Shown: positions 1 to 64,000 of the stretch, in pieces
How the letters are laid out: each line of letters opens with the position of its first letter
How positions within the stretch are numbered: the stretch's first letter is position 1
From: Bacteroidota bacterium
GTDB lineage: Bacteria > Bacteroidota > Bacteroidia > Bacteroidales > JACABE01
NCBI GenBank assembly: GCA_013377005.1
Contig: JACABE010000017.1
Location: forward strand, 9,096-73,095
Direction of reading: 5' to 3'
Length of the DNA: 64,000 nucleotides
The notes under the pieces: generated by a model
Database searches by the model: none
Seen by the model: the letters and a program-made list of their open reading frames with translations, nothing else
Told to the model about the DNA's origin: nothing
Made by a program: the position numbers and the translations under genes

Positions 1-105
1 ATTAAATGAAGTTATACTAATGGTTAAGAATGTACAGAATATGAGCAATAATAGTATTTTTGCCAGTACTTTATATTCTGTTATATGTGTTTTGTTGTGA
101 TCCAT
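1..105 (-). CDS. cytochrome c oxidase subunit IV-family small membrane protein (N-terminal part only, runs off the window edge)
   Basis: Not in the ORF track because it is truncated. The reverse-strand ATG at 105 gives MDHNKTHITEYKVLAKILLLLIFCTFLTISITSFN. This is a short polar N-terminus followed by a TM helix, 16 nt downstream of the subunit III stop, the layout of prokaryotic CoxIV-family proteins. Confidence 0.45.
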   Translation of the reverse strand, partial: MDHNKTHITEYKVLAKILLLLIFCTFLTISITSFN

Positions 106-121
106 ATTTTAAAAATTTAAA

Positions 122-739
122 TTATGTAATTAAATACATTAATGGAAAGAGGAATATCCAGATTAAATCAACCAGATGCCAATAAAGGGCTCCATTTTCC
201 AAAAAAACAAATCTGTCTGAATTGACACTGTCTTTTTTCACTTTAAAATAAGCGATAATAAGCAAAATCATACCTACGATAATATGAAGTGCATGCAACC
301 CGGTCATAAAGAAATAAAGACTGAAATACAACAAATGTCCTCTTTCCAGCAAAGCCATCAAATCGGAGCCGGGATATAATCCGTGTTCAAATTTATGTCC
401 CCATTCAAAATACTTATTTATCAAAAATATTAAGGCCATCAATAAGGTAACAGCTATCAATCTCAATGCAAGTTTTTTGTTGTTTTTCTGAATGGCAGTC
501 AGCGCCATAGCAATGGTCATACTACTGAAAAGCAATACAATAGTATTAATAACACCTATCGTTACACTGAGTTCTAAGCTAGCTTCATGAAAATTAACAG
601 GATATTGCCATCTGTAGATAGAATAAACCAGGAACAAACCTCCAAATAAAAGCAGTTCCGTGAAAATAAAGAGCCACATCCCTAATTTGGATGCTTCATC
701 ATCTCTGTGCTCTTCTATATGTATTCCTTTTTCGCTCAT
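122..739 (-). CDS. ctaE: heme-copper oxidase subunit III
   Basis: 205 aa multi-TM protein ending in ALYWHLVDLIWIFLFPLMYL, the typical subunit III C-terminus (WHFVDVVW-like). It lies directly downstream of subunit I. Confidence 0.85.
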   Translation of the reverse strand: MSEKGIHIEEHRDDEASKLGMWLFIFTELLLFGGLFLVYSIYRWQYPVNFHEASLELSVTIGVINTIVLLFSSMTIAMALTAIQKNNKKLALRLIAVTLLMALIFLINKYFEWGHKFEHGLYPGSDLMALLERGHLLYFSLYFFMTGLHALHIIVGMILLIIAYFKVKKDSVNSDRFVFLENGALYWHLVDLIWIFLFPLMYLIT

Positions 740-753
740 AGTTTTAAATTTTA

Positions 754-2367
754 CTAAATATAATCGTAAGGATTTTCTTTCACAACAGGTGCTTCATCGA
801 AATTTTCCAATGAAGGAGGAGAAGGTATCTGCCATTCAAGGGTAGATCCATTCCATGGATTAGCAGGTGCAATTTCACCTTTTCTTACACCCATTATAAG
901 ATTGTATACCATCAGTATTATTCCGGATATTAATATAACCCCGCCTATAGTGGAAATAATCTGAGCCCACTGAAACTGTGGTGGATAATCGAAATATCTT
1001 CTCGGCATTCCCTGAATTCCAATGATAAACTGAGGAAAATACAATAGGTTAAAACCTATAAAAAGTGATCCCCAGGCAATATTTGCACGTTTGAAATTGT
1101 ACATCTTACCATACATTTTGGGTAACCAATAATGAATAGCTGCAAAAAATGCGAAGCCCATGCCTCCGAAAATGATATAATGGAAATGTGCAACAATAAA
1201 TGACGTGTCGTGCACCTGAATATTGGTTGCTACTGAGCCAAGGATTAATCCGGTAGTACCACCTATAATGAAAAGAAAAATAAATGAAAGTGCAAACAAA
1301 AATGGTGGTTTTAAATCTATAGAACCTTTATACATAGTAGATATCCAGTTAAAAACTTTTATAGCACTGGGAACAGCAACAATAAATGTTAGCAATGAAA
1401 AAAACCATCTTGCATTTTCACTCATACCTGAAGTGTACATGTGATGACCCCAAACAAGGAAACCAACACCTGCAATGGCAAGACTAGATAATGCAATCGC
1501 CTTGTAACCGTAAACCTTTTTCTGACAGAAAGTAGGAATAATTTCAGTAATTACACCCATAGCAGGCAATATCATAATATAAACAGCAGGATGTGAATAA
1601 ATCCAGAATAAATGTTGGAACAGCAATGGATCTCCTCCTAGTTTAGGATCAAAGAAGCCAATACCGAACAAACGTTCTGCAATCAGCATCAACAGTGTTA
1701 TCCCAACAATAGGCGTTGCCAATAATTGTATCCATGCAGTAGCATAAATAGACCATGGAAACAATGGCATATTGAAAAATTTCATTCCAGGTGCCCGCAT
1801 GCGATGCACCGTTACAATAAAATTAAGACCGGTAAGAATAGACGAAAAACCCAGCACAAAAGCTGCAGTAGTTGCCATAATTACACTGGTCCCTGTTGTA
1901 GTACTATAAGGAGCATAAAACGTCCAACCGGTATCAGGAGGGCCACTTTTTAGAAACTGAGAAGCAACTGCTAAAATACTGCCAAAAATAAATATCCACC
2001 ATGAAAATAAATTCAGTTTTGGGAATGCTACATCCTTAGCGCCAATTAAAATGGGTAGAAAGAAGTTACCAAATACTGCTGAAAGACCGGGTATCACTAC
2101 CATGAAAATCATAATAACACCATGGACGGTGAAAATACCATTATAGGTTTGAGGTTTCATAATAGTTTCTCCAGGAGCTATCAACTCAAAACGCATCAAT
2201 AACCCTAAGATGGCACCCACAAAGAAGAAGGTTGCAATTGCATACAAATATAACAAAGCAATTCTCTTATGATCCGTAGCAAATATCCAGGAACGCAGAC
2301 CGCTGTATTTCCCTTGATGCTCCAGATAGCTTACGTATTCTATTTTATCTGTTCCGTTACTCATCAT
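754..2367 (-). CDS. ctaD: heme-copper (cytochrome c) oxidase subunit I, A2-type
   Basis: 537 aa. Metal-ligand contexts are present: HGVIMIF (helix II His), YSHPAVY (CuB His plus cross-link Tyr), WGHHMY (CuB His pair), HFHYIIFGG (heme a3/heme a His). YSHPAVY replaces the GHPEVY Glu with the Tyr-Ser pair diagnostic of A2-type oxidases. Confidence 0.95.
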   Translation of the reverse strand: MMSNGTDKIEYVSYLEHQGKYSGLRSWIFATDHKRIALLYLYAIATFFFVGAILGLLMRFELIAPGETIMKPQTYNGIFTVHGVIMIFMVVIPGLSAVFGNFFLPILIGAKDVAFPKLNLFSWWIFIFGSILAVASQFLKSGPPDTGWTFYAPYSTTTGTSVIMATTAAFVLGFSSILTGLNFIVTVHRMRAPGMKFFNMPLFPWSIYATAWIQLLATPIVGITLLMLIAERLFGIGFFDPKLGGDPLLFQHLFWIYSHPAVYIMILPAMGVITEIIPTFCQKKVYGYKAIALSSLAIAGVGFLVWGHHMYTSGMSENARWFFSLLTFIVAVPSAIKVFNWISTMYKGSIDLKPPFLFALSFIFLFIIGGTTGLILGSVATNIQVHDTSFIVAHFHYIIFGGMGFAFFAAIHYWLPKMYGKMYNFKRANIAWGSLFIGFNLLYFPQFIIGIQGMPRRYFDYPPQFQWAQIISTIGGVILISGIILMVYNLIMGVRKGEIAPANPWNGSTLEWQIPSPPSLENFDEAPVVKENPYDYI

Positions 2368-2370
2368 TAC

Positions 2371-3141
2371 TTAATTTTTGTTTTTTCTTTTTGGTTTAAT
2401 CAGATATACTATAATAAATACCAGTATAAAAAAGACGATTAAAGTTCCTGCAATCTTTGTTACATCCAACGCAAAACGTCTATTGTCAGGATCATAAGTA
2501 TAACAAAGTTGCAATATTTTTTGTATAGTTGGTCTTGGCTGTTCTTTATTGGCTTCAATAATAGCCATTTTAAAATCAATAGGTAAAAATGTGATTCCAT
2601 ACAGATATCTGGTAATCATCCCTTGAGGGCTAATCGCAATAATAGCAGAAGGATGAACAAAATCCAATCCCACAGCTCTGGTTTTAAAACCTGTAGCATC
2701 TGTAATCTTGAATATTGTCAAACTATCAGTAGTCAGAAATATCCATCCATTTTCTTTCCCTTTAGAATAGCGTTCGGTAAATTTTTGTTTTTTTGCTTTG
2801 GCTTTATCAGGAGTGTCTCTGAAATTAAAACTGATAGTAATTACTTGATAATCTTTACCAAGTTCCAAATTTGTTTTCTGGATTACACCACCGAGTCCTT
2901 CCAACAAAGGACTGCATAATCCTGGACAATCAAAATAAACAAAGGATAAAATAGTTGGTTTGTTAATGAGTTGTTTTAATGTTACAGTATCAAACTTATC
3001 ATTTACAAATTTCAAATCCAGAGGAATCATAGCACCAAGGTGTTCTACAACGCCGACATCTGTTGCCTGATCTACCTGAGCCTTAGTGCTGAGGCTTAGA
3101 AAAAAAACAATAACGAAAATAAAAAATAATTTTCTTTGCAT
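2371..3141 (-). CDS. SCO1/SenC family copper chaperone (thioredoxin fold)
   Basis: Signal/anchor sequence, then FDCPGLCSPLL (CxxxC copper-binding motif) and a downstream FVHPS His, typical of SCO proteins. Confidence 0.85.
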   Translation of the reverse strand: MQRKLFFIFVIVFFLSLSTKAQVDQATDVGVVEHLGAMIPLDLKFVNDKFDTVTLKQLINKPTILSFVYFDCPGLCSPLLEGLGGVIQKTNLELGKDYQVITISFNFRDTPDKAKAKKQKFTERYSKGKENGWIFLTTDSLTIFKITDATGFKTRAVGLDFVHPSAIIAISPQGMITRYLYGITFLPIDFKMAIIEANKEQPRPTIQKILQLCYTYDPDNRRFALDVTKIAGTLIVFFILVFIIVYLIKPKRKNKN

Positions 3142-3151
3142 AACAATAGAT

Positions 3152-4057
3152 TTAATTTTCTCCTAATTTTCTTATTTTCAACAAACTAAAAATAATATAC
3201 AGTAAAAAAGCCCCTACAGTAAGAACAATTGACGTATAAGTAATTATTATCCACCAAGGCGCTTTTTTTAGAATATTCCAAATGGCTCTATTTTGAGTTA
3301 ATCCAAGTTTGTCTGTTGGTATTCCTATATTGAATTTATTTACAGATTCAATCTCTCCGTACAATTCATCTGATACCTTTATTGCAACATCTACATTTCC
3401 TGTTTTATCACCAGGCAAATCTTTTGGAAAGTTAAAAATAGCAATCCCGTCAGCATTGGTTCTGATTGTTTTTTCAATCTGTAATTTACCAAAATACCGG
3501 GTTACAAACAACGAAACTTCAGCATCTTTCAATGGTATAACTCCTGTTTTTTCGTTGGCAATAATATTTAATTTAAGTTTATTACTTAAGGAATCAAAGA
3601 CACAGTTAATTTTAACCAACTTACTTTTAGTAGGATCAGTTTTTGAGAGAACCTGTACATATTTATTATTAAAACTTCTGATAAAAGAAATTGCTTTCCA
3701 GCGTTCTTCTTCTGAAAGTGTATTTTTAAAGGAAGGCATCGCATTCCTTCCCGTATTAAGAATATAAAACAATTCACCGTCAGTAAGTTCCTGCGTTAAT
3801 GCTTGCGACAAATCTGGCGGAGCAGGATTCATTGTTTTGATACCATTGGATTTACCAAGATCTCCATGACAGGATTTGCAATTTTTGGTAAATATAGCTT
3901 CACCTTCCTTAGCCGTATTCCCGTCAAATTTAATATAGCTGTTTTTTGACTTTTTGTCAGCCGGAACATCCCATCTCTGTGCATTTAATTGCAGAAAGAA
4001 TAAAAAACATATTAAAAATGTTGCCGTTAATCTTAATTTAATATTTTCTTTAAACAT
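3152..4057 (-). CDS. membrane-anchored monoheme c-type cytochrome with a beta-rich middle domain
   Basis: N-terminal signal/TM, a single CKSCHG heme c site with a downstream NAMPSF Met ligand candidate, a beta-strand-rich region (DAEVSLFVTRYF...DGIAIFNF) and a C-terminal TM helix (WWIIITYTSIVLTVGAFLLYIIF). No CuA motif. Confidence 0.7.
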   Translation of the reverse strand: MFKENIKLRLTATFLICFLFFLQLNAQRWDVPADKKSKNSYIKFDGNTAKEGEAIFTKNCKSCHGDLGKSNGIKTMNPAPPDLSQALTQELTDGELFYILNTGRNAMPSFKNTLSEEERWKAISFIRSFNNKYVQVLSKTDPTKSKLVKINCVFDSLSNKLKLNIIANEKTGVIPLKDAEVSLFVTRYFGKLQIEKTIRTNADGIAIFNFPKDLPGDKTGNVDVAIKVSDELYGEIESVNKFNIGIPTDKLGLTQNRAIWNILKKAPWWIIITYTSIVLTVGAFLLYIIFSLLKIRKLGEN

Positions 4058-4068
4058 ATCTATTACAT

Positions 4069-5376
4069 TTATTTAGTTTCTTCAAGATGTTCTATCGTTT
4101 CATGAACAGGTATAATTGGAACCACTTTTGATAATATGGTAATAATAATAAGAACTAAAATTATAGGTGCCAGAGAAATAAGTGATTCTGTTAATGAAGG
4201 CGTATATATTTTGAAATTCATAGGTACGTTCTGGATAGGCAAAAATGGATGTTCCTGTGTAGGAATAACAATAATATATCTTTTTAACCATGCGCCGCAA
4301 ATTACAAATAAAGCAACAACCAGCATTGGTAAAGGTTTTCTCATTTTCTTAAAAAGAAGTAAAACGATGGGTAATACCAATCCAAAGATTTGTACAGACC
4401 AAAACAACAATGCATGAGTACCTGTGAATAAAGCATGTATATGCATGGCATCGAATTTTTTCATTTTATAACCCGGAACCATGTATTCATTCAAAGTAAA
4501 GTATAGGTAAATCAAGGAAACCAGTACCAAAAGCTTACCCATTTTATCAAAATGCTTTTCTGTAATATAATCCTGTAATTTGAAATTATTTCTATAGAAA
4601 AACATTGCAATAATAACGGCTGCAGAACCCGATACAAAAGCACCTGTTACAAAATAAGGTCCGAAAATACTGCTATCCCAACCTACCCTTGTAGTACTGG
4701 CAAATAACCATGATGTTACTGTATGAATAGCAAGTGCAACAGGAATAATCAAAATTGCAAGTATTCTAGTAGATTGCTTGATGATTTTAATTTGCTCCGG
4801 TGATCCAATCCAGTTTAAAGACAAAACTTTATAAATATTTCTTTTATAGGCAGGCAGTTGATTCATTTTATCATAACATATTTTCAAGTCAGGAATTAAA
4901 GGAACATATAAAAACAAAGCAGATATCAGCACATAAAAAGTAACAACAGTAACGTCCCATAAGATGGGAGACTGAATTCTTCCATAAAGAAAAACATTGA
5001 TTAACCTTTCCGGACGACCCATATCTGAAATAATTACCAAACCAGCTACTGCAGCAAAAGCCAATGCAATAATTTCTGCAATTCTGGCTAATGGTGATGC
5101 CCATTTTTCACCAGAAAGACCTAATACTGCACTAATTAACATTCCTATTAAACTGGTTGCAACAAAAAATACAAAGTTGGAGATATACATTCCCCAAGAT
5201 ACATAGTCGCGAAGACCTGTTACAACCATACCTTTATCAAGTTGAACTGAGTATGCATATAAACATACAATGAGAGAAACACCTAAAAATCCCATCCAAA
5301 CCATAAAGCTATGATTTATTCTGATGGGTTTAAGTAAATCGGATGTGATTTTGTCAAATTTTGATTGATCTAACAT
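4069..5376 (-). CDS. NrfD/PsrC-family polytopic quinol-interacting membrane subunit (ActC-like)
   Basis: 435 aa, about 10 predicted TM helices, directly downstream of a Tat-exported 4-cluster FeS protein. This is the canonical NrfC/NrfD or PsrB/PsrC pairing. Confidence 0.75.
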   Translation of the reverse strand: MLDQSKFDKITSDLLKPIRINHSFMVWMGFLGVSLIVCLYAYSVQLDKGMVVTGLRDYVSWGMYISNFVFFVATSLIGMLISAVLGLSGEKWASPLARIAEIIALAFAAVAGLVIISDMGRPERLINVFLYGRIQSPILWDVTVVTFYVLISALFLYVPLIPDLKICYDKMNQLPAYKRNIYKVLSLNWIGSPEQIKIIKQSTRILAILIIPVALAIHTVTSWLFASTTRVGWDSSIFGPYFVTGAFVSGSAAVIIAMFFYRNNFKLQDYITEKHFDKMGKLLVLVSLIYLYFTLNEYMVPGYKMKKFDAMHIHALFTGTHALLFWSVQIFGLVLPIVLLLFKKMRKPLPMLVVALFVICGAWLKRYIIVIPTQEHPFLPIQNVPMNFKIYTPSLTESLISLAPIILVLIIITILSKVVPIIPVHETIEHLEETK

Positions 5377-5385
5377 ATATATTAA

Positions 5386-6357
5386 TTATGAATTGTTAAT
5401 ATCTAAATGTTCTTCTGCTTCCAGTTTATCTTTATCCTGAAATGGGGCAGTTCTGTTTTTGGCAGGCAGGTAATAAACTCTTGTTTTAGTACCTAACTCT
5501 GGCATTAAACGATAACCGGCATTTTCTTCAAGTAACTTACTGAATCTAACTGTTTCCTTGGTAGTTCCGTTGGTTACTGCATCTTCATTTTCATCGCCAA
5601 AATAATAAACGCCATTCGGACAGGCAGAAACACAATAAGGCATTTTACCTTCTCGTAATCTATCAGCACTAAATAAACATTTACTTACAGTCCCTTTTCG
5701 CTGAGGAACATTTAATTCAACATTGTAGGTTTTATCCTTATCCTCTTCAGCAAGTAATGGTTCAGCCCAATTAAATACACGAGCGCTGTAGGGACAAGCT
5801 GCAATACAAAAACGACAGCCGATACATCTTTCATTATCAATTAAAACAATTCCATCAGGACGTTTGAAGGTAGCATCTACTGGACAAACAGCCACACAAG
5901 GAGGATTGTCGCAATGCTGGCATGGTTTTGCCATATAAAAAGGAGGAGTATTCTTCGACTCCTGCATTTTCAATACATTGATATGGTGTTGTTCTGGTCT
6001 CAGCTGATGTGCACCTTGACAAGCTGACATACATTTACGGGCATTTTTGCATTTTGATAAGTCAACAACCATTACCCATCGTTTTCCGGGTATTCCTTCT
6101 CTTCCTTCTTTTTGTAAAGCAGTTAGATTTTCTGCTTTCGATTTACCAACTTTGGTTGCATCATTTCTGTCAATTTCGAGAAGTTCGTTTTCGGCAGTCA
6201 ATACTTTTATACGAGCACCTGTTGATTTTTTCTTATCGTAATTTATCCCTGCTAGTATTGCAGATCCGGCTAATACAGACCCAACACCTACAATTCCAAC
6301 TTGTTGTATAAACTCTCTTCTTGATTTATTTTTCGGGTTTTCTTCTTTTTCACTCAT
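5386..6357 (-). CDS. Tat-exported 4Fe-4S ferredoxin-type subunit (NrfC/PsrB/HybA/ActB2-like)
   Basis: Twin-arginine signal SRREFIQQVG. Cys clusters: CKNARKCMSAC, CQHCDNPPCVAVCP, CIGCRFCIAACP and C..YCVSACP. Confidence 0.85.
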   Translation of the reverse strand: MSEKEENPKNKSRREFIQQVGIVGVGSVLAGSAILAGINYDKKKSTGARIKVLTAENELLEIDRNDATKVGKSKAENLTALQKEGREGIPGKRWVMVVDLSKCKNARKCMSACQGAHQLRPEQHHINVLKMQESKNTPPFYMAKPCQHCDNPPCVAVCPVDATFKRPDGIVLIDNERCIGCRFCIAACPYSARVFNWAEPLLAEEDKDKTYNVELNVPQRKGTVSKCLFSADRLREGKMPYCVSACPNGVYYFGDENEDAVTNGTTKETVRFSKLLEENAGYRLMPELGTKTRVYYLPAKNRTAPFQDKDKLEAEEHLDINNS

Positions 6358-6890
6358 TCCTAAAAAGTAATTCTAATTTATTAATATAAATTTACTAAGA
6401 CAAAGATAATAATATATTTATAATTATCTAGTCTTTTATAAAGTATTTCAAAAATAAAAAACCATAAGATTTTTTTAACCAGATACAAATTATACATAAA
6501 AAATATGTCTTTTCAACAGAAAAAACCAACATAATTCTAGGTGTAAATCACTGCAATATATCAGTATTAAAAAATAACAAAATTGAGTTCTTATTGTTTA
6601 TTATCATACTTATTTATTCCTTGTTTCTATAAAAATTTCTATTTCACATACTGCTTTTAATTTCCTATTTTATTCTCGTTATTCTATTTATTTAATTGTA
6701 TTTACGTAGTTTGAAAAGTATCAAATATTGATTTCGACAATAGAGCATGGATGTAAAATTTTAATTACATTGAATATAAGAATGTTGTTAATATTCTCAA
6801 CAAATTACTTTTTTTATTGGAAATAATATTGGATACCAATAGATTAAAGATAGTGTCATTTTTAGAATTTCACATTTAACTGATTTTCCC

Positions 6891-6898
6891 TATCTTTG
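6891..6898 (+). promoter_or_regulatory. Bacteroidota -7 promoter box (TAnnTTTG) for lysS
   Basis: TATCTTTG lies 17 nt upstream of the lysS ATG. No clean -33 TTTG was seen. Confidence 0.4.
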
Positions 6899-6915
6899 CA
6901 AAAATTTTTAATTTT

Positions 6916-8640
6916 ATGAGTTTAGAGTTAAGCGAACAAGAGTTATTCCGCAGAAAATCACTGGAAGAACTCCAAAATGCAGGTATCAATCCTTACCCTG
7001 CCGAATTATTTGAAGTAAATGCAAAAACAACAGAAATATTAGAGAAATATCCAACTGACAATACACTTTTTCAGAAAGTAAGTATAGCCGGTCGTATGAT
7101 GAGTCGTCGTATTATGGGAGCAGCTTCATTTGTAGAGTTACAGGACAGCGTGGGGCGTATTCAGTTGTATATCAAACGCGATGATATTTGTGAAGGTGAA
7201 GATACTTCGTTTTACAATAATGTATTCAAAAAAATGATGGATATCGGTGATATCATTGGGGTTACAGGATATGTATTCACTACCCAGATGGGTGAAATCA
7301 GCATACATGTTACCGAGCTCAAACTGTTGAGCAAATCGCTGAAACCTTTGCCTATTGTTAAAGAAAAAGATGGTGTAGTTTACGATGCTTTCAGCGATCC
7401 CGAACAACGCTATCGTCAGCGTTATGTAGATTTGATTGTAAACGAAGGGGTAAAAGATACTTTTATCAAGCGAACCAAGGTGATACAATCCATGCGCGAA
7501 TTTTTCAATGCTCAAGGTTATTTGGAGGTAGAAACGCCAATATTACAGGCAATCCCGGGCGGAGCTGCTGCACGTCCGTTTTCAACCCATCACAATGCAT
7601 TGAACATTCCGCTTTACTTAAGAGTTGCCAATGAATTATATTTGAAAAGATTGATTGTAGGTGGTTTCGATGGCGTTTATGAATTTGCAAAAGATTTTCG
7701 CAACGAAGGTATGGATCGCACCCATAATCCTGAATTTACTGTAATGGAAATATATGTAGCCTACAAGGATTACTTATGGATGATGGATTTTACCGAAAAA
7801 ATGATAGAAAAAGTGGCGCTTGATTTACATGGAAAAACTCAGGTTCTGTTTGGTGAAAATCAGATAGAATTTAAAGCACCTTTCCGCAGAGTTACTATGA
7901 TAGATGCTATTAAAGAACATACTGGTTATGATATTAAGAATATGAATGAAAGTCAGATTTTAAATGTTTATGGGAATCTTGGATTTGTAAAAGATCCAAG
8001 TAAAGGTAAAGCAAAAATGATTGATGAAATTTTCGGTGAAAAATGCGAGCATAACTATATACAACCAACTTTTATTATTGATTATCCTGTAGAAATGTCG
8101 CCACTTTGCAAAAAGCACCGCGATAACCCTGAACTTACCGAACGTTTTGAGCTTTTTGTAAACGGAAAAGAACTGGCAAATGCTTACACCGAGCTGAATG
8201 ACCCGATAGACCAGTATAATCGTTTTTATGATCAAATGAAATTAGCTGCAAGAGGGGATGATGAAGCGATGTTTATCGATCAGGATTTCTTACGTGCGTT
8301 GGAATATGGTATGCCGCCAACTTCGGGTATGGGTATCGGAATAGATAGATTGGTAATGTTTATGACCAATTCAAACTCTATACAGGATGTGCTTTTCTTT
8401 CCACAGATGCGTCCCGAAAAGAAAGCAGTTCAGTCAACTGATGAAGAATTTGCAGCAATTGGTGTACCTGAACTATGGATTCAGCATATCAGAAAAGCCG
8501 GTTTTAATACTTTGTCAGCATTAAAAGAAGCCAATATTAATAAACTATTCAACGACCTAAACGGATTCCGTAAGAAAAACAAACTGGATATTGCAGCTAT
8601 GAATTTGGCGGAATTAACTGAATGGATTTCTAAAATTTAA
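6916..8640 (+). CDS. lysS: lysine--tRNA ligase, class II, with a ~70-aa C-terminal extension
   Basis: 574 aa. OB-fold N-domain, class II core motifs ([22 protein letters not shown]), then an extension after FFPQMRPE. Confidence 0.95.
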
Positions 8641-8646
8641 TTTTTT

Positions 8647-8665
8647 AACCGCAGAGGTCGCAGAG
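8647..8665. repeat. left inverted repeat flanking the GxxExxY cassette (AACCGCAGAGGTCGCAGAG)
   Basis: Matches the reverse complement of 9106-9146 (AACCGCAGAGAACGCAAAG...). It is built from CGCAGAG/CGCAAAG units. Confidence 0.7.
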
Positions 8666-8689
8666 TTTAAAAAACAGAAAAGTAATATT

Positions 8690-9067
8690 ATGACTGAAAA
8701 TGAGATTTCAGAAAAGATAATCGGATGTGCAATCAAAGTTCATAAAGCACTTGGTCCAGGTTTATTAGAAAGTTCTTATCTTGAATGTCTTTATTATGAA
8801 TTACAGAAATCAGGTTTAAAAGTTGAAAAACAAAAAGCTTTACCTTTAATTTACAATGAAGTAAAATTAGAAATTGGATACCGTTTGGATTTGCTTGTTG
8901 AAGGCAAAGTTGTGGTTGAACTAAAAACAATTGAAGCATTAAATGATATCCATACAGCACAAGTAATTACCTATTTAAAATTATCTGCCTGTAAACTCGG
9001 ATTGCTTATGAACTTTAATGTATTACGCTTAATAGATGGTTTAAAAAGAATTGCAAATAATTTATAA
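8690..9067 (+). CDS. GxxExxY family protein (PD-(D/E)XK-like)
   Basis: 125 aa with GPGLLESSY (G-x-x-E-x-x-Y) near the N-terminus and the DLLVEGKVVVELK core typical of this family. Confidence 0.8.
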   Translation: MTENEISEKIIGCAIKVHKALGPGLLESSYLECLYYELQKSGLKVEKQKALPLIYNEVKLEIGYRLDLLVEGKVVVELKTIEALNDIHTAQVITYLKLSACKLGLLMNFNVLRLIDGLKRIANNL

Positions 9068-9074
9068 CTACTTG

Positions 9075-9710
9075 ATGCTAATATTTAAAAATTACTGTTC
9101 TAAGTCTTTGCGGCTCTCTACGAAACCCTTTGCGTTCTCTGCGGTTAAAATAATTATCATTCTTGCATTATCTCTAAATTCATTTAATGCTAAAAGTCAA
9201 GAAACACCTAAGCATTTCTTCACAGAAGTAGGTTTTAAAATCGGCATAAGTGCTTATAGTATTGAACTTCCCGAAGGACAAAACTACAAACCACTTTTAC
9301 TGATGGGCAACTTTGGTTGTGAGCTCACCAAAAAAGAGAGAAAAGGAAAATGGTGGGTAATGTTTGAACCTCAAATCAATCCTGTTTTTCTAGACAATAA
9401 ACTTAAAGAAGTGGAATTCGGCATCAATGTGGCTATAAGATATAAATATAAAATAGGAGCGAATTCATTTTTTTATAGCCAGTTAGGTTCTGGTCCGCAT
9501 TTTATCACTGTTTCTACTGATAGACAGGCGCACGGCTATATTTTTTCAGATAATTTGACAATTGGGTTAAGCAACAAAATTTTCGGTACCTGGAATTTGG
9601 ATACTGAATTTCGTATCCGTCATATTTCCAATGCCAATGTAATGAAACCTAATAGAGGGATGAATAATCTATTCATAGTTATTGGTATTTCGAAGAGAAT
9701 AAATAAATAA
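9075..9710 (+). CDS. acyloxyacyl hydrolase / PagL-like lipid A deacylase (start uncertain)
   Basis: Signal peptide KIIIILALSLNSFNAKSQ, a beta-barrel-like sequence, and the C-terminal RHISNAN His/Ser pair typical of PagL-type esterases. The only in-frame starts (ATG 9051, ATG 9075, TTG 9108) lie upstream of or inside the repeat array. Confidence 0.6.
   Translation: MLIFKNYCSKSLRLSTKPFAFSAVKIIIILALSLNSFNAKSQETPKHFFTEVGFKIGISAYSIELPEGQNYKPLLLMGNFGCELTKKERKGKWWVMFEPQINPVFLDNKLKEVEFGINVAIRYKYKIGANSFFYSQLGSGPHFITVSTDRQAHGYIFSDNLTIGLSNKIFGTWNLDTEFRIRHISNANVMKPNRGMNNLFIVIGISKRINK
9106..9146. repeat. right inverted repeat array flanking the GxxExxY cassette
   Basis: CTTTGCGGCTCTCTACGAAACCCTTTGCGTTCTCTGCGGTT. 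The reverse complement carries four CGCAGAG/CGCAAAG-like units and ends in AACCGCAGAG, as the left repeat does. Confidence 0.7.
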
Positions 9711-9876
9711 CCTAAAATACACTACTTCCTGAATAAAAATATCTTATTCTTCTGATAAATAAAAAATAGCAATATATACAACAAAAGAAACAATAAAAAT
9801 AGTATTTTTGTAAACGATATAAATACTATTATAAAAATATTTCTTTTGTAACAATATAATTTTAAATGTTTTAAAT

Positions 9877-10656
9877 ATGAAAGTAGTTATTCTTGCCGGA
9901 GGGTTGGGTTCAAGATTGAGTGAAGAAACCACACTAAAACCAAAACCGATGGTTGAAATTGGAGGAAGACCAATACTTTGGCATATAATGAAAATATATT
10001 CTCATTATGGATATAATGACTTTATTATTTGTTGTGGCTATAAAGGCTATATGATAAAAGAATATTTTGCCAATTATTTTTTACACCAAGCAGATGTAAC
10101 TATTGATTTAAAACAAAACAAACTTGAAGTTCACCAATCTAATGTTGAGCCATGGAGAATTACATTAATTGATACCGGCCTCGATACAATGACGGGTGGA
10201 AGAATAAAAAAAATTCAGAAATACATAGGAAATGAACCATTTATGTTAACGTATGGAGATGGATTAGGGAATGTTAATATTAAAGAATTGGTCGAATTTC
10301 ATACTAAACAAAATAAACTTGCAACGGTTACTGTTGTTCAGCCTTCAGGCAGATTTGGGGCAATTCATTTTAATCAGGAAAATTCTGTTGAAATTTTTGC
10401 ATTTCAGGAAAAACCCAAAGGTGATAATACATGGATAAATGGAGGCTTTTTTGTTCTCCAACCGGAAGTGTTTGATTATATAAAAGATGGCGATTCCACA
10501 ATTTGGGAAAGAGAGCCATTAGAAACGCTGGCTAAAGACAAACAGCTTCACGCATTCAGGCATTATGGGTTTTGGAAACCTATGGATACTATTCGCGACA
10601 AAGAAGATTTAGAAGATTTATGGAAAACCGATAAATGCGACTGGAAATTATGGTAG
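9877..10656 (+). CDS. rfbF: glucose-1-phosphate cytidylyltransferase
   Basis: MKVVILAGGLGSRLSEET..KPKPMVEIGGRPILWHIM is the characteristic RfbF/DdhA N-terminus. 259 aa. Confidence 0.9.
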   Translation: MKVVILAGGLGSRLSEETTLKPKPMVEIGGRPILWHIMKIYSHYGYNDFIICCGYKGYMIKEYFANYFLHQADVTIDLKQNKLEVHQSNVEPWRITLIDTGLDTMTGGRIKKIQKYIGNEPFMLTYGDGLGNVNIKELVEFHTKQNKLATVTVVQPSGRFGAIHFNQENSVEIFAFQEKPKGDNTWINGGFFVLQPEVFDYIKDGDSTIWEREPLETLAKDKQLHAFRHYGFWKPMDTIRDKEDLEDLWKTDKCDWKLW

Positions 10657-11729
10657 AAAACATAAACAAACTTTTTTGGAAAGGGAAAAGAGTATTAATT
10701 ACAGGTCATACTGGTTTTAAAGGTTCCTGGCTTTGTTTGATATTGAAAGAAATGGATGCTGAAGTGTATGGCTACGCATTGGATCCTCCAACACAACCCA
10801 GTCTTTTCAAGGAAGCACATATTGAAAAACTTATAACATCTTCTATTGGAGATATCCGTGATTATGAAAAGTTTTCTAAATTTCTTTTATCAGTAAAACC
10901 TGATATTATTATACACATGGCGGCACAAGCACTAGTTCGGGAATCGTATAAAAATCCGGTGGAAACTTATGCGGTTAATGTGATGGGCACTGTTAATCTT
11001 TTTGAAGCTATTCGACATACGACAGGAATAAAAGCTGTAGTAAACGTAACTACTGATAAATGTTATGAAAACCGTGAGTGGCATTGGGGATATCGCGAGA
11101 ATGAGCCGATGGGTGGATATGACCCCTATTCTAACAGTAAAGGATGTTCAGAATTAGTAACAGCATCTTTCAGGAACTCATTCTTTAATTCAAAAGACTA
11201 TAGCAAACATGGTATTGCAATAGCCACAGCTAGAGCTGGAAATGTTATTGGTGGTGGCGACTGGGCTGAAGATCGATTGATACCCGATTTTATCAGAGCT
11301 ATTTCAAAAGGAGAAAAGTTAAAAATACGAAGTCCTTTTGCTATTCGTCCTTGGCAGCATGTATTAGAACCACTTTCGGGCTATCTTATCTTAGCCGAAA
11401 AACTATTTAATAACGGAGTTGAATTTGCCGAAGCTTGGAATTTCGGACCTGATGATAATGATGCCAAAAATGTAGAGTGGATTACCTCAAAAATGTGTAA
11501 GTTGTGGGGTGAAAATGCAGCTTACGAAATTGATAACAATCCACAACCTCACGAAGCAAATTATTTAAAATTAGATTGTTCTAAAGCAAAAAATATTTTA
11601 GATTGGCATCCTCGTTGGAATTTGGAACAATCATTATCTTATATTATTGATTGGAACAAATCATTTTTAAAAGGTGATGATATGCGGGAAGTGTGCAAAA
11701 TTCAAATACGTGAATATTTTAGATTTTAA
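10650..11729 (+). CDS. rfbG: CDP-glucose 4,6-dehydratase
   Basis: FWKGKRVLITGHTGFKGSWL Rossmann motif and YSNSK catalytic motif. The start was moved to the ATG at 10650, which overlaps the rfbF stop; the track ORF starts at 10635. Confidence 0.9.
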   Translation: MVENINKLFWKGKRVLITGHTGFKGSWLCLILKEMDAEVYGYALDPPTQPSLFKEAHIEKLITSSIGDIRDYEKFSKFLLSVKPDIIIHMAAQALVRESYKNPVETYAVNVMGTVNLFEAIRHTTGIKAVVNVTTDKCYENREWHWGYRENEPMGGYDPYSNSKGCSELVTASFRNSFFNSKDYSKHGIAIATARAGNVIGGGDWAEDRLIPDFIRAISKGEKLKIRSPFAIRPWQHVLEPLSGYLILAEKLFNNGVEFAEAWNFGPDDNDAKNVEWITSKMCKLWGENAAYEIDNNPQPHEANYLKLDCSKAKNILDWHPRWNLEQSLSYIIDWNKSFLKGDDMREVCKIQIREYFRF

Positions 11730-11744
11730 TAACTAAATAATACT

Positions 11745-13058
11745 ATGAGCGATATTAAAACACTCAGAAAAGAAATAATTGAAAAAACGATTGAATATTA
11801 CCAACTGAAATTTTCAAATAAAGAATTTATAGCTGGTAAAACCAAGGTAAACTATGCCGGAAGGGTTTTCGATGAAACAGAATTGGTAAATGCAGTAGAT
11901 GCATCATTAGATTTTTGGCTCACCGAAGGACGATTTACCGAAGAATTTGCAGAAAAAATCGCAGAGTTTTTGGGAATAGAACACGTTTTACTTACAAATT
12001 CAGGTTCTTCAGCCAACTTATTGGCTTTTTCTGCTCTTACTTCAGAAAAACTTGGAGAAAAACGATTGAAATCAGGAGATGAAGTAATTTCTGTTGCAGC
12101 AAGCTTTCCCGCTACAATTACACCCATCATTCAATATGGTTTAATTCCTGTTTTTGTAGATGTTGAAATACCTACCTACAATATTGATATTGAAATGATG
12201 CGTAAAGCCATCACACCTAAAACCCGATGCATCTTTCTTGCACATACTTTAGGAAATACATTTGATATTGATGCAATTATGCAAATAGCAAAAGAACATG
12301 ATTTATGGGTTATTGAGGATAATTGTGATTCTTTTGGGAGTAAATACAATGGCAAATTTACAGGCACATTCGGACATATATCTACAATTTCTTTTTATCC
12401 AGCTCATCATATTACCACAGGTGAGGGCGGTGCAATATGCACTAACGATCCATTGCTGGCAAATTTAATCAGAGCGTTTCGCGATTGGGGACGCGATTGT
12501 TATTGTGCAGGCGGTGAAAACAATACTTGTGGCAAAAGGTATACTCAACAATTTGGAGAATTACCTATCGGTTATGATCACAAATACGTTTATTCTGAAA
12601 TTGGATATAATTTAAAAATGACCGATATTCAGGCTGCAATTGGAGCTGCACAAATGAATAAATTAGCTGATTTCTGTGAAAAAAGAAGGTTACATTTTAA
12701 TGAATGGACACGGATTTTCTCCAAATTTTCCAACTATTTTATTTTACCAAATGCTACAGAAAAATCGGATCCTTCATGGTTTAGTTTTATAATTACTTTA
12801 AAAGATAACTGTCCGTTCACACGTGATGAAATAACAAAATATTTGGATCAAAATCTTATTGAAACACGTAATTTGTTTGCAGGAAACATTGTTAAACAGC
12901 CAGCTTTTATTCATAAAAAATGGCGAATTGCAGATCATCTCAAAAATACCGATTATATTATGAACAATACTTTCTTTTTAGGAACGTATCCGGGATTAAC
13001 AAAAGAGATGTTTGATTATGTTGAAAATGTAGTATCTGAATACATAAGAAAATTTTAA
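11745..13058 (+). CDS. rfbH: CDP-6-deoxy-L-threo-D-glycero-4-hexulose 3-dehydrase (E1, PMP and 2Fe-2S dependent)
   Basis: 437 aa DegT-fold protein. SFYPAHHITTGEGG has His where aminotransferases carry the Schiff-base Lys. An exact C-x57-C-x-C-x7-C spacing (NCDS...DCYCAGGENNTC) matches the E1 iron-sulfur motif. Confidence 0.9.
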   Translation: MSDIKTLRKEIIEKTIEYYQLKFSNKEFIAGKTKVNYAGRVFDETELVNAVDASLDFWLTEGRFTEEFAEKIAEFLGIEHVLLTNSGSSANLLAFSALTSEKLGEKRLKSGDEVISVAASFPATITPIIQYGLIPVFVDVEIPTYNIDIEMMRKAITPKTRCIFLAHTLGNTFDIDAIMQIAKEHDLWVIEDNCDSFGSKYNGKFTGTFGHISTISFYPAHHITTGEGGAICTNDPLLANLIRAFRDWGRDCYCAGGENNTCGKRYTQQFGELPIGYDHKYVYSEIGYNLKMTDIQAAIGAAQMNKLADFCEKRRLHFNEWTRIFSKFSNYFILPNATEKSDPSWFSFIITLKDNCPFTRDEITKYLDQNLIETRNLFAGNIVKQPAFIHKKWRIADHLKNTDYIMNNTFFLGTYPGLTKEMFDYVENVVSEYIRKF

Positions 13059-13063
13059 TAAAA

Positions 13064-13753
13064 ATGGCTATCGTTAAAAAATACCCGACAGAGATAGTCT
13101 CTATTGAACAACCAATAAAAGACATCTTTACTTTACAGATGAAATCATTGGGTGGTTCTTATAAATATGCTCCCGGTCAGTTTCTACATTTTGCATTAGA
13201 TGAATACGATCCAAGTTCCGGATGGCCGGAATCCCGTTGTTTTAGCATGCAATCCAGTGCAAAAGATGAATTGATTAAAATTACTTTTGCAGTGAAAGGT
13301 CGTTTTACAAAAAGAATGGCAACTGAATTGATGGCAGGTAGCTTGGTAACATTGAAACTACCTTACGGAGATTTATTTACACAAGAACATTGCAAAGAAA
13401 ATACTGTTTTTATTGCAGGAGGTACGGGCATTACACCATTTCTTTCGTTGTTTACAGACCCTGATTTTGCTTTTTACAAAAACCCTTTTTTATTTGCAGG
13501 CTTTCAAAACAAAGAATTAAATTTATATCATGATGAATTAAAGATTGCTATGCAAATCAATCCGAACCTTATAATAAACTATATTTATCAAGACAAACAA
13601 GGAATGTTGGATATTGCTAAAATCCTTAATAAAAGTGATAGCAAAAGCTCTTTCTTTATTTCAGGACCGCCTGAGATGATAAAAACGTTTAAAAAATATC
13701 TTATACAGCAAGAAATACACGAAAACCAAATTAAAACAGATGATTGGGAGTAA
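13064..13753 (+). CDS. FNR-type flavin reductase, E3 (AscD/DdhD)-like but lacking the ferredoxin domain
   Basis: 229 aa. RCFSMQS flavin-binding motif and GGTGITP nucleotide-binding motif. Only two Cys in the whole protein, so no plant-type 2Fe-2S site. Confidence 0.65.
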   Translation: MAIVKKYPTEIVSIEQPIKDIFTLQMKSLGGSYKYAPGQFLHFALDEYDPSSGWPESRCFSMQSSAKDELIKITFAVKGRFTKRMATELMAGSLVTLKLPYGDLFTQEHCKENTVFIAGGTGITPFLSLFTDPDFAFYKNPFLFAGFQNKELNLYHDELKIAMQINPNLIINYIYQDKQGMLDIAKILNKSDSKSSFFISGPPEMIKTFKKYLIQQEIHENQIKTDDWE

Positions 13754-14945
13754 AACAAAAATAAAAAACCTATTACGAAGTTGTCCAATTTGTGACAACA
13801 CCGATGGCGAAATACTTCATAACCAGCGATTTTTTTTGCCTGAAAACCACATTTTACCTTCCAATTATGATGTAGTTTGTTGTAATACTTGTGGCTTTGT
13901 CTTTGCTGACACTTCTGCAAACCAGAAGACATATAACATCTTTTATCAGGAAATGTCTAAATATGAAGATGTTAAAACAGCAAGTGGTGGTGGTGACAAA
14001 ACTTATGATTTATCACGTTTAAAAGAAACAGCTGAAGATATTGAAAACTTAATTCCATCAAAGAACAGTAGTATTCTTGATATTGGTTGTGGAAACGGTG
14101 GTTTGTTAATGGAACTAAAAAAATTGGGATTTACTAACTTAACAGGACTTGATCCTTCACCCGTTTGTGTAAATAATATTTTAAATAAGGGGATTGAAGC
14201 AAAATTAGGTGGAATTTTTAATATTAGTACATTAAATAAAAAGTATGATTTTATAATCTTCTCCCATGTGTTTGAACATTTAGTAGATATACAATCTGCC
14301 GTAAAAAACATCTCTGAATTATTAAGTCAAGATGGATTAGTTTATATTGAAACACCTGATGCTTCACTTTACTATGAGTTCTATGTTGCTCCTTTTCATT
14401 ATTTTGACATTGAACATATCAACCATTTCTGTTCAGTATCACTTATAAATATCTTCTCAAAATTTGATTATAATTGTAAAAAATCTGAACAAAAGAAAAT
14501 ACAAGTTTCTGAAACAGTAGAATACCCAGCTGTTTATTGTTGCTTTACGAAAAGCGATATTAATTCTTTTTCAACTTATAAAATTAATGATAATTTAAAA
14601 AAGAATATATTAAAATATATTCTTCGTTCAAATAATGAATTAATATTTCCTGAATTAATAGATTATGTAAATAATAAAACACCTGTAATCGTTTTTGGTG
14701 CAGGAAGTTTTACACTTAGCTTAATTGAGAACACTATTTTAGGTAAGTGCAATATTATTGCTTTTATTGACAATGACTCAAAGAAACAAGGAAATATTAT
14801 TAATGGAATTTGTGTTTATGGAAAGGAATTTCTTTATAAATCAGATGCTGTGATTATTATTTGTTCAGCTCTATTTAGTTTCGAAATTGAACAGGAAATC
14901 AAATCAATGTGCATTAAGAATCGAATTCTAAAAATAAACACATAA
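13740..14945 (+). CDS. SAM-dependent methyltransferase with N-terminal 4-Cys zinc ribbon and C-terminal Rossmann-like domain (possible NDP-hexose C-methyltransferase type)
   Basis: CPICD...CCNTCG zinc ribbon, ILDIGCGNGG SAM motif, C-terminal VIVFGAGSFT...IAFIDND domain. 401 aa. Confidence 0.65.
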   Translation: MIGSKTKIKNLLRSCPICDNTDGEILHNQRFFLPENHILPSNYDVVCCNTCGFVFADTSANQKTYNIFYQEMSKYEDVKTASGGGDKTYDLSRLKETAEDIENLIPSKNSSILDIGCGNGGLLMELKKLGFTNLTGLDPSPVCVNNILNKGIEAKLGGIFNISTLNKKYDFIIFSHVFEHLVDIQSAVKNISELLSQDGLVYIETPDASLYYEFYVAPFHYFDIEHINHFCSVSLINIFSKFDYNCKKSEQKKIQVSETVEYPAVYCCFTKSDINSFSTYKINDNLKKNILKYILRSNNELIFPELIDYVNNKTPVIVFGAGSFTLSLIENTILGKCNIIAFIDNDSKKQGNIINGICVYGKEFLYKSDAVIIICSALFSFEIEQEIKSMCIKNRILKINT

Positions 14946-14990
14946 AGTACAGAACTTGCTAAAAATAAGCTTGTTTATAACCATTAAAAG

Positions 14991-16073
14991 ATGAAAGAAG
15001 AAATGAATTTTAAAAATGAAATAAGTGAAAACCAATTTTATATTTTTGGTGCCGGAAATACTGCAATTAAAGTGATGCAAGTGCTACAAAATACTGGCAA
15101 ATCAATAGCTTCTTTCATTGTAACTTCCAAACCAAACTTTCCTGAAATAAACAATATTAGGGTTATTGAACTTAAGGAAACATCAACTTTAGATAAAAAT
15201 ATACCCATAATAATCGCCATTTTTAATAGAGAACCTAATGCGTTTTTGCAAGATATTATCACAAACCTAAAATCCTTTGGTTTTAATAAAATCCTGACTT
15301 ATCCCGAATTTCATTCTTTTTTTTCAGCACAATTGGGTGATACAGTTTGGCTGACCGATAAAAACTATTATTCCAAGAATATTGGAAAATATTTGAATGT
15401 TCAGAAATTATTTAAAGATCCAATAAGCATAGACACCTATTCAATAATAATTGAGTATTTAAAAACCTTTGATCCATCTTTTTTAATAAAGCCTGATTTT
15501 AAAAATCAATATTTTCCCTTAGATATAGACGTTTGGGATGGAAAGGGGGCATTTTATGATATTGGTTCGTTTGATGGTGAAAATATTTTTGATGCATATA
15601 AAGCAAAAGGTCAGCTTGATCTTGTTATTGCTTTTGAACCTGAAATGGATAACTTCCAAAAAATTGTAAATAATACGAAGTTAAAAGATAATATTACAAA
15701 CCAATTGTTTATTTATCCTTGTGGTGTTTGGTCAGAAACAACGATGCTTAAATTTGAGACTGGCGTGGGCGAGAGTTCATCTTACAGCGAACACGGCAAT
15801 CAAATAATCCCAGTTGTAAAAATTGACGAAATTATCCACACTTATCCCGGTTACTTAAAAATGGATATTGAGGGTGCTGAAATTGAAGCTTTGCTGGGGG
15901 CTAAAAAAACTATTTGTAAATATAAACCTTCATTAGCCATCAGTATTTATCATAAACCCGATCATATTTATAGTATTCCTGAACTAATTGATAGTTGGGA
16001 TTTAGGATACAATTTTTATATTCGGTTTCATGGTAATAATCTTATTGATACAGTTTTATATTGTATTCAATAA
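14991..16073 (+). CDS. FkbM-family methyltransferase with N-terminal Rossmann-like domain
   Basis: N-terminal FYIFGAGNTAIKV, then FkbM hallmarks FYDIGSFDGEN, IAFEPE, KMDIEGAEIEALLGA. Confidence 0.7.
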   Translation: MKEEMNFKNEISENQFYIFGAGNTAIKVMQVLQNTGKSIASFIVTSKPNFPEINNIRVIELKETSTLDKNIPIIIAIFNREPNAFLQDIITNLKSFGFNKILTYPEFHSFFSAQLGDTVWLTDKNYYSKNIGKYLNVQKLFKDPISIDTYSIIIEYLKTFDPSFLIKPDFKNQYFPLDIDVWDGKGAFYDIGSFDGENIFDAYKAKGQLDLVIAFEPEMDNFQKIVNNTKLKDNITNQLFIYPCGVWSETTMLKFETGVGESSSYSEHGNQIIPVVKIDEIIHTYPGYLKMDIEGAEIEALLGAKKTICKYKPSLAISIYHKPDHIYSIPELIDSWDLGYNFYIRFHGNNLIDTVLYCIQ

Positions 16074-16085
16074 CAAAAATAATCA

Positions 16086-17123
16086 ATGAAAAAATCTCTT
16101 CAAAACGATCTCGATTATATATTTAATAAAACAAGCCATTTGGTTAACGAATTGGATGGCAAAACAATTTTTATAACTGGTGGAACTGGTTTCATAGGGA
16201 AATGCATACTTGAATATTTTCTTTGGCTTAACCAGTATAAATCTATTACGTTTAATATTATTGTATTATCGCGTAATCCTGATTATTTTTTAGGAAAATT
16301 CCCTAAATTTATTGTCCCCTTTATTCAATTTGTAAAAGGAGATGTAACAGAATTCGATTATTCCAAATTGCCTCATAGTGATATTATTATACATGCTGCT
16401 ACCGAAGCTGATGCAAAGCTAAATCACGAGCAACCGCTTAAAATGATAAATACAATTGTCGAGGGTACAAGAAAAGTGTTCGATTATGGGGTGAAAGTTA
16501 AATCGCAAAAAGTTTTATATTTAAGCAGTGGTGCTGTTTATGGCGTTCAACCCGATAATATAGTTGGATTTTCAGAGAATTATTATGGTGGACCTAATGT
16601 TCTCAATACAGCTTCGGCTTATTCCGAGGCAAAACGGTTTTCTGAACTCTATTGTTCTTGTTATCAGAAACAATATCAGATGAATGTTGTTATAGCTCGC
16701 TGTTTTGCATTTGTAGGTCCATACTTGCCATTAGACATGCACTTTGCAATTGGCAATTTTATTGGAAACGGCTTAAAAGGCGAGGATATAATCATTAAAG
16801 GAAATGGGAGCCCTCTTCGTTCTTATATGTATGCTGCTGATTTAGTGATTTGGTTATTATATGCATTACTCAGAGGTGAAAGCGGACAAGCATATAATAT
16901 TGGATCTGAAAAATCATTATCTATTAAAGAATTAGCTATAGAGGTTGCTAAATTTTTTCCGAAGTTGTCTGTTAAAATTTTAGGCGAATCTAACCCAACC
17001 GATAGGAATCAGAACTATATTCCATGTATTAAAAAAATTAAGACAGAATTGGCAGTGCCTGAAATATTATCACTTCAGGAGGCTATTGGTAGAACAATAA
17101 TGTTTCATACATCTGATGAGTAA
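16086..17123 (+). CDS. NAD-dependent epimerase/dehydratase-family (extended SDR) sugar-nucleotide reductase/epimerase
   Basis: FITGGTGFIGKC Rossmann motif and YSEAK (YxxxK) catalytic motif. 345 aa. Confidence 0.8.
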   Translation: MKKSLQNDLDYIFNKTSHLVNELDGKTIFITGGTGFIGKCILEYFLWLNQYKSITFNIIVLSRNPDYFLGKFPKFIVPFIQFVKGDVTEFDYSKLPHSDIIIHAATEADAKLNHEQPLKMINTIVEGTRKVFDYGVKVKSQKVLYLSSGAVYGVQPDNIVGFSENYYGGPNVLNTASAYSEAKRFSELYCSCYQKQYQMNVVIARCFAFVGPYLPLDMHFAIGNFIGNGLKGEDIIIKGNGSPLRSYMYAADLVIWLLYALLRGESGQAYNIGSEKSLSIKELAIEVAKFFPKLSVKILGESNPTDRNQNYIPCIKKIKTELAVPEILSLQEAIGRTIMFHTSDE

Positions 17124-17772
17124 TTTTGAAAACATAATATTTGATTTTGATGGAACTTTGGTTGATTCTCAGGCTGATATAAAAGATTCCTTAAAAGCTG
17201 CTATTTATAAAATTAAAGGTGTTAATATTGATAGTTCTTCTTTTAAAATCGGACCTCCCTTAGAAGAAATGATAAAAACAATTTTAATAAATATCTCGCA
17301 AGATGAAACGAATAAGATTGTAAACAGCTTTAGGGCAATCTATAACGAAAGTGGATTTAATAAAACATTTTGTTACAGAGGGATTGAAAATCTATTAAAA
17401 ACCTTAAAAGAAACAAATAAACGTATTTATATTGCCACTAATAAGCCGGAAAATTTAACAAAAAAAATAATAAAAAAACTTAATATTGACTTTTTTGATG
17501 ATATTTGTACTGTTGACAAAATTGAAGGTGTCTTTTTATTAAAAAAAGAAATGATATCTTTGCTGATTAAAAAAAATAAACTTAATCGAAAAACAACGCT
17601 GATGATTGGTGATAGTGCATCAGATGTAAGATCTGGAAGAGAAAATGATATTACAACCATCGGTGTTGGTTATGGTTATGGAATTAGGGAGGAAATAATT
17701 AAAGCAATTCCAGATTTTTATTTTGATACAACACAGCAATTAATTGATTTTTTAATACACCAACCAAATTAA
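17116..17772 (+). CDS. HAD-IA family phosphatase (phosphoglycolate phosphatase-like)
   Basis: HAD motifs FDFDGTLVDS (I), ATNK (II/III) and GDSASD (IV). Confidence 0.8.
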   Translation: MSNFENIIFDFDGTLVDSQADIKDSLKAAIYKIKGVNIDSSSFKIGPPLEEMIKTILINISQDETNKIVNSFRAIYNESGFNKTFCYRGIENLLKTLKETNKRIYIATNKPENLTKKIIKKLNIDFFDDICTVDKIEGVFLLKKEMISLLIKKNKLNRKTTLMIGDSASDVRSGRENDITTIGVGYGYGIREEIIKAIPDFYFDTTQQLIDFLIHQPN

Positions 17773-17779
17773 ATTATAT

Positions 17780-18871
17780 ATGAACCGTGATATTTTTGAA
17801 GATTTATTTGTGCTTGAAATGGCCAATAATCACTGGGGGAGTCTTGACAGAGGACTGAAAATTATTAATGCTTTTGGACAGATTGTTCGTTTTAATAATG
17901 TTCAGGCAGCAATAAAATTGCAATTTAGAGATGTTGATAATTTTATTCATAAAGATTTTCAAAAAAGGGATGATATTCGATATATTAAAAAAACAATCGA
18001 TACAAAATTGTCAAAAGAAAATTTGGCTATTTTAGTAAATAATATTCGTAAAGCAGGATGTATTCCAATGACCACTCCTTTTGATGAAGCTTCTGTTGAT
18101 TTAGGTATGGAATTAGGGATTCAATTATTTAAAATAGCAAGTTCTGATTTAAACGACTGGCCACTGATTGAAAAAATTGCAAAAACAAAAAAACCTGTAA
18201 TAGTATCAACAGGGGGTTCTTCTGTAAAAGATCTTGACGATTTAGTTACTTTTTTTGAGAATAGAAATATTCCACTTGCAATAAATCATTGCGTTTCTCT
18301 TTATCCTTCTGAAGATTCTAATCTAGAAATCAATCAAATAGATTTTTTAAAAAATCGTTATCCAAATCATACCATAGGTTATTCAACCCACGAATATCAT
18401 TCATGGGATTATTCGTTGATGATTGCTTATGCAAAAGGTGCCCGAACTTTTGAAAGACATATTGATATCGAAGATGGAGGTATAAGTGTTGCACCATACT
18501 GCTCTTTACCCCATCAAATTGATACTTGGTTTAAATCATTTCATAAGGTGAAAGAAATGTGTGGCAATAGTGGTACTACCAAAAGAATACCACCCAAAGA
18601 AGAGATTCAATATCTTGATGCTCTGGTACGAGGAGTTTATGTTAAAAGAGATTTACCCGAAGGTTATGTAATTAAGCATGAAACTATCGATAATGACATT
18701 TATTTGGCAATTCCTTTGCAAAAAGGACAAATATCTTGTCGTGAGCTAATGTCGGGTGAAGTTTTATTAAGAGCTATGAAAAAGGACGAACCAGTAATGA
18801 TTGATACAATTGACAGTCCTTATTCTTATAATGAATCATTAAAACAACAAATTTATAATCGTGGCATATAA
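17780..18871 (+). CDS. NeuB/SpsE-family PEP-dependent aldol-type synthase with C-terminal SAF-like domain
   Basis: 363 aa. N-terminal LEMANNHWGS aligns with the NeuB IAEIGxNHxG motif, followed by a TIM-barrel-like region and a C-terminal RDLPEG...GE SAF-type segment. Confidence 0.65.
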   Translation: MNRDIFEDLFVLEMANNHWGSLDRGLKIINAFGQIVRFNNVQAAIKLQFRDVDNFIHKDFQKRDDIRYIKKTIDTKLSKENLAILVNNIRKAGCIPMTTPFDEASVDLGMELGIQLFKIASSDLNDWPLIEKIAKTKKPVIVSTGGSSVKDLDDLVTFFENRNIPLAINHCVSLYPSEDSNLEINQIDFLKNRYPNHTIGYSTHEYHSWDYSLMIAYAKGARTFERHIDIEDGGISVAPYCSLPHQIDTWFKSFHKVKEMCGNSGTTKRIPPKEEIQYLDALVRGVYVKRDLPEGYVIKHETIDNDIYLAIPLQKGQISCRELMSGEVLLRAMKKDEPVMIDTIDSPYSYNESLKQQIYNRGI

Positions 18872-20685
18872 TGATTAGAATCTCTGATTTTATTTTTAAA
18901 TATCTTGAAGAATATGGAATTGAAGATATTTTTATGATTACTGGTGGTGGAGCAATGCACCTGAATGATGCTTTGAGTAGAAATAAAAAAATAAACTATA
19001 TCTGTAATCATCATGAGCAAGCTTCAGCAATTGCAGCTGAAGGATATGCAAGAATTGCGAATAAACTTGCAGTTGTTGTTGTTACAAGTGGTCCCGGTGG
19101 TACAAATACACTAACTGGTTTGATTGGCCAATGGCTTGATTCTGTTCCGGTTTTATATATTTCGGGTCAGGTAAAATTTGAAACTACAATTGCTTCATGC
19201 CCTGAGTTAAACCTTCGTCAATTGGGCGATCAGGAAATAAATATTATTGATATTGTGAAACCAGTGACTAAATATGCCACTATGCTTACAGATCCAAAAA
19301 CTGTTAGGCAAGAATTGGATAAAGCCATCCATTTTGCAACTTCGGGAAGACCTGGTCCTGTTTGGATTGATGTGCCACTTAATGTTCAAGGTGCATATAT
19401 TGATGAAACACAAATTCTTGATTCGAAAATTGAAAAGGAAGAACTTTTTGACTCTTCCTTAGCCTTAAATCAAATTGAAGAGTTAGCATCGTTAATAGTA
19501 AAAGCCGAACGTCCACTTTTTCTTGCCGGTAATGGATTACGAAATGCTCATGCTACTAAACAATTTATTGATTTGATTGAGAAAACAGGTATTCCTGTTG
19601 TTACTTCTTTTCTTGGATGTGATATTATCGAAACCGATTCTCCTTTGTTTGCAGGTCGAATCGGAACCATTGGAAATCGAGCAGGTAATTTTGCTATTCA
19701 AAATGCTGATCTTTTAATATCAATAGGTTCACGCAATAATATTCGACAAACTAGTTATAACTGGCAGTGGTTTGCACGTGGAGCCAAGAAAGTTGTTGTA
19801 GATATTGACAAAGCAGAACTTTTAAAACCCACATTTAAACCAGATATTCCTATTCAATGTGATGCTTTATTTTTTGTAGATAGCTTAACCAAAACCATCA
19901 ATACTAAAACTTTACCTGATTTTTCGAAATGGGTTGAATGGTGCGGAGAACGAAAAAATAAATATTCAGCTTACTTGCCCGAGTATGCTAATTTAAAAGA
20001 ATTGGTACACCCCTATCACTTCATACAGAAACTTACGGAGGCTCTGAAAGAGAATGATATTATTACCACTGGTAATGCAACACCCAGCATTGCATATCAT
20101 CAATTAGGAATTGTGAAGAAAAAACAGCGTATTCTTTGGAACTCAGGTTGTGCATCAATGGGTTATGGTTTGTCAGCAGCAATAGGAGCTGCTTTTGCTT
20201 CCCACAAAAAACAAAATGTTATTTGTTTGGAAGGTGATGGAAGTTTGCAAATGAATATTCAGGAGTTACAAACTATTGTCTATTATCAATTACCTATTAA
20301 ACTGTTTATTTTAGACAATCGCTGTTATATTTCTATTAAACAAACACAAACAAACCTATTTAATAGTCATTTTGTTGGCGTAGATGTTGCAAATGGAGTT
20401 TCATTCCCTGATTTTACGAAAATATCAGAAGCTTATGGATTAAAAACTTTTACTATAGAAAATCATGATAATATTGAGACTATTATTGCAGAGGTTCTTG
20501 AAATTTCAGGTCCCGTTGTTTGTCATGTTAAACTGACGAATGATTATATTTTTTCGCCTAAAACATCTTCTAAAAAACTTCCTGATGGTCGATTAGTATC
20601 GGCTCCTCTGGAAGATATGTTCCCATTTTTGGACAGAGATGAATTTATGAGTAATATGATTATTAAACCTATCGACACCGAATGA
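18871..20685 (+). CDS. thiamine diphosphate-dependent acetolactate-synthase-like enzyme (YerE-like candidate)
   Basis: 604 aa with three-domain ALS architecture and a GDGSLQMNIQEL ThDP-binding motif (GDG-x24-27-N type). Confidence 0.85.
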   Translation: MIRISDFIFKYLEEYGIEDIFMITGGGAMHLNDALSRNKKINYICNHHEQASAIAAEGYARIANKLAVVVVTSGPGGTNTLTGLIGQWLDSVPVLYISGQVKFETTIASCPELNLRQLGDQEINIIDIVKPVTKYATMLTDPKTVRQELDKAIHFATSGRPGPVWIDVPLNVQGAYIDETQILDSKIEKEELFDSSLALNQIEELASLIVKAERPLFLAGNGLRNAHATKQFIDLIEKTGIPVVTSFLGCDIIETDSPLFAGRIGTIGNRAGNFAIQNADLLISIGSRNNIRQTSYNWQWFARGAKKVVVDIDKAELLKPTFKPDIPIQCDALFFVDSLTKTINTKTLPDFSKWVEWCGERKNKYSAYLPEYANLKELVHPYHFIQKLTEALKENDIITTGNATPSIAYHQLGIVKKKQRILWNSGCASMGYGLSAAIGAAFASHKKQNVICLEGDGSLQMNIQELQTIVYYQLPIKLFILDNRCYISIKQTQTNLFNSHFVGVDVANGVSFPDFTKISEAYGLKTFTIENHDNIETIIAEVLEISGPVVCHVKLTNDYIFSPKTSSKKLPDGRLVSAPLEDMFPFLDRDEFMSNMIIKPIDTE

Positions 20686-20741
20686 TAATAAACTTTATAA
20701 GGTAATTTTTCAAAAGAAAAAATTCTATAATACGAATCAAA

Positions 20742-21686
20742 ATGAAGAAAAGAATTTCTATTTTTACCCCATGTTATAATGAAGAAGAGAATGTTGAAAT
20801 CCTTTATAATGAAGTAAAAAAGGTTTTTGAACAACTTCCTCAATATGATTACGAGCATGTATTTATCGACAACAATTCTCAGGACAAAACAGTAGAAATT
20901 CTTAAAAGAATTGCCAATCAGGACAAAAAAGTTAAAATCATTGTGAACGCCCGTAATTTCGGACATATTCGCTCGCCATACCATGGTTTACTTCAGACTA
21001 CCGGAGATTGTGTGATTTCTGTTGTTGCTGATTTACAAGATCCACCGGAACTCATTCCTGAATTCCTTAAAAAATGGGAAGAAGGTTATAAGATTGTTAC
21101 TGCTGTAAAAAAGAAATCAAGAGAAAATCCATTAATGTTTTTATTGAGGAAGATTTATTATAACATTCTTGCAAAATTTTCTGAAGGAGAGCAAATTAAA
21201 AATTTTACTGGTTTTGGACTTTACGATAAGTCTTTTCTTGATATTATTCGTAAAATTGATGATCCCTATCCTTATTTTAGAGGTCTGATTTCAGAAGTAG
21301 GCTTTCAAAATACTTCTGTTGAATACACCCAGCCTAAAAGATTACACGGTAAAACAAAAAACAACTTTTATACTCTTTATGACGTAGGAATGTTAGGTTT
21401 TGTTAATCACTCTAAATTACCGTTAAGACTTGCTAGTTTTATTGGTTTTACTGTTGCTTTAATCAGTTTATTTGTTGCAATAGCTTATTTTGTTTATAAA
21501 CTAATTTATTGGGATGAATTTAAAGTTGGAACGGCACCCTTGGTTATTGGATTATTCTTTTTTTCATCCATTCAACTTTTTTTTATTGGTATTATTGGTG
21601 AATACATTGGAGCTATTCATACCCAAGTAAGAAAACGGCCTTTGGTTATTGAAAAAGAACGGATTAATTTTGACGAAACAATTTAA
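20742..21686 (+). CDS. GT2 polyprenyl-phosphate glycosyltransferase (GtrB/ArnC-like)
   Basis: ISIFTPCYNEEEN, IDNNSQD and ADLQDP motifs, plus two C-terminal TM helices, as in GtrB/ArnC/DPM1-type enzymes. Confidence 0.85.
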   Translation: MKKRISIFTPCYNEEENVEILYNEVKKVFEQLPQYDYEHVFIDNNSQDKTVEILKRIANQDKKVKIIVNARNFGHIRSPYHGLLQTTGDCVISVVADLQDPPELIPEFLKKWEEGYKIVTAVKKKSRENPLMFLLRKIYYNILAKFSEGEQIKNFTGFGLYDKSFLDIIRKIDDPYPYFRGLISEVGFQNTSVEYTQPKRLHGKTKNNFYTLYDVGMLGFVNHSKLPLRLASFIGFTVALISLFVAIAYFVYKLIYWDEFKVGTAPLVIGLFFFSSIQLFFIGIIGEYIGAIHTQVRKRPLVIEKERINFDETI

Positions 21687-21741
21687 ATAAGTTAGTATAA
21701 AGAAATAATGCATTATAAAGATTAATTAATAGGCATTTTTA

Positions 21742-22164
21742 ATGATTGAATCTGTCAACAGAATAAAAGAGTTAGTTAAAAGTGGTTTCGATTTAAAAAT
21801 TGTTAGATTTTTTTTTGTGGCTGGTATTAATACAGCGTTTGGCTATGGAGTTTTTGTTTTGTTTCTGCTTATTGGGTTACATTATGTTTTAGCAGGATTT
21901 TTGGCTACAGTAATAGGTATATTTTTTAACTTTAAAACATACGGAATACTTGTTTTTAAAAATAAAAGTAACAAATTAATATTAAGGTTTTTATTTGTAT
22001 ATTTTGTTACTTACTGTGTTGCAATTTCTTTTATTTGGGCATTTTCGCTAGTGAACGTAAACCATTACATCGCTTCAGCTATTATTGCAATTCCGAACGC
22101 CTTGTTAGGCTACTATTTAAATAAAAAATTGGTTTTTGAAAATAAAATAGCACAAAAACTATAA
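21742..22164 (+). CDS. GtrA-family small membrane protein (putative polyprenyl-P-sugar translocation component)
   Basis: 140 aa, four TM helices, RFFFVAGINTAFGYGVF start and a C-terminal LNKKLVF motif typical of GtrA. Confidence 0.75.
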   Translation: MIESVNRIKELVKSGFDLKIVRFFFVAGINTAFGYGVFVLFLLIGLHYVLAGFLATVIGIFFNFKTYGILVFKNKSNKLILRFLFVYFVTYCVAISFIWAFSLVNVNHYIASAIIAIPNALLGYYLNKKLVFENKIAQKL

Positions 22165-22216
22165 GTTAATATAAATTTGCATTCTTAATTTGCATTCAAA
22201 TTCATCTACTTAAAAT

Positions 22217-25000
22217 ATGAAAATACAATTTAAAGGGAAAATCGTTCAAAAAACGGATGAAAAAATGTCTTCTTCAATAAAGAACAATGACATTAGTGTT
22301 ATTTTTCGAGTTCATGATTTCGATAATGAAAAAAAACTATTGATAGATTCTATTTCACGAATTCGTTCAGAAAAAATAAATAATATTGAATTTTTTATTA
22401 CTTCTTCACAAACACTTACTGGTAATCAATTGCAAGAAATTGAATCAATCAATTCTTTAATCAATTTCCAAATATATCAAATTGGTAGTGTATTTGAGCC
22501 TTCAAATAATCATTGTGTTATCATTGATTGCAAGTCTGTTGAAAAGTCTTTGAATTTGAATGAAATTCTTTTTGTAAAAGGGCTTAAACCTGAAAATTCT
22601 TCAAAGCTTAAGTTTGTTTCAGACAAAATATATTTTTCTTATAAGCAACCTCTATGGATACTAAGTGAAACAGCAGCTTCGTACATTGTTGGTTCTCAAA
22701 TTGAAAATGCCTCTATTGAGTATTTCCTTCGTAAACAGCATTTGAAATACGATGAGCTTAAAATAAATCATACGAATCCCTTTACCAAGAGTTCTTTTGT
22801 TGAAAAAACAATACGTTCATTATTTAATTTATTGCGTTGGTTCCTAATATATCCAATAAAAGAAATAAAGGGAAATTACAATTTTTCAGAAGCTTTTAAG
22901 CTTAATCGCGAATCTTCAATTTATCGCTTGTTATTTTTTATAGTTGCATTTGCATTGCTTATTATAATGCCTATTATGAGTTTTGATGCCGGTATTTCCG
23001 GGGATGAGAGTGAGCATTATACTCAGTCTGAAAAAGTTTTTAAATATTATACCAGTCTCGGCAAAGACACATCAAGTCTGGTTAGCCCGTCCTTAAGGCT
23101 TTATGGACAGTCCTTTGATTTAATTGCAATAACGGTAATAAAAGTTTTTAATATTGATAAAATATACGAAACCAGACATGCATTAAATTCAATTTTCGGA
23201 TGGTTTGCTATTTTATTTACTGCACTTATTGCAGTGGAGTTAATTGGCTGGCGAGCAGGTATTATTGGATTATTTTTGATGTTTATCTCTCCTGGATTCT
23301 TGGGTCATTCATTTAATAATCCAAAAGATATTCCGTTTGCAATGGCTTACATAATGAGTTTGTATTATATGATAAGATGGTTAAAGGAAATGCCTAAACC
23401 TAGTATAAAAACTTCTATAATGGTTGCTTTTGCAATCGCAGTTGGAATTAGTATTCGTATTGGTGGTCTTTTAAGTATTGCTTATTTTGGGCTTTTTGTA
23501 GCAATGTATTTTCTCTTTACAACAGGAAAGTTGACTAACTTATTTAACAAAAATAATTTTTCTAACATAAAAAAAGCGATACTATATCTGATTGCGATAT
23601 CCGTATTAGGCTATTTTATGGGACTGTTATTATGGCCTTACGGCATAGAAGCTCCGATTAAGAACCCAATAAAAGCTCTTTCTGATATGACTAATTTTGC
23701 AGTGAGTCTTCGTCAGATATTTGAGGGTAAACAGGTATGGTCTGACAATGTGCCATGGTATTATCTGTCAAAATACATACTTATTACAATACCCATTATA
23801 GTTATTTTTGGCTTTGTATTGTTTTTTCGTCAGTTTTTTGTTAAACAAAAAAGTCTTAGAACTCTATTGCTATTTATGTTGGTATTTGCTGTTGTGTTTC
23901 CTTTGTTTTATATTGTTTGGAAAAAATCGAATGTATTTGGAGGGTGGAGGCATACGATGTTTGTTTATCCCCCAATGGTTGCCATGGCTGCTATTGGAAT
24001 CGGACAAGTTTTTAATATTATTAGGAAAAGAGTTTTTGTTTATATTGCTTTAACTTTAATTCTCGCTTTATCTTATAATCCCATTCGTCATATAATAGTA
24101 AATTATCCACTTGAATATGTGTATTACAATGAATTTGAAGGAGGTATAAAAAATGCTTTTGGTAATTATGAATTAGATTACTATGTTCATAGTTTAAAAA
24201 AAGCATCCGAATGGGTAAAATTAAATGCACAAAAAGATTCATTGGTTACTGGCAAAAAAATAAAAGTAGCTACCTGGATAACACCTCCTTTAAATTACTA
24301 TTTTAGAAAAGATACTGCTAAGTTTGAAATAGCTTTTGCTCGCTATTACGAGAGAGGAAATACTGATTGGGATTATGCCATTTATGTAAACATGGGTGTT
24401 AATTCAGCTCAGTTAAAAAATGGAACTTGGCCACCGGCTAATACGGTTCATACCATTAATGTAGATGGAAAACCTGTTTGTGCCATTTTAAAAAGAACGG
24501 ACAAAAGTGACATGTTAGGTGCTCAAGCTATGCAAATAAATGATACAACAAATGCTATTCGCTATTTCAATAAAGCATTGGAAGTAGTACCCACCAACGA
24601 AGCTGTTCTTCTTAATCTTACAGATGTATATACAAAAATGCAGAAACTTGATAGCGCAGATATTACTATTAAAAAACTATTAAAATTTGATCCTGAGCTT
24701 GACAATGCCTTATATTCTCAGGCTATTGTGTATTTTTATAAAAATGATGTTGATAATACTTTGCTTACAGCTAAAAGAATCATAAAAAATAATATTAAAT
24801 ATTATATGGCTTATTATATTGCAGCTTATGCATATATGAAAAAAAATGATTCTTATTCTGCCATAAAATCTTTAGAGGAATTATTGATACAAAATCAAGG
24901 ATTTAAACCAGCTTACCTATTGTTGGCACAAATTTATCAACAACAAGGAGATACAGAAAAAGCCCAGCATTATGCTTCAATAGCTAATCAATTGCAATAA
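22217..25000 (+). CDS. large GT-C fold (ArnT/PMT-like) membrane glycosyltransferase with N-terminal cytoplasmic domain and C-terminal TPR repeats
   Basis: 927 aa. About 230 aa soluble N-domain, then about 12 TM helices with an acidic first-loop motif (SFDAGISGDESEHY), then about 200 aa of TPR-like repeats. Confidence 0.7.
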   Translation: MKIQFKGKIVQKTDEKMSSSIKNNDISVIFRVHDFDNEKKLLIDSISRIRSEKINNIEFFITSSQTLTGNQLQEIESINSLINFQIYQIGSVFEPSNNHCVIIDCKSVEKSLNLNEILFVKGLKPENSSKLKFVSDKIYFSYKQPLWILSETAASYIVGSQIENASIEYFLRKQHLKYDELKINHTNPFTKSSFVEKTIRSLFNLLRWFLIYPIKEIKGNYNFSEAFKLNRESSIYRLLFFIVAFALLIIMPIMSFDAGISGDESEHYTQSEKVFKYYTSLGKDTSSLVSPSLRLYGQSFDLIAITVIKVFNIDKIYETRHALNSIFGWFAILFTALIAVELIGWRAGIIGLFLMFISPGFLGHSFNNPKDIPFAMAYIMSLYYMIRWLKEMPKPSIKTSIMVAFAIAVGISIRIGGLLSIAYFGLFVAMYFLFTTGKLTNLFNKNNFSNIKKAILYLIAISVLGYFMGLLLWPYGIEAPIKNPIKALSDMTNFAVSLRQIFEGKQVWSDNVPWYYLSKYILITIPIIVIFGFVLFFRQFFVKQKSLRTLLLFMLVFAVVFPLFYIVWKKSNVFGGWRHTMFVYPPMVAMAAIGIGQVFNIIRKRVFVYIALTLILALSYNPIRHIIVNYPLEYVYYNEFEGGIKNAFGNYELDYYVHSLKKASEWVKLNAQKDSLVTGKKIKVATWITPPLNYYFRKDTAKFEIAFARYYERGNTDWDYAIYVNMGVNSAQLKNGTWPPANTVHTINVDGKPVCAILKRTDKSDMLGAQAMQINDTTNAIRYFNKALEVVPTNEAVLLNLTDVYTKMQKLDSADITIKKLLKFDPELDNALYSQAIVYFYKNDVDNTLLTAKRIIKNNIKYYMAYYIAAYAYMKKNDSYSAIKSLEELLIQNQGFKPAYLLLAQIYQQQGDTEKAQHYASIANQLQ

Positions 25001-25046
25001 AATTCTGCTTAAAGAGCATTCTGAAAAGTATCTCAATTTGCTCTTT

Positions 25047-25685
25047 TTACTCTTTATAGTTTGAATTTATTAGTACTTTAGAATTTTCCCATTTTCCTTT
25101 TAGTGAATCACTTTCAATAATATTTCCATTATTATCAAGGAACTGATTTGTTTGATTTTTCTTTATAACTTTCATCTTACCATTACATATATTAAAAATC
25201 ACAATATTTTTCAAACTATCAACAGAAATATTAGGATTTGCTTTTCCAATCTCTAAACCAATATCATTGTTCCAGAAATCCATATCTGAACTCACTTTAT
25301 CAGGAAATATCCCATCTTCCAATCGATGCTTTTTAAAATCTAAATAATTTCCTTTTTCATGGGCTTTACCTAATCGATAAGCCTTTCGCCAATTTATCTT
25401 TTGTGAAAGTAAAGCCATCCAAAAAGCATGGCGAAAAGCATCAACCTGCCCTCCGTTGTCATCTCCATCCAATATATTTGTTTTTTTAATACTGTCCGTT
25501 TGCAAACGAACATATTGTGTGATTTTCCATGCTTTTGAAGCAACAAATATATGTTTGATAGACCAACATTTTTCAGGAAAACTTAATTTTTTAATTTGCT
25601 GCCACTTTGTTATTTTCGTTTGACTTACTAAATTTATTGGATGTAGTAACAATACCAATATAATGGCTAAAAAAATTCCCTTCAA
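25047..25685 (-). CDS. hypothetical secreted protein
   Basis: 212 aa ORF with an N-terminal signal peptide (MKGIFLAIILVLLLHPINLVSQ) and a conserved-looking DAFRHAFWMALL segment. Family not recognised. Confidence 0.5.
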   Translation of the reverse strand: MKGIFLAIILVLLLHPINLVSQTKITKWQQIKKLSFPEKCWSIKHIFVASKAWKITQYVRLQTDSIKKTNILDGDDNGGQVDAFRHAFWMALLSQKINWRKAYRLGKAHEKGNYLDFKKHRLEDGIFPDKVSSDMDFWNNDIGLEIGKANPNISVDSLKNIVIFNICNGKMKVIKKNQTNQFLDNNGNIIESDSLKGKWENSKVLINSNYKE

Positions 25686-25770
25686 AACTTAATAATATTA
25701 CTATTGTTTATTTCTTATCAAAAATACTAAATTAAACAACAAAATATAGATACTATATTTTAAATTCTTG

Positions 25771-25778
25771 TAAATTTG
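25771..25778 (+). promoter_or_regulatory. Bacteroidota -7 promoter box (TAnnTTTG) for queD
   Basis: TAAATTTG lies 16 nt upstream of the queD ATG. Confidence 0.4.
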
Positions 25779-25794
25779 GTGAAAATATTCAGCT

Positions 25795-26205
25795 ATGATT
25801 TATATTAGTCGTAAAGAAAGATTTAATGCTGCACATAGACTTTTTCATCCTGATTTTTCGGATGAAAAAAACTTGGAAGTGTTTGGTAAATGCTCTAATC
25901 CAAACTGGCACGGGCATAATTATGAGCTATTTGTTACTGTAAAAGGAAATATTAAACCAGAAACAGGTTTTTTAATTAATCTTAAGGATTTAAGTAAGAT
26001 TATTAATGAATATATAATCAATAAAGTAGATCATAAAAATATAAATATAGAAGTCGATTTTATGCAAGGGAAAATGGCTTCAACAGAAAATCTTGCGAAG
26101 GCTATTTGGGATGAAATAAAATTACCTATTAATGAATTAGGTGCTGAATTACATTGCATTAAATTACACGAAACAGAAAATAATTTTGTTGAATATTTTG
26201 GTTAA
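25795..26205 (+). CDS. queD: 6-carboxy-5,6,7,8-tetrahydropterin synthase
   Basis: RFNAAHRL and CSNPNWHGHNY zinc/catalytic motifs of the PTPS/QueD family. 136 aa. Confidence 0.9.
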   Translation: MIYISRKERFNAAHRLFHPDFSDEKNLEVFGKCSNPNWHGHNYELFVTVKGNIKPETGFLINLKDLSKIINEYIINKVDHKNINIEVDFMQGKMASTENLAKAIWDEIKLPINELGAELHCIKLHETENNFVEYFG

Positions 26206-26569
26206 GATTTCCTAAATTGATATTATCAATTTTCTCTATTTTAAAAACAAGCTATTCAGGCTGTTATACTTTTGAATGTAGGCGTCTGTTTAAATAGCAT
26301 TACAAGATAATCCGTGTAATTTACCACCAAAAATCAAATTTTGCTTTTAATTATTATACACAAGGGCATTTTCTTCAGCATCATTAGCATAAATTATCAT
26401 CCAGTAACAATCAATTTCTTCCAGAGAGTCTTCACAATAAACAGTCTCGATAAAATTGTTCTGAGTCCTGATGAAAATCAGATGTAGGTATATAGAGAAA
26501 GTGAACCTACATAAAAATAGCAGGCTAACTCACTCTAATGTAATTTTTTGTTTAATAACTTAACTAAGC

Positions 26570-27742
26570 TTAATAAGTATGTGTTTCTGCTTTTATTTCT
26601 TCAATATCAATCTTTTTATTATCAATTGAACGCCAGGCATACCAAATATAAGCAATTACAAAAGGAACTAATAAAGAAACATAACTCATTACAGTTAATG
26701 TGTATTTACTTGAAGAACTGTTTTCTATGGTTAAAGAACTTTGTAAATCAAAAGTTGATGGATAATATGCTGTATTGTTAAAACCAGCCAAAAGAAAAAG
26801 AGAAAAAACCGTTAGTATTGTTCCGATTCCTGTTAGCCAAATTCCTTTATCGCTGCATTTTACAAAACAAGTAATGGGTCTGATAATCCCGACTAAAACC
26901 ATTGCAACTCCTAATATAAATAGGATTGCTACTATTGGCATTGCAAGTAAATTATGTAAATATTTGTAAGGTTCAACAAATACTTCTTTGGTTATCGGAT
27001 TTACTGCAAATCCTTTTGAAAATAAAAGCCAAATTGTAAAAATCAAAAAGAAAATCACAAATGGAATTGCATTATAAACTAATTGTTTTTTAACACGTTC
27101 CATTATTTCTGCATTTCTAATTCTGTTCATAAAATATAACAATGCCAATACACGGGATAAAAAGAAAACAGTCAAGCCCAATGTTAGATTATGCAAATTA
27201 AGAGCAGCTTCCAATCCGTAAGCAAGTCCTTTCCATTCTGAAATAACAGGCATTTTATCGCCAATTATTCTTGTTAGATTCATTTTATCAACAGAAAATG
27301 ATGAACCAGTAAAAAAAGTAGCAACTGCAGTTCCAATTAAAACTGTACCCAATAATCCGTTAATAAATAAAAGTGTTTCATACGTTCGTTGTCCGAAAAA
27401 ATTATTTTGTTTCCTTCGGTATTCATAGGAAACAGCCTGAACCACAAATGCTATTAAAATCAGCATCCAAACCCAATATGCTCCCCCAAAACTTGTGGAA
27501 TAAAAAAGGGGAAAAGAGGCAAAAAAAGCACCACCAAAAGTAACCAGCGTGGTAAAAGTAAATTCCCACTTACGCCCCAAAAGGTTAACTAAAATTGAAC
27601 GTTCGTCTTCAGTTTTGCCAAGTGTATAAATTAAGGTTTGCCCACCTTGTACAAACATCAAAAAAACGAGTATTGCACCCAACAGCGAAACAATAATCCA
27701 CCAATATTGCTGCAATGAAATATATGATAATGTTTCAAACAT
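26570..27742 (-). CDS. cydB: cytochrome bd ubiquinol oxidase subunit II
   Basis: 390 aa polytopic protein immediately downstream of cydA, with a typical CydB N-terminus (LQQYWWIIVSLLGAILVFLMFVQGGQ). Confidence 0.9.
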   Translation of the reverse strand: MFETLSYISLQQYWWIIVSLLGAILVFLMFVQGGQTLIYTLGKTEDERSILVNLLGRKWEFTFTTLVTFGGAFFASFPLFYSTSFGGAYWVWMLILIAFVVQAVSYEYRRKQNNFFGQRTYETLLFINGLLGTVLIGTAVATFFTGSSFSVDKMNLTRIIGDKMPVISEWKGLAYGLEAALNLHNLTLGLTVFFLSRVLALLYFMNRIRNAEIMERVKKQLVYNAIPFVIFFLIFTIWLLFSKGFAVNPITKEVFVEPYKYLHNLLAMPIVAILFILGVAMVLVGIIRPITCFVKCSDKGIWLTGIGTILTVFSLFLLAGFNNTAYYPSTFDLQSSLTIENSSSSKYTLTVMSYVSLLVPFVIAYIWYAWRSIDNKKIDIEEIKAETHTY

Positions 27743-27748
27743 AATTTT

Positions 27749-29335
27749 TTAATTTTTAATTTTGTTATTAATTTGATTTTGTGAGCGTTCAGGAATCTCC
27801 TCAACCGGTCCTTTTTTAATCTGAGAAACCATAATTTTAATTTCTGCAATTAATAGTCCGGTAAATATTACAAAGAATAGCCAAAAAGTAATTTGAACAG
27901 AAGTAGGCTTTATTTGTGAGACAGCAGCAATTGTTGGCAAAATATCCTGAATTACCCAAGGTTGTCTGCCCACTTCGGCAACTATCCATCCCAATTCTGA
28001 AGCTATATAAGCCAATGGAATTGTCCAAAGTGCAGTATAAAGAATAATTCTTTTTTTGTCAACTTTATCTTTCATTATTAAAATTAAAATAACCAAAAAC
28101 AAAGCAATGAAATGGAATCCTAAACCAACCATTATCCTGAATGAATAAAAAGTAGATGGAACCGATGGAATTAATTCATTTACATCACGATTAGCATAAT
28201 AGCCATATCCAAAATGAGAATAATTTTCTTTAAATTTAATAAGTGCAGCATTTGCAACACTGTCGTTACCTGATTTCTTTGCTTTTGTATATTCCGCTAA
28301 TGAATTGATTGCTATTTCTCCTTTTTTGCTCCGTTCCTTGTAGGACAAAATATTATGCTCAGCATTTCCTTTAACTAAATCATGAATACCAGGCACATAT
28401 GCATTTGGATTTAGAAATGCCATGTAAGATAGCATATTGGGTATTTCAATTTTAAAAACAAAATCTTGTTTATTTGGAGAACTTTCAACATTATTTTTCT
28501 GTAAAAACCCAAAGACTGCCAATGGTGCATTTTGCTTTCCATCATACAAATTTTCCATTGCAGCAAATTTCATGGGTTGATATTTTGCCATATTTCGGGC
28601 AGAACCATCTCCAGTTACAATAGTGAGAAATGATGCAATCAATCCAAAGATAGCTGCTAATTTCATGCTTTTCTTAGCAAATATATGCTCTTTATTTTTT
28701 ATTAAAAACCAAGCACTTACGCCTATTACAAAAACTGAGGATAAAACATAAGCAGATAAAACAGTATGATGAAATTTATTGATTGCTACAGGTGAAAATA
28801 AGACTTGCCAAAAATTGATCATTTCGTTGCGAGCAGTATCGGGGTTAAATTTCATCCCAGCAGGATTTTGCATCCAGGCATTTGCAACTAAAATCCATAA
28901 TGCAGAAAGATTTGAACCAATTGCAACCAACCAGGTTGAAGCTAAATGAAATTTTTTACTTACTTTATTCCAACCAAAAAACATAATTGCAATAAAGGTG
29001 CTTTCCATAAAAAAAGCCATAATACCTTCAATAGCGAGTGGCGCGCCAAAAATATCACCTACAAACCAGGAATAATTTGACCAATTTGTTCCGAATTCAA
29101 ATTCCATAATAATTCCGGTTGCTACTCCAATTGCAAAATTAATCCCGAAAAGAGTCATCCAGAATTTAGTAATTCGTTTCCATTCAGGGTTTCCTGTTCG
29201 CACATATAGGGTTTCCATAAATGCAACAATAAATGAAAGCCCTAATGTTAAAGGCACAAACAACCAATGATACATTGCTGTAAGTGCAAATTGAGCTCTC
29301 GACCAATCTAAAAGAGAATAATCAACATGTTCCAT
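27749..29335 (-). CDS. cydA: cytochrome bd ubiquinol oxidase subunit I
   Basis: 528 aa. Conserved WSRAQFALTAMYHWLFVPLT start, a Q-loop region and the GWIVAEVGRQPWVIQ motif. Confidence 0.95.
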   Translation of the reverse strand: MEHVDYSLLDWSRAQFALTAMYHWLFVPLTLGLSFIVAFMETLYVRTGNPEWKRITKFWMTLFGINFAIGVATGIIMEFEFGTNWSNYSWFVGDIFGAPLAIEGIMAFFMESTFIAIMFFGWNKVSKKFHLASTWLVAIGSNLSALWILVANAWMQNPAGMKFNPDTARNEMINFWQVLFSPVAINKFHHTVLSAYVLSSVFVIGVSAWFLIKNKEHIFAKKSMKLAAIFGLIASFLTIVTGDGSARNMAKYQPMKFAAMENLYDGKQNAPLAVFGFLQKNNVESSPNKQDFVFKIEIPNMLSYMAFLNPNAYVPGIHDLVKGNAEHNILSYKERSKKGEIAINSLAEYTKAKKSGNDSVANAALIKFKENYSHFGYGYYANRDVNELIPSVPSTFYSFRIMVGLGFHFIALFLVILILIMKDKVDKKRIILYTALWTIPLAYIASELGWIVAEVGRQPWVIQDILPTIAAVSQIKPTSVQITFWLFFVIFTGLLIAEIKIMVSQIKKGPVEEIPERSQNQINNKIKN

Positions 29336-29338
29336 ACA

Positions 29339-29551
29339 TTATTTTTTTGTTAATTGTTTAATTATATAATTACTACGTTCTTTATCTGTCTTAAATTTTG
29401 ATTTCATAATATCAGGAAAGAAGAAAATTTTTAGCACAAAAAATATTAAAATCAATTTAATAAAAATAATTATCCATAATTTCCTTCCAACTACCATACT
29501 TTTAAATCCCTCATAGTAGAAATGAAATAAATTTACAAATAATTTCTTCAC
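29339..29551 (-). CDS. DUF4492-like small membrane protein preceding cydAB
   Basis: 70 aa with one TM helix (KLWIIIFIKLILIFFVLKIFFFP). The position immediately upstream of cydA is the usual Bacteroidota arrangement. Confidence 0.65.
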   Translation of the reverse strand: MKKLFVNLFHFYYEGFKSMVVGRKLWIIIFIKLILIFFVLKIFFFPDIMKSKFKTDKERSNYIIKQLTKK

Positions 29552-30099
29552 CTTTAAATGTGTTTTGTTTATATTTGGAAAATATGAGATTTTATCATTT
29601 AATAAACAATTGAAATTTTTTATTGTTCAATTAGAATCCTTGTTATATCAAAGTTATCGAGGAAAAGCTTAACTGAAAAATCTTATTATAAACAAATCTA
29701 ATGATTTTATTTTTTATTGTATTCATTGAACGAATTAAAGAAGAGAACTTACTTCATGTCTTATCATCAATTGTCATTTTTTGCAAATGAAAAACATAAT
29801 AACAAATTGATTTTCAAAACTATAGAAGATATGTGGTATAAACAAATCCCAAAAAAAATTGATTAAATGCGGACCTAAGATTTTTTAAGAAAAATATCGT
29901 TTTAAAGTAAGAGAAGGTTTTGCTTTTGAAAAACTAAATATTCCAAAACGTATTTTTGAACTTATGGCTCCAGCTGTCTTGATAGATATTTTTTTTAATC
30001 AAGCAATTAATTGACTCTATTTAAGATAATATCAGTTTTAATTAAAGATTATTTATCGGGAATTTTTTGAAAGAAATCTGTTTTAATACTTATTTTGTT

Positions 30100-30107
30100 T
30101 ATATTTG
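30100..30107 (+). promoter_or_regulatory. Bacteroidota -7 promoter box (TAnnTTTG) for the mltF-like gene
   Basis: TATATTTG lies 18 nt upstream of the ATG at 30126. Confidence 0.35.
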
Positions 30108-30125
30108 TACTTTCAAAGTCTTTTT

Positions 30126-31541
30126 ATGACCTATAAACCTGTAAACAAAACAATTATATTTCTTTTAGCATTGCTATTCATGCTAGCTTCTTGTAAAAGC
30201 GACAGAAAAGAAATAAAAGAACAGGATTTATTGGCAACTATCAAACAAAGAGGTAAGTTAATTGTAGCGTGTAATTATAATTCTATTGATTATTTTATTT
30301 ATAAAGGTTTACCAATGGGTTTTCAACTTGAAATGCTGAAAGCTTTTTCAAAACATTTGGGGGTAAAATTAGAATTTTTAATTACCAATAATCTAGCTTC
30401 TACTGCTGGTTTATTAGCAATTGGTAAGTGCGATTTAATCGCATTTAATATTACTGTTACAAAACAACGAAGTCAAATAGTTGACTTTTCAATTCCTATA
30501 ATGCAAACCCGACAAGTATTGGTACAACGCATTCCTTGTAAAACAACAGAAAGCTCTATCAAGAATATAAAATTAATCAGATATTTAGCTGATTTACATG
30601 ACAAAACTATATATATACAAAAAAACAGCGTACATTATAATCAATTGATGGACATTCAACGCATCATAAATGGAAAAATCCACATAATTGAGAGTGATTC
30701 ATTGGAAACAGAACAATTGATGGAGTTAGTAGCTAATGGAAGTATTGATTACACTGTTGCCAATGAAAACTTTGCACTAGTTAATAAAACTTATTACAAT
30801 AATTTAGATGTAAAAACGCCAATAAGTCATGTACAAAACCTAGCTTGGGCTGTTCGGCACCAATCAGATAGCTTCTTATTACTCCTCAATACATGGTTGA
30901 GGAAATTTAAAACTACCTCTCAATATCAAATGATTTACGATAAGTATTATCGAAATCCACGTTCTGCAAATATGGTACATCATGAGTTTTATGCCATCAA
31001 AAAAGGTAAAATATCTAAATATGATAAAGAGATAAAAAAATACAGCAAGATGATTGGTTGGGATTGGCGATTATTGGCATCACTTATTTATCAGGAATCA
31101 AATTTTCGCCCCGAAATGGTAGGATGGTCGGGTGCTTTTGGTATAATGCAAATGATGCCCGAAACAGCCAAAAGATTTGGAGTTACACAAAAATCATCTG
31201 TTGCTGAACAAATCAAAGGCGGAGCAAGATTGAAAATGTTATTAGATAAATTATTACCAAAAGAAATTACCGATCCTGAAGAAAGAACAAAATTTATCTT
31301 AGCTTCATACAATGCCGGTTTGGAACATATAATGGATGCCCGCAATTTAGCTAAAAAATACGGGAAAAACCCTAACCTTTGGACCGATCATGTGGAATAT
31401 TTCCTGAAACTTAAATCTAAACCAAAGTTTTACAATGATCCTGTAGTTAAACATGGATATTCAAGAGGGTATGAAACCTTTTGTTTTGTAAATGAAGTGT
31501 TGGAAAGGTACAAGCATTATAAAAATATCGTAAGAAAATAG
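30126..31541 (+). CDS. membrane-bound lytic murein transglycosylase F-like (SBP_bac_3 plus SLT domains)
   Basis: Lipoprotein-like signal (LLALLFMLASC), a periplasmic-binding-protein domain, then SLT catalytic YQESNFRP...GIMQMMPETA. The track ORF begins at a TTG (30105); the ATG at 30126 is preferred. Confidence 0.8.
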   Translation: MTYKPVNKTIIFLLALLFMLASCKSDRKEIKEQDLLATIKQRGKLIVACNYNSIDYFIYKGLPMGFQLEMLKAFSKHLGVKLEFLITNNLASTAGLLAIGKCDLIAFNITVTKQRSQIVDFSIPIMQTRQVLVQRIPCKTTESSIKNIKLIRYLADLHDKTIYIQKNSVHYNQLMDIQRIINGKIHIIESDSLETEQLMELVANGSIDYTVANENFALVNKTYYNNLDVKTPISHVQNLAWAVRHQSDSFLLLLNTWLRKFKTTSQYQMIYDKYYRNPRSANMVHHEFYAIKKGKISKYDKEIKKYSKMIGWDWRLLASLIYQESNFRPEMVGWSGAFGIMQMMPETAKRFGVTQKSSVAEQIKGGARLKMLLDKLLPKEITDPEERTKFILASYNAGLEHIMDARNLAKKYGKNPNLWTDHVEYFLKLKSKPKFYNDPVVKHGYSRGYETFCFVNEVLERYKHYKNIVRK

Positions 31542-31626
31542 GATGTTATTATCAATTCTGCCTGATGTTCTTACTTACCTTTAAAAAATCTTTTCAGCAA
31601 AATATTTATAAATTAAATTATTAGTA

Positions 31627-32664
31627 ATGAATGTAAAAGGAAAGCATTATCTTACAATTTGGATGAAAAACGAGAAAGTAATGATGATTGATCAAAATCA
31701 ATTGCCTTTTCGTTTTGAAATATTTGAGTCGAAAAACTATGCTGAAACTTGTTTGGCGATTAAAACTATGATTGTAAGAGGTGCCGGTGCTATTGGAGCT
31801 GCAGCAGGGTTTGCAATGGCTCAGGCTTTTATTCAAGCAAAAGAAAATATACTCTTTGCCGAAAATGCAAGAAAAGAAATAGAAACAAGCCGACCTACTG
31901 CCCGCAACCTATTTTATGCAACAAAACGGGTTTTTGACGCTGGTTGTATTTCAACAGAAAAAGCCATTGAAGAAGCTCAAAAAATTGCAGAAGAAGATAT
32001 CGCCTCAGGAAAAATGATAGGTATCCACGGAAATTCACTCATAAAAGACAATACAAACATTTTGACGCATTGTAATGCCGGATGGTTAGGGTTTGTGGAT
32101 TATGGAAGTGCATTATCTCCTATTTATACAGCCAGTAAAGAAGGGAAAAACATATTTGTATATGCTGACGAAACCCGACCCAGAGGTCAGGGCGCTCGAT
32201 TAACTGCATGGGAACTAAACAACGAAAACATTCCTCATATAATTATCCCTGATAATGCAGGCGCTTATTTAGCTTCGAAAGGGAAAATTGATACGATGAT
32301 TTGCGGAGCCGACAGAATTGCAGCCAATGGAGATACTGCGAATAAAATAGGGACTTTTGAGAAAGCGATTGTAGCTAAAACTTTTGGTATTCCTTTTTAT
32401 ATTGCAGCACCACTTTCTACGTTTGACATCAACTGTTGTTCGGGTGAAGACATTATAATAGAAGAACGAACAGAAGATGAAATATTATATCAAACAGGTT
32501 TAGATGAAAACAATGAATTAAGAAAAATTTTGGTATGTTCACCGGGGAGTAAAGCCTATAATCCTGCATTTGATGTAACACCGGCTTCATATATCAACGG
32601 TTTCATTACCGAAAAAGGAATTATTCCTGCCAATGAAACTGCCATTAAAAATATTTTATCATGA
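31627..32664 (+). CDS. mtnA: S-methyl-5-thioribose-1-phosphate isomerase family (eIF-2B alpha/beta/delta-like)
   Basis: DQNQLPF, IKTMIVRGAGAIGAAA, ETRPRGQGARLTAWEL and GADRIAANGDTANKIGT motifs. Confidence 0.85.
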   Translation: MNVKGKHYLTIWMKNEKVMMIDQNQLPFRFEIFESKNYAETCLAIKTMIVRGAGAIGAAAGFAMAQAFIQAKENILFAENARKEIETSRPTARNLFYATKRVFDAGCISTEKAIEEAQKIAEEDIASGKMIGIHGNSLIKDNTNILTHCNAGWLGFVDYGSALSPIYTASKEGKNIFVYADETRPRGQGARLTAWELNNENIPHIIIPDNAGAYLASKGKIDTMICGADRIAANGDTANKIGTFEKAIVAKTFGIPFYIAAPLSTFDINCCSGEDIIIEERTEDEILYQTGLDENNELRKILVCSPGSKAYNPAFDVTPASYINGFITEKGIIPANETAIKNILS

Positions 32665-33284
32665 ATTTTGAAAAAGAAAAGCAAGAAACTGCACTTTTTA
32701 TGCGTCGTTTGTACGAAAGAGGTTTAACAACTTGCTCTGGAGGAAATGTAAGTCAAAGAATTGGTGATATCATTCTTATTACACCATCGCAAACAGACAA
32801 AGCATATATTCAGGCAGAACAAATAGCTGAGATTCGTATCACAGGAGAAAATCTTACACCTCATCTAACATCAAGTATGGAAACTGCCATGCATTTGGCA
32901 ATATATCAGTGTAGAAATGATGTAAATGCTATTGTTCATGCTCATCCTGTTACAGCAACAGCCTTTGCAACAACCAATACAGAAATTAATTGCAAACTTA
33001 CAGGCGAAACACGTGCTATTATTGGGGTGCCTATCAATGCTTCATATGCATTAATGGGTACAGATGCGCTTGCCGAAAGAGTGGCAGAAGCTGCTAAAAA
33101 AGCAAATGTAGTGTTGATGGAAAATCATGGAATTATTACCTTTGGCAAAAATTTATTGTTTGCTTTCGACAGGATGGAAGTATTAGAAGCCGCTGCCAAA
33201 CAAACATTAATAACACATTTGCTGGGAAATAAAAAAGAAATCCCTTTAAATGACTTAAATGAAATAGACAAATTATTCTCATAA
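32661..33284 (+). CDS. class II aldolase/adducin-family protein (MtnB or DHAP-shunt aldolase type)
   Basis: 207 aa. GGNVS, SMETAMHLAIY and the AIVHAHP zinc-His motif. Its start overlaps the mtnA stop by 4 nt. Confidence 0.8.
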   Translation: MNFEKEKQETALFMRRLYERGLTTCSGGNVSQRIGDIILITPSQTDKAYIQAEQIAEIRITGENLTPHLTSSMETAMHLAIYQCRNDVNAIVHAHPVTATAFATTNTEINCKLTGETRAIIGVPINASYALMGTDALAERVAEAAKKANVVLMENHGIITFGKNLLFAFDRMEVLEAAAKQTLITHLLGNKKEIPLNDLNEIDKLFS

Positions 33285-33389
33285 TAGTATTTATATGAAA
33301 TAGTCATCAGGATAATCTTCATACAAATAGGGAAGGATATTGTAGGGCGTATTTTGTTTGACAATGAAACATTAATAAAATAATAACGA

Positions 33390-34643
33390 ATGAAAATAGC
33401 AGTAATAGGATTTGGGGCAGCCGCCATAGGTTTTATAGAAAGAATTAAAAACGAAGGACACGAGATTGTTGTGTTTGAAAGAAGCAAAGATATTTATTCT
33501 TCAAGTATTTCGGGCATACGAGCTGATGGAAAACTTTTTGTTTCTTCTGAGATGGGTGGAGATATCCACATTGACCTTGCATTACAAAAGAAGTTAGTTG
33601 ATTTTTATATTGACAATACCGAAGACCATCAAGTAGAAACAGGACAGTCTTTTACTAATAGCAGTTATTTTAAAAAGTTCTATGAAAAAGGCTTTATGCC
33701 TATTTCAGCTGATTTTTACCATCTTGGTACCGATCAACTAAAAATGGTATTGTACAATATTTACGAAAATTTTAAAGCTTTCAAAAATATAAGCTTTAGG
33801 TTTGAACAAAATGTTTTGTCTGTAAAAACGGTTGGTAAAGAAGTTTTTATCGGAGATAGCGATGAGGCTTTTGATAGAGTGGTAATTGCTGTTGGAAGAA
33901 GCGGTCACAAATTAGTTGGTTCTATCATTAAAGATTATCCCGATTTAATTTTAGATAATACAAAGGTAGATTTGGGAATTCGCTATGAAGTACCCAATCA
34001 TATCGTTGATGAACTGAACAAAGAAATGTATGAGTTTAAAGTAAAGTACAAAAGCAAAACGGGATACATGGTTCGTACGTTCTGCAATAATCCTTCAGGG
34101 TTTGTAGTAACCGAAACCTACGACGACTTTGTTACCGTGAATGGTCACGCTAAGATGAAGGAAAAAAGTCAGAATACCAATTTTGCCATTTTAGTTACCA
34201 TACAGCTCACAGAACCTTTTAACAACCCTATTGGTTATGGTTCGCATATTGCTAAATTATCAAATTTGCTTGCAGGAAAAGGGAAAGTTATACTTCAAAC
34301 TTACGATCATTTTAAAAACTCAAAAAGAACCAAAAATCTATATCGCATACAACCTACTTTGCATGAATGTAAATACATTTTAGGCGATATTAATCTTGCA
34401 TTTCCAAGAAGAATTATCGAAAGTATCGTTGACTTTATCGAAACCCTTGACCAGGTTATTCCGGGTATTGCTTATCCTGACAACTTGGTATATGCGCCCG
34501 AAATAAAATTCTATTCTAATTTATTAGACAATACAAAATTGGAAAATTTAAAATTTATTGGTGATTGTTCCGGACATACTCGTTCAATTATTTATGCAAC
34601 AGCTCACGGCTATTTAATGGCAGAATCATTTTTAGAAAAATAA
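33390..34643 (+). CDS. FAD/NAD(P)-binding oxidoreductase-like protein
   Basis: N-terminal MKIAVIGFGAAAIGF dinucleotide-binding motif and a C-terminal GDCSGHTRSI segment. Specific family not resolved. Confidence 0.55.
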   Translation: MKIAVIGFGAAAIGFIERIKNEGHEIVVFERSKDIYSSSISGIRADGKLFVSSEMGGDIHIDLALQKKLVDFYIDNTEDHQVETGQSFTNSSYFKKFYEKGFMPISADFYHLGTDQLKMVLYNIYENFKAFKNISFRFEQNVLSVKTVGKEVFIGDSDEAFDRVVIAVGRSGHKLVGSIIKDYPDLILDNTKVDLGIRYEVPNHIVDELNKEMYEFKVKYKSKTGYMVRTFCNNPSGFVVTETYDDFVTVNGHAKMKEKSQNTNFAILVTIQLTEPFNNPIGYGSHIAKLSNLLAGKGKVILQTYDHFKNSKRTKNLYRIQPTLHECKYILGDINLAFPRRIIESIVDFIETLDQVIPGIAYPDNLVYAPEIKFYSNLLDNTKLENLKFIGDCSGHTRSIIYATAHGYLMAESFLEK

Positions 34644-34646
34644 TAA

Positions 34647-36041
34647 ATGTTACAACAATTCCATCTTTTAAAAAATTCAATATTTATAGCTTTTCTGATC
34701 TTATTAATTTCTTGTTCGCCCAAAATTATTGATAAAACGCAAGAAAATATAAGCTCTCAGATTACTGATTCTATTGGGAAACCTCGAGTCGATTCATTAA
34801 TTACAGGAGTTAAAATACTTGAAACAAAAATAGCAATCCCTCAGATATCGGATACTGTATGGAACGAGAATTTACAAACGGTGTTAATTCACAAAACTGG
34901 TTGGGAAATGTCGTTGCCTATCATCGGTTTAAATACCAACGAAACGATTAGTTTTTCTTTCGATGATTTAGAAGGAGATATTAAAAGATACAAATACACT
35001 ATTTTGCAATGTGATGCCAATTGGCAAATTTCTCTATTGCAACCATCAAATTATGTGGAAGGTTTTACTGAAGACTATATTGAAGATTACAAAATATCAA
35101 TCAATACCATACAGAAATACACCCATTATAACTTAGTTTTCCCAAAGGAAACAATGAAAATTACAAAATCAGGCAATTATATATTGAAAGTCTATACAAA
35201 TGATGCAAATGAGCCTTTGATTATCAAACGTTTTATGATGTTGGAACAAGTAGTAAATATTAATGGAAAAATAAAAGATGCCACTTTGTTAAACGATAAA
35301 AGATTTAAACAAGAAGTTGATTTTAGCATTACTGCAAATAACTATATCATAAACAATCCTTCAAGAAATTTATCAGTAAAGATTTACCAGAATATGCGTC
35401 CCGATAATGCTATTTTCAACCTCAAACCCCATTTGGTAATAGGCAATGTATTGGATTATGATTATGACGAAGGCAATACTTTTAACGGAGGCAATGAATT
35501 TAGAAATTTTGATATCAAGAGCCTGAAATATAATTCCGAAAGAATTTACCGTATAGAATTCGAAGAGGGTGCAAATCATGTTTATTTACACAACGATCTT
35601 GCGCGTCGGTTTAAAGTGTATAAATCAGAAGAAGATATCAACGGCAAAAGAGCTATTAAAGCCGATTATATCAGAGATAGCGAAACAGAGGCCGATTATA
35701 CTTATGTGCATTTTACTTTGCCTTATGATGTTCCAACGGTGGAGGGTATTCCATACATTTATGGCGCTTTAACCAATTGGGAAATAAATGATAATACAAA
35801 AATGACTTACAATTACAAAAGAAGAGCTTATGAAGCCACTGTTTATGTAAAACAAGGTTATTATAATTATCAGTATATATTACTAAAACCTAACAAAGAA
35901 ATAGATGATACTTTTATAGAAGGCAATCATTCGGATGCTGAAAACGATTATTTTATCTTTGTGTATTATCGGCCAATGGGCGAAATGTATGATAAACTGA
36001 TTGGTTTTAGACAATTGAATTCGATAAACGACAGAAACTAA
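34647..36041 (+). CDS. DUF5103-like / type IX secretion plug-like protein (tentative)
   Basis: Lipoprotein signal (LLISCS). The segment ISFSFDDLEGDIKRYKYTILQCDANWQIS...YVEGF...NTIQKYTHY resembles my recollection of DUF5103 family conservation; this could not be verified. Confidence 0.4.
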   Translation: MLQQFHLLKNSIFIAFLILLISCSPKIIDKTQENISSQITDSIGKPRVDSLITGVKILETKIAIPQISDTVWNENLQTVLIHKTGWEMSLPIIGLNTNETISFSFDDLEGDIKRYKYTILQCDANWQISLLQPSNYVEGFTEDYIEDYKISINTIQKYTHYNLVFPKETMKITKSGNYILKVYTNDANEPLIIKRFMMLEQVVNINGKIKDATLLNDKRFKQEVDFSITANNYIINNPSRNLSVKIYQNMRPDNAIFNLKPHLVIGNVLDYDYDEGNTFNGGNEFRNFDIKSLKYNSERIYRIEFEEGANHVYLHNDLARRFKVYKSEEDINGKRAIKADYIRDSETEADYTYVHFTLPYDVPTVEGIPYIYGALTNWEINDNTKMTYNYKRRAYEATVYVKQGYYNYQYILLKPNKEIDDTFIEGNHSDAENDYFIFVYYRPMGEMYDKLIGFRQLNSINDRN

Positions 36042-36626
36042 TATAGCTCTATCTAACAGAAACTGGTAATTTGATAGAGGACTCATTGGAGTATTGTAAT
36101 TATTCAAAAAAATAAGCTTTCGATTATTGGTAATGTGGCAAAAAATGGTATATGTGGTAAACTACCTGCCCAAAATGTGCCAAAAAGTATGGGAAAAACT
36201 ATGTTGTATTTATTGCAAAAGTAAGTTAAATTGCAAAAATAGCATGGAATTGGGTTTCAGAAACCGAACCTAAAACTTATTTATCGATTCCGTTTATTTT
36301 TTTACGACGCTGTCAGATGTAGGAACCCTGACAGGGTTAATTTTTTGTCTCAATCTAAAAATAAAATTTTCCTAACCGCATAACATGTTCTTTTAATAAA
36401 CCACCACACCCCATATTAAGTTCCATACCCCTTTATTTTTATTTTTTTTGCCTTGCATGTTTTTCATTATAAAAAGAATCTCCTTATCATAATAATGTAT
36501 CAAAACATAGTATTATTTAACAAATTTAAACAGTTCTAAGATTAAAATACTTTTATTTTTGTAATAAATGATTCAATATTATCTTATTTAAAAAACACTT
36601 TTATTAATCTTTTAAACTCTAACAAA

Positions 36627-37211
36627 ATGAAATTAAAAAATCTTTTATTAATCGTTTTAACTTCCTCTTTACTATTTAGTAATTTAAGTGCACAAAATTT
36701 TGATTTTAGAAGCACTAAATGGGGAATGGACTCTCTGCAGGTTAGAAAATCTGAAAAAACAAAATTTGTTTATTCAAAAAAGAATACTCTGGTTTATGCA
36801 GGAAAAATTGCTGATATGGAAGCAAAAATTATTTACAATTTTAATTCATCTAATCAATTATTCCGTGCTTTTTATAATATAGCTTTAAGTAATAAAGACA
36901 GTAAAAATCCTACAAATTCAGTTAATGCTTATCTTATGTTTCAGGATTTGTTAACTACGAAATATAGTGAACCCTTTAGTAAAAGAAGTTCTACCATCAA
37001 TGGGAAAGAGCTTAAGCAAGAAGAATGGGCTTCTAATTTAATTTCTGATAACCTTACATTGGAAACTAAATGGAAAAACGAAAATACTGAAATAACACTC
37101 ACTCTTTTTAGTATCAATGATGAATTGTTTATCGAAATAATTTATGCTACCCTTAATAAAAATATAAAAGAAAACGAAAATTATAAACAGCAAATAATTA
37201 AAGAACTATAA
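36627..37211 (+). CDS. hypothetical secreted protein
   Basis: 194 aa ORF with a signal peptide (LLLIVLTSSLLFSNLSAQ), a TAnnTTTG box at 36554-36561 and a terminator downstream. Confidence 0.5.
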   Translation: MKLKNLLLIVLTSSLLFSNLSAQNFDFRSTKWGMDSLQVRKSEKTKFVYSKKNTLVYAGKIADMEAKIIYNFNSSNQLFRAFYNIALSNKDSKNPTNSVNAYLMFQDLLTTKYSEPFSKRSSTINGKELKQEEWASNLISDNLTLETKWKNENTEITLTLFSINDELFIEIIYATLNKNIKENENYKQQIIKEL

Positions 37212-37256
37212 TTCGTTCAAATTGATAACTATCTTTTGGTTTTCAATGAATAGTTT

Positions 37257-37297
37257 AAAAAAAGCTGCTTCATTTTAGTGAGGCAGCTTTTTTATTT
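37257..37297. terminator. bidirectional intrinsic terminator between convergent genes
   Basis: AAAAAAAGCTGCTTC-ATTTTAGT-GAGGCAGCTTTTTTATTT: a 9-bp stem (one G-U pair) flanked by an A-run and a T-run. Confidence 0.65.
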
Positions 37298-37371
37298 CAT
37301 CAATTATCGATTTGCAGTATTAATTAATATAATCGGATATTATAATGAAAGTCTATCTTATAATTATTTCT

Positions 37372-37956
37372 TTACTTCCATTTTAGTGTACCAATCAAAT
37401 GGTCGATATCCTTTTCAATAAAATCAATTACAGGAGCCAAAGAGTCGTTACAAGGCACCATATTAAAGTACAAAGCACCACGGATGTAATGTTTCTTTCG
37501 GTCGGTTGCAAAAAACTGATAAGACGAAGCCACCGAATTTCCTTTGATATTATAAACCACACCATACACATTGTTTTCGGGGTTTTCATACGATTTTTCT
37601 TTTATAGAAGTGGCTTTTGAAATATGCTTATCAACAAATTTACGAGCATTCTCAATCAAACTGTCTAAATTATTTTTCACAGTTTTATAAGTAATATGAA
37701 TAGTAGCATTATAGGTCGGAAAATTAATATTTATCCAGTACCTATCGTCTCCTACAGCATTATTATTGTGTTTTATTAGCGCATACTTTGGATATTCAAA
37801 AGAATAAGGGAATAAAGTGTCAAAAGATTGATATGATTTTTCGGGTAACCCAATTCGAAAATAAGCCTTTGGTTTTGGAGCATAATCTTCGCCACCACAA
37901 GAAATAATTACAAACAATCCAAGTATTAATACTGAGTATAAAACAATTTTTTGCAT
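37372..37956 (-). CDS. gldD: gliding motility lipoprotein GldD
   Basis: Lipoprotein signal (FVIISCGG), a PKPKAYFRIGLP segment, about 190 aa, and a position immediately downstream of gldE with ssb and mutY upstream. This is the arrangement described for Flavobacterium johnsoniae. Confidence 0.7.
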   Translation of the reverse strand: MQKIVLYSVLILGLFVIISCGGEDYAPKPKAYFRIGLPEKSYQSFDTLFPYSFEYPKYALIKHNNNAVGDDRYWININFPTYNATIHITYKTVKNNLDSLIENARKFVDKHISKATSIKEKSYENPENNVYGVVYNIKGNSVASSYQFFATDRKKHYIRGALYFNMVPCNDSLAPVIDFIEKDIDHLIGTLKWK

Positions 37957-37965
37957 AGATTTTCC

Positions 37966-39327
37966 CTAATTAACTGTTACTTTTATGCGTTTAATCCTAC
38001 GATTATCAACAGCTTCAATTCGAAAAGTAAAATTATCGAGTTGAATAACCGTATTTTTCTCAGGTATTTTTCCTTGGTTTTCTAAAATAAGTCCTGCAAT
38101 AGTATCCGATTCTCCTTTTATTTCATCAAAAACTTTTTCTTCCAACCCAAGTATTTTGTAAAAATCATTCAACGTGGTTTTGCCTTCAAACATATAATTC
38201 TTTTCATCAATTTTAGTATAATCAACTCCTTCTGCTGCTATATCAAATTCATCATTGATTTCTCCCACAATTTCCTCTAAAATATCTTCAAGCGTAACTA
38301 TTCCCGAAGTTCCACCATATTCATCTACTACAATGGCTAAATGGATTTTTTTTTCTTGAAACTCTTTAAGTAAATCATTTATCTTTTTATTTTCAGGCAC
38401 AAAAAAAGCAGGACGTATCAACTTCATCCAATTAAAACTATTATCCTTATTCAAATGAGGCAAAAGGTCTTTAATATATAAGATCCCATCAATCCTATCA
38501 AAATTTTCGGTATAAACCGGCATTCTTGAATATCCTGTATCCAGCACTATTTTTAGCAAATTACTATACATACATTGGCTATCGATGGCAACTACATCGA
38601 TGCGTGATTTCATAATTTCTTTTACATCAATATCTCCAAAATTTACAATTCCTCTTAAAATTTGAGTTTCATGTTGAGGCGTTGAAGTTCCCGATGTAAT
38701 ATCAATAACATCCGACAATTCGGAAATAGAAATATTATGTCCTTTTTTTGTAATTCTCTTATCAATCAATGAACTTGATTTTACTAAAACATAAATCAAA
38801 GGCGAAAAAACACGGCTCAAAAAATGCAAAGGAGAAGCCATAAATAAAACAATTTTCTTTGCATTTTGAGTAGCATAAACTTTGGGTAGAATTTCTCCGA
38901 GAAAAAGGATAAGAGAAGTTATAACAACCACCTGTATAAGCATTCCCAAAACAGGAAAACTTGTAAAGTCAAATAAATTGGCTACAATATAAGTTGAAAT
39001 AATTACGACAGAAGTGTTTACAAAGTTATTGGTAATTAAAACCGTAGCCAACAACTTTTTAGGTCTCTCTAAAAGATGAATTATCAGCTGATGTTTGGCT
39101 TCAGACGAACCCCTATATTCATCAATTTCAGAAGGTGTAAGCGAAAAAAAAGCATTTTCGGAACCTGAAACCAAAGCCGAAACTATCAAAAGTAAAAAAA
39201 TGAGAAGTATTCCAATAAAGATTCCTATCGTAAAAGTTTTAATAATAGCACTAATAAGTACCAGTGCTATTATCAAAACAGATTCTATGTGTACTATTTC
39301 CAATGCAAATGTATTTATTTCAGACAT
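37966..39327 (-). CDS. gldE: gliding motility-associated GldE (CNNM/DUF21 TM domain, CBS pair, CorC_HlyC domain)
   Basis: 453 aa. N-terminal 4-TM DUF21-type region, a CBS pair (DIDVKEIMKSR...), and a C-terminal transporter-associated domain. Confidence 0.8.
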   Translation of the reverse strand: MSEINTFALEIVHIESVLIIALVLISAIIKTFTIGIFIGILLIFLLLIVSALVSGSENAFFSLTPSEIDEYRGSSEAKHQLIIHLLERPKKLLATVLITNNFVNTSVVIISTYIVANLFDFTSFPVLGMLIQVVVITSLILFLGEILPKVYATQNAKKIVLFMASPLHFLSRVFSPLIYVLVKSSSLIDKRITKKGHNISISELSDVIDITSGTSTPQHETQILRGIVNFGDIDVKEIMKSRIDVVAIDSQCMYSNLLKIVLDTGYSRMPVYTENFDRIDGILYIKDLLPHLNKDNSFNWMKLIRPAFFVPENKKINDLLKEFQEKKIHLAIVVDEYGGTSGIVTLEDILEEIVGEINDEFDIAAEGVDYTKIDEKNYMFEGKTTLNDFYKILGLEEKVFDEIKGESDTIAGLILENQGKIPEKNTVIQLDNFTFRIEAVDNRRIKRIKVTVN

Positions 39328-39395
39328 TTATAAAAACAAGATAAATGAAAGTTTAAAAATGCAAATTACGGAAAAAAATACGTATGTCAGACAGA

Positions 39396-39812
39396 TTAAA
39401 AAGGTAAATCATCTTCTGGTCCATTTGGAATATCTATAGGAACCGGCGGAGGAGTATTGCTTCCACCATCTTGTCCGCCTTGTTTGCTATCAAGCATAGT
39501 AAAAGTATCTCCTACTATTTCTGTAATATATCTTTTGTTTCCATCTTTATCGTCATAAGTACGATATTTTATTTTACCTTCAAGATAAATTTTACTGCCT
39601 TTATGCAGGAATCTTTCAGCTATATCAGCCAAGCCTCTCCAAAGAACAATATTATGCCATTCAGTTTGGTCAACTTTATTTCCATCTTTTGTTTTATAAG
39701 ATTCGGATGTTGCCAGCGAAAATGCTGCTTTTTTTACATCATTCCCAATGTTAGTAATTTCAGGGTCTTTACCTAAATTTCCAACTAAAATAACTTTATT
39801 TACTCCAGCCAT
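39396..39812 (-). CDS. ssb: single-stranded DNA-binding protein
   Basis: MAGVNKVILVGNLGKDPE OB-fold start, TEWHNIVLW, a Gly/Pro-rich tail and the acidic tip DDLPF. Confidence 0.95.
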   Translation of the reverse strand: MAGVNKVILVGNLGKDPEITNIGNDVKKAAFSLATSESYKTKDGNKVDQTEWHNIVLWRGLADIAERFLHKGSKIYLEGKIKYRTYDDKDGNKRYITEIVGDTFTMLDSKQGGQDGGSNTPPPVPIDIPNGPEDDLPF

Positions 39813-39902
39813 ATTTTTAGTTTTTTATGATTAATAATTTAGTACAAACTTACATAATATATTTTCAATATTTAATCTTATTTTAACAAAAAAAGATAAA
39901 TT

Positions 39903-40961
39903 TTATACACAATTATCTTTTAAGTAGTTATCAACGAGTTTTGGAATGGGATATATATTTATTTCGGAAGAAGGCACCATAATAAAATTCGTAGTTTCTG
40001 CTAAAGGGGTTGTAATCTTAATATCAAAAAAATAAGCAGAAATAGCCTGATGGGTTAATTGATGCCTGTACATTCTACTGACTTTTTTTAAATTGTAATT
40101 ATTAGACTTTAAAATCTTTTCTATCTCAAAGGAAATGTCTTCTGCAACATCCATTTCTTTTTCAGATTCAATAAGTGGAAAATCATACATATTTTTCCAA
40201 ATATCATTATTAGTTCGCTTATTTAGATATACAAATTCAGTATTATTATAAGTAAGTCTTATAACCAAATAATAAAAAAACCTTGACCGTTGATTTATTT
40301 TTTTTGTTTTTACAGGAAAATCATGCATGATTTTATTTGAAGTAGCAAAACAAAGTGCATTTAAAGGACAGGTTTCACATTTTGGATTTTGTGGTAAACA
40401 AACCATAGCACCCAATTCCATGATAGCTTGGTTAAAAATATCAGGATTTTGCTCATCAATTAAAGTCTTTAGAATACTTAACACCTCTTTTTTACCTTTA
40501 TCAATATCAATAGGGGTTGAGATTCCATAAATTCTTGATATTACTCTAAGCACATTTCCATCTATCACAGGATAACATTGTTTAAAAGCAAAAGAAGCAA
40601 TGGCGCTGGCCGAATAATTTCCGATTCCTTTTAATTTTATAATATCATGATAATCAGAAGGAAAAACGCCATTAAAATCACTAATAATTTGTTGAGCAGC
40701 ATAATAAATATTTCGTGCACGAGAATAGTATCCTAAACCTTGCCAAAGTTTCAAAACATCCTCTTCCTCAGCTTTTGCCAATGTTTGTACATCAGGAAAT
40801 TTTTCGATAAACCTCAGATAATATTGATACCCCTGATTTACACGTGTTTGTTGTAAGATAATTTCAGAAATCCATATTAAATAAGGATTTTGGGTGTTTC
40901 TCCAAGGTAAATCACGGTGATTATATTTATACCAATGCAAAAGCTTTGTACTAAAATTCAT
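39903..40961 (-). CDS. mutY: A/G-specific adenine DNA glycosylase
   Basis: LPWR, EIILQQTRV, the HhH-GPD motif GIGNYSASAIASFAF, the 4Fe-4S loop C..P.C..CP....C, and a C-terminal NUDIX-like domain. Confidence 0.9.
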   Translation of the reverse strand: MNFSTKLLHWYKYNHRDLPWRNTQNPYLIWISEIILQQTRVNQGYQYYLRFIEKFPDVQTLAKAEEEDVLKLWQGLGYYSRARNIYYAAQQIISDFNGVFPSDYHDIIKLKGIGNYSASAIASFAFKQCYPVIDGNVLRVISRIYGISTPIDIDKGKKEVLSILKTLIDEQNPDIFNQAIMELGAMVCLPQNPKCETCPLNALCFATSNKIMHDFPVKTKKINQRSRFFYYLVIRLTYNNTEFVYLNKRTNNDIWKNMYDFPLIESEKEMDVAEDISFEIEKILKSNNYNLKKVSRMYRHQLTHQAISAYFFDIKITTPLAETTNFIMVPSSEINIYPIPKLVDNYLKDNCV

Positions 40962-41182
40962 TTCTAAAAAAAGTAAGATAATATATTAACAGATAGCAAA
41001 ATAAATACAAAAATACAAAAACAGGAAAAATGTTGTTTTCACTGTATTTTCAGGTTATAAAAGTATAAAAAAAACACTTCAAAAAAGATTCTTTTCATAA
41101 AATTAATATCAAAAACAAATTTATATTGAACGAATTAGATATAAAAAAATAAAAAAAACAGATTACATATATAAAATTTTAT

Positions 41183-41190
41183 TATTTTTG
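41183..41190 (+). promoter_or_regulatory. Bacteroidota -7 promoter box (TAnnTTTG) for the HU gene
   Basis: TATTTTTG lies upstream of the ATG at 41236. Confidence 0.35.
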
Positions 41191-41235
41191 CAGTCTTAAA
41201 AAACGAATTACTAAACAAATAAAAATTAATGTAAT

Positions 41236-41520
41236 ATGACAAAAGCAGAAATCGTAGCAGAAATTGCTAACAAAACAGGTATTGAAAAAGTTTCTATCCA
41301 AGCAACTGTAGAAGCATTCATGGATTCAATTAAATCATCTCTTGGTAAAGGTGAAAACGTTTATTTAAGAGGATTTGGTAGCTTTATTATCAAACAAAGA
41401 GCTAAAAAAACCGGTAGAAATATTTCTAAAAACACTACAATTATTATTCCTGCTCACAAAATTCCTTCATTCAAACCAGCTAAAACATTTGTAACAGAAG
41501 TAAAGAATAAAGTAAAATAA
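41236..41520 (+). CDS. HU-family DNA-binding protein
   Basis: 94 aa. MTKAEIVAEIA..., GFGSF, R.GRN.... and IP....P.FKP arm motifs. Confidence 0.9.
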   Translation: MTKAEIVAEIANKTGIEKVSIQATVEAFMDSIKSSLGKGENVYLRGFGSFIIKQRAKKTGRNISKNTTIIIPAHKIPSFKPAKTFVTEVKNKVK

Positions 41521-41542
41521 TTCTAAAAGAAGGAAAAACACT

Positions 41543-41632
41543 ATGCCAAGCGGAAAAAAGAAGAAACGACATAAAATGTCGGTTCATAAACGTAAAAAAC
41601 ATTTGAGAAAAAACAGGCATAAAAAGAAATAA
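41543..41632 (+). CDS. 29-aa Lys/Arg/His-rich peptide, candidate bS22 (mS38/AURKAIP1-COX24-like) small ribosomal protein
   Basis: Not in the ORF track (under 60 aa). ATG at 41543, TAA at 41630-41632: MPSGKKKKRHKMSVHKRKKHLRKNRHKKK. It sits 22 nt after the HU stop and is followed by a strong terminator. Confidence 0.55.
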   Translation: MPSGKKKKRHKMSVHKRKKHLRKNRHKKK

Positions 41633-41654
41633 TTTTTTTTTAATATTGTTTTTT

Positions 41655-41701
41655 CAATTACATAATGGTGCAAATCTGTACCATTATGTAATTGATTTTT
41701 T
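41655..41701 (+). terminator. intrinsic terminator
   Basis: Perfect 15-bp stem CAATTACATAATGGT / ACCATTATGTAATTG with a 10-nt loop, followed by ATTTTTT. Confidence 0.7.
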
Positions 41702-41784
41702 ATACAATCACATATCCACGTTGTGATTACTAAAGTTAGTATTATTTGAACAAATATTAACTACTAAAGCTAAATATACTAAGA

Positions 41785-43332
41785 GTGAATAAGGAATTGA
41801 TTATCGATTCAAGAGCCAATGAAGTTGAAATTGCGTTACTTGAAGAAAAACAATTAGTTGAGTTAAATAAAGAAAAAAAAAACAACAATCATACTGTTGG
41901 TGATATATATTTGGGTCGGGTAAAAAAAATTATGCCTGGTTTAAATGCTGCATTTGTTGACGTTGGATACGAAAAAGATGCTTTTTTGCATTATCTTGAT
42001 TTAGGGCCACAACTTAATTCTCTGATAAAGTTTATTAAAATTTCTCAATCTGCCAATGAAAAGGTAAATATGGATACCTTTGTTATTGAACCAGATATCG
42101 AAAAAACAGGTAAGATTACCAATGTATTGAAATCTAACCAACCAATATTAGTTCAAATTGCCAAAGAACCTATCTCCACAAAAGGGCCAAGAATCTCTTC
42201 AGAAATATCATTCCCTGGAAGATACCTTGTATTGGTTCCTTTTTCAAATAGAATTTCTATTTCTCAAAAAATTAAAAGTCAGGAGGAACGAAATAGGCTT
42301 AAAAGACTTATCCAAAGTATAAAACCAAAAAATTTCGGTGTAATTATCCGTACTGTAGCGGAAAATAAAAACGTAGCTGAATTAGATGCAGATTTACGCA
42401 ATTTGGTCAGTAAATGGACTTCTATCATGGATAAATTTAGTGATGCGAAGCCTCCCATGAAAATGCTAAGCGAATTAGACAGAACTTCTGCTATCTTAAG
42501 AGATTTATTAAACAAAGATTTTAATAGCGTAGTTACAAATGATGCTGATTTAGCTGAAGAAATTAAAAATTATATCCTTACAATTGCTCCTGAAAAAGCG
42601 GATATTATCAAACTCCACAAAAGCAAAGTGCCTATTTTTGAGCATTATGGAATTGATAAGCAAATCAAATCATCTTTCGGTAAAATAGTTAGCATTAAGA
42701 GCGGTGTTTATTTAATCGTGGAACACACTGAAGCTATGCATGTTATTGATGTCAATAGCGGTCATCGTTTAAATACTGATAAAAATCAGGAATCAAATGC
42801 ACTTGAAGTAAATCTTGAAGCTGCTACTGAAATTGCTCGTCAATTAAGGCTTAGAGATATGGGTGGTATTATTGTAGTTGATTTTATTGACTTACATGAA
42901 GCTGTAAATCGTCGAAAATTATTTCAACGCCTTGCCGAAGAAATGGCGAAAGATAGCACAAAACACACCATTTTACCTCCAAGCAAATTTGGTTTAGTGC
43001 AAATTACTCGTCAACGAGTTCGTCCAGAGATGAACGTAGAAGTACTTGAAAAATGTCCTGCATGTGATGGTACCGGTAAAATAAAACCTAGTATGCTTTT
43101 CATAGATGAAATTGAAAATAATGTTAGATATTTAATTAACGAACAGAATGAAAGTGGGTTTACAATTGCTACTAATCCATATATCTATGCTTATTTAACA
43201 AGAGGACTTTACTCATTTCAAATGAGATGGTTTTTAAAGTATAAGAAATGGATAAAAATAAAACCACTCACTGCCTATCATTTTTTGGAGTATCATTTTT
43301 TTAATAAAAATAATGATGAAATAAAATTATAA
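41785..43332 (+). CDS. rng: ribonuclease G/E family endoribonuclease
   Basis: 515 aa with a GTG start. S1 domain (GDIYLGRVKKIMPGLNAAFVDVG), the catalytic region HVIDVNSG and DFIDL, and a Zn-link CPACDGTG. Confidence 0.9.
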   Translation: MNKELIIDSRANEVEIALLEEKQLVELNKEKKNNNHTVGDIYLGRVKKIMPGLNAAFVDVGYEKDAFLHYLDLGPQLNSLIKFIKISQSANEKVNMDTFVIEPDIEKTGKITNVLKSNQPILVQIAKEPISTKGPRISSEISFPGRYLVLVPFSNRISISQKIKSQEERNRLKRLIQSIKPKNFGVIIRTVAENKNVAELDADLRNLVSKWTSIMDKFSDAKPPMKMLSELDRTSAILRDLLNKDFNSVVTNDADLAEEIKNYILTIAPEKADIIKLHKSKVPIFEHYGIDKQIKSSFGKIVSIKSGVYLIVEHTEAMHVIDVNSGHRLNTDKNQESNALEVNLEAATEIARQLRLRDMGGIIVVDFIDLHEAVNRRKLFQRLAEEMAKDSTKHTILPPSKFGLVQITRQRVRPEMNVEVLEKCPACDGTGKIKPSMLFIDEIENNVRYLINEQNESGFTIATNPYIYAYLTRGLYSFQMRWFLKYKKWIKIKPLTAYHFLEYHFFNKNNDEIKL

Positions 43333-43337
43333 TAAAG

Positions 43338-43362
43338 AAGCCGGATATATTCCGGTTTTTTT
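43338..43362 (+). terminator. intrinsic terminator after rng
   Basis: CCGGA-TATAT-TCCGG stem-loop followed by T7. It overlaps the stop codon of the convergent M20 gene. Confidence 0.5.
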
Positions 43363-44548
43363 ATTTTAACTGACTATAAGCTAACCAAGCCATTAACCCC
43401 ATTCCTGTTTCAATAGAATTTTCATCTATATCAAAAGTGTTGGTGTGCAAATTAGAAACAATCCCTTTCGCTTCATTGCGAACTCCTAGGCGATAAAAAC
43501 AAGCAGGTATTTCTTGAGAATAATAAGCAAAATCTTCAGCTGTCAATCTCATATCAAGTTTAATCACATTTTCTTTACCTAAAAAATCTATTGCATATGA
43601 TTTAATATCCGCTGTTACTTTTATATCATTTACCAAAAAAGGATAACCTTTATCAATAAATACATCACAACTTCCGCCCATTTCCTTTGCAACGGATTGA
43701 GCTATTTCGGTAATCTTATAATGAGCTTTTGCACGCCATTCTTCATCAAAAGTCCGCAAAGTTCCATCCATTTTAACTTCATCGGGTATAATATTAGTTC
43801 TTCCATTTCCTTCAATCCTACCAATAGATAATACAGTTGGTAAATCTGTTTGTGTGTTGTAATCTGTTATTTTTTGTAATGCAATAATAATATGAGAAGC
43901 AATTACAATTGGATTGATATTTAATTCAGGGGTTGCAGCATGCCCTCCCTTACCTTTTACCGTTAAATATATTTCATCTGTAGAAGCCATGTATTTTCCT
44001 GCTCGCAAGCCTATTTTCCCGCTTTCTAACGTAGGCAATACATGTTGCCCTATAATGAGTTCTGGAACAGGATTCTCAAGTACTCTTTCTTTTATCATTG
44101 CTTGTGCTCCTCCAGGAAATTTTTCTTCTGATGGTTGAAAAATAAACTTGACACTTCCTTCAAATTCATCTTTAATTGTTTGTAAGATTTTTGCTGCTCC
44201 CAACAAACATGCAATGTGTGCATCATGTCCACATGCATGCATAATTCCTTTGTTGACAGATTTATACTCACAATTATTCTTTTCTTCAATTGGAAGTGCA
44301 TCCATATCAGCACGCAAAGCAATAATTTTTTTAGTCGGGTTTTTACCTTCTATAATGGCAACAATTCCCGTCTTTGCAATTCCTGCTTGAAAAGGAATTC
44401 CAAATTCTTTTAAACTATTTGCTATTAGTTCAGAAGTTTTATGTTCTTCAAACCCAAGTTCTGGATGAATGTGAATTTTTCTTCTGATTTCAATAAATTC
44501 AGGAAGATAATCTGATGCGAGTGATTTAATTTTCTGAATATGTCCCAT
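43361..44548 (-). CDS. M20D-family amidohydrolase (N-acyl-amino acid amidohydrolase/hippuricase type)
   Basis: 395 aa. RRKIHIHPELGFEE, ALRADMDALP and MHACGHDAH metal-binding motifs. Confidence 0.85.
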   Translation of the reverse strand: MGHIQKIKSLASDYLPEFIEIRRKIHIHPELGFEEHKTSELIANSLKEFGIPFQAGIAKTGIVAIIEGKNPTKKIIALRADMDALPIEEKNNCEYKSVNKGIMHACGHDAHIACLLGAAKILQTIKDEFEGSVKFIFQPSEEKFPGGAQAMIKERVLENPVPELIIGQHVLPTLESGKIGLRAGKYMASTDEIYLTVKGKGGHAATPELNINPIVIASHIIIALQKITDYNTQTDLPTVLSIGRIEGNGRTNIIPDEVKMDGTLRTFDEEWRAKAHYKITEIAQSVAKEMGGSCDVFIDKGYPFLVNDIKVTADIKSYAIDFLGKENVIKLDMRLTAEDFAYYSQEIPACFYRLGVRNEAKGIVSNLHTNTFDIDENSIETGMGLMAWLAYSQLK

Positions 44549-44555
44549 TTTTGCA

Positions 44556-46385
44556 CTATTCTGTAAATGATTGTAATTTAATTAAATTGTAATATAGCTT
44601 ATTGTTTTCAATAAGCGAAAAATGTGTACCTCTTTCAACAATTTTGCCATTATCTATAACAATAATTTCATCTGCATTTTTGATTGTAGATAACCTGTGA
44701 GCAATTACAATGGATGTTCTGTTTTTCATTAAATTTGTTAAAGCTTCTTGTACATATCTTTCCGATTCTGTATCAAGAGCAGAAGTAGCTTCATCTAATA
44801 TCATTATAGGTGGATTTTTAAGTACTGCACGAGCAATGCTAATTCTCTGACGCTGCCCACCGGATAAATTTGCACCCCTATCTCCTATATTAGTGTAATA
44901 TCCATGTTCCATATCTGAAATAAATCCATGTGCATTTGCAACTTTTGCAGCGGCAATTACATCATCTTCACTTACGTTTTCCATGCCAAATGCAATGTTA
45001 TTCATGATACTATCATTAAATAGTACGGTTTCTTGTGATACAACTCCAACTAAATCACGAATATCTGAAATAACTAAATCTTTAATCGGAATACCATCAA
45101 TCAAAATTTCACCTTCTGTACAATCATAGAATCTTGGTAATAAATCAACCAAAGTAGATTTTCCACCACCCGATGGACCAACAACAGCTATCATTCTACC
45201 TTTTTCTATTACTAAATTAATATCGTCTAGTATTTTTATACGAGAATTATCAATATTATACTGAAAACTCAAATTTTTATATTCAATATTATGAGAAAAA
45301 GATTTTTTAGAAATAGCATTGGGCTTTTCTTCTATTTTTTCTTCTGCATCAATAATTTCAAAAACTCTTTTTGTTGCTGATGCGCCTCTTTGTAGATTGT
45401 AAAATGAAGAGATAAATGATTGGGCTGGCGGAATCATTCTACTGAAAATAACGACAAAAAAAAGGAAAACGTCTGGTTTTAATTTACCGTTTAACACCAT
45501 ATTACCTCCAAACCAAATAACAACCAGCAAGCCAATTATTGCAAGTGTTTCCGTTAATGGGGCGGCTAAGTCTTTGCGCCGATAAATTTTAATCATGATT
45601 TTAGTGTAAACATGATTAATTCTTTTAAATTTATCATAAGCATAATCAATTGCATTAAAGGCTTTTATGATACGTAATCCTGTGATAGATTCTTCGGTAG
45701 TTGATACTACAACGCCTAATTGTCGTTGTCCTTTTTCGGAATTTCGTTTTAAACTCTTTCCAATCTTTCCAATTAGGAAACCGGCAGGTATTAACGTAAC
45801 AAGAGATAATGCAACTAACTGTGGGCTTATTGACAATAAAATTATCATAAAAAAAATCACATTCAGTGGGTCTTTAATAATCATTTGTAATGTGCTCACA
45901 ACCGACCATTCTATTTCATTAATATCAGAAGTTATTCGCGACATCAAATCACCTTTTTTTTGACCTGAATAAAACGAAATTGGCAATATTAATAATTTGT
46001 TGTATATGTCATTACGCAAATCTCGCACCATACAATTTCGTATTGGAGCCAAAAAATACATACCCAAATATCTGAAAAAATTATTTAAAAATGAAAACAA
46101 AATAAATAAAAGTGCTACGATAATTAGAACATAAAAAGTATCGTGTTCTGTCGTTAGCTTTCCAACAAAATAATTAATATTATCAATAATGGCTTGACTA
46201 TTCAAGGAAAATTCAGGTCGAAATGTAATTGGCTTTGAAATTTTAAAGAGGACATTAATAGTTGGTATTAACAAGGCTAAATTAAAGGATGAAAACAGAA
46301 TAAAAAGAATGTTGAACAACACATTCAAAACTGCATATTTTCTATAAGGTTTAATATAATTAAAAACTCTTAGCAAATCTTTCAT
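44556..46385 (-). CDS. ABC transporter, fused permease/ATPase (MsbA-like exporter)
   Basis: 609 aa. 6-TM domain, Walker A GPSGGGKST, signature LSGGQRQRISIARA, Walker B ILDEATSALD. Confidence 0.9.
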   Translation of the reverse strand: MKDLLRVFNYIKPYRKYAVLNVLFNILFILFSSFNLALLIPTINVLFKISKPITFRPEFSLNSQAIIDNINYFVGKLTTEHDTFYVLIIVALLFILFSFLNNFFRYLGMYFLAPIRNCMVRDLRNDIYNKLLILPISFYSGQKKGDLMSRITSDINEIEWSVVSTLQMIIKDPLNVIFFMIILLSISPQLVALSLVTLIPAGFLIGKIGKSLKRNSEKGQRQLGVVVSTTEESITGLRIIKAFNAIDYAYDKFKRINHVYTKIMIKIYRRKDLAAPLTETLAIIGLLVVIWFGGNMVLNGKLKPDVFLFFVVIFSRMIPPAQSFISSFYNLQRGASATKRVFEIIDAEEKIEEKPNAISKKSFSHNIEYKNLSFQYNIDNSRIKILDDINLVIEKGRMIAVVGPSGGGKSTLVDLLPRFYDCTEGEILIDGIPIKDLVISDIRDLVGVVSQETVLFNDSIMNNIAFGMENVSEDDVIAAAKVANAHGFISDMEHGYYTNIGDRGANLSGGQRQRISIARAVLKNPPIMILDEATSALDTESERYVQEALTNLMKNRTSIVIAHRLSTIKNADEIIVIDNGKIVERGTHFSLIENNKLYYNLIKLQSFTE

Positions 46386-46466
46386 AGTTGCAAAGATAGA
46401 ATAAAACCTTTTTAGTAAAGATGTAAAACAAAAATATTTGATACTACGTTATTAAATAAATTATTA

Positions 46467-46474
46467 TAATTTTG
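46467..46474 (+). promoter_or_regulatory. Bacteroidota -7 promoter box (TAnnTTTG) for rbfA
   Basis: TAATTTTG lies 6 nt upstream of the rbfA ATG, giving a near-leaderless transcript. Confidence 0.4.
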
Positions 46475-46480
46475 TAAACT

Positions 46481-46816
46481 ATGGAAACAACACGTCAAAA
46501 TAAAATATCAAGATTAATACAGAAAGATTTAAGTGAAATTTTTCAGCATCTTTCAAGAGAGCATTTTAAAAATGCAATGATTACAGTTACAGGAGTTAGG
46601 GTAAGTCCTGATTTATCAATTGCAAAGATTGCTGTTAGTATTTTTGCCACAAAAGATAAAAACGAAATTTTGCCATTGATAAAAGCAAAAAAAAATGAAA
46701 TTCGATTTGAACTTGCACATAAAGTTGGAAAACAATTAAGAGTAGTTCCATCATTGGAATTTTTTCTTGACGATTCATTAGATTATATCGAAAATATTGA
46801 AAATTTATTAAAATAG
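46481..46816 (+). CDS. rbfA: ribosome-binding factor A
   Basis: 111 aa. R..K....I.K.L..I and TVTGVRVSPDLSIAKI motifs of RbfA. Confidence 0.9.
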   Translation: METTRQNKISRLIQKDLSEIFQHLSREHFKNAMITVTGVRVSPDLSIAKIAVSIFATKDKNEILPLIKAKKNEIRFELAHKVGKQLRVVPSLEFFLDDSLDYIENIENLLK

Positions 46817-46842
46817 TCTTGTAAAATCATAAAATCAAGTTT

Positions 46843-48060
46843 TTGAAACTACCTTTATATATCGCAAAACGCTATTTATTTTCAAAGAAATCTCATAACT
46901 TAATCAATATTTTATCCGGGATTTCTATTGCTGGTGTTACTATTGGAACTATGGCTCTTATTGTAGTTTTGTCTGTTTTTAATGGACTTGAAAACTTGAT
47001 TTCTTCAATGTATAATTCTTTTGATCCTGACTTAAAAATTGAAAAAAAGATTGGAAAAACGTTTAATATCAATACATTTCCTATTCAGCAATTATCTAAA
47101 ATCGAAGGTATAGCTAATTATTGTGAAGTCGTTGAAGAAAATGCTTTAGTAAGATATAAAAACAAACAGCAAATTGTCCAAATAAAAGGTGTCGACGAAA
47201 AATTTATAAAAGTAAGTAAAGTTGATAATTGTATTGTTGAAGGCAATTTTCTTTTACAAAAAGCTGAAGTGAACTTTATGGTTTTGGGTTATGGAATTTA
47301 TGATATGCTTGGAATACAATTAAATGATTTTGCATCTAATGTTTCAGTTTACATCCCTAAACGCAGTAAAACAATATCCATAGAACCAACAGAAGTATTC
47401 AATAATGAACTAATTACACCTTCAGGAGCTTTTTCAATTCAACAAGACTTTGACACTAAAATTGTAATTGTTCCGATTCGTTTTGCCAGAAAAATGTTGG
47501 ATTATACAACTGAAGTTACAGCTCTTGAAATAAGTTTAAAATCAGGTTTTAACGCAGATAATGTTCAGAGTGAAGTAAAAAAACTTATTGGAAAACAATA
47601 CGTTGTAAAAAACAGATTTCAACAAGAGGAATTATTTTATAAAATCATTAAAACTGAAAAATTTGCCGGAATTTTGATTTTATCATTTATTTTATTGATA
47701 GCTGCATTCAATATAGTTGGTTCTTTATCTATGCTTATTATAGAAAAGAAAAAGGATATTACAATATTGCGTAGTTTGGGAGCTTCTAATATTTTGATAA
47801 AAAGAATTTTTATAGCTGAAGGTCTTTTAATTTCTTTATTTGGTGCATTTGTTGGAATGTTTCTTGGAGGTTTGATATGCTGGATTCAACAGTATTTTGG
47901 AGTAATTCCAATCGAAGGAAGTGGCTCTTTTGTAATTAAATATTATCCGGTTCATTTACAAATTACGGATTTTGTTAAAGTAACCGGAATCGTATTTTTT
48001 ATCGGTTTATTAGCAACACTTTATACTGTTGGTCAAATTTCTAAAAGACTGGAAAGTTAA
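46843..48060 (+). CDS. FtsX-like ABC transporter permease (LolC/E-like)
   Basis: 405 aa with a TTG start. N-terminal TM, a large periplasmic loop, then three C-terminal TMs with the FtsX-type segment ILRSLGASN. Confidence 0.8.
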   Translation: MKLPLYIAKRYLFSKKSHNLINILSGISIAGVTIGTMALIVVLSVFNGLENLISSMYNSFDPDLKIEKKIGKTFNINTFPIQQLSKIEGIANYCEVVEENALVRYKNKQQIVQIKGVDEKFIKVSKVDNCIVEGNFLLQKAEVNFMVLGYGIYDMLGIQLNDFASNVSVYIPKRSKTISIEPTEVFNNELITPSGAFSIQQDFDTKIVIVPIRFARKMLDYTTEVTALEISLKSGFNADNVQSEVKKLIGKQYVVKNRFQQEELFYKIIKTEKFAGILILSFILLIAAFNIVGSLSMLIIEKKKDITILRSLGASNILIKRIFIAEGLLISLFGAFVGMFLGGLICWIQQYFGVIPIEGSGSFVIKYYPVHLQITDFVKVTGIVFFIGLLATLYTVGQISKRLES

Positions 48061-48089
48061 TTTAATACCATCCGCCTATTTTCTGTATC

Positions 48090-48132
48090 GTAAGACAGTA
48101 GAAATTATCATTAATAATTTCTACTGTCTTAC
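48090..48132 (+). terminator. perfect 19-bp hairpin downstream of the permease gene (terminator-like, no T-run)
   Basis: GTAAGACAGTAGAAATTAT-CATTA-ATAATTTCTACTGTCTTAC. The pairing was verified base by base. Confidence 0.45.
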
Positions 48133-48289
48133 ATCTCCTTTTACTGTTAAAATATTCTGGCAATACTATTTTATTTTCATCATGTTAAATAATAAATTCT
48201 TCATAATTTTATATTTTTTCAGGGATCAAGTTTAAAAGTTGTGGGGGGATTTGAAAAAAAGGCGAACTTTGTCGAAAAAAGGCGAACTG

Positions 48290-48655
48290 ATGCACGAATC
48301 ATTTAACCAGTTACTACGATTAATTTTACCAGAAGGAATAGAAAATTATTTTGAATTAAATAATTATACTAAATCAGAAGAAGAACTTCATCTATATTTA
48401 GACGAGATTAATAAACAACCTGAAGAGTTTGTTAAGGATAAACTCACCTCCAAAGGTTTTTTTAAAGAGGTAACAATACAAGATTTTCCGATTCGTGGAA
48501 TGCATGTTTATCTTCACATAAAGCGACGTAGATGGCTTAATGAAAGGAGCGGGCAAGTTGTTTTCAGAGACTGGAACTTAGTAGCCAAAGGTACGCGAAT
48601 CACAAAAGATTTTGCGTCTTTTTTAAAAGAAATCAGTCGATACCCAAGCCTGTAA
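48290..48655 (+). CDS. transposase N-terminal region protein (ISAon1-type)
   Basis: LILPEGIENYFEL...IQDFPIRGMHVYLHIKRRRWLN...RDWNLVAKGTRITKDFASFLK. The ATG at 48290 is preferred over the TTG at 48239. Confidence 0.7.
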   Translation: MHESFNQLLRLILPEGIENYFELNNYTKSEEELHLYLDEINKQPEEFVKDKLTSKGFFKEVTIQDFPIRGMHVYLHIKRRRWLNERSGQVVFRDWNLVAKGTRITKDFASFLKEISRYPSL

Positions 48656-48683
48656 TATTCAAACCATAGGTTCGTTTTATGGA

Positions 48684-49619
48684 GTGGATGGTAAGAAACT
48701 GCAACGGCAATATAAGACCAGACTAAGCGATTATGAACAATGGGAATATCGCAAGAATGCAAAACAGGGCATGGTTTTTACCGAGAATATTGGGCCATTT
48801 TTATCTATCGATGAAACATCATTGAGTCATGGCGAGCTCTATACCATCATAACCAATAAAGAACGCAAAGGTAAAAGAGTTTCTGTTGTAGCGATACTTG
48901 AAGGTACAAAGGCTGAAAGTATTATTGATATGCTTGGCAAAATACCCATCAGTAAAAGAAAGAAAGTACTGGAAGTAACATTAGATTTAGCTCCAAATAT
49001 GAGCCTGATCGTAAGAAAATCCTTCCCAAATGCAGTTCTTGTAATTGACCGTTTTCATGTTCAGCAACTGGCAACAGAAGCTTTGCAAGAGATAAGAATA
49101 AAGCATCGTTGGCAAGCAATTGATGCAGAAAATGAAGCTATAGAACTTGCTAAGAAAAGCAAAAAAAAATACAACCCTGAAGTTCTTCAAAATGGAGATA
49201 CACTCAAACAGTTATTGGATCGTAGCCGATATGTACTATACAAAAATAAGGATAGCTGGTCTGAATCACAGAAACAACGCGCACAAATACTCTTTGAAAA
49301 ATATCCTGACATTAAATCTGCTTATGAAATAACACGCACTTTATCCGATATTTATACACATACTAAAATCAAAATATACGCTTACACTCGTTTAGCAAAA
49401 TGGCATGAAATGGTCGATAAATCTGGATTTAAATCTTTTAATACAATATCAAAAACCATTATTAATAACTATAAGCATATTTTAAACTACTTCAATAATA
49501 GAAGTACCAATGCTTCTGCTGAATCTTTTAATGCTAAAATTAAAGCTTTTAGATCGCAATTTAGAGGTGTTAATGATATTAATTTTTTCCTTTTTAGAAT
49601 CGCTAAATTATTTGCTTAA
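48684..49619 (+). CDS. DDE transposase catalytic ORF (ISL3-like)
   Basis: SIDETS, TLDLAPNM, VIDRFHVQQL and the C-terminal SNASAESFNAKIKAFRSQFRG, which resembles the ISL3 TNGxxEGxNxKIK motif. GTG start. The frame is open from 48627 and overlaps ORF1. Confidence 0.8.
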   Translation: MDGKKLQRQYKTRLSDYEQWEYRKNAKQGMVFTENIGPFLSIDETSLSHGELYTIITNKERKGKRVSVVAILEGTKAESIIDMLGKIPISKRKKVLEVTLDLAPNMSLIVRKSFPNAVLVIDRFHVQQLATEALQEIRIKHRWQAIDAENEAIELAKKSKKKYNPEVLQNGDTLKQLLDRSRYVLYKNKDSWSESQKQRAQILFEKYPDIKSAYEITRTLSDIYTHTKIKIYAYTRLAKWHEMVDKSGFKSFNTISKTIINNYKHILNYFNNRSTNASAESFNAKIKAFRSQFRGVNDINFFLFRIAKLFA

Positions 49620-49685
49620 TTTTTTAATCCCACAACTTTTGAGACTGATCCCAAAATTCATCGTCTACCATATCATCCACTACAA

Positions 49686-49724
49686 TAAAAAAAAACAGCT
49701 ATAATCATTTGAATTATAGCTGTT
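49686..49724 (-). terminator. intrinsic terminator of the (now truncated) tRNA-Leu gene
   Basis: On the minus strand, an 11-bp stem ACAGCTATAAT / ATTATAGCTGT followed by T9, 16 nt beyond the tRNA 3-prime end. Confidence 0.6.
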
Positions 49725-49739
49725 TCGTTTAGTTAAACG

Positions 49740-49797
49740 TACCCCGGGCGGGACTTGAACCCGCACGACCGCAATGGTCACAGGATTTTAAGTCCAG
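49740..49797 (-). tRNA. tRNA-Leu(UAA) 3-prime fragment: anticodon arm, long variable arm, T-arm and 3-prime acceptor strand only (att-site remnant)
   Basis: The reverse complement reads CTGGA-CTTAAAA-TCCTG (anticodon TAA), GACC-ATTGC-GGTC variable arm, GCGGG-TTCAAGT-CCCGC T-arm, CCGGGGT-A. The sequence 5-prime of the anticodon stem has no D-arm or 5-prime acceptor strand. Confidence 0.7.
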
Positions 49798-49861
49798 CAA
49801 GCAATATTAAAATACTGTAAAATCAGCTATTTCAGGCTTACATTTTGATGCAAAATACAAC

Positions 49862-49897
49862 ATTTCCGCACCCATTTCCGCACCCACTTCCGCACCC
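49862..49897. repeat. three tandem 12-mers ATTTCCGCACCC / ATTTCCGCACCC / ACTTCCGCACCC
   Basis: Read directly. They lie 65 nt inside the island from the tRNA fragment. Confidence 0.85.
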
Positions 49898-50198
49898 TAT
49901 ATCCTACAAAATATAATCTGTAAATTTAATACCATATATTTTTTGGCATTACTATTTTATGTGAGTGTAAAAAGTTCCTCCTCCTTTTACTTGGCGTAAA
50001 TTATGCGTAAAGTGATCATAAAATCCAGTTTAATGGGAAAAAGTGAATTGGTGATTTATTTTCAAAGATTATTTTGGGAAATTTATTCAATATACACCAT
50101 TAATTTGGAAAAATATTGACGATAGTTATTATTACTAGAAAAAATATTTTATTATAGAAAATTTATTTAAAAATATATCTTATTTTAGAAAAAATATA

Positions 50199-50206
50199 TA
50201 ATTTTG
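50199..50206 (+). promoter_or_regulatory. Bacteroidota -7 promoter box (TAnnTTTG) for the Fic gene
   Basis: TAATTTTG lies 19 nt upstream of the ATG at 50226, preceded by three TAGAAAA(A)AT repeats. Confidence 0.4.
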
Positions 50207-50225
50207 TTCTTTTAAATATTGTATT

Positions 50226-51701
50226 ATGGAAAATAAGTTAAAAGTTTATTATAAAGATATCATTTTTGCTTCTTCTAACCCTATTGAAATTAGGAAAAAT
50301 AAAAAATTGCTTGACGAAGGTTTGATTAGGAAAATTGCCCCAAAAATATATTCCGCAAATCTTATAGATAATCCAGCAGATATTATTAGAACAAACCTGT
50401 TTGAAATATTGAGCCATCAATACCCGGGTGCTTTATTAAGCCATCGTAGTGCCATAGAATTTAAACCTACTTCAAAAGGAGTTATTTTTCTGACATATAC
50501 TTATACAAAAAAAATCACATTGCCTGGTGTTACTATAAGTTTATTAGAGGGGAATCCTCCAATGAATGGTGATAATATGTTTTATGGTACTTTATATGCT
50601 TCACAATTTGAAAGGGCATTATTGGAAAATTTACAAATTAGCAAGAAGCCAGGACCAGAATCTAAAACTTTGTCAATTCCAGAGATTGAAGAAAAGCTTG
50701 AATCTTTTATAAGAGTTAAGGGTGAAAACGAATTAAATTTAGCTAGAGATCGAGCCAGAGTTTTATCAATTCAGCTCAATATGCAAAATGAATTTAATAA
50801 ACTCAATACAATAATCAGTGCTCTTTTATCAACAAAACCAGTAACCAATTTAAAATCAAAAATTGCTATTGCAAGAGCTATCGGTTCTGCTTATGATCCT
50901 GAAAGGAAAAAAATATTTGAAATGCTTTTTCAATCCCTTATTTCAAATTCATTTGCTAATCGCCCTGAAAAAAACAATACATCTAAATCATTTCGGAATT
51001 TTGCCTTTTTTGAAAGTTATTTTTCAAACTATATTGAAGGAACCAAATTTGAAATATCTGATGCTAAAACGATAATAGAATCTGGCATAGCATTACCAAA
51101 CCGTCCTGATGACTCCCATGACATTTTAGGTACTTATAAATTAGTATCTTCGTTAAATAATGTAAGAATTGTTCCTGAAAATTTTGCACATTTTATTGAA
51201 TTACTTTTAACCCGTCACAAAATTTTATTAGAAGGAAGACCCTATATCATGCCGGGTGAATTTAAAAATACAAACAACAGAGCAGGGAATACTTTTTTTG
51301 TTGATTATAAATTAGTCAGAGGAACGCTGGAACAGGGTTTTGAGTATTATAAAGCACTAAGAGAACCATTTGCAAAGGCAGCATATATCATGTTTCTGAT
51401 TAGCGAAGTGCATCCTTTTAATGATGGAAATGGACGTACAGCAAGACTATTTATGAATTCAGAATTAGCTATAGCAAATCAATCTAAAATTTTGATTCCA
51501 TCTGTATATAGGGACGATTATTTATTATCATTGAAAAAACTTTCACAGCAAAAAAGCCCCGAATCTTATATCAAAATGCTTGACAGAATTCATCAATTCA
51601 GCGAAACGGTCGTTGGTGATAACATAGATGTAATGCAAAATTATTTAGAATCATGTAATGCCTTCAAAGAATCAGAAGATATCTACAGATTAAAATTTTG
51701 A
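50226..51701 (+). CDS. Fic-family protein (class II, auto-inhibited) with an AbiEi-like N-terminal domain
   Basis: HPFNDGNGRTARL Fic active-site motif. Upstream SNYIEG matches the (S/T)xxxE(G/N) inhibitory helix. The N-terminal ~200 aa (GLIRKIAPKIYS, GALLSHRSAIEF) resemble AbiEi-type antitoxin domains. Confidence 0.85.
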   Translation: MENKLKVYYKDIIFASSNPIEIRKNKKLLDEGLIRKIAPKIYSANLIDNPADIIRTNLFEILSHQYPGALLSHRSAIEFKPTSKGVIFLTYTYTKKITLPGVTISLLEGNPPMNGDNMFYGTLYASQFERALLENLQISKKPGPESKTLSIPEIEEKLESFIRVKGENELNLARDRARVLSIQLNMQNEFNKLNTIISALLSTKPVTNLKSKIAIARAIGSAYDPERKKIFEMLFQSLISNSFANRPEKNNTSKSFRNFAFFESYFSNYIEGTKFEISDAKTIIESGIALPNRPDDSHDILGTYKLVSSLNNVRIVPENFAHFIELLLTRHKILLEGRPYIMPGEFKNTNNRAGNTFFVDYKLVRGTLEQGFEYYKALREPFAKAAYIMFLISEVHPFNDGNGRTARLFMNSELAIANQSKILIPSVYRDDYLLSLKKLSQQKSPESYIKMLDRIHQFSETVVGDNIDVMQNYLESCNAFKESEDIYRLKF

Positions 51702-51930
51702 TTTTCTATTTTGATTAAATGTTCAAATTCTTAATAATGCATGATGAATAAATTTCTGTTGTTCTGCATTTAAATTGTTGGATAAATATACTCTTGCCAT
51801 TATATATATAATTATACAGGGCAGTTTTTACCCCATATATTACCACAAAACACATTACAAAAGGACACATGTTTTTATAAAAACAAAAAAGAGTATAATA
51901 ATCAAATTTTTTATCCTATGGCCTATAAAC

Positions 51931-51980
51931 GGAATTTACCTAAATTCCTTTGGTCTATGAATGGAATTTGCCTAAATTCC
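51931..51980. promoter_or_regulatory. two copies of an 18-bp palindrome GGAATTT(A/G)CCTAAATTCC spaced 32 bp start to start (operator-like)
   Basis: 51931-51948 and 51963-51980. Each has perfect 8-bp arms around a CC centre. Confidence 0.45.
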
Positions 51981-52093
51981 TTCGTTTTGTTCTTTTTATT
52001 GTTTTGTATAGGAAGTGCCAAATTTACACCTTCATTCATTTTTCATTTTAAATTAATTATATAAGAGTATTTAATAGTATTAAATATAATGTA

Positions 52094-52134
52094 TTTTGTC
52101 TCATGTTTTCATAACATGTCCCAAAAAGACAAAA
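52094..52134. other. nested inverted repeat (candidate oriT or regulatory hairpin)
   Basis: Outer arms TTTTGTCT / AGACAAAA, inner arms CATGTT / AACATG, with an 8-nt bulge. It lies in the 837-bp gene-poor region upstream of the mobilization operon. Confidence 0.3.
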
Positions 52135-52538
52135 CTTGGTACACGTAACCAAATTAAATTTATTTTATATTTTGTTCAATAGATTTTAAAAAAGTAATGC
52201 TTTCTGTTACATTCTCTTTATATTTTTTATTATCAACAAGATTCTTACCACCTTTTACCTCATTAATCTCTTTTAAAACTAAGTTGCCCTGCATACACGC
52301 ATTCATCATTGAAGGAGCGAATGTAAAGGATATTTGCAGAAAATATTTACACATAGTAAATGTAAATTGAGTGTAAAGCTATTGTAAAGCCAGATGTAAT
52401 AAGAAAAAGAGAAACGTGAATTAATATTGCAACAAAAAATTGAAAGCAAAAAAAGTCAAGTTGCATTTAAAAAATCCAGAGCTATGATGCAGTTCCAATG
52501 TAAAAATTAAAAATAGTATTCATTTAAAACTTAAAATC

Positions 52539-53186
52539 ATGTTTAAATTCAGAAATGACACCCGATTCGTTGAATACCCAAAAGCAGTAACAGGGCAATA
52601 TTCAATAAAAGCAGAACAAAAAATTGCAGAGAACAAAACCGAAGATCGTTTTAATACAAAATGGATTACCATAGGTTATCTCACCAAGAAGTTCAGTAAG
52701 GAAGAAAACAAGTACATCTACACAGCGACCGATTCAGCAGGAAATCAAATTTTCCAAAATATCAAAGAACTACATGTTTTAAAACAAGCGTTTCGAGACA
52801 ATGGAAAGCAATTAGCTGAAAATGCACAGATGGTTCGTTTGGCAAGAATAAGCAAAACCAACAAATCAGAAAGAACGAATAACCGCCAAAGAAACATAGA
52901 TTTAAAAAACCTTAGAGATAAGAAAAACCATGAGGTTTTAAAACAAGAGCAAAAAGCCAAAAACCTGAAAACAGAAAAAGAACTGGATGCTAAAAATACT
53001 GAGAAATATAAAGATACTGAGCATTCCAAAACTGAGAACCCACCTAAAGAAACTTCTCAGGAAGAAGTAAAACCCGACATAGAAAATCAAGATGAGCAAG
53101 ATAAAGTATCGGAAAGAATGGATGAGTTAGAAGAAATCAGAGAACAAGATAATGGTATAGAACAGGATTTGGAAATGGATATGTAA
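52539..53186 (+). CDS. hypothetical protein, N-terminal globular domain plus highly charged Lys/Glu-rich tail
   Basis: 215 aa ORF and first gene of the operon. The segment KYIYTATDSAGNQIF is paralogous to CVLYTASDLESQQIF in the next ORF. Confidence 0.55.
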   Translation: MFKFRNDTRFVEYPKAVTGQYSIKAEQKIAENKTEDRFNTKWITIGYLTKKFSKEENKYIYTATDSAGNQIFQNIKELHVLKQAFRDNGKQLAENAQMVRLARISKTNKSERTNNRQRNIDLKNLRDKKNHEVLKQEQKAKNLKTEKELDAKNTEKYKDTEHSKTENPPKETSQEEVKPDIENQDEQDKVSERMDELEEIREQDNGIEQDLEMDM

Positions 53187-53202
53187 ACCAAAAGTAATCC
53201 CA

Positions 53203-53577
53203 ATGAAAAAGACATCATCAGAAAAGAGCTATATCTCTTTCAGCACACCTGACCCAATTAACAGCATCGTTTCTGTTTTCAAAGTTTTCCCAGACGGTTC
53301 AATGGAAACTATAGGGAAGATAAATTCTTATTACCTACTCGAAGAAGGATGTGTGTTATACACAGCTTCCGATCTTGAAAGCCAGCAAATCTTCCCATCC
53401 TCTACCGATTTTACAGAAATTGAGAATCAATTTATACAATATGCAAAAGAACAATCCGAAAAATCATTTATTGAAGCCATGAAGGCAGAAGCTGAAAAGT
53501 CAACAAACCGCAAAGAATCATTAAGACATATTCGAAATCTAAAATTTAAGGATTTCGAATTTAATAAATCATATTAA
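53203..53577 (+). CDS. hypothetical protein, paralogous domain to the preceding ORF
   Basis: 124 aa ORF, 16 nt after the previous stop. Shares the YTA(S/T)D....QIF segment. Confidence 0.55.
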   Translation: MKKTSSEKSYISFSTPDPINSIVSVFKVFPDGSMETIGKINSYYLLEEGCVLYTASDLESQQIFPSSTDFTEIENQFIQYAKEQSEKSFIEAMKAEAEKSTNRKESLRHIRNLKFKDFEFNKSY

Positions 53578-53599
53578 TAACTATTTAAATTTCAACAAA

Positions 53600-54682
53600 A
53601 TGAAAAAAATCGACAAAATTTCAAAAGTGACAACGTTTCAAAACAAAGAAGTAGAAGCTAACTTCAAACAAAAAGAAAAAGAAGTAATGACCTTAGCTCA
53701 AAGGTCGGGGAAAACCTTTGGTGGTAACAATCTCCCTGAACCTATTGGAGATAATTTAGTCCCCTATATTGGAGACTTTAAAACAATCTGCGAAGAGTTG
53801 GTTTCTTATACAGACGAAAAGCTACAGTCTCATTCTCATGTTCCTGAATTCAACACAGATAAGAATAATGTTATGGAGGAGGAAGGTAAAATTAAGGAAC
53901 ATAATTCAGAGATTGAAAATTCTCTTAAAAATTTAAAAAGTGAGATAGAAAGTATGGATGTAGAGGATTTTGACAAAAAAATAAAATTTATTTTAATAGT
54001 AAGTACAATTTTATGTCTATCTGAGTCAGCCTTTAACACTATAGCTTTTGAAGCTGTTGGTGACAACCTATTATTTGCGATTGCTCTTGCAGTACCTATT
54101 ACCATATTAATTTTACTTATCTCTCATGTATTTGGTACACAAGTTAGAAAAATACAAAATCCAACCACAAAAAAACTCACTATAGTAGGTGTATTGTTAG
54201 CAATGATACCAATATTTTATGTATTGGGGAGTTTGAGAACGATTGTTATGGAAAAAGAGGGCAACACAGGAATAGGAATAATAACTTTTATAATCATCAA
54301 TTATTTCTTCTTTATAGCTACTGCAATTTTATCTTATAAATACTGGCCAACTAAAGAAGAAAGCCTACAACATGAGGAATTAAAAAAACTAAAAGCCGAA
54401 TACAAAAAAAAGGAAAAGGAACTTAAAAATAATCATCAGCATATGACTCAATTAAATGTTGGATTGAATAGTAAGGCTATACATATCAATCACATATCCT
54501 ATTCCAGAGAATATTATGTTGATAAGGCTACAAAGTTATACAACAAAGCTGTTTCTGTTTTCATAAAGAATAACATAATGCACCGTAGCGACAGAAAAAT
54601 ACCGGACTGTTGTATGGAACCCTATCCTAAATTAAATATCACAGGCAATTTTGATTATCATTTAACCAATAATAAAAATTAA
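53600..54682 (+). CDS. hypothetical membrane protein: coiled-coil N-domain, 4 TM helices, second coiled coil
   Basis: 360 aa. TM helices FILIVSTILCLSESAFNTIAF, LLFAIALAVPITILILLISHVF, LTIVGVLLAMIPIFYVLGSL and IGIITFIIINYFFFIATAILSY. The Lys/Glu-rich segment HEELKKLKAEYKKKEKELK follows. Confidence 0.6.
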   Translation: MKKIDKISKVTTFQNKEVEANFKQKEKEVMTLAQRSGKTFGGNNLPEPIGDNLVPYIGDFKTICEELVSYTDEKLQSHSHVPEFNTDKNNVMEEEGKIKEHNSEIENSLKNLKSEIESMDVEDFDKKIKFILIVSTILCLSESAFNTIAFEAVGDNLLFAIALAVPITILILLISHVFGTQVRKIQNPTTKKLTIVGVLLAMIPIFYVLGSLRTIVMEKEGNTGIGIITFIIINYFFFIATAILSYKYWPTKEESLQHEELKKLKAEYKKKEKELKNNHQHMTQLNVGLNSKAIHINHISYSREYYVDKATKLYNKAVSVFIKNNIMHRSDRKIPDCCMEPYPKLNITGNFDYHLTNNKN

Positions 54683-54684
54683 AC

Positions 54685-55401
54685 ATGAAAGCACTATTAT
54701 ATATTTTAGGCACCCTTTTAATTATTTCACTTCCTTTAGCATGGCTGTTTTTCAACAGCCATGCTCTATCGATTGATACAGTGATAATTAATGATCATAC
54801 AGATTATTTCACAGTAAAACCAAAAGCGGATGAAATTAAAAATCTATATGATTTTAAAAACAATATCTGGGATGAAGCAAATTTTCGATTGATAAATATT
54901 ACGGATATAAATATTAATAAAACATATCAGGCTAAAATTGAATCCGAGAATTACCTTTTGAGTAATAAATTCAAGCGTAAAGAAAAGATAAAAGCATTTT
55001 TAACTGATATAGATAAAATCACCGTAAATTCAGAAAAAGAGAAAATAGGGAAGGATTATTCTGCAATATACGAACCTATAGCTAAAGAATTAAACCGTTT
55101 AAGCCAGCATAAAGCCGACAAAAAATACATGCTTATCTATGGAGATTTAATGCAAAACACCGATGAAATTTCATTTTACGATAAAAATGTTTTTGAGAAG
55201 CTCAAATCTAATCCAGACAAAATAAAGCAATATTTTAATTCTCAAGTATCGTTGAATAATTTAGGTGGTATAAAAATAATTCTACTTTTCCAGCCCAACA
55301 ATATTAAACAGGATGTGGAATATAAAGTAGTAAGTGAATTCTACAAAAAGCTGTTTGAAGAAAAAGGTGCAAAAGTAGAAATCACAGCTAATCTGAATTA
55401 A
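54685..55401 (+). CDS. hypothetical N-terminally anchored extracytoplasmic protein
   Basis: 238 aa with an N-terminal TM (LLYILGTLLIISLPLAWLFF). Starts 2 nt after the previous stop. Confidence 0.55.
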   Translation: MKALLYILGTLLIISLPLAWLFFNSHALSIDTVIINDHTDYFTVKPKADEIKNLYDFKNNIWDEANFRLINITDININKTYQAKIESENYLLSNKFKRKEKIKAFLTDIDKITVNSEKEKIGKDYSAIYEPIAKELNRLSQHKADKKYMLIYGDLMQNTDEISFYDKNVFEKLKSNPDKIKQYFNSQVSLNNLGGIKIILLFQPNNIKQDVEYKVVSEFYKKLFEEKGAKVEITANLN

Positions 55402-55413
55402 AAACCTGAAGAA

Positions 55414-55569
55414 ATGAAATTTTGGAAAATATTTTGGAAAATATTTGCATGGTTGTTTAAACTTGCCCTTAAATTATTCTTTCTTCTTCTCTGGGCATCA
55501 TTAAGTATTACAGAAATCATACTACACCATGTAAATGAATACCTGAAAAAATTATCAACTCATAAATAA
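55414..55569 (+). CDS. 51-aa hydrophobic peptide upstream of the coupling protein
   Basis: Not in the ORF track. MKFWKIFWKIFAWLFKLALKLFFLLLWASLSITEIILHHVNEYLKKLSTHK. Gaps of 12 nt and 10 nt to its neighbours. Confidence 0.4.
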   Translation: MKFWKIFWKIFAWLFKLALKLFFLLLWASLSITEIILHHVNEYLKKLSTHK

Positions 55570-55579
55570 TAAACTTACT

Positions 55580-57019
55580 ATGGAAATAATTACACATCTT
55601 TTTACAACAGTTATTGAAATCATTGGCGATATTTTCAAATTTTTCTTTGAAGCTATTGAACTAATCTTTTCAAAAAACAATAAGGAGTATAAAGCTGACT
55701 TTGCATCAGCAGGGATTTTACTTTCAAGATTCAATTACGGCTTTTGTCTGACGGGAAGCAAAAGCCTTAGCCGAAAGGATTCTTATCAAAATACTTTGGT
55801 GATAGGCGGCACGGGCGTTGGTAAAACGTCCGTAGTTTTGGTTCCCAGTATTTTTAAAATGAGGGGAAGCTTTGTAATTCATGATCCATCAGGAGAACTC
55901 TATGTTAAGAGTGCAGGCTATTTAAAACAAAAAGGCTATCAGATTAAAGTATTGAATTTTACCAATCCTGATAAATCATCAGGATATAATCCCTTGCAAA
56001 GAATTAATACTACTTCCGATATACAGAAGGTAGCTTCCATGTTAGTAGAAACTGCTTTGGGCGGAAAAGCAAAAGATCCATTCTGGAATATTCAGGCGAT
56101 ATCTTTGCTTGCAATGTTGATTACTATATTAAAAAAGCAGGGTAGTGAATATCAAAATCTGTATAATGTCCGTCAATTACTTAATCGCTTGGGTGGAGAT
56201 CCTCAATCTGTCGATGCTTTGTTTAGCGAATTTGCCGATGAAATATTATTTGCCGAATACAAAAGCTTTTTAAGTTTTGATGAAAAGGTCATAAGCGGAG
56301 TCATAGCCACCTGTAAAGCTTCCTTACAAATTTTCAGTGACGATGCCGTGGCAAAAGTAACTTCTTTTGATAATCTAGATTTTCAAGAATTCAGGGACAT
56401 TCCTACTGCTTTGTATATTCAGAACTCGGTGGCTGATCAAAAATATTACAGCGTGTTAACCTCAATATTTTTTGAACAGTTTTTCTCTTTTCTGTTGGGT
56501 CGTTTTCCAACTCAAACAGAACAGGATATTTTCCTGTTGATTGATGAGGCAAGTTCTCTGAACCTTCCAACTTTGCCATTGGCGGTTGCCAATGTCAGAA
56601 AACACCGCTCAGGCATTATGCTGTTGGTGCAGGATTTCAATCAACTGATACATAATTATGGTAAATATGATGCAGATGGCATCAAAGCCAATTGTTTTGC
56701 CAAGATGTATTTCACAGGACAATCCTTGGAAACTTCTACAGAATTGGAAAAGACTTTAGGTAAATATGAATACAAAGATAAAGAAGGACATAAGGTTATT
56801 CGTAGTTTAATGACCAGTGATGAAGTTCGTATGATGAATATTAAAAGAGCCTTGCTCATCTGCGGTCATCATCCTCCGATCAAAGCGAGATTAAGACCCT
56901 ATTACAAAAATAGTAAGTTCAGGAATTATAGTAATATCCTAATTCCTGAAACGGAGAACAAAGGTTTGGAAAGTGTTGCTGTATTACCAATAAATCTAAA
57001 AAGGAACAAAGATGAGTAA
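55580..57019 (+). CDS. type IV coupling protein (TraG/VirD4/TraD family)
   Basis: 479 aa. N-terminal hydrophobic segment, Walker A GGTGVGKTS, Walker B LLIDEASSL, and a FTGQS...LG region typical of T4CPs. Confidence 0.85.
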   Translation: MEIITHLFTTVIEIIGDIFKFFFEAIELIFSKNNKEYKADFASAGILLSRFNYGFCLTGSKSLSRKDSYQNTLVIGGTGVGKTSVVLVPSIFKMRGSFVIHDPSGELYVKSAGYLKQKGYQIKVLNFTNPDKSSGYNPLQRINTTSDIQKVASMLVETALGGKAKDPFWNIQAISLLAMLITILKKQGSEYQNLYNVRQLLNRLGGDPQSVDALFSEFADEILFAEYKSFLSFDEKVISGVIATCKASLQIFSDDAVAKVTSFDNLDFQEFRDIPTALYIQNSVADQKYYSVLTSIFFEQFFSFLLGRFPTQTEQDIFLLIDEASSLNLPTLPLAVANVRKHRSGIMLLVQDFNQLIHNYGKYDADGIKANCFAKMYFTGQSLETSTELEKTLGKYEYKDKEGHKVIRSLMTSDEVRMMNIKRALLICGHHPPIKARLRPYYKNSKFRNYSNILIPETENKGLESVAVLPINLKRNKDE

Positions 57020-57596
57020 TACAAAGAAACACCAGAGCGGAATGTGGGAATATTTGGATTCAACTGGTGTACTTGAATGGGGAAATGATGAAGCAATTAA
57101 AAAGGCAAAGAAAGCCTATCGAAAAATATATTTTACAAAACAGAAAAGAAAACAAAGGGCTGTAAAAAGAGAATTTACAATTAGATTTTCTAAAGAAAAC
57201 GGAGAATTTATTAAAATAGCCCACGAAGCCAAACAGCATAATTTAAAAATTACTGAATTTCTTAAATCAGCTGTTATGGCATACATCAATCAAACCTTTG
57301 TTATTCCAGACCATTGGCAGGTAGCAGAATTAGAGTTGTTGTTATCCCAGTGCTTAAATGAAATTCAAACCATCGTAAAACAAAAGGAAAGATACAGTTT
57401 CGACAGGGAATACAAATATGAACTCATTGAAAAAAGAATTGAAAAATTGGAATCTGAAATTCATTTAGTATTAAAAAACCCTTATACCATTGAGGAAATA
57501 GTTATCAGAGGAATAGAAGAAAAACCGTCATTAAAAGAACAATTGCTTACTATTCTTACAAACCATAAAAATGATTATCAAAATCAAATCACATAA
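57012..57596 (+). CDS. relaxosome accessory protein (MobC-type ribbon-helix-helix)
   Basis: REFTIRFSKENGEFIKIAHEAKQHNLKITEFLKSAVMAYI fits the RHH accessory motif. The ORF overlaps both the T4CP stop and the relaxase start. Confidence 0.6.
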   Translation: MSNTKKHQSGMWEYLDSTGVLEWGNDEAIKKAKKAYRKIYFTKQKRKQRAVKREFTIRFSKENGEFIKIAHEAKQHNLKITEFLKSAVMAYINQTFVIPDHWQVAELELLLSQCLNEIQTIVKQKERYSFDREYKYELIEKRIEKLESEIHLVLKNPYTIEEIVIRGIEEKPSLKEQLLTILTNHKNDYQNQIT

Positions 57597-58422
57597 AACT
57601 AAAAATTCATTTCAGAAATTGCTTAATTACATGCTTTATGACAAAGACCGACTATTTGATGAAAAGGGATATAGCTTTATTGTATCTCACAACCTGAAAG
57701 GAAATGATATTAACGAATGGATAAAGCAATATCAGGATAATGAACAGTACAGGCGATTAAAAAGAGTGAATTCAGTTTTATTAACGCATGAGATTATCAG
57801 TTTTCATAAGGATGATGCTACAAACATTTCGTTGGAAAAGCTCGAAGATATAGCTAGACAATATATTAGACAGCGGAATATAAACGGGATGTATGTGGCA
57901 GTACCCCATTTTGACAAAGAACATTATCATATTCACATTTGTGCTTCGGGGATTGAATACAGGACAGGTAAAGCCATGCGATTATCAAAAACCGAATTAT
58001 TGAGTGTAAAGAAAGAAATACAGAATTACCAGATTGAAAAATACCCTGAATTAAGCAAATCACTGGTAAATCACGGAAACGAAAAAAAAGAATATGCCCT
58101 CTCTGATAAGGAATACAAATACAAAGAAAGAACAGGGAGGGCTTCCGACAAAGAACAATTAATCGGCATGATGAAAACTTGCTACAAAAAAGCAGATTCA
58201 AAAGATGATTTTTATGAAAATTTAAAAGCTTGCGGATTAACCACCTATATCAGAGGGGGGAAGATATCCGGAATAGTTTTTAATGATAAGAAATTCAGGA
58301 TAAATCGTCTGGGATTTACGGATGAAAGATTAGAAGAACTGAATAAATCAATCAACCGAGGTAAAGAAATAGGCGAATTAAGAGAAAAGTCAAATGAAAA
58401 AATTATTAATCGTAATAGATAA
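57571..58422 (+). CDS. relaxase/mobilization nuclease domain protein
   Basis: 283 aa with N-terminal MIIKIKS. The histidine triad context HFDKEHYHIHI (HxDxxxHxH) is typical of PF03432-type relaxases. Confidence 0.85.
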   Translation: MIIKIKSHKTKNSFQKLLNYMLYDKDRLFDEKGYSFIVSHNLKGNDINEWIKQYQDNEQYRRLKRVNSVLLTHEIISFHKDDATNISLEKLEDIARQYIRQRNINGMYVAVPHFDKEHYHIHICASGIEYRTGKAMRLSKTELLSVKKEIQNYQIEKYPELSKSLVNHGNEKKEYALSDKEYKYKERTGRASDKEQLIGMMKTCYKKADSKDDFYENLKACGLTTYIRGGKISGIVFNDKKFRINRLGFTDERLEELNKSINRGKEIGELREKSNEKIINRNR

Positions 58423-58430
58423 TTATCATT

Positions 58431-59408
58431 ATGCAAAATCAAATTTCAAATAATAAAATAACTGACGTTTATACTATCGTTACCAATCGTGTCATTGAAC
58501 ATCTTGAAAAAGGTGTAGTTCCATGGCACAAGACCTGGACGGAAGCAGGTTTGCCAAAGAATTTAATCACAGGTAAAAATTACCGAGGAATTAATGTTTG
58601 GCTTTTATCAACCCTCAATTATCAACAAAATTATTTTCTTTCTTTCAATCAAGTGAAAGATTTAGGAGGTTCAGTTAAAAAAGGGGAGAAATCACATGAA
58701 GTTATTTTTTGGAAATGGTTAGAAAAGGAAAATGATGAAACCAAAGAAAAAGAAAGAATACCAATGTTGAAATATTACAGGGTTTTTAATATTTCTCAAT
58801 GTGAGGGAATTCCAATTGAAAAAATACCAAAACAAATTGAACGCAATAATAATCCGATTGAAATTTGTGAGAAAGTTGTTAATGAGATGCCTCTAAGACC
58901 AAGAATACAGCATAACGAACAAAGAGCTTACTACAACAGATTAAACGATTTTGTGAATATGCCTAAAATAGAAACTTTTGATAAAAGTGAAGATTATTAC
59001 GGAGCATTGTTTCATGAATTGGTTCATAGTACAGGACATGGTGAAAGGCTAAATCGCAAAGAGTTATTGGAAAGTAAGGGTATGCGAACTGATAAATACG
59101 CCATTGAAGAATTAACTGCTGAAATGGGAGCTTCTTATCTTAAATCTCATGCAGGGATTCCGATTGAACAGTTGGAAAATAACGCTTCTTATATTCAGCA
59201 TTGGTTGGAACATTTAAAAAATGACAAGAAATTTATTGTATATGCCAGCTCTCAGGCTCAAAAAGCTACGGATTATATTTTGAATATTAAAAATGAGGAA
59301 AGGGGATTAGGAATGGATGAAGATGGTAGAACTCCGGATAGAAATGAGCAGATTAATGACATTCGAGATAAAAACAAACCAAACAGGAAAGTAGAAATTG
59401 AAAGATAA
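58431..59408 (+). CDS. ardC: ArdC-like protein: ssDNA-binding N-domain (DUF1738) plus zincin metalloprotease domain
   Basis: VPWHKTW, YRGINVWLL and the HELVHSTGH (HExxH) motif, followed by a basic C-terminal tail. Confidence 0.85.
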   Translation: MQNQISNNKITDVYTIVTNRVIEHLEKGVVPWHKTWTEAGLPKNLITGKNYRGINVWLLSTLNYQQNYFLSFNQVKDLGGSVKKGEKSHEVIFWKWLEKENDETKEKERIPMLKYYRVFNISQCEGIPIEKIPKQIERNNNPIEICEKVVNEMPLRPRIQHNEQRAYYNRLNDFVNMPKIETFDKSEDYYGALFHELVHSTGHGERLNRKELLESKGMRTDKYAIEELTAEMGASYLKSHAGIPIEQLENNASYIQHWLEHLKNDKKFIVYASSQAQKATDYILNIKNEERGLGMDEDGRTPDRNEQINDIRDKNKPNRKVEIER

Positions 59409-59580
59409 ATCAGAATGGAAACAAAAGAACAGGCATGTAGCAACTTTATAAAATCAATAGAAAATACTTGAATTATTTTTCAAAAAGATTTGAAAAAATA
59501 AATTTGGTTCTTAAAATTTGGTTACTTTTGTATCAAATGTTTAAAAATAGTATTATGTAATAACCTCTATATAAAATCAT

Positions 59581-59743
59581 AAAAAAGCGTTAGCTTTTAT
59601 TTCTGTATCGGAAATCTGGAAAATTTAAGGTGTACTGAAATAATAAGTAGAACGCTCACGCCTAAGGCGTGGGCTTTTCTTATTTGTACACCGGGCTTTC
59701 CAGAGCCTCCGATACGAAGACAGTTAAGTTCCCACGCTTTTTT
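59581..59743 (+). other. 163-nt imperfect inverted repeat forming a rod-like hairpin, closed by A6GCG / CGCT6
   Basis: Manually paired helices: 59581-89/59735-43 (9 bp), 59605-12/59708-15 (8 bp), 59615-22/59697-704 (8 bp), 59629-35/59686-92 (7 bp), 59642-47/59679-84 (6 bp), and an apical 59654-62/59666-74 (9 bp, 3-nt loop). TAnnTTTG boxes lie at 59499-59506 and 59523-59530 upstream. Confidence 0.6.
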
Positions 59744-59786
59744 ATTTTTACCTATTCAATAAACGTCTCTGGGAATTGGACAACAA

Positions 59787-59865
59787 AAGTGGAGTCCAGA
59801 AACCATTAAAAACGGGGCGTTACCGAAAAGCCAGACGAGTAGGGAAACTTTAAAAATAATATATT
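59787..59865 (+). promoter_or_regulatory. conserved leader motif, copy 1
   Basis: Shares with 60751-60829 the identical blocks AAGTGGAGTCCAGAA, AAAAACGGGGCG, TACCGAAAAGCC and GAGTAGG, in the same order. It ends 22 nt before the ATG. Confidence 0.55.
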
Positions 59866-60726
59866 ATGAGTAAATTAAACTTTAACAAAACATTTTTGTG
59901 TTTTATTTTTTTCTTTGCGTTCATTTATACAAATGGACAGCGATATGACACGCTCTACAATAAAACAATAATCTCTCTTACCAAAATGGGCTTACCAGCT
60001 CAAACAATTATCAGTAAAATAAATACAAGCATAACTTCATTTGATGTCAGCATTAATGCTTTAATGGATTTACAATCGAATGGTGTTAATGGTGAGGTAA
60101 TTAATGTAATGATAAAAAGAAACGACAATGCAAATACCAAAGCAGTAATTAATGTAAATAGTAAAAATCCAAACGAAATGCATCGTCCCGGAATATATTA
60201 TTTTGACCAGAATGATAGAGATAATCCTTTAAAAAGAGTGGATGCAACTGTTACTTCAACAAGTAAATCAGGTGGATTTGGAGTGGCTCTTGCCCAAGCA
60301 TACACTCATGGTATAGCAAATGATAATCTTATTTCAAGTATATCCGGATCCAATAGTCATTTACAGGTAAAAGAGGCAAATCTTACTTTTTATTTCTATT
60401 TTGAAAACAATGCAAATCCAAATGCAGAAAACTGGTTTTTTGCAACGGCAACTTCACCCAATGAATTTGTTTGCGTAAAACTTAATGACAAAAGAAATAG
60501 AAGAGAAATGGAAGTTGGAAGTGCCAATGCTTATGGTAGTTCATCCGGAATACCTGATAAAAAAAAGATGCCGTTTGAATATGAACAAATAGCAGAAGGT
60601 ATTTATAAAGTAACTTTCAAAAAACCTCTTAAGAAAGGTGAATATTGCTTGCTTTATGCAAGTGCCACCCCTACACGTTTTTCAAACAATAAGGTATTTG
60701 ATTTCGGTATTATAGATGAAAAATAA
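59866..60726 (+). CDS. hypothetical secreted protein
   Basis: 286 aa with a signal peptide (FLCFIFFFAFIYTNGQ). An N-terminal GLPAQTIISKI...NGVNGEVINVMI tandem helical motif is followed by a beta-rich domain. Confidence 0.6.
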   Translation: MSKLNFNKTFLCFIFFFAFIYTNGQRYDTLYNKTIISLTKMGLPAQTIISKINTSITSFDVSINALMDLQSNGVNGEVINVMIKRNDNANTKAVINVNSKNPNEMHRPGIYYFDQNDRDNPLKRVDATVTSTSKSGGFGVALAQAYTHGIANDNLISSISGSNSHLQVKEANLTFYFYFENNANPNAENWFFATATSPNEFVCVKLNDKRNRREMEVGSANAYGSSSGIPDKKKMPFEYEQIAEGIYKVTFKKPLKKGEYCLLYASATPTRFSNNKVFDFGIIDEK

Positions 60727-60750
60727 CGACCAATAATTTTACATTAAGAT

Positions 60751-60829
60751 AAGTGGAGTCCAGAACCCACCCTAAAAAACGGGGCGGTACCGAAAAGCCT
60801 TATGAGTAGGAAATTTAAAATAAATAAAT
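60751..60829 (+). promoter_or_regulatory. conserved leader motif, copy 2
   Basis: See copy 1. It ends 19 nt before the ATG at 60830. Confidence 0.55.
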
Positions 60830-61651
60830 ATGAAAAGAAAATTATTTTTTATTCTATTATTAGCTCTGGGAGCTGGTAATATTTATGCACAAAAAGGTCT
60901 GAGTTTAGAAATTATCGCTCAACCCGGGATTTCATTTGGTGGGGAATTTGATGTTCTTCAAAATCTCACTTCAACTAATTCATGGACAGCAATGGATAAG
61001 TCATTAACTACTAACATGAATATGGGTGCTGAATTAGGTTATAACTTTGATGATAAGATGGGTGTTAGCATTGGAATGTTATATTCTCATCAAGGACAAA
61101 ATTTTTCAGATTATAGTTGGACTTATAATAATGAACAATATGTTTTTAAAAGAAGTGTATCTTTAAATTATTTAAAAATACCGATTCAATTTAATTACAT
61201 TTCTACTCCTGTAAAAAATATGTCTTTTATTTTCTCTACTGGTTTTTATTTAGGATTTTTGTTGAGCTATACAGATGAAAATACATTTCAATATCCTAAT
61301 GAACCTATACAAATCATTACTGCGAATGGAACTACTTGTACTCAAACTAATGGCACAAAAACAGAAAGTGCAGCCTTCGTTAATGGTAATCCATTTAATT
61401 CATTTGATTTTGGTGGAATTCTATCAGCAGGGCTTCAATTCAAATTGTCGGATAAAATATTTTTACCCCTGATGTTGAATTATCAAATTGGATTTAGTGA
61501 TGTAAAAAACCAAGCTTCACAATTTACACAAAGCAACTCAAGTAATGCGGAATTATTTTGGCAGGGTAGTAATAATAATAGTCCGAATGCAACGCTACCA
61601 TATCATAATTCTTCATTAGGGTTAAAGATTGGGTTGAAAATCACTTTGTAA
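60830..61651 (+). CDS. outer-membrane beta-barrel protein (porin-family/OmpA-like barrel)
   Basis: Signal peptide ending in AQ, alternating hydrophobic beta-strand pattern, and a C-terminal aromatic-poor strand GLKIGLKITL. 273 aa. Confidence 0.65.
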   Translation: MKRKLFFILLLALGAGNIYAQKGLSLEIIAQPGISFGGEFDVLQNLTSTNSWTAMDKSLTTNMNMGAELGYNFDDKMGVSIGMLYSHQGQNFSDYSWTYNNEQYVFKRSVSLNYLKIPIQFNYISTPVKNMSFIFSTGFYLGFLLSYTDENTFQYPNEPIQIITANGTTCTQTNGTKTESAAFVNGNPFNSFDFGGILSAGLQFKLSDKIFLPLMLNYQIGFSDVKNQASQFTQSNSSNAELFWQGSNNNSPNATLPYHNSSLGLKIGLKITL

Positions 61652-61686
61652 TAAAAAATCTTTTATCGGATTAATGATTGGATTAC

Positions 61687-61722
61687 AAAAAAACCGATAG
61701 TTTTATGCTATCGGTTTTTTTT
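61687..61722 (+). terminator. intrinsic terminator
   Basis: AAAAAAACCGATAG-TTTTATG-CTATCGGTTTTTTTT. Confidence 0.75.
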
Positions 61723-61826
61723 AATTAAATGCATGTAGGAATAAAGCAATTGTTATTCTTATTAGGAGCAAAAAAGGGTGCGATTTTATCAAAACTTGTG
61801 CCAAACTATCACTTTTTAAAATAAAC

Positions 61827-61925
61827 GTGACATTTAAGTGATGCTTTTTGGAGGGTGCAGAATTTCAAGCTGTTGCAAGAACAAAATCTACCGATGTCAC
61901 TTAAATGTCACTTAAATGTCATTTT
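61827..61925. repeat. iteron-like repeats: 14-bp inverted pair plus 11-bp tandem units
   Basis: GTGACATTTAAGTG (61827-61840) is the exact reverse complement of CACTTAAATGTCAC (61898-61911). ATGTCACTTAA is repeated in tandem at 61894 and 61905, with a partial third unit. Confidence 0.7.
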
Positions 61926-62270
61926 CTTTGCATTCGCTTTTTTCATAATGTATCTTTGGCTTCATTTTTATAAAAATGTAAATATTTAAATAATTATGCT
62001 TGAAATAAATTGTAATGTTGTAATTGTTTTCAATTGTATTTGTGCTTATTATGACATTTTTCTTTTATTGTTGTTCTTTGCGATTTTTTATATAAATATT
62101 GTTTCAAAAACCACAACAATAAATAATAAAATGCCTTTACTTGCAAATATAGCTTATTGGTATTATTTACGCTGACTGTGGCTGCAACTTATTTAAGTTG
62201 TAGCCATAAATTTAATCATAATTAATTGAATTAAAAATAACAAAGTAAATAATTAAACAAATTAAAAATA

Positions 62271-64000
62271 ATGAAAAAAATAATAATTATGCTTATTGCA
62301 ATCACATGTTTGCAATTAAAAGTATCGTATTCGCAAAAAGTTGTTGCAATAAATGCTGTGTATAATACAGACACTGTTATTAGCCTTAACAATATGCCAA
62401 ATATTTATTCATTAAATATCAATGGTCAGATTACTTTAAATAATAGTTTAAGTTTTGTTAGGGTAATAATGATAGATACATCCGGCGAAAAATATCTGAT
62501 TTATGAAGGTTCGAAAATGCTCAAGAATGCCTTGAATATTACGTTAAATAATCAGGCGGAAGAAACCTATTTTTTGAGTAAACGTAAACCTGTAGCCATT
62601 GAAGTTGATATTAAAAATGCACAGTTTACATTAAGCAATATTGCTATGGATACTATGGCTAACAACAACAAAAACACAAGCTACAATACTTATTTAAACA
62701 ACCTCTTTAGCCAGAAATTAGCCAATATTAATAACTATATTTCCGAAAATCAGTTGCAATGGATTGCCGGAGATAATCCAATTGCAAGATATACCTATTC
62801 TCAAAAATTAACGCTGTTTAATGGTACTATGCCCGATTTACAGGGCTTTGAATACTATAAAGGAGGCGTATTTGAGCGACTACCCAAATCAACGGCTACA
62901 GCCACCCAAAGCAATGTTGTTAAAAGTTTTGATTGGACAAATAGACATGGACAAGATTGGACAACGGTACCTAAAGATCAAAGCTCTTGTAACAGTTGTG
63001 CTCTTTTTGCATCTACTGGTGCAGTAGAGGCTTTGGTTAATCTTTATTATAATCATTCTGATATTGGTATTGATTTGTCAGAACAAAATCTTGCTTCTTG
63101 TGTGCCTGGTAGCTGTTCTTCTGGATGGCCAGCATCTTATGCTCTGGATTACTATACTAATACTGGTGTCGTAAAAGAAGCTTGTTTTTGGTATAACCCA
63201 TTTTTTGGATGGCAACCATGTTCAAACATTTGTAGTAATCCTAATGAACGCATAAAAATTGGCGGAAGAATTGATTTTTACACTGCATTATGCACAGAAC
63301 CAGAAGATGAGTTAAAAAAATTGCTTATAACACATGGTCCTATAAGTGCTGCGCTTGCGAGTTTGGTACATGCAATGACTTTAGTTGGTTTTAAAACTCG
63401 AATATCAGACAATAGTACAATATGGAAATTTAAAAATAGTTTTGGTACAATGTGGGGTGACGGAGGATTTGTAGAATATGCAGGTATTCTTATGAATGAC
63501 TTTTATTATACCTCTGCTCTCAAAACGCCTGTCCAAAGTTTACAATACACAGATAATGATATTGTTTGTGTTGATGCTGATGGTGATGGTTATTATAATT
63601 GGGGGATTGGTCCAAAGCCAGCTACTTGCCCACTTTGTCCCGACCAAGAAGATTGTGATGATTCCAAAGCATTTTTAGGCCCTTATGATGGACAATATAA
63701 TTGTACTTTTATATGCGATAATTTTGTTTATTCTAGTACGCCACTTGAAATAAATCAAAATGAAATATGGAATTATAATTATGATTGCAATCAAGATATT
63801 ATTGTAAAAACTGGATATACCTTAACCATTGAAAAAACATTAAATATGGCTGTTGGCACAAAAATCATTGTACAACCCGGTGCTAGATTAATAATTAATG
63901 GTGGCAAAATAACCAATCTTTGCGGTCAGATGTGGAAAGGTATCGAAGTATGGGGTACCCGCGATTCCGAGCAGGAAGATGCATTTTATTCTCCTAATCA
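62271..64000 (+). CDS. secreted C1 (papain-family) cysteine peptidase with N-terminal pro-region and Cys-rich/beta-helix-like C-terminal extension (3-prime end beyond window)
   Basis: Not in the ORF track (no stop in the window). ATG at 62271 and signal peptide MKKIIIMLIAITCLQLKVSYSQ. Catalytic contexts DQSSCNSCALFAS (Cys), HAMTLVGF (His) and KNSFGTMWGDGGF (Asn). Then VCVDADGDGYYNWG...CPLCPDQEDCDD. Confidence 0.8.
   Translation, partial: MKKIIIMLIAITCLQLKVSYSQKVVAINAVYNTDTVISLNNMPNIYSLNINGQITLNNSLSFVRVIMIDTSGEKYLIYEGSKMLKNALNITLNNQAEETYFLSKRKPVAIEVDIKNAQFTLSNIAMDTMANNNKNTSYNTYLNNLFSQKLANINNYISENQLQWIAGDNPIARYTYSQKLTLFNGTMPDLQGFEYYKGGVFERLPKSTATATQSNVVKSFDWTNRHGQDWTTVPKDQSSCNSCALFASTGAVEALVNLYYNHSDIGIDLSEQNLASCVPGSCSSGWPASYALDYYTNTGVVKEACFWYNPFFGWQPCSNICSNPNERIKIGGRIDFYTALCTEPEDELKKLLITHGPISAALASLVHAMTLVGFKTRISDNSTIWKFKNSFGTMWGDGGFVEYAGILMNDFYYTSALKTPVQSLQYTDNDIVCVDADGDGYYNWGIGPKPATCPLCPDQEDCDDSKAFLGPYDGQYNCTFICDNFVYSSTPLEINQNEIWNYNYDCNQDIIVKTGYTLTIEKTLNMAVGTKIIVQPGARLIINGGKITNLCGQMWKGIEVWGTRDSEQEDAFYSPN

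Follow-up and report, generated by a model that had tools for sequence, protein, structure and literature searches.

What sugar is made by a 15-kb operon from the genome of an uncultured Bacteroidales bacterium, and where does the carbon branch of that sugar come from? The window, the whole 64,000-nucleotide stretch that was analysed, holds ten ORFs at 9877-20685, all on the + strand with intergenic gaps of -22 to +45 nt, and the co-directional string runs on past the ThDP gene to 25000 with a GT2, a GtrA and a GT-C/TPR gene, making thirteen co-directional genes in 9877-25000 (Table 1). Every gene named in the earlier note is present, but the FNR-type reductase, the HAD-IA phosphatase and the NeuB-family protein had been left unmentioned. 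Here we propose, with a probability of roughly 0.55, that 9877-25000 is one unit that makes a nucleotide-activated, methylated 3,6-dideoxyhexose, branched at C-4 by a chain longer than C2 from a NeuB-derived donor, for delivery to the cell envelope. Very probably the product of the operon is a methylated 3,6-dideoxy sugar that bears a carbon branch and crosses the membrane on a lipid carrier; for the branch itself, a long chain made via the sialic-acid-synthase-like enzyme is more likely than the two-carbon branch of yersiniose.

Table 1. Genes of the operon and the basis on which each was assigned
Product	Position	Strand	Basis
RfbF, glucose-1-phosphate cytidylyltransferase (to CDP-glucose)	9877..10656	+	TIGR02623 equivalog
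RfbG, CDP-glucose 4,6-dehydratase	10635..11729	+	TIGR02622 equivalog
RfbH/E1, CDP-6-deoxy-4-keto-glucose 3-dehydrase	11745..13058	+	NF011936 and E1 motifs
FNR-type FAD/NAD(P)H reductase, 229 aa, putative E3 substitute	13064..13753	+	Pfam domains, context
Zinc-ribbon methyltransferase, TcaB9/KijD1/MtmC-type fold, putative keto-sugar C-methyltransferase	13740..14945	+	AF2 model, Foldseek
FkbM-family methyltransferase, probably O-methylation	14991..16073	+	PF05050, TIGR01444
Extended SDR, putative YerF-equivalent reductase of branch C-1' ketone	16086..17123	+	Pfam Epimerase
HAD-IA phosphatase, DxDGT motif	17116..17772	+	Pfam HAD_2
NeuB-family PEP-condensing synthase, uncharacterised subfamily	17780..18871	+	PF03102
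YerE-like (JanthE-clade) ThDP carboligase, 604 aa	18871..20685	+	Three ThDP domains, JanthE match
GtrB/ArnC/PgfS-like GT2, putative polyprenyl-phosphate:branched-sugar transferase	20742..21686	+	PF00535
GtrA-family small membrane protein, putative flippase	21742..22164	+	PF04138
GT-C (GT39/PMT-like) glycosyltransferase, 927 aa, C-terminal TPRs	22217..25000	+	TM helices, Foldseek

The acceptor is the firmest part of the pathway. RfbF, RfbG and RfbH, earlier called unambiguous, all exceed their NCBIfam cut-offs (428 bits against 300 for the first equivalog, 518 against 278 for the second, and 684 against 423 for NF011936), and the E1 signatures were found exactly as claimed: the His-for-Lys motif SFYPAHHITTGEGG at aa 216-229 and the Fe-S cysteine spacing C194-x57-C252-x-C254-x7-C262. 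Family membership likewise bears out the CDP-4-keto-3,6-dideoxyglucose module, and among the 55 related ThDP loci flanked on both sides by 4 kb or more RfbF is found in 41, RfbG in 43 and RfbH in 40. The reductase adjoining rfbH, an adjacency kept in the related loci L024, L019 and L085, has only the Pfam domains NAD_binding_1 and FAD_binding_8, with no Fe-S domain and 2 Cys in all, and its PDB matches are FNR-type reductase domains; it is a putative substitute for E3.

The ThDP protein has all three ThDP-enzyme domains, and its best PDB match is JanthE (8rph), which scores 420 bits where E. coli AHAS I scores 252. Its alignment with JanthE, at 35% identity, covers residues 2-596 of the 604 and takes in the C-terminal PLED extension, which is common to JanthE and the enzyme's own clade and contains an invariant Lys, K564, whose position in the alignment matches the JanthE engineering hotspot K567, give or take one residue of numbering. 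A GDG-x-N motif is present and RNNIR stands in place of RFDDR. An acetolactate synthase was rejected on the score under the AHAS equivalog cut-off, the missing RFDDR and the JanthE preference. These comparisons support a place among the ketone-accepting YerE-like carboligases of the JanthE clade; the YerE-like label given earlier holds in that sense, but not as kinship to PpYerE, which at 31% identity is no nearer than AHAS I at 32%. JanthE couples 2-oxo acids, short to long, to non-activated ketones (PMC12188165, PMC12247030), and has been characterised by its accepted rather than its physiological substrates (PMC12188165).

Which 2-oxo acid would be used here may be indicated by the two neighbours that had gone unmentioned. 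The NeuB-like protein matches PF03102 (2e-38), and its next-best family matches, NeuB and PseI, score 119 and 114 bits against cut-offs of 400 and 340; its best PDB match, 3g8r, is a structure without assigned function. By comparison with NeuB, its STHE and ERH are candidate metal-binding His motifs. The HAD-IA protein resembles phosphoglycolate phosphatases, scoring 110 bits where the cut-off is 225. We propose that the NeuB-like synthase supplies a 4-hydroxy-2-oxo-acid donor, although we know of no NeuB-family enzyme described in this role for a ThDP carboligase.

Gene context across related loci is consistent with this proposal. In the ThDP-anchored sample of 82 loci, an HpcH/HpaI aldolase occurs in 50, and within about 3 kb of the ThDP enzyme in the 55 loci defined above the aldolase is found in 38, the NeuB-like gene in 16, both in 2, and 3 loci have neither. 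The two exclude each other across the full set of 82 (OR 0.019, p 2.5e-10), a statistic that, like all co-occurrence figures here, takes loci as independent though they are not. Of the 32 NeuB-anchored loci from a reciprocal search, 31 have the ThDP enzyme, 22 the HAD, 16 FkbM and 1 the aldolase; the HAD is also found beside aldolases in ThDP-anchored loci. The FkbM gene travels with the NeuB-type cassette (OR 16.8, p 1.6e-4, loci taken as independent), and the ThDP enzyme is accompanied by either the window-type SDR or a 294-aa SDR type as nearly exclusive alternatives (p 3e-5, on the same assumption). In the ThDP tree, enzymes with a NeuB-type partner are scattered among those with an aldolase-type one. 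L024 is the same chromosomal locus, running from LysRS-PagL-RfbFGH to GT2-GtrA-GT-C-DUF6973-PTPS with flanking genes 66-94% identical to those of the window, and its central cassette reads SDR-ThDP-aldolase-SDR-DHQS-like, while L085 carries the cassette exactly as in the window. The branch-making cassette is exchangeable, with an aldolase-based version at the same site in the related genome L024, and alternation at the same position fits a shared donor-supply role for the NeuB-like protein and the pyruvate aldolase.

Long-branch pathways offer a model for such a role. Erwiniose, caryophyllose and gastriose are all built on CDP-4-keto-3,6-dideoxyglucose, and in each case an aldolase encoded in the same cluster is followed by a YerE-like enzyme and that in turn by a YerF-like reductase (PMC9306805); the systems are ErwI/J-ErwE-ErwF, MMAR_2331-2332 and MygI-MyGE-MygF (Steitz et al. 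2022, PMC9306805). With the NeuB-like protein in place of the aldolase, the parallel with erwiniose and caryophyllose points to a longer 4-hydroxy-2-oxo acid as the probable donor, in preference to pyruvate.

A yersiniose-like C2 branch from pyruvate had been predicted earlier, overlooking the NeuB-like synthase and the HAD phosphatase, both of which context ties tightly to the ThDP enzyme; it is weakened because that context points to the pair as a stand-in for the pyruvate aldolase of the long-branch pathways. Such a branch now seems unlikely, though it survives best among the alternatives: the ThDP enzyme would add acetyl from pyruvate and the SDR reduce it, giving a methylated yersiniose-type sugar, while the NeuB-like and HAD proteins would contribute an independent ulosonic acid to the same glycan. 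NeuB-family enzymes do normally yield free ulosonic acids, and NeuB and PseI are the next-best matches here, but the protein falls far under both cut-offs, a family search found no CMP-ulosonate synthetase among the operon's genes for activating a free ulosonic acid, and the near-constant company of the ThDP enzyme and the alternation with the aldolase fit donor supply instead. YerE and YerF make a C2 branch on the same CDP intermediate (PMC9306805, PMC12247030), and pyruvate is among the donors accepted by JanthE (PMC12188165).

We regard as improbable a reversed order, in which the ThDP enzyme installs a short carbonyl branch, or the 4-ketone itself is attacked, and the NeuB-like enzyme (elsewhere the aldolase) extends it with PEP or pyruvate to a 2-oxo-acid or carboxylate end of the shewanellose type. 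The chemistry is feasible, and shewanellose, with a pyruvate-derived C-4 branch and retained carboxamide, is a precedent; yet known NeuB enzymes use free aldoses or aldose phosphates and are not known to act on nucleotide-sugars, and the HAD would be left without obvious role. Aldolase action after the ThDP enzyme was a formal alternative for Steitz et al., but was excluded by experiment for ErwE, which does not accept pyruvate (PMC9306805).

Very doubtful, too, is a ThDP enzyme that never acts on the CDP-sugar and, for example, turns the product of the NeuB-like enzyme or aldolase into a deoxy-aldehyde by decarboxylation, or makes an acyloin used elsewhere, the SDR being the C-4 reductase of a plain 3,6-dideoxyhexose: the SDR's similarity to nucleotide-sugar SDRs is generic only (nearest PDB match UXS, 7e-29) and the ThDP enzyme lies equally far from AHAS and PpYerE, but its nearest characterised relative is a ketone-accepting carboligase, RfbF, RfbG and RfbH lie beside it in about 75% of complete related loci, and characterised clusters of such composition all yield C-4-branched sugars (PMC9306805).

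In the long-branch pathway that we favour, RfbF, RfbG, RfbH (E1) and the FNR-type reductase would yield CDP-4-keto-3,6-dideoxy-D-glucose, and the NeuB-like synthase would form a 3-deoxy-4-hydroxy-2-oxo acid by condensing PEP and an aldehyde that is probably a phosphorylated central metabolite, with the HAD phosphatase removing the phosphate before or after condensation. Decarboxylation of this keto acid by the ThDP enzyme would give an acyl carbanion, which the enzyme would add to the CDP-sugar at its C-4 ketone; the resulting tertiary alcohol would bear a polyhydroxyacyl branch of more than two carbons, whose C-1' ketone the SDR may reduce in the manner of YerF.

Both methyltransferases and the extended SDR expected from the earlier note are in place. 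The zinc-ribbon methyltransferase has an N-terminal CxxC...CxxC with C15, C18, C48 and C51 invariant, and the resemblance to TcaB9-type enzymes suggested earlier was confirmed at the level of fold: the top 18 Foldseek matches of its AF2 model (pLDDT 92.3) are MtmC, KijD1 and TcaB9, all NDP-sugar C3-methyltransferases (E 1e-20 to 4e-18; TM 0.62-0.70 over about 410-440 aligned columns, for proteins of ~400 residues), and its family profile matches MtmC (E 9e-9). PF08421 and PF08484 were not detected in a Pfam search, and by score the C-terminal region is a Rossmann-like 'C2185-like_N' or WbpM-N-like domain. This putative keto-sugar C-methyltransferase may act beside a ketone, with the ring of the shared 4-keto intermediate and the branch as the two candidate sites, and the FkbM enzyme probably O-methylates the sugar.

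Delivery would fall to the last three genes. The GT2, with two C-terminal TM helices, scores 195 bits for PgfS and 127 bits for ArnC, both under the cut-offs, and could transfer the finished sugar to undecaprenyl phosphate; GtrB-type enzymes are known with UDP- or GDP-sugars and are not known to use CDP-sugars. Its homologues, at 50-90% identity, occur in 39 of the 82 ThDP-anchored loci and travel with the cassette across phyla, a copy in a Vulcanimicrobiota locus being 69% identical. The GtrA-family protein (roughly three to four hydrophobic segments) may flip the lipid-linked sugar, and the GT-C/TPR protein may attach it to a periplasmic acceptor, LPS or glycoprotein. The latter has an N-terminal cytoplasmic domain, about 10 TM helices (aa 238-616), a weak PMT_2 match and homologues named GT39 or carrying PF02366/PF13231; its AF2 model (pLDDT 82) retrieves STT3 (9.5e-7), ArnT (1.3e-5, TMt 0.49) and also TPR proteins in Foldseek.

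The cassette is widespread, Bacteroidota included. Since homologous clusters occur in many Bacteroidota genomes, such as Gabonibacter, Mucilaginibacter and Bacteroidales MAGs, the gene set is not unusual for the phylum, and the earlier description of the sugar as new to it stands only insofar as our literature search found no glycan structure of such a sugar reported for Bacteroidota.

Compared with known systems, the delivery genes resemble GtrA/GtrB/GtrC, ArnC/ArnEF/ArnT and S. mutans PgfS/PgfM in combining a GT2 with two C-terminal TM helices, a GtrA-family protein and a GT-C, but differ in the putative CDP-linked branched deoxysugar donor and in the N-terminal cytoplasmic domain and C-terminal TPR array of the GT-C. 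The methyltransferase shares with the TcaB9/KijD1/MtmC NDP-hexose C-3 methyltransferases the three-domain fold and N-terminal four-Cys zinc site, and differs in its 14-16% identity, lack of PF08421/PF08484 and CDP rather than dTDP context; H181 and E224/H225 of TcaB9 correspond to the family's conserved His and Glu-His by near-equal numbering only. As in Neu5Ac-9-P and KDN-9-P synthase-phosphatase pairs, a NeuB-family TIM-barrel PEP-condensing enzyme sits beside a HAD phosphatase; here, however, it scores far below NeuB and PseI, lacks a CMP-activating enzyme and is found almost solely next to a ThDP carboligase. JanthE (Janthinobacterium sp. HH01; PDB 8rph, 8rpi, 8rpj) shares the C-terminal extension with an SPK...PLED motif and differs in its CDG ThDP motif, GDG in the window enzyme (PMC12247030). 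Yersiniose A synthesis (YerE/YerF, Yersinia pseudotuberculosis O:VI) has the same acceptor intermediate, ThDP enzyme class and an SDR, but YerE takes pyruvate and has no keto-acid-forming partner, whereas the window has the NeuB-like/HAD pair. The erwiniose, caryophyllose and gastriose clusters share the CDP-4-keto-3,6-dideoxyglucose genes, a YerE-like ThDP carboligase with its SDR reductase and, on our reading, a cluster-encoded source of a 4-hydroxy-2-oxo acid, that of M. marinum has the HpcH/HpaI aldolase common among the window enzyme's relatives, and the R. palustris cluster likewise has a SAM methyltransferase (PMC9306805); the window differs in its two methyltransferases, one of TcaB9 fold, its apparent GtrB/GtrA/GT-C routing, and a NeuB-family PEP-dependent synthase and HAD phosphatase in place of the pyruvate aldolase.

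The locus is a real and coherent biosynthetic unit, and a larger one than an earlier note on this DNA had stated. Ten plus-strand ORFs are close-packed, with gaps of -22 to +45 nt, and three further genes continue the string (see the table below). The gene list in that note had also passed over an FNR-type reductase of 229 aa beside rfbH, and a HAD-IA phosphatase and a NeuB-family protein placed between the SDR and ThDP genes. Its naming of rfbF, rfbG and rfbH is upheld, at 428, 518 and 684 bits against NCBIfam equivalog cut-offs of 300, 278 and 423. The model matched by the rfbH product is NF011936 (E1/RfbH/DdhC, CDP-6-deoxy-L-threo-D-glycero-4-hexulose 3-dehydrase), and the E1 signatures are as had been described: His for the Schiff-base Lys in SFYPAHHITTGEGG (aa 216-229), and an exact C194-x57-C252-x-C254-x7-C262 spacing. 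His for Lys, together with the [2Fe-2S] Cys motif, sets the Fe-S, PMP-dependent 3-dehydrase E1 apart from DegT-type aminotransferases and ColD. A separate "DegT504" protein was dropped, as its long form is RfbH itself with an N-terminal ORF extension.

Coordinates of the sugar locus and of features in and around it
Feature	Window	Related locus	Remark
PD-(D/E)XK small gene (PF13366)	8690-9067	L024 6722-7111; L019 7813-8193	precedes the operon in the window; in L024 and L019 it is flanked by rfbH and the reductase gene
PagL-like gene (lipid A 3-O-deacylase family)	9051-9710		TTG start; directly upstream of rfbF, same strand
Ten close-packed ORFs	9877-20685		+ strand
Whole string of thirteen genes	9877-25000		+ strand
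229-aa reductase	13064-13753		FNR-type
Zinc-ribbon methyltransferase	13740-14945	L085 1521-2729	401 aa
N-terminal domain of GT-C protein	22217-22900		aa 25-190; cytoplasmic, alpha/beta
Cytochrome c oxidase subunits, NrfD/4Fe-4S (alternative complex III-like) pair, cytochrome bd oxidase	1-6357 and 26570-29335
ISL3-family transposase, Fic-domain protein, T4SS coupling protein (TraG/TrwB-like)	48684-57019		possible integrated conjugative element

The reductase has FAD and NAD domains and two Cys only, and is without the N-terminal plant-type [2Fe-2S] ferredoxin domain of E3/AscD/DdhD. It is thus not a canonical E3, though it may do the same job. Its homologue is present in only 5 of 82 related loci among the matches listed. 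Scans of the locus for sigma-70 promoters and terminators gave results no better than shuffles; by eye only, a possible Bacteroidetes-type TAnnTTTG element lies upstream of rfbF.

The ThDP enzyme has the three-domain ThDP fold (PF02776, PF00205, PF02775), with the cofactor-activating Glu in HHEQ (E49) and the GDG-x(24-27)-N motif as LEGDGS...LDN. Acetolactate synthase was ruled out, as the TIGR00118 score of 379 bits is below the cut-off of 538 and RFDDR is replaced by RNNIR; no AHAS small subunit is encoded near the ThDP gene. The nearest solved structure is 8rph (JanthE), at 420 bits (E 1e-124, residues 2-596, 35% identity) against 252 bits for AHAS I. JanthE is a "YerE-like" enzyme that joins 2-oxo acids, from C3 to branched C6, to non-activated ketones, and its physiological substrates are not established (PMC12188165, PMC12247030). 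The clade of the window's ThDP enzyme has in common with JanthE a C-terminal extension (…SPK…PLED…) that does not vary within the clade, and the invariant Lys of this extension aligns, within one residue of numbering, with the JanthE hotspot K567. In the window itself the ThDP enzyme is clustered with the CDP-4-keto-3,6-dideoxyglucose genes and an SDR.

Because PpYerE (5ahk), at 31% identity, is no closer to the ThDP enzyme than E. coli AHAS I at 32%, the assignment to the YerE-like class rests on JanthE and gene context and not on a full phylogeny. Our tree held only three reference sequences (JanthE, PpYerE and IlvB, transcribed from alignments), and the position of PpYerE relative to AHAS in it is fixed by rooting and carries no information. 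On the similarity to JanthE and the gene context, we assign a putative YerE-like carboligase function, in which a decarboxylated 2-oxo acid would be added to a ketone, and the core idea of the earlier note, that a YerE-like step adds a branch in the CDP-3,6-dideoxy pathway, appears to be right.

Among the matches listed, homologues of the ThDP enzyme (46-60% identity) come from many phyla, and from archaea as well. To compare their surroundings, we took 80 loci listed from species-representative genomes, all other than the window's own genome, and three found by protein look-up (one a duplicate), giving 82, and scored neighbours by BLASTP with the window's proteins. In the 55 complete loci among the matches listed, which have 4 kb or more on either side, RfbF is near the ThDP gene in 41, RfbG in 43 and RfbH in 40, and one or the other SDR type is present in 45. 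An HpcH/HpaI aldolase lies within ~3 kb of the ThDP gene in 38 of these loci and a NeuB-like protein in 16, with both in 2 and neither in 3. Across the 82 loci among the matches listed, the two partners are mutually exclusive (OR 0.019, p 2.5e-10, in a test that ignores the kinship of loci). Aldolase-type and NeuB-type partners are interspersed in the ThDP tree, and thus have been exchanged repeatedly.

The association also holds from the other side. NeuB-like orthologues of 67-74% identity were collected from metagenome contigs, and in 31 of the 32 loci that keep 3 kb or more on either side the ThDP enzyme lies within 3.4 kb; the HAD accompanies the NeuB-like gene in 22/32, FkbM in 16/32 and an aldolase in only 1/32. 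Among the matches listed in the related loci, the HAD is exclusive with a pair made up of a DHQ-synthase-like protein and a 221-aa SDR, and is also found beside aldolases in some loci. In the aldolase-type cassettes (L001, L005, L007, L013-L016, L019, L024 and others) the members of this pair always occur together (28/28), almost never with the HAD, and may provide an alternative route to the aldehyde substrate.

The exchange can be seen at a single chromosomal site. L024, a locus from an uncultured Bacteroidales MAG, occupies the same site as the window and reads LysRS, PagL-like, RfbF, RfbG, RfbH, reductase, zinc-ribbon methyltransferase, then its middle genes, then GT2, GtrA, GT-C/TPR, DUF6973 and PTPS, its flanking genes being 66-94% identical to those of the window (79% for the PagL-like gene). 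Its middle is an aldolase cassette of SDR294, ThDP (54%), HpcH aldolase, SDR221 and DHQS-like; in its place the window has FkbM, SDR345, HAD, NeuB-like and ThDP. In L085, a locus from a second Bacteroidales MAG, the gene arrangement is exactly that of the window, with identities of 85-98% except for the methyltransferase (70%). By comparison with these two, the core-sugar and delivery modules of the locus are conserved, and its third part, the branch module, is exchangeable. In GC and GC3 the cassette does not stand out clearly as foreign. Such a swap at a fixed site is a ready natural experiment in surface-glycan variation. The small PD-(D/E)XK gene, placed differently in the window and in L024 and L019, looks like a mobile or freely relocating gene in the locus.

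The pathways to erwiniose, caryophyllose and gastriose draw on a 4-hydroxy-2-oxo acid from a pyruvate aldolase encoded in the cluster; a YerE-like enzyme joins this oxo acid to CDP-4-keto-3,6-dideoxyglucose, and a YerF-like SDR carries out the reduction; pyruvate is not accepted by ErwE (WP_011093010) (Steitz et al., PMC9306805). A NeuB-type reaction between PEP and an aldehyde gives the same class of product as the aldolase, irreversibly, and the presence of the NeuB-like protein where other loci have the aldolase points to a donor longer than pyruvate. Identity as NeuB or PseI was rejected, the protein falling far under both equivalog cut-offs (118.7 against 399.65 bits and 113.9 against 340.25, respectively); the NeuB/PseI/LegI family test returned the general PF03102 domain only, and the structure that it matches best, 3g8r, is itself without an assigned function. 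A NeuB-like synthase beside a HAD resembles the synthase/phosphatase pairs known for sugar phosphates, which suggests that the NeuB-like enzyme would take a phosphorylated aldehyde, with the HAD then removing the phosphate. The SDR has a putative YerF-like role, since the ThDP enzyme has one or the other of two SDR types for company; PDB sequence searches with the SDR, HAD and reductase gave generic relatives only.

We tentatively propose, with a probability of about 0.4, that a NeuB-family subfamily together with the HAD was co-opted to provide YerE-like carboligases, as their dedicated partner, with the keto acid, working from PEP and probably a sugar phosphate. A stranger version is that the NeuB-like enzyme may act on the nucleotide-sugar itself, leaving a carboxylated branch. 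If the supplier role is true, ulosonic-acid and 3,6-dideoxyhexose chemistry would be merged in a new class of higher-carbon, C-4-branched, C-/O-methylated sugars, brought to a GT-C transferase on a polyprenyl phosphate carrier, and the NeuB-type cassette would have spread widely through uncultured lineages from many phyla, Bacteroidales among them, trading places with the aldolase cassette as a form of surface-glycan variation.

The zinc-ribbon methyltransferase had been likened to TcaB9-type enzymes, and the fold lends support to this guess. The TcaB9-type signatures PF08421 (N-terminal zinc-binding) and PF08484 (C-terminal) are absent in Pfam searches at E up to 5, and NCBIfam likewise gave no TcaB9 match, so that the link comes from the fold only; a few homologues have a precomputed PF08484 match. 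With the AF2 model (pLDDT 92.3), the top 18 Foldseek matches are MtmC, KijD1 and TcaB9 (E 1e-20 to 4e-18, TM 0.62-0.70), in alignments of ~410-440 columns that take in the zinc, SAM and C-terminal domains; the next matches cover the methyltransferase core only, at E 1e-11, a gap of nine orders in E-value. The family profile reaches MtmC at E 9e-9. Four invariant Cys form a zinc-ribbon pattern, and invariant H176/H180 and E225-H226 stand at nearly TcaB9 numbering, in an alignment shifted by ~1 residue, as candidate counterparts of the catalytic His/Tyr/Glu-His set of TcaB9-type enzymes, which C-methylate next to a 4-keto group. The gene is kept where the branch cassette is swapped (L024), which suggests that the enzyme acts on the shared keto-sugar core. 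Its 70% identity to the L085 homologue, between neighbours at 92-98%, suggests fast divergence or separate exchange of this gene. The FkbM methyltransferase travels with the NeuB-like gene (OR 16.8 in the related loci among the matches listed).

Downstream, the locus encodes together all three components of a Gtr/Arn/Pgf set, a polyprenyl-phosphate-type GT2, a GtrA-family protein and a GT-C. The GT2 is PgfS/ArnC-like with two C-terminal TM helices and is followed by the GtrA-family protein; its homologues, at 50-90% identity, lie beside the cassette in 39 of the 82 loci across phyla among the matches listed. The 927-aa protein has ~10 TM helices, a weak PMT_2 match, homologues annotated GT39 and a C-terminal TPR array, and its AF2 model matches STT3 and ArnT. 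These genes suggest transfer of the sugar to a polyprenyl phosphate and its attachment at the periplasmic face, tying it to lipid-carrier/GT-C delivery instead of a Wzx/Wzy O-antigen locus. For a GtrB-type enzyme, a CDP-sugar would be an unusual substrate. At the N-terminal domain of the GT-C protein, some 950-aa homologues score Glycos_transf_2, and many 700-aa ones are without the domain, which may be a GT-A domain that was fused and has degenerated. The PagL-like neighbour may point to LPS or lipid A as the sugar's target.

The Bacteroidota assignment holds, given a T9SS component in the window and nearest relatives in Bacteroidales MAGs among the matches listed. The oxidase and NrfD/4Fe-4S genes on either side of the locus make oxygen respiration likely in this Bacteroidales organism. 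In the window's second half, the transposase, Fic and T4SS genes suggest that a conjugative element, not related to the sugar locus, has integrated there. Related clusters are present in Gabonibacter, Mucilaginibacter, Cyclobacteriaceae and Flavobacteriales genomes among the matches listed, the one in the cultivable Gabonibacter massiliensis GM7 (L023) being of the aldolase type, and the cassette is common in many phyla, with Bacteroidota of gut and environment among them. In silico mining for YerE-like clusters has a precedent (PMC12247030). In a literature search of limited reach, neither the NeuB-type variant nor a sugar of this kind in Bacteroidota came up. The earlier survey reportedly covered over 200 YerE-like clusters.

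Yersiniose, erwiniose, caryophyllose and other C-branched higher sugars are rare, antigenic and chemically hard to detect, and gene-based prediction is the main current route to them. The present locus indicates a second donor route, PEP-dependent and NeuB-like, in place of the pyruvate aldolase, and its ThDP enzyme and NeuB-like synthase are biocatalysis candidates for chiral tertiary alcohols and functionalised 2-oxo acids. The product had been predicted to be yersiniose-like, which is probably wrong in branch length, as co-occurrence points to the NeuB-like protein and HAD as dedicated partners of the ThDP enzyme. The yersiniose pathway uses pyruvate as its donor, without a dedicated keto-acid enzyme in the cluster, whereas in the window the NeuB-like and HAD genes lie directly upstream of the ThDP gene.

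Follow-up and report, generated by a model that had tools for sequence, protein, structure and literature searches.

The window, the whole stretch of 64,000 nucleotides analyzed here, contains a run of 13 genes on one strand in which neighbors overlap or lie at most 56 nt apart and no internal gap holds a terminator-like hairpin (Table 1). The run starts with rfbF, rfbG and rfbH, and its 3′ end is formed by three genes spaced by 52–56 nt: a GT2 glycosyltransferase of the GtrB/ArnC type, a GtrA-family membrane protein and a 927-aa enzyme of GT-C fold. Pfam, PDB alignment and Foldseek agree on the identity of this triad, whose reading frames lie exactly where the original prediction had placed them. 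The locus is chromosomal, carries no prophage genes and is flanked by housekeeping genes. The predicted PagL-like gene was found directly 5′ of the operon. No family match to Wzx, Wzy, Wzz or a phosphoglycosyl transferase was seen among the 13 operon genes or in the other ORFs scanned between 0 and 52 kb of the window, a scan that did not extend to the ORFs under 150 aa past 32 kb, to four larger ORFs at 32–38 kb or to any part of 52–64 kb. Among the ORFs scanned, the claim that polymerase, flippase, chain-length and initiating-transferase genes are absent holds.

Table 1 Features of the locus and of the GT-C protein, in window coordinates
Feature	Position	Strand	Basis
PagL-like outer-membrane protein	9051–9710	+	Pfam PagL, E = 1.7e-12
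rfbF	9877–10656	+	NCBIfam TIGR02623, 428 bits (cutoff 300)
rfbG	10635–11729	+	NCBIfam TIGR02622, 518 bits (cutoff 278)
rfbH	11745–13058	+	RfbH NF011936, 684 bits (cutoff 423)
FAD/NAD reductase, 229 aa	13064–13753	+	Pfam NAD_binding_1, FAD_binding_8
Tailoring block	13740–20685		
Methyltransferase 1 (tailoring)	13740–14945	+	Pfam
Methyltransferase 2 (tailoring)	14991–16073	+	Pfam
SDR epimerase/reductase (tailoring)	16086–17123	+	Pfam
HAD phosphatase (tailoring)	17116–17772	+	Pfam
NeuB-like PEP-condensing enzyme (tailoring)	17780–18871	+	Pfam
ThDP enzyme, acetolactate-synthase superfamily (tailoring)	18871–20685	+	Pfam
GT2 clade A, GtrB/ArnC-type polyprenyl-phosphate glycosyltransferase, 314 aa	20742–21686	+	Pfam, PDB alignment
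GtrA-family small membrane protein, 140 aa	21742–22164	+	Pfam GtrA_DPMS_TM, 42.3 bits (cutoff 26.1)
GT-C protein, 927 aa	22217–25000	+	ORF; AlphaFold2, Foldseek
GT-C residues 1–230, cytoplasmic degenerate GT-A (GtrB-like) domain and juxtamembrane helix	22217–22906	+	
GT-C residues 234–629, membrane core, ~11 helices	22916–24103	+	
GT-C D263-E264 codons	23003–23008		
GT-C residues 640–760, periplasmic alpha/beta domain, ~120 aa	24134–24496	+	
GT-C residues 764–927 and stop codon, five TPR repeats	24506–25000	+	Pfam TPR families

Judged by family membership, RfbF, RfbG, RfbH and the flavin reductase make up the core pathway to CDP-4-keto-3,6-dideoxy-D-glucose. The block that follows varies among relatives, and its ThDP, NeuB-like, HAD phosphatase, SDR and two methyltransferase enzymes are inferred to tailor the CDP-sugar into a C-branched and/or methylated 3,6-dideoxyhexose. 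The ThDP enzyme (379 bits on the acetolactate synthase model, under the cutoff of 538) is possibly YerE-like, for which there is a precedent (PMC9306805). The yersiniose pathway (YerE/YerF) of the Yersinia pseudotuberculosis O-antigen likewise joins rfbFGH-type genes to a ThDP enzyme, whose substrate is CDP-4-keto-3,6-dideoxy-D-glucose. In Yersinia a cytoplasmic glycosyltransferase puts yersiniose into a Wzx/Wzy O-unit, whereas the only intact glycosyltransferase of the window locus is the GtrB-type enzyme.

This GT2 enzyme scores 93 bits on Pfam Glycos_transf_2 (cutoff 23.3) and aligns over its full length with both Synechocystis GtrB (PDB code 5EKP; 177 bits, residues 5–304 to 28–326) and ArnC structures (104–106 bits). 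Its GT-A domain is cytoplasmic and is followed by two hydrophobic transmembrane helices at the C-terminus (~233–251 and ~267–292). Its best NCBIfam match, again full length, is streptococcal PgfS (195 bits, under the cutoff of 500), and its 127 bits on the ArnC model NF007986 fall far under the equivalog cutoff of 529. Neighbor-joining trees, computed without bootstrap support, place it in a distinct, monophyletic clade A. All 16 evaluable loci have the clade-A enzyme 3′ of rfbH, in most cases together with rfbF and rfbG, whereas rfb genes occur in one of about eight loci of the sister clade B and in none of the roughly eight of the ALG5-like clade C. The co-occurrence spans GT-C partners that are just ~40% identical, and a separate sampling by way of the GT2 enzyme added five clade-A homologs, all with rfb genes upstream (a GtrA and/or GT-C-TPR gene comes next in four). 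Two exceptions are L084, where rfbFGH adjoins a clade-B enzyme, and L090, where clade-A GT2 and GtrA occur without an adjacent GT-C gene. The coupling to the sugar genes thus amounts to more than adjacency. The original prediction would have been refuted had the two gene sets not been co-conserved; given the clade counts, that is not the case.

Could the GT2 enzyme instead use an ordinary UDP-sugar, yielding Und-P-Glc or Und-P-GlcNAc, while a cytoplasmic glycosyltransferase encoded elsewhere spends the CDP-sugar and the GT2/rfb adjacency is mere co-regulation of envelope genes? We know of no precedent for a CDP-sugar donor in a GtrB-type enzyme, and all characterized GtrB/ArnC/DPMS-type enzymes known to us use a UDP- or GDP-sugar. 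GtrB-type enzymes have been described as UDP-sugar users (PMC11127046), and the DXD region (ADLQDPPE) is identical between clades A and B. We nonetheless hold this explanation to be highly improbable, as it must accommodate the strict company of clade A and rfbH across divergent GT-C partners, the lack of any other intact glycosyltransferase in the cassettes, a nucleotide-site motif particular to clade A (FIDNxS, against the usual F(I/V)NDGS of clades B and C), and sister loci without sugar genes in which a clade-B enzyme occupies the same chromosomal site. The inference that we retain is that the window GT2 is an Und-P-sugar synthase fed by the CDP-sugar.

The cassette recurs in many uncultured Bacteroidales, and the GT-C family is present in no fewer than 551 species-level genomes, virtually all of which carry a Bacteroidota label. 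The gene order from rfbH to GT-C is identical in L006 (GT-C 85% identical), and L001 (76%) retains rfbG, rfbH, the reductase and the ThDP enzyme ahead of GT2, GtrA and GT-C but has different tailoring genes; the sugar of the cassette looks highly variable across Bacteroidales relatives. The minimal cassette L086 is limited to rfbF-G-H, the reductase, GT2, GtrA and GT-C, and L088, which has no GtrA, additionally encodes a flavin reductase and an FkbM methyltransferase. No second glycosyltransferase able to consume the CDP-sugar is present in these minimal cassettes. Four kinds of lipid-phosphate-sugar synthase lie directly 5′ of different GT-C family members, namely GtrB-type enzymes of clade A or clade B, the ALG5-like clade C (motif DTQCGAK) and a UbiA+HAD pair, which at the level of the family supports polyprenyl-monophosphate donors. 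The pairings are not fixed: L044 and L039 share 78% identity in GT-C and 35% in GT2, and L073 and L071 share 68% and 33%, whereas the window and L049 share 42% in GT-C and 76% in GT2. Across Bacteroidota, vertical inheritance of the GT-C gene therefore seems to go along with exchange of the adjacent donor module, so that the system looks like a fixed delivery enzyme with a variable sugar.

The GtrA-family protein is a putative Und-P-sugar flippase or accessory subunit. A homolog stands within a few genes of GT-C in 14 of 85 surveyed loci, and also in L086, L087 and L090; many cassettes have none.

Structure prediction of the 927-aa protein (AlphaFold2, pLDDT 82, pTM 0.81) gave a GT-A-like N-terminal domain, a GT-C-like membrane core and a TPR C-terminus. 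The original prediction that the N-terminus is a degenerate GT-A fold is borne out. Modeled alone (~220 aa, pLDDT 82), this domain matches the GT-A enzymes TarP, GtrB, RmlT and PcManGT by Foldseek (E ~5e-6 to 2e-5, TM ~0.5), and 10 of 30 relatives match Pfam GT2 in this region, although the window protein does not. In the window clade FFITSS and IIDCK replace the LVDN and FDID of relatives. In this lineage the domain is probably inactive as an enzyme and may be a docking or scaffold module; the juxtamembrane helix (194–217) that follows bears an invariant tryptophan, W208.

The membrane core has about 11 transmembrane helices with the N-terminus inside and the C-terminus outside, a topology read by hand from the AlphaFold helices and hydropathy without a dedicated predictor. 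Foldseek relates it to STT3 and ArnT in matches of the whole model (E ~1e-7 to 4e-6), at low TM-scores (0.29–0.48) and rmsd values of 8–14 Å. No HMM-level match of the core to any solved GT-C was obtained, and on Pfam PMT_2 it reaches 18–19 bits, under the cutoff of 26.1. Residues D263 and E264 in the first periplasmic loop, N367, N368 and D371 of the motif NNPKDIPF (367–374), R414, and W577-R578-H579 of SNVxGGWRH (571–579) are invariant in an alignment of 31 sequences; in one of 40 sequences all but N368 remain so, which speaks for a catalytically competent enzyme. The periplasmic alpha/beta domain has its own invariant residues (E652, D654, Y655, Y656 and W718-D719-Y720). The TPR region, with a predicted periplasmic location like that of TfpW and TMTC, resembles CTPR proteins and MamA by sequence matches in the PDB and MamA, CTPR and the OGT TPR by Foldseek. 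Of the ~200 aa of TPR repeats originally proposed, the repeats are confirmed but the length is not, as they cover ~165 aa (764–925).

Taken together, the locus likely encodes a periplasmic glycosylation system of three components that draws its donor sugar from the pathway encoded just upstream, and the best reading is that it uses an Und-P-linked 3,6-dideoxyhexose derivative. Because of the co-conservation and the lack of another intact Leloir glycosyltransferase, the clade-A enzyme is inferred to act on the cytoplasmic side of the membrane, where undecaprenyl phosphate would receive the sugar from its CDP donor. GtrA, by analogy, would aid passage to the periplasmic face. There the GT-C enzyme, whose fold and motifs are evident in sequence and model, would transfer the sugar, with chemistry inferred for the D263/E264 pair, to an acceptor presumably held by the alpha/beta and TPR domains. 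No member of the system has been characterized biochemically. The interpretation originally offered is supported in those parts that could be checked.

Three-component and pentofuranose systems provide a precedent (the Mann and Whitfield concept; PMC11127046), as do TfpW and the protein glycosylation by GtrB/PgfS and GT-C enzymes in streptococci. Gtr O-antigen glucosylation (GtrA/GtrB/Gtr*) and related systems likewise place a polyprenyl-phosphate sugar synthase, a GtrA-family protein and a GT-C enzyme side by side, and the window GT2 aligns with the solved GtrB. Unlike in Gtr systems, the sugar pathway runs through CDP (rfbFGH), not UDP-Glc, the locus is chromosomal and free of prophage genes, the gene order is GtrB-GtrA-GT-C, and the GT-C enzyme bears a pseudo-GT-A domain at its N-terminus as well as TPR repeats. 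No description of such a system was found in the literature searched.

No data identify the acceptor. Serine or threonine residues of exported proteins are the most likely class, which we rate somewhat short of an even chance. To our knowledge, the only characterized enzymes that join GT-C and TPR are TfpW and TMTC, and both are protein-directed. In eukaryotic TMTC1–4 (GT105) the GT-C core is followed by lumenal TPR repeats, as here, and the first extracytoplasmic loop bears an acidic Asp-Glu pair, as it does in the TMTC/PMT (GT39) protein O-mannosyltransferases; weak Pfam PMT or PMT_2 matches occur in 19–26 of 40 GT-C relatives. The window protein, however, stays under the Pfam cutoffs, has no Pfam match to any TMTC-specific domain and no MIR domain, and belongs to a bacterial system with a dedicated donor cassette and a donor other than Dol-P-Man. 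Uncharacterized prokaryotic GT-C+TPR homologs have been noted (PMC7801869). Streptococcal PgfS/PgfM and GtrB/PgtC2 also pair a GtrB-type enzyme with GT-C enzymes, and glycosylate Ser/Thr-rich regions of exported proteins, but these systems are Gram-positive, use UDP-derived Glc or GalNAc, and have GT-C enzymes (YfhO/PgfM) without reported TPR.

Pseudomonas aeruginosa TfpW, the pilin arabinosylation enzyme, is similar in architecture (cytoplasmic N-terminus, 11 transmembrane helices, periplasmic C-terminal TPR). It too uses a polyprenyl-phosphate monosaccharide donor and a GtrA-like partner, and the UbiA+HAD donor genes of family members such as L005 resemble the Araf/Ribf route. TfpW lacks an N-terminal GT-A domain, no pilin gene adjoins the window GT-C, and the sugars differ. 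Since TfpW both polymerizes and transfers D-Araf, the window enzyme might be processive and extend the rare sugar into a short homopolymer on the acceptor, instead of adding the single residue originally proposed; no sequence feature examined bears on processivity, and we consider this improbable.

Lipid A or core of LPS/LOS, modified in the manner of ArnC/ArnT or Francisella FlmF2/FlmK with PagL as part of the unit, is a less likely acceptor that several features keep in play: the PagL-like neighbor, its overlap with GtrA in the closest non-rfb relatives L002 (by 4 nt) and L009, the presence of ArnT among the Foldseek matches, a Wzy_C (O-antigen-ligase family) gene near seven loci of one GT-C subclade, and the hypervariable tailoring, which suggests a surface-exposed epitope. 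Lipid A had been proposed as an alternative target on account of PagL. The neighbor is real but the lead is weak, as PagL accompanies the module solely in a lineage with LysS-PDDEXK-PagL synteny and is absent from L086, L088 and L089, three cassettes that lie elsewhere in the genome and have a visible upstream flank. Whether PagL belongs to the system is uncertain. Moreover, arnA, arnB and arnD are absent, profile searches did not match the GT-C protein to ArnT, and ArnT-type enzymes, as far as we know, have no TPR domain.

It is rather unlikely, finally, that the sugar is added as a side-branch to an existing glycan after export, as in Gtr glucosylation, with the general protein O-glycan of Bacteroidota, a capsule or an exopolysaccharide as candidates. 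The window locus lies among housekeeping genes, and the polysaccharide-directed GT-C of PMC11127046 has a CBM, not TPR. Polysaccharides are nevertheless the main targets of known three-component systems, and in L087, the one such neighborhood among about 90 loci, GT2, GtrA and GT-C are directly followed by Wzx-like, GT11 and GT47 genes.

The GT2, GtrA and GT-C genes are the last of 13 genes on the + strand (9877–25000) that overlap or lie at most 56 nt apart. No terminator-like hairpin was found in any internal gap of this run. The sigma-70 promoter scan returned 114 matches against 95 expected from shuffled sequence and neither supports nor excludes an internal promoter; the scan for the Bacteroidetes-type TTTG...TAnnTTTG element (8 matches against 5.8 expected) gives no evidence either way, and its match at 21641–21672, 5′ of gtrA, lacks significance. 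Rfam shows no regulatory RNA near the locus. The locus had been proposed to lack Wzx, Wzy and an initiating transferase, and indeed neither the 13 operon genes nor the further window ORFs scanned include a Wzx/Wzy-type flippase, polymerase, chain-length regulator or initiating phosphoglycosyl transferase. The window has about 30% G+C, and the closest relatives of its GT-C protein are found in Bacteroidales and other Bacteroidota metagenome-assembled genomes. An antisense ORF of 146 aa spans the junction of the ThDP-enzyme and GT2 genes; it is most likely spurious, as it lies opposite two well-supported genes and in low-complexity sequence. A small PDDEXK_3 nuclease-family gene sits just before the PagL-like gene, whose ORF overlaps its 3′ end. 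Its counterpart is found between rfbH and the reductase in one relative (L089) and is split into two fragments in another (L002). Its behavior resembles that of a small mobile or selfish gene.

Features of the window and of related loci (L numbers denote loci of relatives of the window GT-C protein or GT2)
Sequence	Feature	Position	Strand	Remark
Window	PDDEXK_3 gene	8690–9067		
Window	PagL-like gene	9051–9710	+	
Window	rfbF-rfbG-rfbH	9877–13058	+	
Window	Flavin reductase, 229 aa	13064–13753	+	
Window	Tailoring block	13740–20685	+	
Window	Antisense ORF	20544–20984	-	
Window	GtrB/ArnC-type GT2, 314 aa	20742–21686	+	Pfam PF00535, 93 bits (cutoff 23.3)
Window	GtrA-family protein, 140 aa	21742–22164	+	Pfam PF04138, 42.3 bits (cutoff 26.1)
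Window	GT-C protein, 927 aa	22217–25000	+	AlphaFold2 model, pLDDT 82, pTM 0.81
Window GT-C	N-terminal alpha/beta domain	residues ~25–185		Model; followed by long helix 194–217
Window GT-C	About 11 membrane helices	residues 234–629		Model
Window GT-C	Alpha/beta domain	residues 640–760		Model
Window GT-C	Ten helices, five TPR repeats	residues 764–925		Model
Window	ISL3-family transposase	48684–49619		
Window	Fic/DOC-domain protein	50226–51701		
Window	DUF805 RNA, first copy	59784–59849	+	ORF 59866–60726
Window	DUF805 RNA, second copy	60748–60816	+	ORF 60830–61651
L001	Tailoring block	4128–8482		ThDP enzyme, HpcH/HpaI aldolase, SDR, DHQ-synthase-like enzyme
L089	Tailoring block	5607–9964		As in L001
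L090	Tailoring block	774–9993		NeuB-cupin fusion, ThDP enzyme, B12-radical-SAM enzyme, methyltransferase, SPASM radical-SAM enzyme
L086	Reductase only			No other tailoring
L002	PDDEXK_3 gene	6196–6573		
L089	PDDEXK_3 gene	3431–3802		
L003	Clade C GT2	9216–9989		
L004	Clade C GT2	9215–9988		
L005	HAD, methyltransferase, UbiA-family gene	7447–9935		
L084	rfb genes to GT-C	3521–12199		
L039	Wzy_C gene	6508–7740	-	
L001	T9SS-type cargo	13371–15215		
L002	T9SS-type cargo	15380–20283		
L003	T9SS-type cargo	1–8949		
L004	T9SS-type cargo	1–9034		
L089	T9SS-type cargo	1–4		
L090	T9SS-type cargo	12891–20936		

The original prediction of a GtrB/ArnC-type GT2 with C-terminal transmembrane helices is borne out, as the Pfam assignment, the alignments to structures and the hydropathy agree. 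The N-terminal GT-A catalytic domain carries the DXD motif as ADLQD (residues 96–100) and is followed by two hydrophobic helices (233–251 and 267–292, by hydropathy). The enzyme aligns over its full length, through residue 304, with GtrB (PDB code 5EKP; 177 bits, E=6e-51), and likewise with ArnC (104–106 bits). The top NCBIfam models, the PgfS and ArnC equivalogs, are matched far below cutoff (195 against 500 and 127 against 529 bits, respectively); the window GT2 is therefore of GtrB/ArnC type and no ortholog of a named enzyme. Its transfer of a sugar from a nucleotide sugar onto undecaprenyl phosphate is inferred, with no assay. The membership of its small neighbor in the GtrA family, also predicted, stands on a Pfam match above cutoff; with its hydrophobic segments, this match describes a small polytopic membrane protein.

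The pairing of this GT2 with the rfb genes bears on its donor. Relatives of the GT-C protein, scanned for in one genome per species, came from at least 551 genomes, nearly all labelled Bacteroidota. We kept 80 loci, again nearly all labelled Bacteroidota, and added five metagenome contigs (85 loci in all), in which ORFs were called and searched with the window proteins. A GT2 occurs at or beside the position directly upstream of the GT-C gene in 44 of the 85, and immediately upstream in 35. These GT2s form three clades: A (309–320 aa, including that of the window), B (309–324 aa, also with two C-terminal transmembrane helices) and C (240–300 aa, without such helices and with an ALG5-like DTQCGAK motif). 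Clade C members, which lie directly upstream of GT-C in many loci (L003, L004, L011, L025 and others), have a basic amphipathic C-terminus; this clade may be a monotopic polyprenyl-phosphate glucose synthase. All 11 clade A loci with enough upstream sequence contain rfbH, usually with rfbF and rfbG, while rfb genes accompany clade B in only one of about eight loci and clade C never. The exception, L084, has rfbF-rfbG-rfbH, two small ORFs, an extra 283-aa GT2, the clade B GT2 and GT-C. Five further clade A homologs, sampled through the GT2 itself, have rfb genes upstream in every case and a GtrA and/or GT-C-TPR gene downstream in four. The coupling of the triad to the sugar genes, which had been proposed from the window alone, is thus seen across relatives.

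Two of these five loci are minimal cassettes. One (L086) consists of rfbF-rfbG-rfbH, the reductase, GT2, GtrA and GT-C; the other (L088) adds a flavin reductase and an FkbM methyltransferase and lacks GtrA. Neither holds any other glycosyltransferase, which leaves the CDP-sugar without another user in the cassette. Clade A also departs from the usual F(I/V)NDGS of clades B and C after the second GT-A strand, where it reads FIDNxS; judged from sequence, this motif would be compatible with a different nucleotide, and it is no proof of one. We know of no example of a CDP-dependent GtrB-type enzyme. Enzymes of this type have been described as users of UDP-sugars (PMC11127046). The co-occurrence with rfb, the absence of any other glycosyltransferase from the minimal cassettes and the clade motif support, and do not prove, that the clade A GT2 charges undecaprenyl phosphate with a 3,6-dideoxyhexose derivative activated by CDP.

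RfbF, RfbG and RfbH of the window score above their equivalog cutoffs and, together with the flavin reductase, should yield CDP-4-keto-3,6-dideoxy-D-glucose. The reductase has FAD_binding_8 and NAD_binding_1 domains and is without the 2Fe-2S ferredoxin domain of the classical E3 (AscD), an enzyme of about 330 aa; the short form is also found beside rfbH in L001, L006, L049, L073 and L087–L089. In yersiniose synthesis, the ThDP enzyme YerE acts on CDP-4-keto-3,6-dideoxy-D-glucose; for longer branches, functionalised 2-keto acids from aldolases encoded nearby have been proposed as the source (PMC9306805). The ThDP enzyme of the window does not qualify as a true acetolactate synthase (379 bits, where 538 is the cutoff), and it shares the tailoring block with a NeuB-like enzyme, a HAD phosphatase, an SDR and two methyltransferases. 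From these genes a C-branched, methylated 3,6-dideoxyhexose is inferred, the exact structure of which cannot be derived. Among relatives the block between rfbH or the reductase and the GT2 is hypervariable, with rfbFGH and usually the ThDP enzyme kept. This variability points to a set of related 3,6-dideoxy sugars branched at C4 (yersiniose-, erwiniose- or caryophyllose-like), and the gene content suggests that the keto-acid donor of the C4 branch is made by the NeuB-like or aldolase enzymes.

The GT-C protein is modeled in four parts. Its N-terminus had been read as a degenerate GT-A fold, and the evidence upholds this reading: residues 20–222 modeled alone (pLDDT 82) matched GT-A glycosyltransferases, with GtrB among the top matches. 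Pfam GT2 is matched by the N-domains of 10 of 30 relatives and not by that of the window. In the alignment, the motifs FSIIVP...ELILVDN...VLVFDID of the relatives are replaced in the window's clade by ISVIFR...IEFFITSS...VIIDCK, with a 16-residue deletion. The domain proper has no family-wide invariant residue; the conserved W208, P213 and E216 sit in the juxtamembrane helix. We infer that the domain is non-catalytic in the window lineage. It is assumed to be cytoplasmic, since there is no signal peptide and the fold is of a nucleotide-binding type; from this N-in start, eleven helices would give the first loop, the second alpha/beta domain and the TPR repeats a periplasmic location, a topology inferred from the model and hydropathy. 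The predicted TPR tail is present, but spans about 165 aa instead of some 200, and is preceded by a separate periplasmic alpha/beta domain. An "Asn ladder" for peptide binding, as in OGT, was considered for N794, N859 and N893 of the repeats and rejected, as these occupy the ordinary P-x-N position of the TPR consensus.

That the protein is a GT-C enzyme rests on its membrane core, which resembles STT3 (8age_A, E=1.2e-7; 6s7o_A, E=3.9e-7) and ArnT (5f15, E=3e-6) in Foldseek searches with the 927-aa model; the tail matched TPR proteins. STT3 and ArnT were aligned with the model as a whole, at low TM-scores (0.29–0.48) and rmsd of 8–14 Å. Invariant in 31 long-form relatives are D263-E264, directly behind the first membrane helix in the first extracytoplasmic loop, N367, N368 and D371 in the NNPKDIPF loop, R414, W577-R578-H579 and a group of residues of the periplasmic domain; in 40 mixed relatives, only N368 loses this invariance. 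The window protein does not reach the Pfam PMT_2 cutoff (18.4–19.5 bits against 26.1), and relatives match PMT_2 (26 of 40) and PMT (19 of 40) weakly at E<=0.1, with a best E of 3.5e-10. Pfam detects no MIR domain in the window protein, and no TMTC-specific domain in it or in the relatives screened. From the PDB, a 40-sequence profile built on the membrane core retrieved neither ArnT nor any other GT-C at E<=10, and a sequence search with the whole protein retrieved only TPR proteins. The assignment therefore rests on fold and weak Pfam matches, which place the core in the PMT/ArnT clan without filing it under GT39, GT83 or GT105. Public annotation of the family reads only "tetratricopeptide repeat protein" or "glycosyltransferase family 39 protein".

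The transferase appears to stay constant while the donor genes beside it are exchanged. In the GT-C tree, loci with clade A GT2 and rfb genes are scattered among those with clade B, clade C, or UbiA, methyltransferase and HAD genes. The trees are neighbor-joining and without support values; the discordance of identities is independent of them. The GT-C proteins of L044 and L039 are 78% identical and their GT2s 35% (clade A against B); for L073 and L071 the values are 68% and 33%, and for the window and L002, 59% and 35%. Conversely, the window and L049 share 42% identity in GT-C and 76% in GT2. The nearest non-rfb relatives of the window occupy the same chromosomal site: L002 and L009 have LysS, PDDEXK_3 and PagL upstream in common with it (PDDEXK_3 was undetected in L009), and L007 and L008 the DUF6973 and PTPS genes downstream. 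We infer that the block from rfb to the ThDP enzyme, with the clade A GT2, took the place of a clade B GT2 in situ. That one GT-C family has four kinds of lipid-phosphate-sugar synthase beside it provides strong family-level evidence for the use of polyprenyl-monophosphate donors, and suggests that these enzymes tolerate, or adapt quickly to, different sugars. The UbiA arrangement (HAD, methyltransferase and UbiA-family genes before GT-C) is seen in L005 and in L015, L029, L037, L045, L046, L050 and L082, mostly with a 702-aa short form of GT-C; it resembles the polyprenyl-phosphoribose route of TfpW, the mycobacterial arabinan pathway and GT136 systems.

Hypervariable tailoring argues for a surface-exposed product and does not discriminate among protein, LPS and another glycan as the acceptor. 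We give a protein slightly less than an even chance. TfpW and TMTC1–4, to our knowledge the only two characterised kinds of TPR-tailed GT-C enzyme, act on proteins, the Pfam families nearest to the window enzyme are protein O-mannosyltransferases, and streptococci have established protein glycosylation by a GtrB-type enzyme and a GT-C. The PagL-like gene upstream of the operon would speak for LPS or LOS instead, as would its 4-nt overlap with GtrA in L002, which suggests co-transcription there, and a Wzy_C gene close by in one GT-C subclade; yet cassettes located elsewhere are without PagL, and this acceptor appears less likely than a protein. Another glycan, to which the Wzx-like, GT11 and GT47 genes after the triad of L087 would point, appears slightly less likely again. 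Whether GT-C adds one residue or a short chain is undecided; TfpW polymerises its sugar. Returning to the protein acceptor, we propose only tentatively, and consider unlikely in its entirety, that GT-C-TPR O-glycosylates proteins throughout the Bacteroidota, as a bacterial counterpart to TMTC and TfpW, and places single rare sugars directly onto exported or surface proteins from an interchangeable donor, in the window lineage a C-branched 3,6-dideoxyhexose loaded onto undecaprenyl phosphate by a CDP-specific GtrB clade.

For UDP- and PRPP-derived sugars, three-component glycosylation in the periplasm is an established scheme, and the window system shares its logic. It differs in its CDP-based donor pathway with a dedicated GtrB clade, in a GT-C that combines a TPR tail with a vestigial GtrB-like head and, across its family, in the exchange of donor modules over a phylum. 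The inferred placement of the first loop and C-terminal domains in the periplasm is that reported for TfpW. Of the genes adjoining TfpW-type systems, neither pilin nor DprE genes were found in the window, and the UbiA and HAD genes of an Araf donor accompany only other family members. The order of a core followed by C-terminal TPR repeats on the extracytoplasmic side is shared with TMTC (GT105); for the window protein this location of the repeats is inferred from 11 helices and an N-in start. ArnT (GT83) is matched by neither sequence nor profile, and no arnA, arnB or arnD gene is present. No description of the cassette or of a Bacteroidota GT-C-TPR enzyme was found in the literature searched; coverage was incomplete and an earlier description is not excluded.

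The window system is well supported and testable, and its importance hinges on the unresolved acceptor and on confirmation of the CDP donor. If the CDP donor is real, the GT2 would rank as the first polyprenyl-phosphate glycosyltransferase to depend on a CDP-sugar; such a system would widen the donor range of GtrB-type enzymes and give 3,6-dideoxy and C-branched sugars a surface route that bypasses Wzx/Wzy. The acceptor would tell if proteins are glycosylated in these bacteria by a second, TMTC-like pathway in addition to the general O-glycosylation of the phylum. The locus is probably a hotspot at which surface antigens of gut and environmental Bacteroidales diversify, and the close GT-C relatives beside unrelated donor modules make the enzyme a candidate sugar-tolerant transferase of interest for glycoengineering.

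Neighboring genes offer leads on the acceptor at most. The recurrent neighbors of GT-C (among them an ODP/flavodoxin protein, PASTA, RluD, GldB, RecJ, YitT, a radical-SAM MqnC-like protein and a GHMP kinase) were rejected as a clue, as they look like lineage synteny in neighborhood clustering. The Wzy_C gene (O-antigen ligase or PglL-type) is encoded on the other strand, a few genes before GT-C, in L023, L026, L027, L039, L044, L057 and L080, and could reflect an LPS or O-glycan connection or, again, synteny. Of ten loci annotated with Pfam, six or seven have large T9SS-type cargo genes (Por_Secre_tail or CHU_C, with Ig-like repeats, up to more than 3400 aa) within 10 kb of GT-C or GT2, a count without a background rate; these could be acceptor candidates or simply common genes.

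Elsewhere in the window, two copies of the DUF805 cis-regulatory RNA (Rfam; 76 and 79 bits against a gathering score of 51) each lie just 5′ of an ORF. An ISL3-family transposase gene, followed by one for a Fic/DOC-domain protein, may represent a small, unrelated mobile insertion.

Follow-up and report, generated by a model that had tools for sequence, protein, structure and literature searches.

Conserved membrane protein genes encoded with a VirD4-type coupling protein that lacks a transmembrane domain in a putative mobilizable island of Bacteroidota

VirD4-type coupling proteins (T4CPs) need either a membrane domain or a membrane partner (PMC7434980). TraJ of pIP501 is a T4CP without a transmembrane (TM) domain that has a small membrane partner, TraI; they represent a subfamily recognized by Alvarez-Martinez and Christie, and the partner is thought to give the T4CP a VirD4-like membrane complex (PMC7434980). 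In the IncH plasmid R27, the coupling protein TraG requires the adjacent polytopic protein TraJ, which has ~200 aa and up to five TM helices (Gunton et al. 2007, as cited in PMC7434980). Among mobilizable islands, those of the SGI1 type encode the mating-pore subunits TraN, TraH, and TraG and remodel the apparatus of their IncC helper (PMC5389848; PMC5704250), while NBU1, NBU2, Tn4399, and Tn4555 encode a relaxase but no coupling or pore protein and are mobilized by MPF_B conjugative transposons (PMC5704250).

The window analyzed here, a 64,000-nt stretch of Bacteroidota DNA, carries nine tightly packed same-strand ORFs at 52539-59408 (+), in the order a-b-c-d-e-T4CP-accessory-relaxase-ArdC. 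The only convincing terminator-like hairpin lies 3′ of ArdC.

52539-53186, + strand: gene a, 215 aa; N-terminal α/β-type domain (~1-100), Lys/Glu-rich linker, acidic C-terminal motif; predicted cytoplasmic; optional
53203-53577, + strand: gene b, 124 aa; predicted small cytoplasmic paralogue of the gene a domain; optional
53600-54682, + strand: gene c, 360 aa; predicted polytopic inner-membrane protein; core component
54685-55401, + strand: gene d, 238 aa; membrane-anchored extracytoplasmic protein with a predicted vWA fold; core component
55414-55569, + strand: gene e, 51 aa; predicted single-pass peptide with a Lys-rich N-terminal part; core component
55580-57019, + strand: VirD4-type T4CP; PF02534 (E 9e-55), PF10412, PF12696
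57012-57596, + strand: relaxosome accessory protein, 194 aa; weak RelB-antitoxin-like match at residues 55-93
57571-58422, + strand: MOBP-type relaxase, 283 aa; PF03432 (E 1.7e-16), weak MobP1/TraI_MobP matches
58431-59408, + strand: ArdC-like anti-restriction/zincin metallopeptidase protein; PF08401 and PF18818
59654-59674, + strand: terminator-like hairpin, GC-rich and followed by a T run; probable operon end

Gaps across the run from a to ArdC are 16, 22, 2, 12, 10, and 8 nt, and two gene pairs overlap; the spacing of at most 22 nt given in an earlier note on this DNA is therefore correct, as are its coordinates and lengths for genes a to e, but its count of ten ORFs is not. The Pfam matches listed above confirm the T4CP, relaxase, and ArdC, with which the five first genes are co-oriented. 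None of genes a to e had a significant match among Pfam, NCBIfam, PADLOC, or PHROGs profiles, in agreement with the earlier view of their products as uncharacterized, and we found no description of c, d, or e in the profile libraries or literature searched. All five are under purifying selection (dN/dS of 0.03 to 0.48 between close pairs), and the block is conserved in ~90 independent metagenomic or MAG loci; we therefore regard a to e as real genes rather than chance ORFs.

Conservation of the block beside related T4CP-relaxase modules, a check set beforehand, proved very strong for c, d, and e. The order c-d-e-T4CP-accessory-relaxase is kept in the ~90 loci down to 36% T4CP identity, with gene order unchanged in relatives whose T4CPs are only 36 to 45% identical. 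In our survey, c was directly upstream of d in 56 of 58 loci, and a T4CP lay within 1.4 kb downstream of c-d in 55 of 56; the relaxase was present in 42 of 42 loci, with the accessory protein always between it and the T4CP (42/42). Genes a and b are optional and movable (a/b in 26 of 41 loci; a in 25 and b in 17 of the 41): they are absent from some loci, and in some they are fused and located after e. One compact insertion of ~6 kb (L010) contains only c, d, e, a b-a fusion, the T4CP, the accessory protein, and the relaxase. ArdC is optional too (21 of 37 loci). Thus, the block is not the single five-gene system first envisaged; c-d-e is its core layer and a/b its optional layer.

The gene c product has an N-terminal cytoplasmic helical domain, four TM helices (~residues 124 to 248), a 76-residue cytoplasmic helix, and a conserved C-terminal motif, R-x-D-R-K-x-P-D-C; polar residues are conserved at the periplasmic end of TM1. 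Its AF2 model is all-helical, four-TM, and confident (pLDDT 93.9, pTM 0.77), and model and hydropathy agree with the earlier description of four TM helices between long helices. The positive-inside pattern predicts an N-in/C-in topology, with ~120 and ~110 cytoplasmic residues. We detected no similarity of c to any T4SS subunit or solved structure: Foldseek searches of PDB and BFVD gave no match with E < 0.001, and ten distant relatives of c matched no Tra/VirB/Trb family in Pfam. The best Foldseek matches, all non-significant (E ≥ 0.09, TM ~0.2), were to chemoreceptor cytoplasmic domains and other long helical bundles. Among 1.84e9 proteins, c has ~776 relatives (representatives at 50% clustering, E ≤ 1e-3), and almost all of the best 150 of these 776 are full length; dN/dS within one allelic type is 0.05 to 0.15. 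A c-d fusion protein of 602 aa (P0174) is encoded on two contigs; a lipobox persists inside it, and the fusion may be an artefact of a frameshift.

Gene d, which had been described as lacking a recognizable family, has a predicted vWA fold. When its AF2 model (pLDDT 88.2) was compared with PDB by Foldseek, every match with E ≤ 1e-3 was a vWA domain (E of 3e-5 to 1e-3, prob 0.96 to 1.0), among them those of Ku, TFIIH p44, Rpn10, vWF A1, integrin I, and NorD, with low TM-scores (0.30 to 0.46). At the sequence level, d gave nothing at E ≤ 1 with VWA models of Pfam and NCBIfam, and no PDB sequence match. In alignment columns of d homologues, the residues D37, T39, and D154 do not vary, and D40 and S126 are almost invariant; this D-x-T-D ... 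S ... D constellation is located where MIDAS residues are expected relative to the strands, but it is an imperfect MIDAS (D-x-S-x-S ... T ... D), with a consensus of D-I-T-D-S and D-H-T-D-Y in the window protein. The earlier assignment of d as N-terminally anchored and extracytoplasmic stands, since its N terminus carries a single hydrophobic anchor; in 16 of 27 homologues this anchor is a lipobox. Judged by its model, d is a vWA-fold protein, and in most homologues a predicted lipoprotein. The vWA fold typically mediates protein-protein binding; we know of no vWA lipoprotein that serves as a conjugation component, and a limited literature search for one found none.

Gene e encodes, as previously suggested, one hydrophobic helix that is conserved in relatives: it occurs in all loci inspected (HMM match in 41 of 56) and matches no Pfam or NCBIfam model. 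It ends 10 nt before the start of the T4CP gene. The T4CP (479 aa) has its Walker A motif at ~residues 76 to 84, preceded by only one acidic amphipathic helix; a search for a TM segment found no 19-residue window reaching a KD of 1.6, and T4CP relatives have at most one marginal N-terminal helix. Its score against the NCBIfam CD1115 family (Firmicutes), 235.7 bits, falls below the cutoff of 250, and its best plasmid relatives are <30% identical. In mosaic pairs, e is co-inherited with the T4CP (94% versus 92% identity). The N-terminal helices of e and the T4CP carry opposite net charges in 26 of 32 loci (+4.4 for e and −1.9 for the T4CP helix here), a positive N terminus of e being equally expected of any N-in membrane anchor. 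These sequence features make e a candidate membrane anchor of the T4CP. The accessory protein encoded between T4CP and relaxase is possibly of the ribbon-helix-helix type.

As in TraJ/TraI of pIP501, a VirD4-type ATPase without a TM domain is thus encoded beside a small membrane protein, here e. The likeness is one of layout: pIP501, a conjugative plasmid of Gram-positive bacteria, encodes its own T4SS, whereas the present locus is from a diderm, has no T4SS, and encodes two further invariable partners, the 360-aa four-TM protein and the vWA lipoprotein. The TraG-TraJ pair of R27 offers a second, partial parallel, in that a polytopic protein, c, is always encoded two genes upstream of the T4CP. 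However, R27 is self-transmissible and its TraG has ~700 aa and its own TM domain, unlike the shorter, TM-less T4CP described here; c, for its part, is larger than TraJ, has four TM helices and large cytoplasmic helical domains, is parted from the T4CP by d and e, and shows no detectable similarity to TraJ.

Comparison of the window with related loci revealed an exchangeable segment:

53607-55046, + strand: exchangeable cassette comprising all of c and the first ~120 codons of d

In a blastn comparison with locus L013, homology ends at 53607 and resumes at 55046, and the remaining backbone is 86% identical at the DNA level; an independent pair, L012/L045, has both breakpoints in the same places. 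Between near-identical backbones the T4CP is 92% identical and the c alleles only 27%. Among close backbones, c identity is decoupled from that of the T4CP (rho 0.37), whereas the C-terminal half of d follows it (rho 0.80). Genes c and d therefore show discrete allelic types on a conserved backbone, a feature of exclusion determinants. Because deeply divergent alleles have been swapped between near-identical backbones, we infer that c and the N-terminal half of d are specificity determinants, which would govern the choice of channel or the acceptance of partners.

Two features upstream of the block bear on the borders and content of the island:

49739-49796, − strand: 3′ fragment of tRNA-Leu(UAA), from the anticodon stem-loop to the acceptor end, with no 5′ half
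50226-51701, + strand: Fic-domain protein, 491 aa (PF02661, E 7e-15); accessory gene in a repeat-flanked slot

L001, L007, and L013 contain the same tRNA fragment, which also aligns with the intact tRNA-Leu(taa) of L090; an exact 58-nt copy is present in L001/L002/L005, and ARAGORN found no intact tRNA in the window. It is probably an att remnant that marks the left end of an integrated element. In L008, an orthologue 85% identical to the Fic protein of the window likewise precedes the block at this position, and in L013 the repeats that flank the Fic gene (49900-50153 and 51933-52035) are found again on either side of AAA_14/DUF4143 genes. We found no integrase in the window; tyrosine recombinases are encoded near the block in L001, L014, L015, and one further contig. 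Since several loci, the window included, have no integrase within reach, some copies may be immobile remnants.

The earlier note had reported no recognizable mating-pore genes, and our searches concur. None was present among 30 island and larger ORFs of the window, whose matches were only to housekeeping or non-T4SS families, and no T4SS family recurred among the 25 commonest families in 108 flanking ORFs of relatives, a survey that a rare T4SS gene could escape because it covers those 25 families. These flanks hold heterogeneous cargo and host genes (142 Pfam families in the 108 ORFs). Proteins c, d, and e matched no Tra/VirB/Trb profile in Pfam or NCBIfam, including those of Bacteroidota MPF_B, and no homologue of c or d was found in 72,556 plasmids. 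The locus thus has a relaxase and a VirD4-type T4CP but no recognizable mating-pore gene set, as expected of an integrative mobilizable element (IME). It resembles NBU1, NBU2, Tn4399, and Tn4555 in its MOBP-type relaxase and in its probable tRNA-associated integration; NBU1 integrates at a tRNA-Leu gene. Unlike those elements, it encodes its own divergent T4CP, closest to CD1115 but below the cutoff, together with c-d-e. With SGI1 it would share, as we propose, envelope proteins of a mobilizable island that act on a helper machine and affect specificity and exclusion; however, the SGI1 proteins are recognizable homologues of the helper T4SS and SGI1 has no T4CP of its own, whereas c, d, and e match no T4SS family.

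The explanation we favor, and to which we give about an even chance, is that the block is a T4CP-anchoring or docking module of a mobilizable island that uses the mating pore of a helper, with c and d as specificity determinants. It would be the transfer module of a Bacteroidota IME inserted at a tRNA-Leu gene, an element that provides the relaxase, the relaxosome accessory protein, and the T4CP itself but lacks a mating pore. This clade of T4CPs has lost the usual two-helix membrane domain, and c, d, and e would supply the missing membrane and periplasmic part: the short, acidic helix at the T4CP N terminus may pair with e; c, with its four TM helices and large cytoplasmic helical domains, may form an inner-membrane platform; and d, the vWA-fold lipoprotein, may extend into the periplasm. 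As a set, the three proteins would keep the T4CP-relaxosome membrane-bound and link it to a T4SS channel that a co-resident conjugative element provides in trans. Helper dependence is assumed here, because none of the loci revealed a conjugative helper. An adaptor or docking role fits best of the three offered in the earlier note (adaptor, exclusion, and defense), but the concept is not unprecedented: both TM-less T4CPs that rely on an adjacent small membrane protein and TraG-TraJ pairs are already recognized (PMC7434980).

The allelic exchange is also what would be expected if c and d mediated entry or surface exclusion or mating-partner specificity, acting in the element-carrying cell to block identical elements, with alleles as exclusion groups. 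In F-like plasmids and SXT/R391, shuffled allelic types mark exclusion or mating-specificity determinants, and near-identical backbones here carry shuffled, deeply diverged types of c and of the d N-terminal half; moreover, the usual exclusion factors are lipoproteins and inner-membrane proteins. The locus shares with Eex-TraG (SXT/R391) and TraS/TraT-TraG/TraN (F-like) membrane proteins of discrete recombining allelic types on a conserved transfer backbone, but the proteins are not homologous, c is a far larger protein and much better conserved within type, and the variable genes here go with a T4CP, not with a VirB6-like protein. The exclusion proteins known so far are small, show little conservation, and are not kept in every element, whereas c has 360 aa, strongly conserved cytoplasmic domains, low dN/dS within type (0.05 to 0.15), and ~776 relatives; moreover, a component of the donor machinery better fits a c-d-e-T4CP order that stays strict at T4CP identities as low as 36%. 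We therefore consider exclusion rather unlikely as the main role, although it is compatible with a donor-machinery role of c/d, the two not being mutually exclusive (on the exclusion concept, see PMC11493245). A sensory role appears quite improbable: c, as a chemoreceptor-like helical bundle, and periplasmic d would sense mating contact or helper activity and gate the T4CP or operon expression. The best structural matches of c point that way and d could be a ligand-binding module, but those matches are not significant, and c, a, and b have no output domain (kinase, HTH, or cyclase).

It is just as improbable that the block is a self-contained minimal DNA export system, in which c, d, e, and the T4CP would move DNA bound to the relaxase with no need for a VirB4-type T4SS, the outer membrane perhaps being crossed by way of host envelope machinery. 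Three observations are consistent with such a system: among the 25 commonest families, none near ~25 long-flanked loci is a T4SS family; insertions can be as compact as the ~6 kb of L010; and the fold of c has no match, its TM1 having conserved polar residues at the periplasmic end. Yet no part of c-d-e plausibly spans a diderm envelope, pore-less mobilizable elements are common and parsimonious, and all characterized ssDNA conjugation depends on a VirB4 ATPase together with a channel of several proteins (Guedon et al., PMC5704250). The reading to which we attach the least probability, and a very small one, is cargo unrelated to transfer, that is, a membrane-acting defense, anti-defense, or abortive-infection system cotranscribed with the transfer genes. 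ArdC (anti-restriction) and Fic are in the same element, a SIR2-HerA pair adjoins the block in L009, and vWA folds and coiled-coil membrane proteins are known in some conflict systems. However, the only PADLOC match was not meaningful (c to JetC through a coiled coil, 16 bits, E 5e-4), and a free-standing defense module would be expected in plasmids too, where we found no c or d homologue. Because flanking cargo varies freely while c-d-e never part from the T4CP over very deep divergence, the defense or anti-defense module suggested earlier is disfavored relative to the docking module.

Genes a and b would be optional cytoplasmic accessory factors; they have one domain in common, share an E-L-x-x-L-R-type motif at the C terminus, and may act as adaptors to c or the T4CP. 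Alignment agrees with the earlier description of the gene a product as an N-terminal domain plus a Lys/Glu-rich tail, and hydropathy revealed no TM segment in it; its dN/dS is 0.14 to 0.26. The homologue alignment also shows a conserved acidic C-terminal motif, RMDELxEIREQ..., an extra feature absent from that description. The paralogous segment that a and b had been said to share is supported by profile-profile comparison (hhalign prob 86.8%, E 4.3e-6 over 80 columns) and by natural b-a fusion proteins of 298 to 318 aa in L010, L055, and L097. One non-coding feature precedes these genes:

52281-52304, + strand: conserved non-coding block AAGTTGCCCTGCATRCACGCATTC, upstream of gene a

This block is retained in the window, L013, L001, and L007 despite diverged surrounding DNA, and from its conservation may be a candidate oriT or operator. 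It may resemble the MOBP nic core, YATCCTG|Y.

The transfer operon (52539-59408, +) consists of nine same-strand ORFs. An earlier note, made from the sequence alone, had counted ten; its remaining description of the block is correct. The genes either overlap or are separated by gaps of 2 to 22 nt. Five unfamilied genes, a to e (52539-55569), head the operon and are followed by genes for a VirD4-type coupling ATPase (T4CP; 55580-57019), an accessory protein, a relaxase, and an ArdC-like protein, with a terminator-like hairpin (59654-59674) 3' of the last. Our preferred reading is that the block serves as transfer module for an integrative mobilizable element (IME) that has its own relaxosome and coupling ATPase and no pore.

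Products of the operon in gene order: length, Pfam families, and amino acid identity to the same gene of L013, the closest relative of the window
a: 215 aa; 93%
b: 124 aa; 56%
c: 360 aa; 28%
d: 238 aa; 51%
e: 51 aa; 94%
T4CP: 479 aa; PF02534 (E = 9e-55), PF10412 and PF12696; 92%
Accessory protein: 194 aa; 95%
Relaxase: 283 aa; PF03432; 93%
ArdC-like protein: 325 aa; PF08401 and PF18818

The same note had called a to e familyless, and searches of Pfam, NCBIfam, PADLOC, and PHROGs bear this out: none of the five had a significant match. The T4CP lies nearest to the "CD1115" VirD4-like model of NCBIfam (235.7 bits; cutoff, 250). The possibility that a to e are chance ORFs was rejected because of purifying selection and conservation; between close pairs, dN/dS was 0.05 to 0.15 for c, 0.11 to 0.26 for d, 0.03 to 0.46 for e, 0.14 to 0.26 for a, and 0.15 to 0.48 for b, compared with 0.05 to 0.10 for the T4CP.

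A search of 5.8 billion proteins with c yielded only eight clusters, and gene order was identical on all of their contigs; the block is also present in three Bacteroidales/Bacteroides MAGs. Scanning metagenomes with the d profile added 80 further loci, and all loci were then scored with local HMMs. Gene d is immediately preceded by c at 56 of 58 loci, and the T4CP gene lies ≤1.4 kb downstream at 55 of 56; the relaxase and the accessory protein were each found at 42 of 42 loci, and e was detected by HMM at 41 of 56. A start-codon artefact explains one of the two exceptions to c lying upstream of d, and the lone T4CP exception is a rearranged contig. Three distant c relatives (P0150, P0174, and P0197) again sit in the context c-d-(e)-T4CP-accessory-relaxase. 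The earlier note, which had proposed a to e as a candidate novel island-borne system, reckoned that such a proposal would fail if the block were not conserved beside related T4CP-relaxase modules. Given these linkage counts and the dN/dS values, this ground for refutation decisively falls away for c, d, and e. ArdC was present at 21 of 37 loci, and a or b at 26 of 41. Genes a and b are thus optional components, and we rejected the notion that a to e form an indivisible five-gene system.

The T4CP lacks a membrane domain. Its hydropathy stays below the usual threshold in every 19-residue window, and its Walker A motif begins at approximately residue 76, preceded by one short acidic-rich helix; its relatives likewise lack a membrane domain and have at most one marginal N-terminal helix. 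According to a review of T4CPs, the transmembrane (TM) domain is essential for VirD4-type proteins, members of one T4CP subfamily have no such domain and associate with small membrane proteins (as TraJ does with TraI in pIP501), and in TraG-TraJ pairs the T4CP needs an adjacent polytopic membrane protein (PMC7434980). Of known systems, these two subfamilies come nearest to e, and probably to c as well. The e product is a single hydrophobic helix that starts Lys-rich and ends in a conserved IEIIxHHxNxYLKKL motif; its gene ends 10 nt upstream of the T4CP start, and e is coinherited with the T4CP. Mean net charge is +4.4 for the first 25 residues of e versus −1.9 for the T4CP N-terminal helix, and the two are of opposite sign at 26 of 32 loci. 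As a sign of partnership, this is suggestive only.

Genes c and d represent two unannotated protein families, the first with no fold match and the second a divergent vWA lipoprotein. An exhaustive search with the c profile returned 776 representatives at E ≤ 1e-3 (357 at E ≤ 1e-10); among the best 150 of the 776, almost all are full length and most have 330 to 390 aa, and c therefore founds a large family. Its distant relatives are named "hypothetical protein" in every source record, and ten that we sampled gave no Pfam family, only subthreshold noise. The AlphaFold2 model of c (pLDDT 93.9; 137-sequence alignment) has N-terminal helices at residues 16-42, 54-75, and 77-118, four TM helices (124-153, 157-184, 188-219, and 227-248), and then a single 76-residue helix (252-327), behind which lies a conserved R-x-D-R-K-x-P-D-C tail. 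Loop charges obey the positive-inside rule for a predicted N-in/C-in topology, in which the periplasmic loops bear an E-x-x-x-N-x-x-A-F-E/Q motif. Foldseek comparison of this model with PDB and BFVD gave no match at E < 0.001; what it did return were long helical bundles of a generic kind.

For d, the AlphaFold2 model (pLDDT 88.2; 27-sequence alignment) has best PDB matches that are all vWA domains (Ku70/80, TFIIH p44, Rpn10, vWF-A1, integrin I domains, and NorD), with Foldseek E values of 3e-5 to 1e-3 and TM-scores of only 0.30 to 0.46. Three alignment columns (D37, T39, and D154) are invariant, and two more (D40 and S126) almost so; these residues would fall at the MIDAS positions of vWA domains, and the motif is imperfect. 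No PDB sequence matched the profiles of a, b, c, or d. We place d outside the cytoplasm because a lipobox cysteine is present in 16 of 27 homologues and is replaced in the window protein by an uncleaved anchor. P0174 (L017, 1674-3482) is a 602-aa natural c-d fusion that occurs on two contigs, aligns with the d profile (hhalign probability 99.8%), and keeps an internal lipobox; the two genes may be truly fused, or the 4-nt overlap that c and d usually share may contain a frameshift.

Hydropathy analysis detected no TM segment in a or b. The two proteins can be aligned over ~80 columns (hhalign probability 87%, E = 4e-6), and an acidic E-L-x-x-[LI]-R-rich motif is conserved at the end of all a-type proteins. 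Fused b-a proteins of 298 to 318 aa occur at three related loci (L010, 10902-11834; L055, 267-1163; and L097, 79-1035). In L010 the fusion gene follows e and precedes the T4CP gene instead of heading the operon, so that the a/b module is movable.

Unexpectedly, a cassette comprising all of c and the first ~120 codons of d seems to be exchanged between backbones. DNA homology between window and L013 (86%) ends at 53607, within the first codons of c, and restarts at 55046, at approximately codon 121 of d. An independent pair, L012/L045 (T4CP, 87%; c, 32%), has both breakpoints at identical places. Conversely, c alleles that are 62 to 69% identical occur on backbones that are only 70 to 75% identical, and a third pair, L032/L029, has kept c (92%) and exchanged a, b, and d. 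Among pairs with T4CP identity of ≥62%, identity of the d C-terminal half follows that of the T4CP (Spearman 0.80), and c identity is nearly decoupled from both (0.37 for the T4CP and 0.22 for the C-terminal half of d). Because purifying selection within a c type is strong, c diversity reflects old alleles reshuffled by recombination rather than fast drift. From these comparisons, we take the cassette pattern to mark a specificity determinant.

We propose that c, d, and e would act, through contacts that we infer, as obligate membrane and periplasmic partners of the TM-less T4CP, and that c and the N-terminal half of d would set specificity toward a channel supplied in trans, presumably by a helper, or toward partners. 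Such a system might work like the TM-less T4CP/partner and TraG-TraJ pairs (PMC7434980), and there is a conceptual likeness to SGI1, an island that equips its helper's machine with envelope subunits of its own (PMC5389848). The c-d-e set falls outside every described Tra/Mob accessory family. A 2017 review knew of few Bacteroidetes IMEs, with a relaxase but neither a coupling nor a pore protein; classical Bacteroidetes mobilizable elements lack a coupling protein (PMC5704250), whereas the block family has its own. This family, with its TM-less T4CP and three obligate, undescribed envelope proteins, comprises hundreds of 50%-identity clusters from environmental Bacteroidota metagenomes, including MAGs from inland waters and New Zealand groundwater.

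Neither c nor d had a homologue in 72,556 plasmids, and plasmid searches with c, d, and the DNA of the whole block gave no a-e homologue; block DNA matched only short ArdC-like segments on three Firmicutes plasmids. Among plasmid proteins, the one nearest to the T4CP (26% identity), likewise short at its N terminus, is encoded by the small Desulfotalea psychrophila plasmid NC_006140.1 (14.7 kb; PLSDB type non-mobilizable), where the gene order is accessory-relaxase-two small ORFs-T4CP and inspection for c/d/e analogues revealed no analogue of c or d.

Other roles can be weighed against this partnership. Exclusion or mating specificity proper, which is compatible with it, seems unlikely, and we give envelope sensing or gating a very low probability. 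It is just as much a long shot that c, d, e, and the TM-less T4CP form a new VirB4-independent Bacteroidota DNA exporter with the c/d cassette as its recognition code, by which 6- to 12-kb islands would move without a classical T4SS or via a non-T4SS envelope machine. That the block is an unrelated defence cargo module is highly improbable, as its linkage pattern speaks against this. If the proposed partnership is true, c-d-e show how a parasitic element can link its own DNA-pumping ATPase to a foreign channel. The discrete c/d cassettes are a natural experiment that would make helper or recipient specificity in conjugation directly testable, and the c and d families, once annotated, would provide a clean genomic marker for this island class.

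Left of the block, the window contains the following:
48239-48655 and 48684-49619, +, split ISL3-family transposase (zinc-ribbon ORF and DDE ORF)
49739-49796, −, 58-nt 3' fragment of tRNA-Leu(UAA), anticodon stem-loop to acceptor end

The tRNA-Leu fragment, on which ARAGORN was silent, also lies upstream of the block in L001, L002, and L005 (exact) and, identical or nearly identical, in L007 and L013; in L090, a distant relative, the tRNA-Leu(taa) gene is intact and lies beyond the other end of the block. The fragment is probably an att remnant and the left island boundary. The transposase directly to its left is frameshifted or inactivated. Tyrosine recombinases neighbor the block at several related loci; tBLASTn with these and several block-adjacent proteins found no integrase remnant in the window.

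A Fic gene left of the block, with an 85% identical counterpart in L008, lies between sequences of ~250 bp (49900-50153) and ~100 bp (51933-52035); a 32-nt tandem repeat (51914-51977) is part of this bounding region. In L013 the same sequences flank AAA_14/DUF4143 ATPase genes in two tandem copies (5811-6065, 8024-8278, 7382-7484, and 9595-9697), and short parts recur near such a gene in L007. The region looks like a repeat-bounded slot for varying accessory genes. Upstream of a lie a conserved noncoding motif (52281-52304), AAGTTGCCCTGCATRCACGCATTC, and an inverted repeat, GTTGCAT-N20-ATGCAAC (about 52459-52494), both retained where the surrounding DNA is only ~70% identical; they are a candidate oriT/nic region or operator. 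A permissive Rfam scan of 49600-52600 gave nothing meaningful.

The flanks of related loci contain 142 Pfam families in 108 ORFs, including Por_Secre_tail proteins (Bacteroidota hosts), restriction-modification genes, and resolvases; no T4SS family recurs in these 108 ORFs among the 25 commonest families. L009 has a SIR2_2 and DUF87/HerA pair (16489-19369; SIR2-HerA-type defence) ~2 kb downstream of the block on a 448-kb contig. The other window ORFs scanned are Bacteroidota housekeeping genes, with products such as a T9SS plug protein, cytochrome bd, and an aminoacyl-tRNA synthetase. At 59784-59849 and 60748-60816 (+), Rfam model RF03081 detects two DUF805 RNA motifs (76 and 79 bits). Downstream of one is the gene for a 286-aa protein whose N terminus is hydrophobic and which has no Pfam family; downstream of the other is that for a 273-aa outer membrane beta-barrel protein. 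From ~62252 to 64000 (+) runs a large ORF of at least 582 aa with a signal-peptide-like start (MKKIIIMLIAITCLQLKVSYSQ...), open at the window end.
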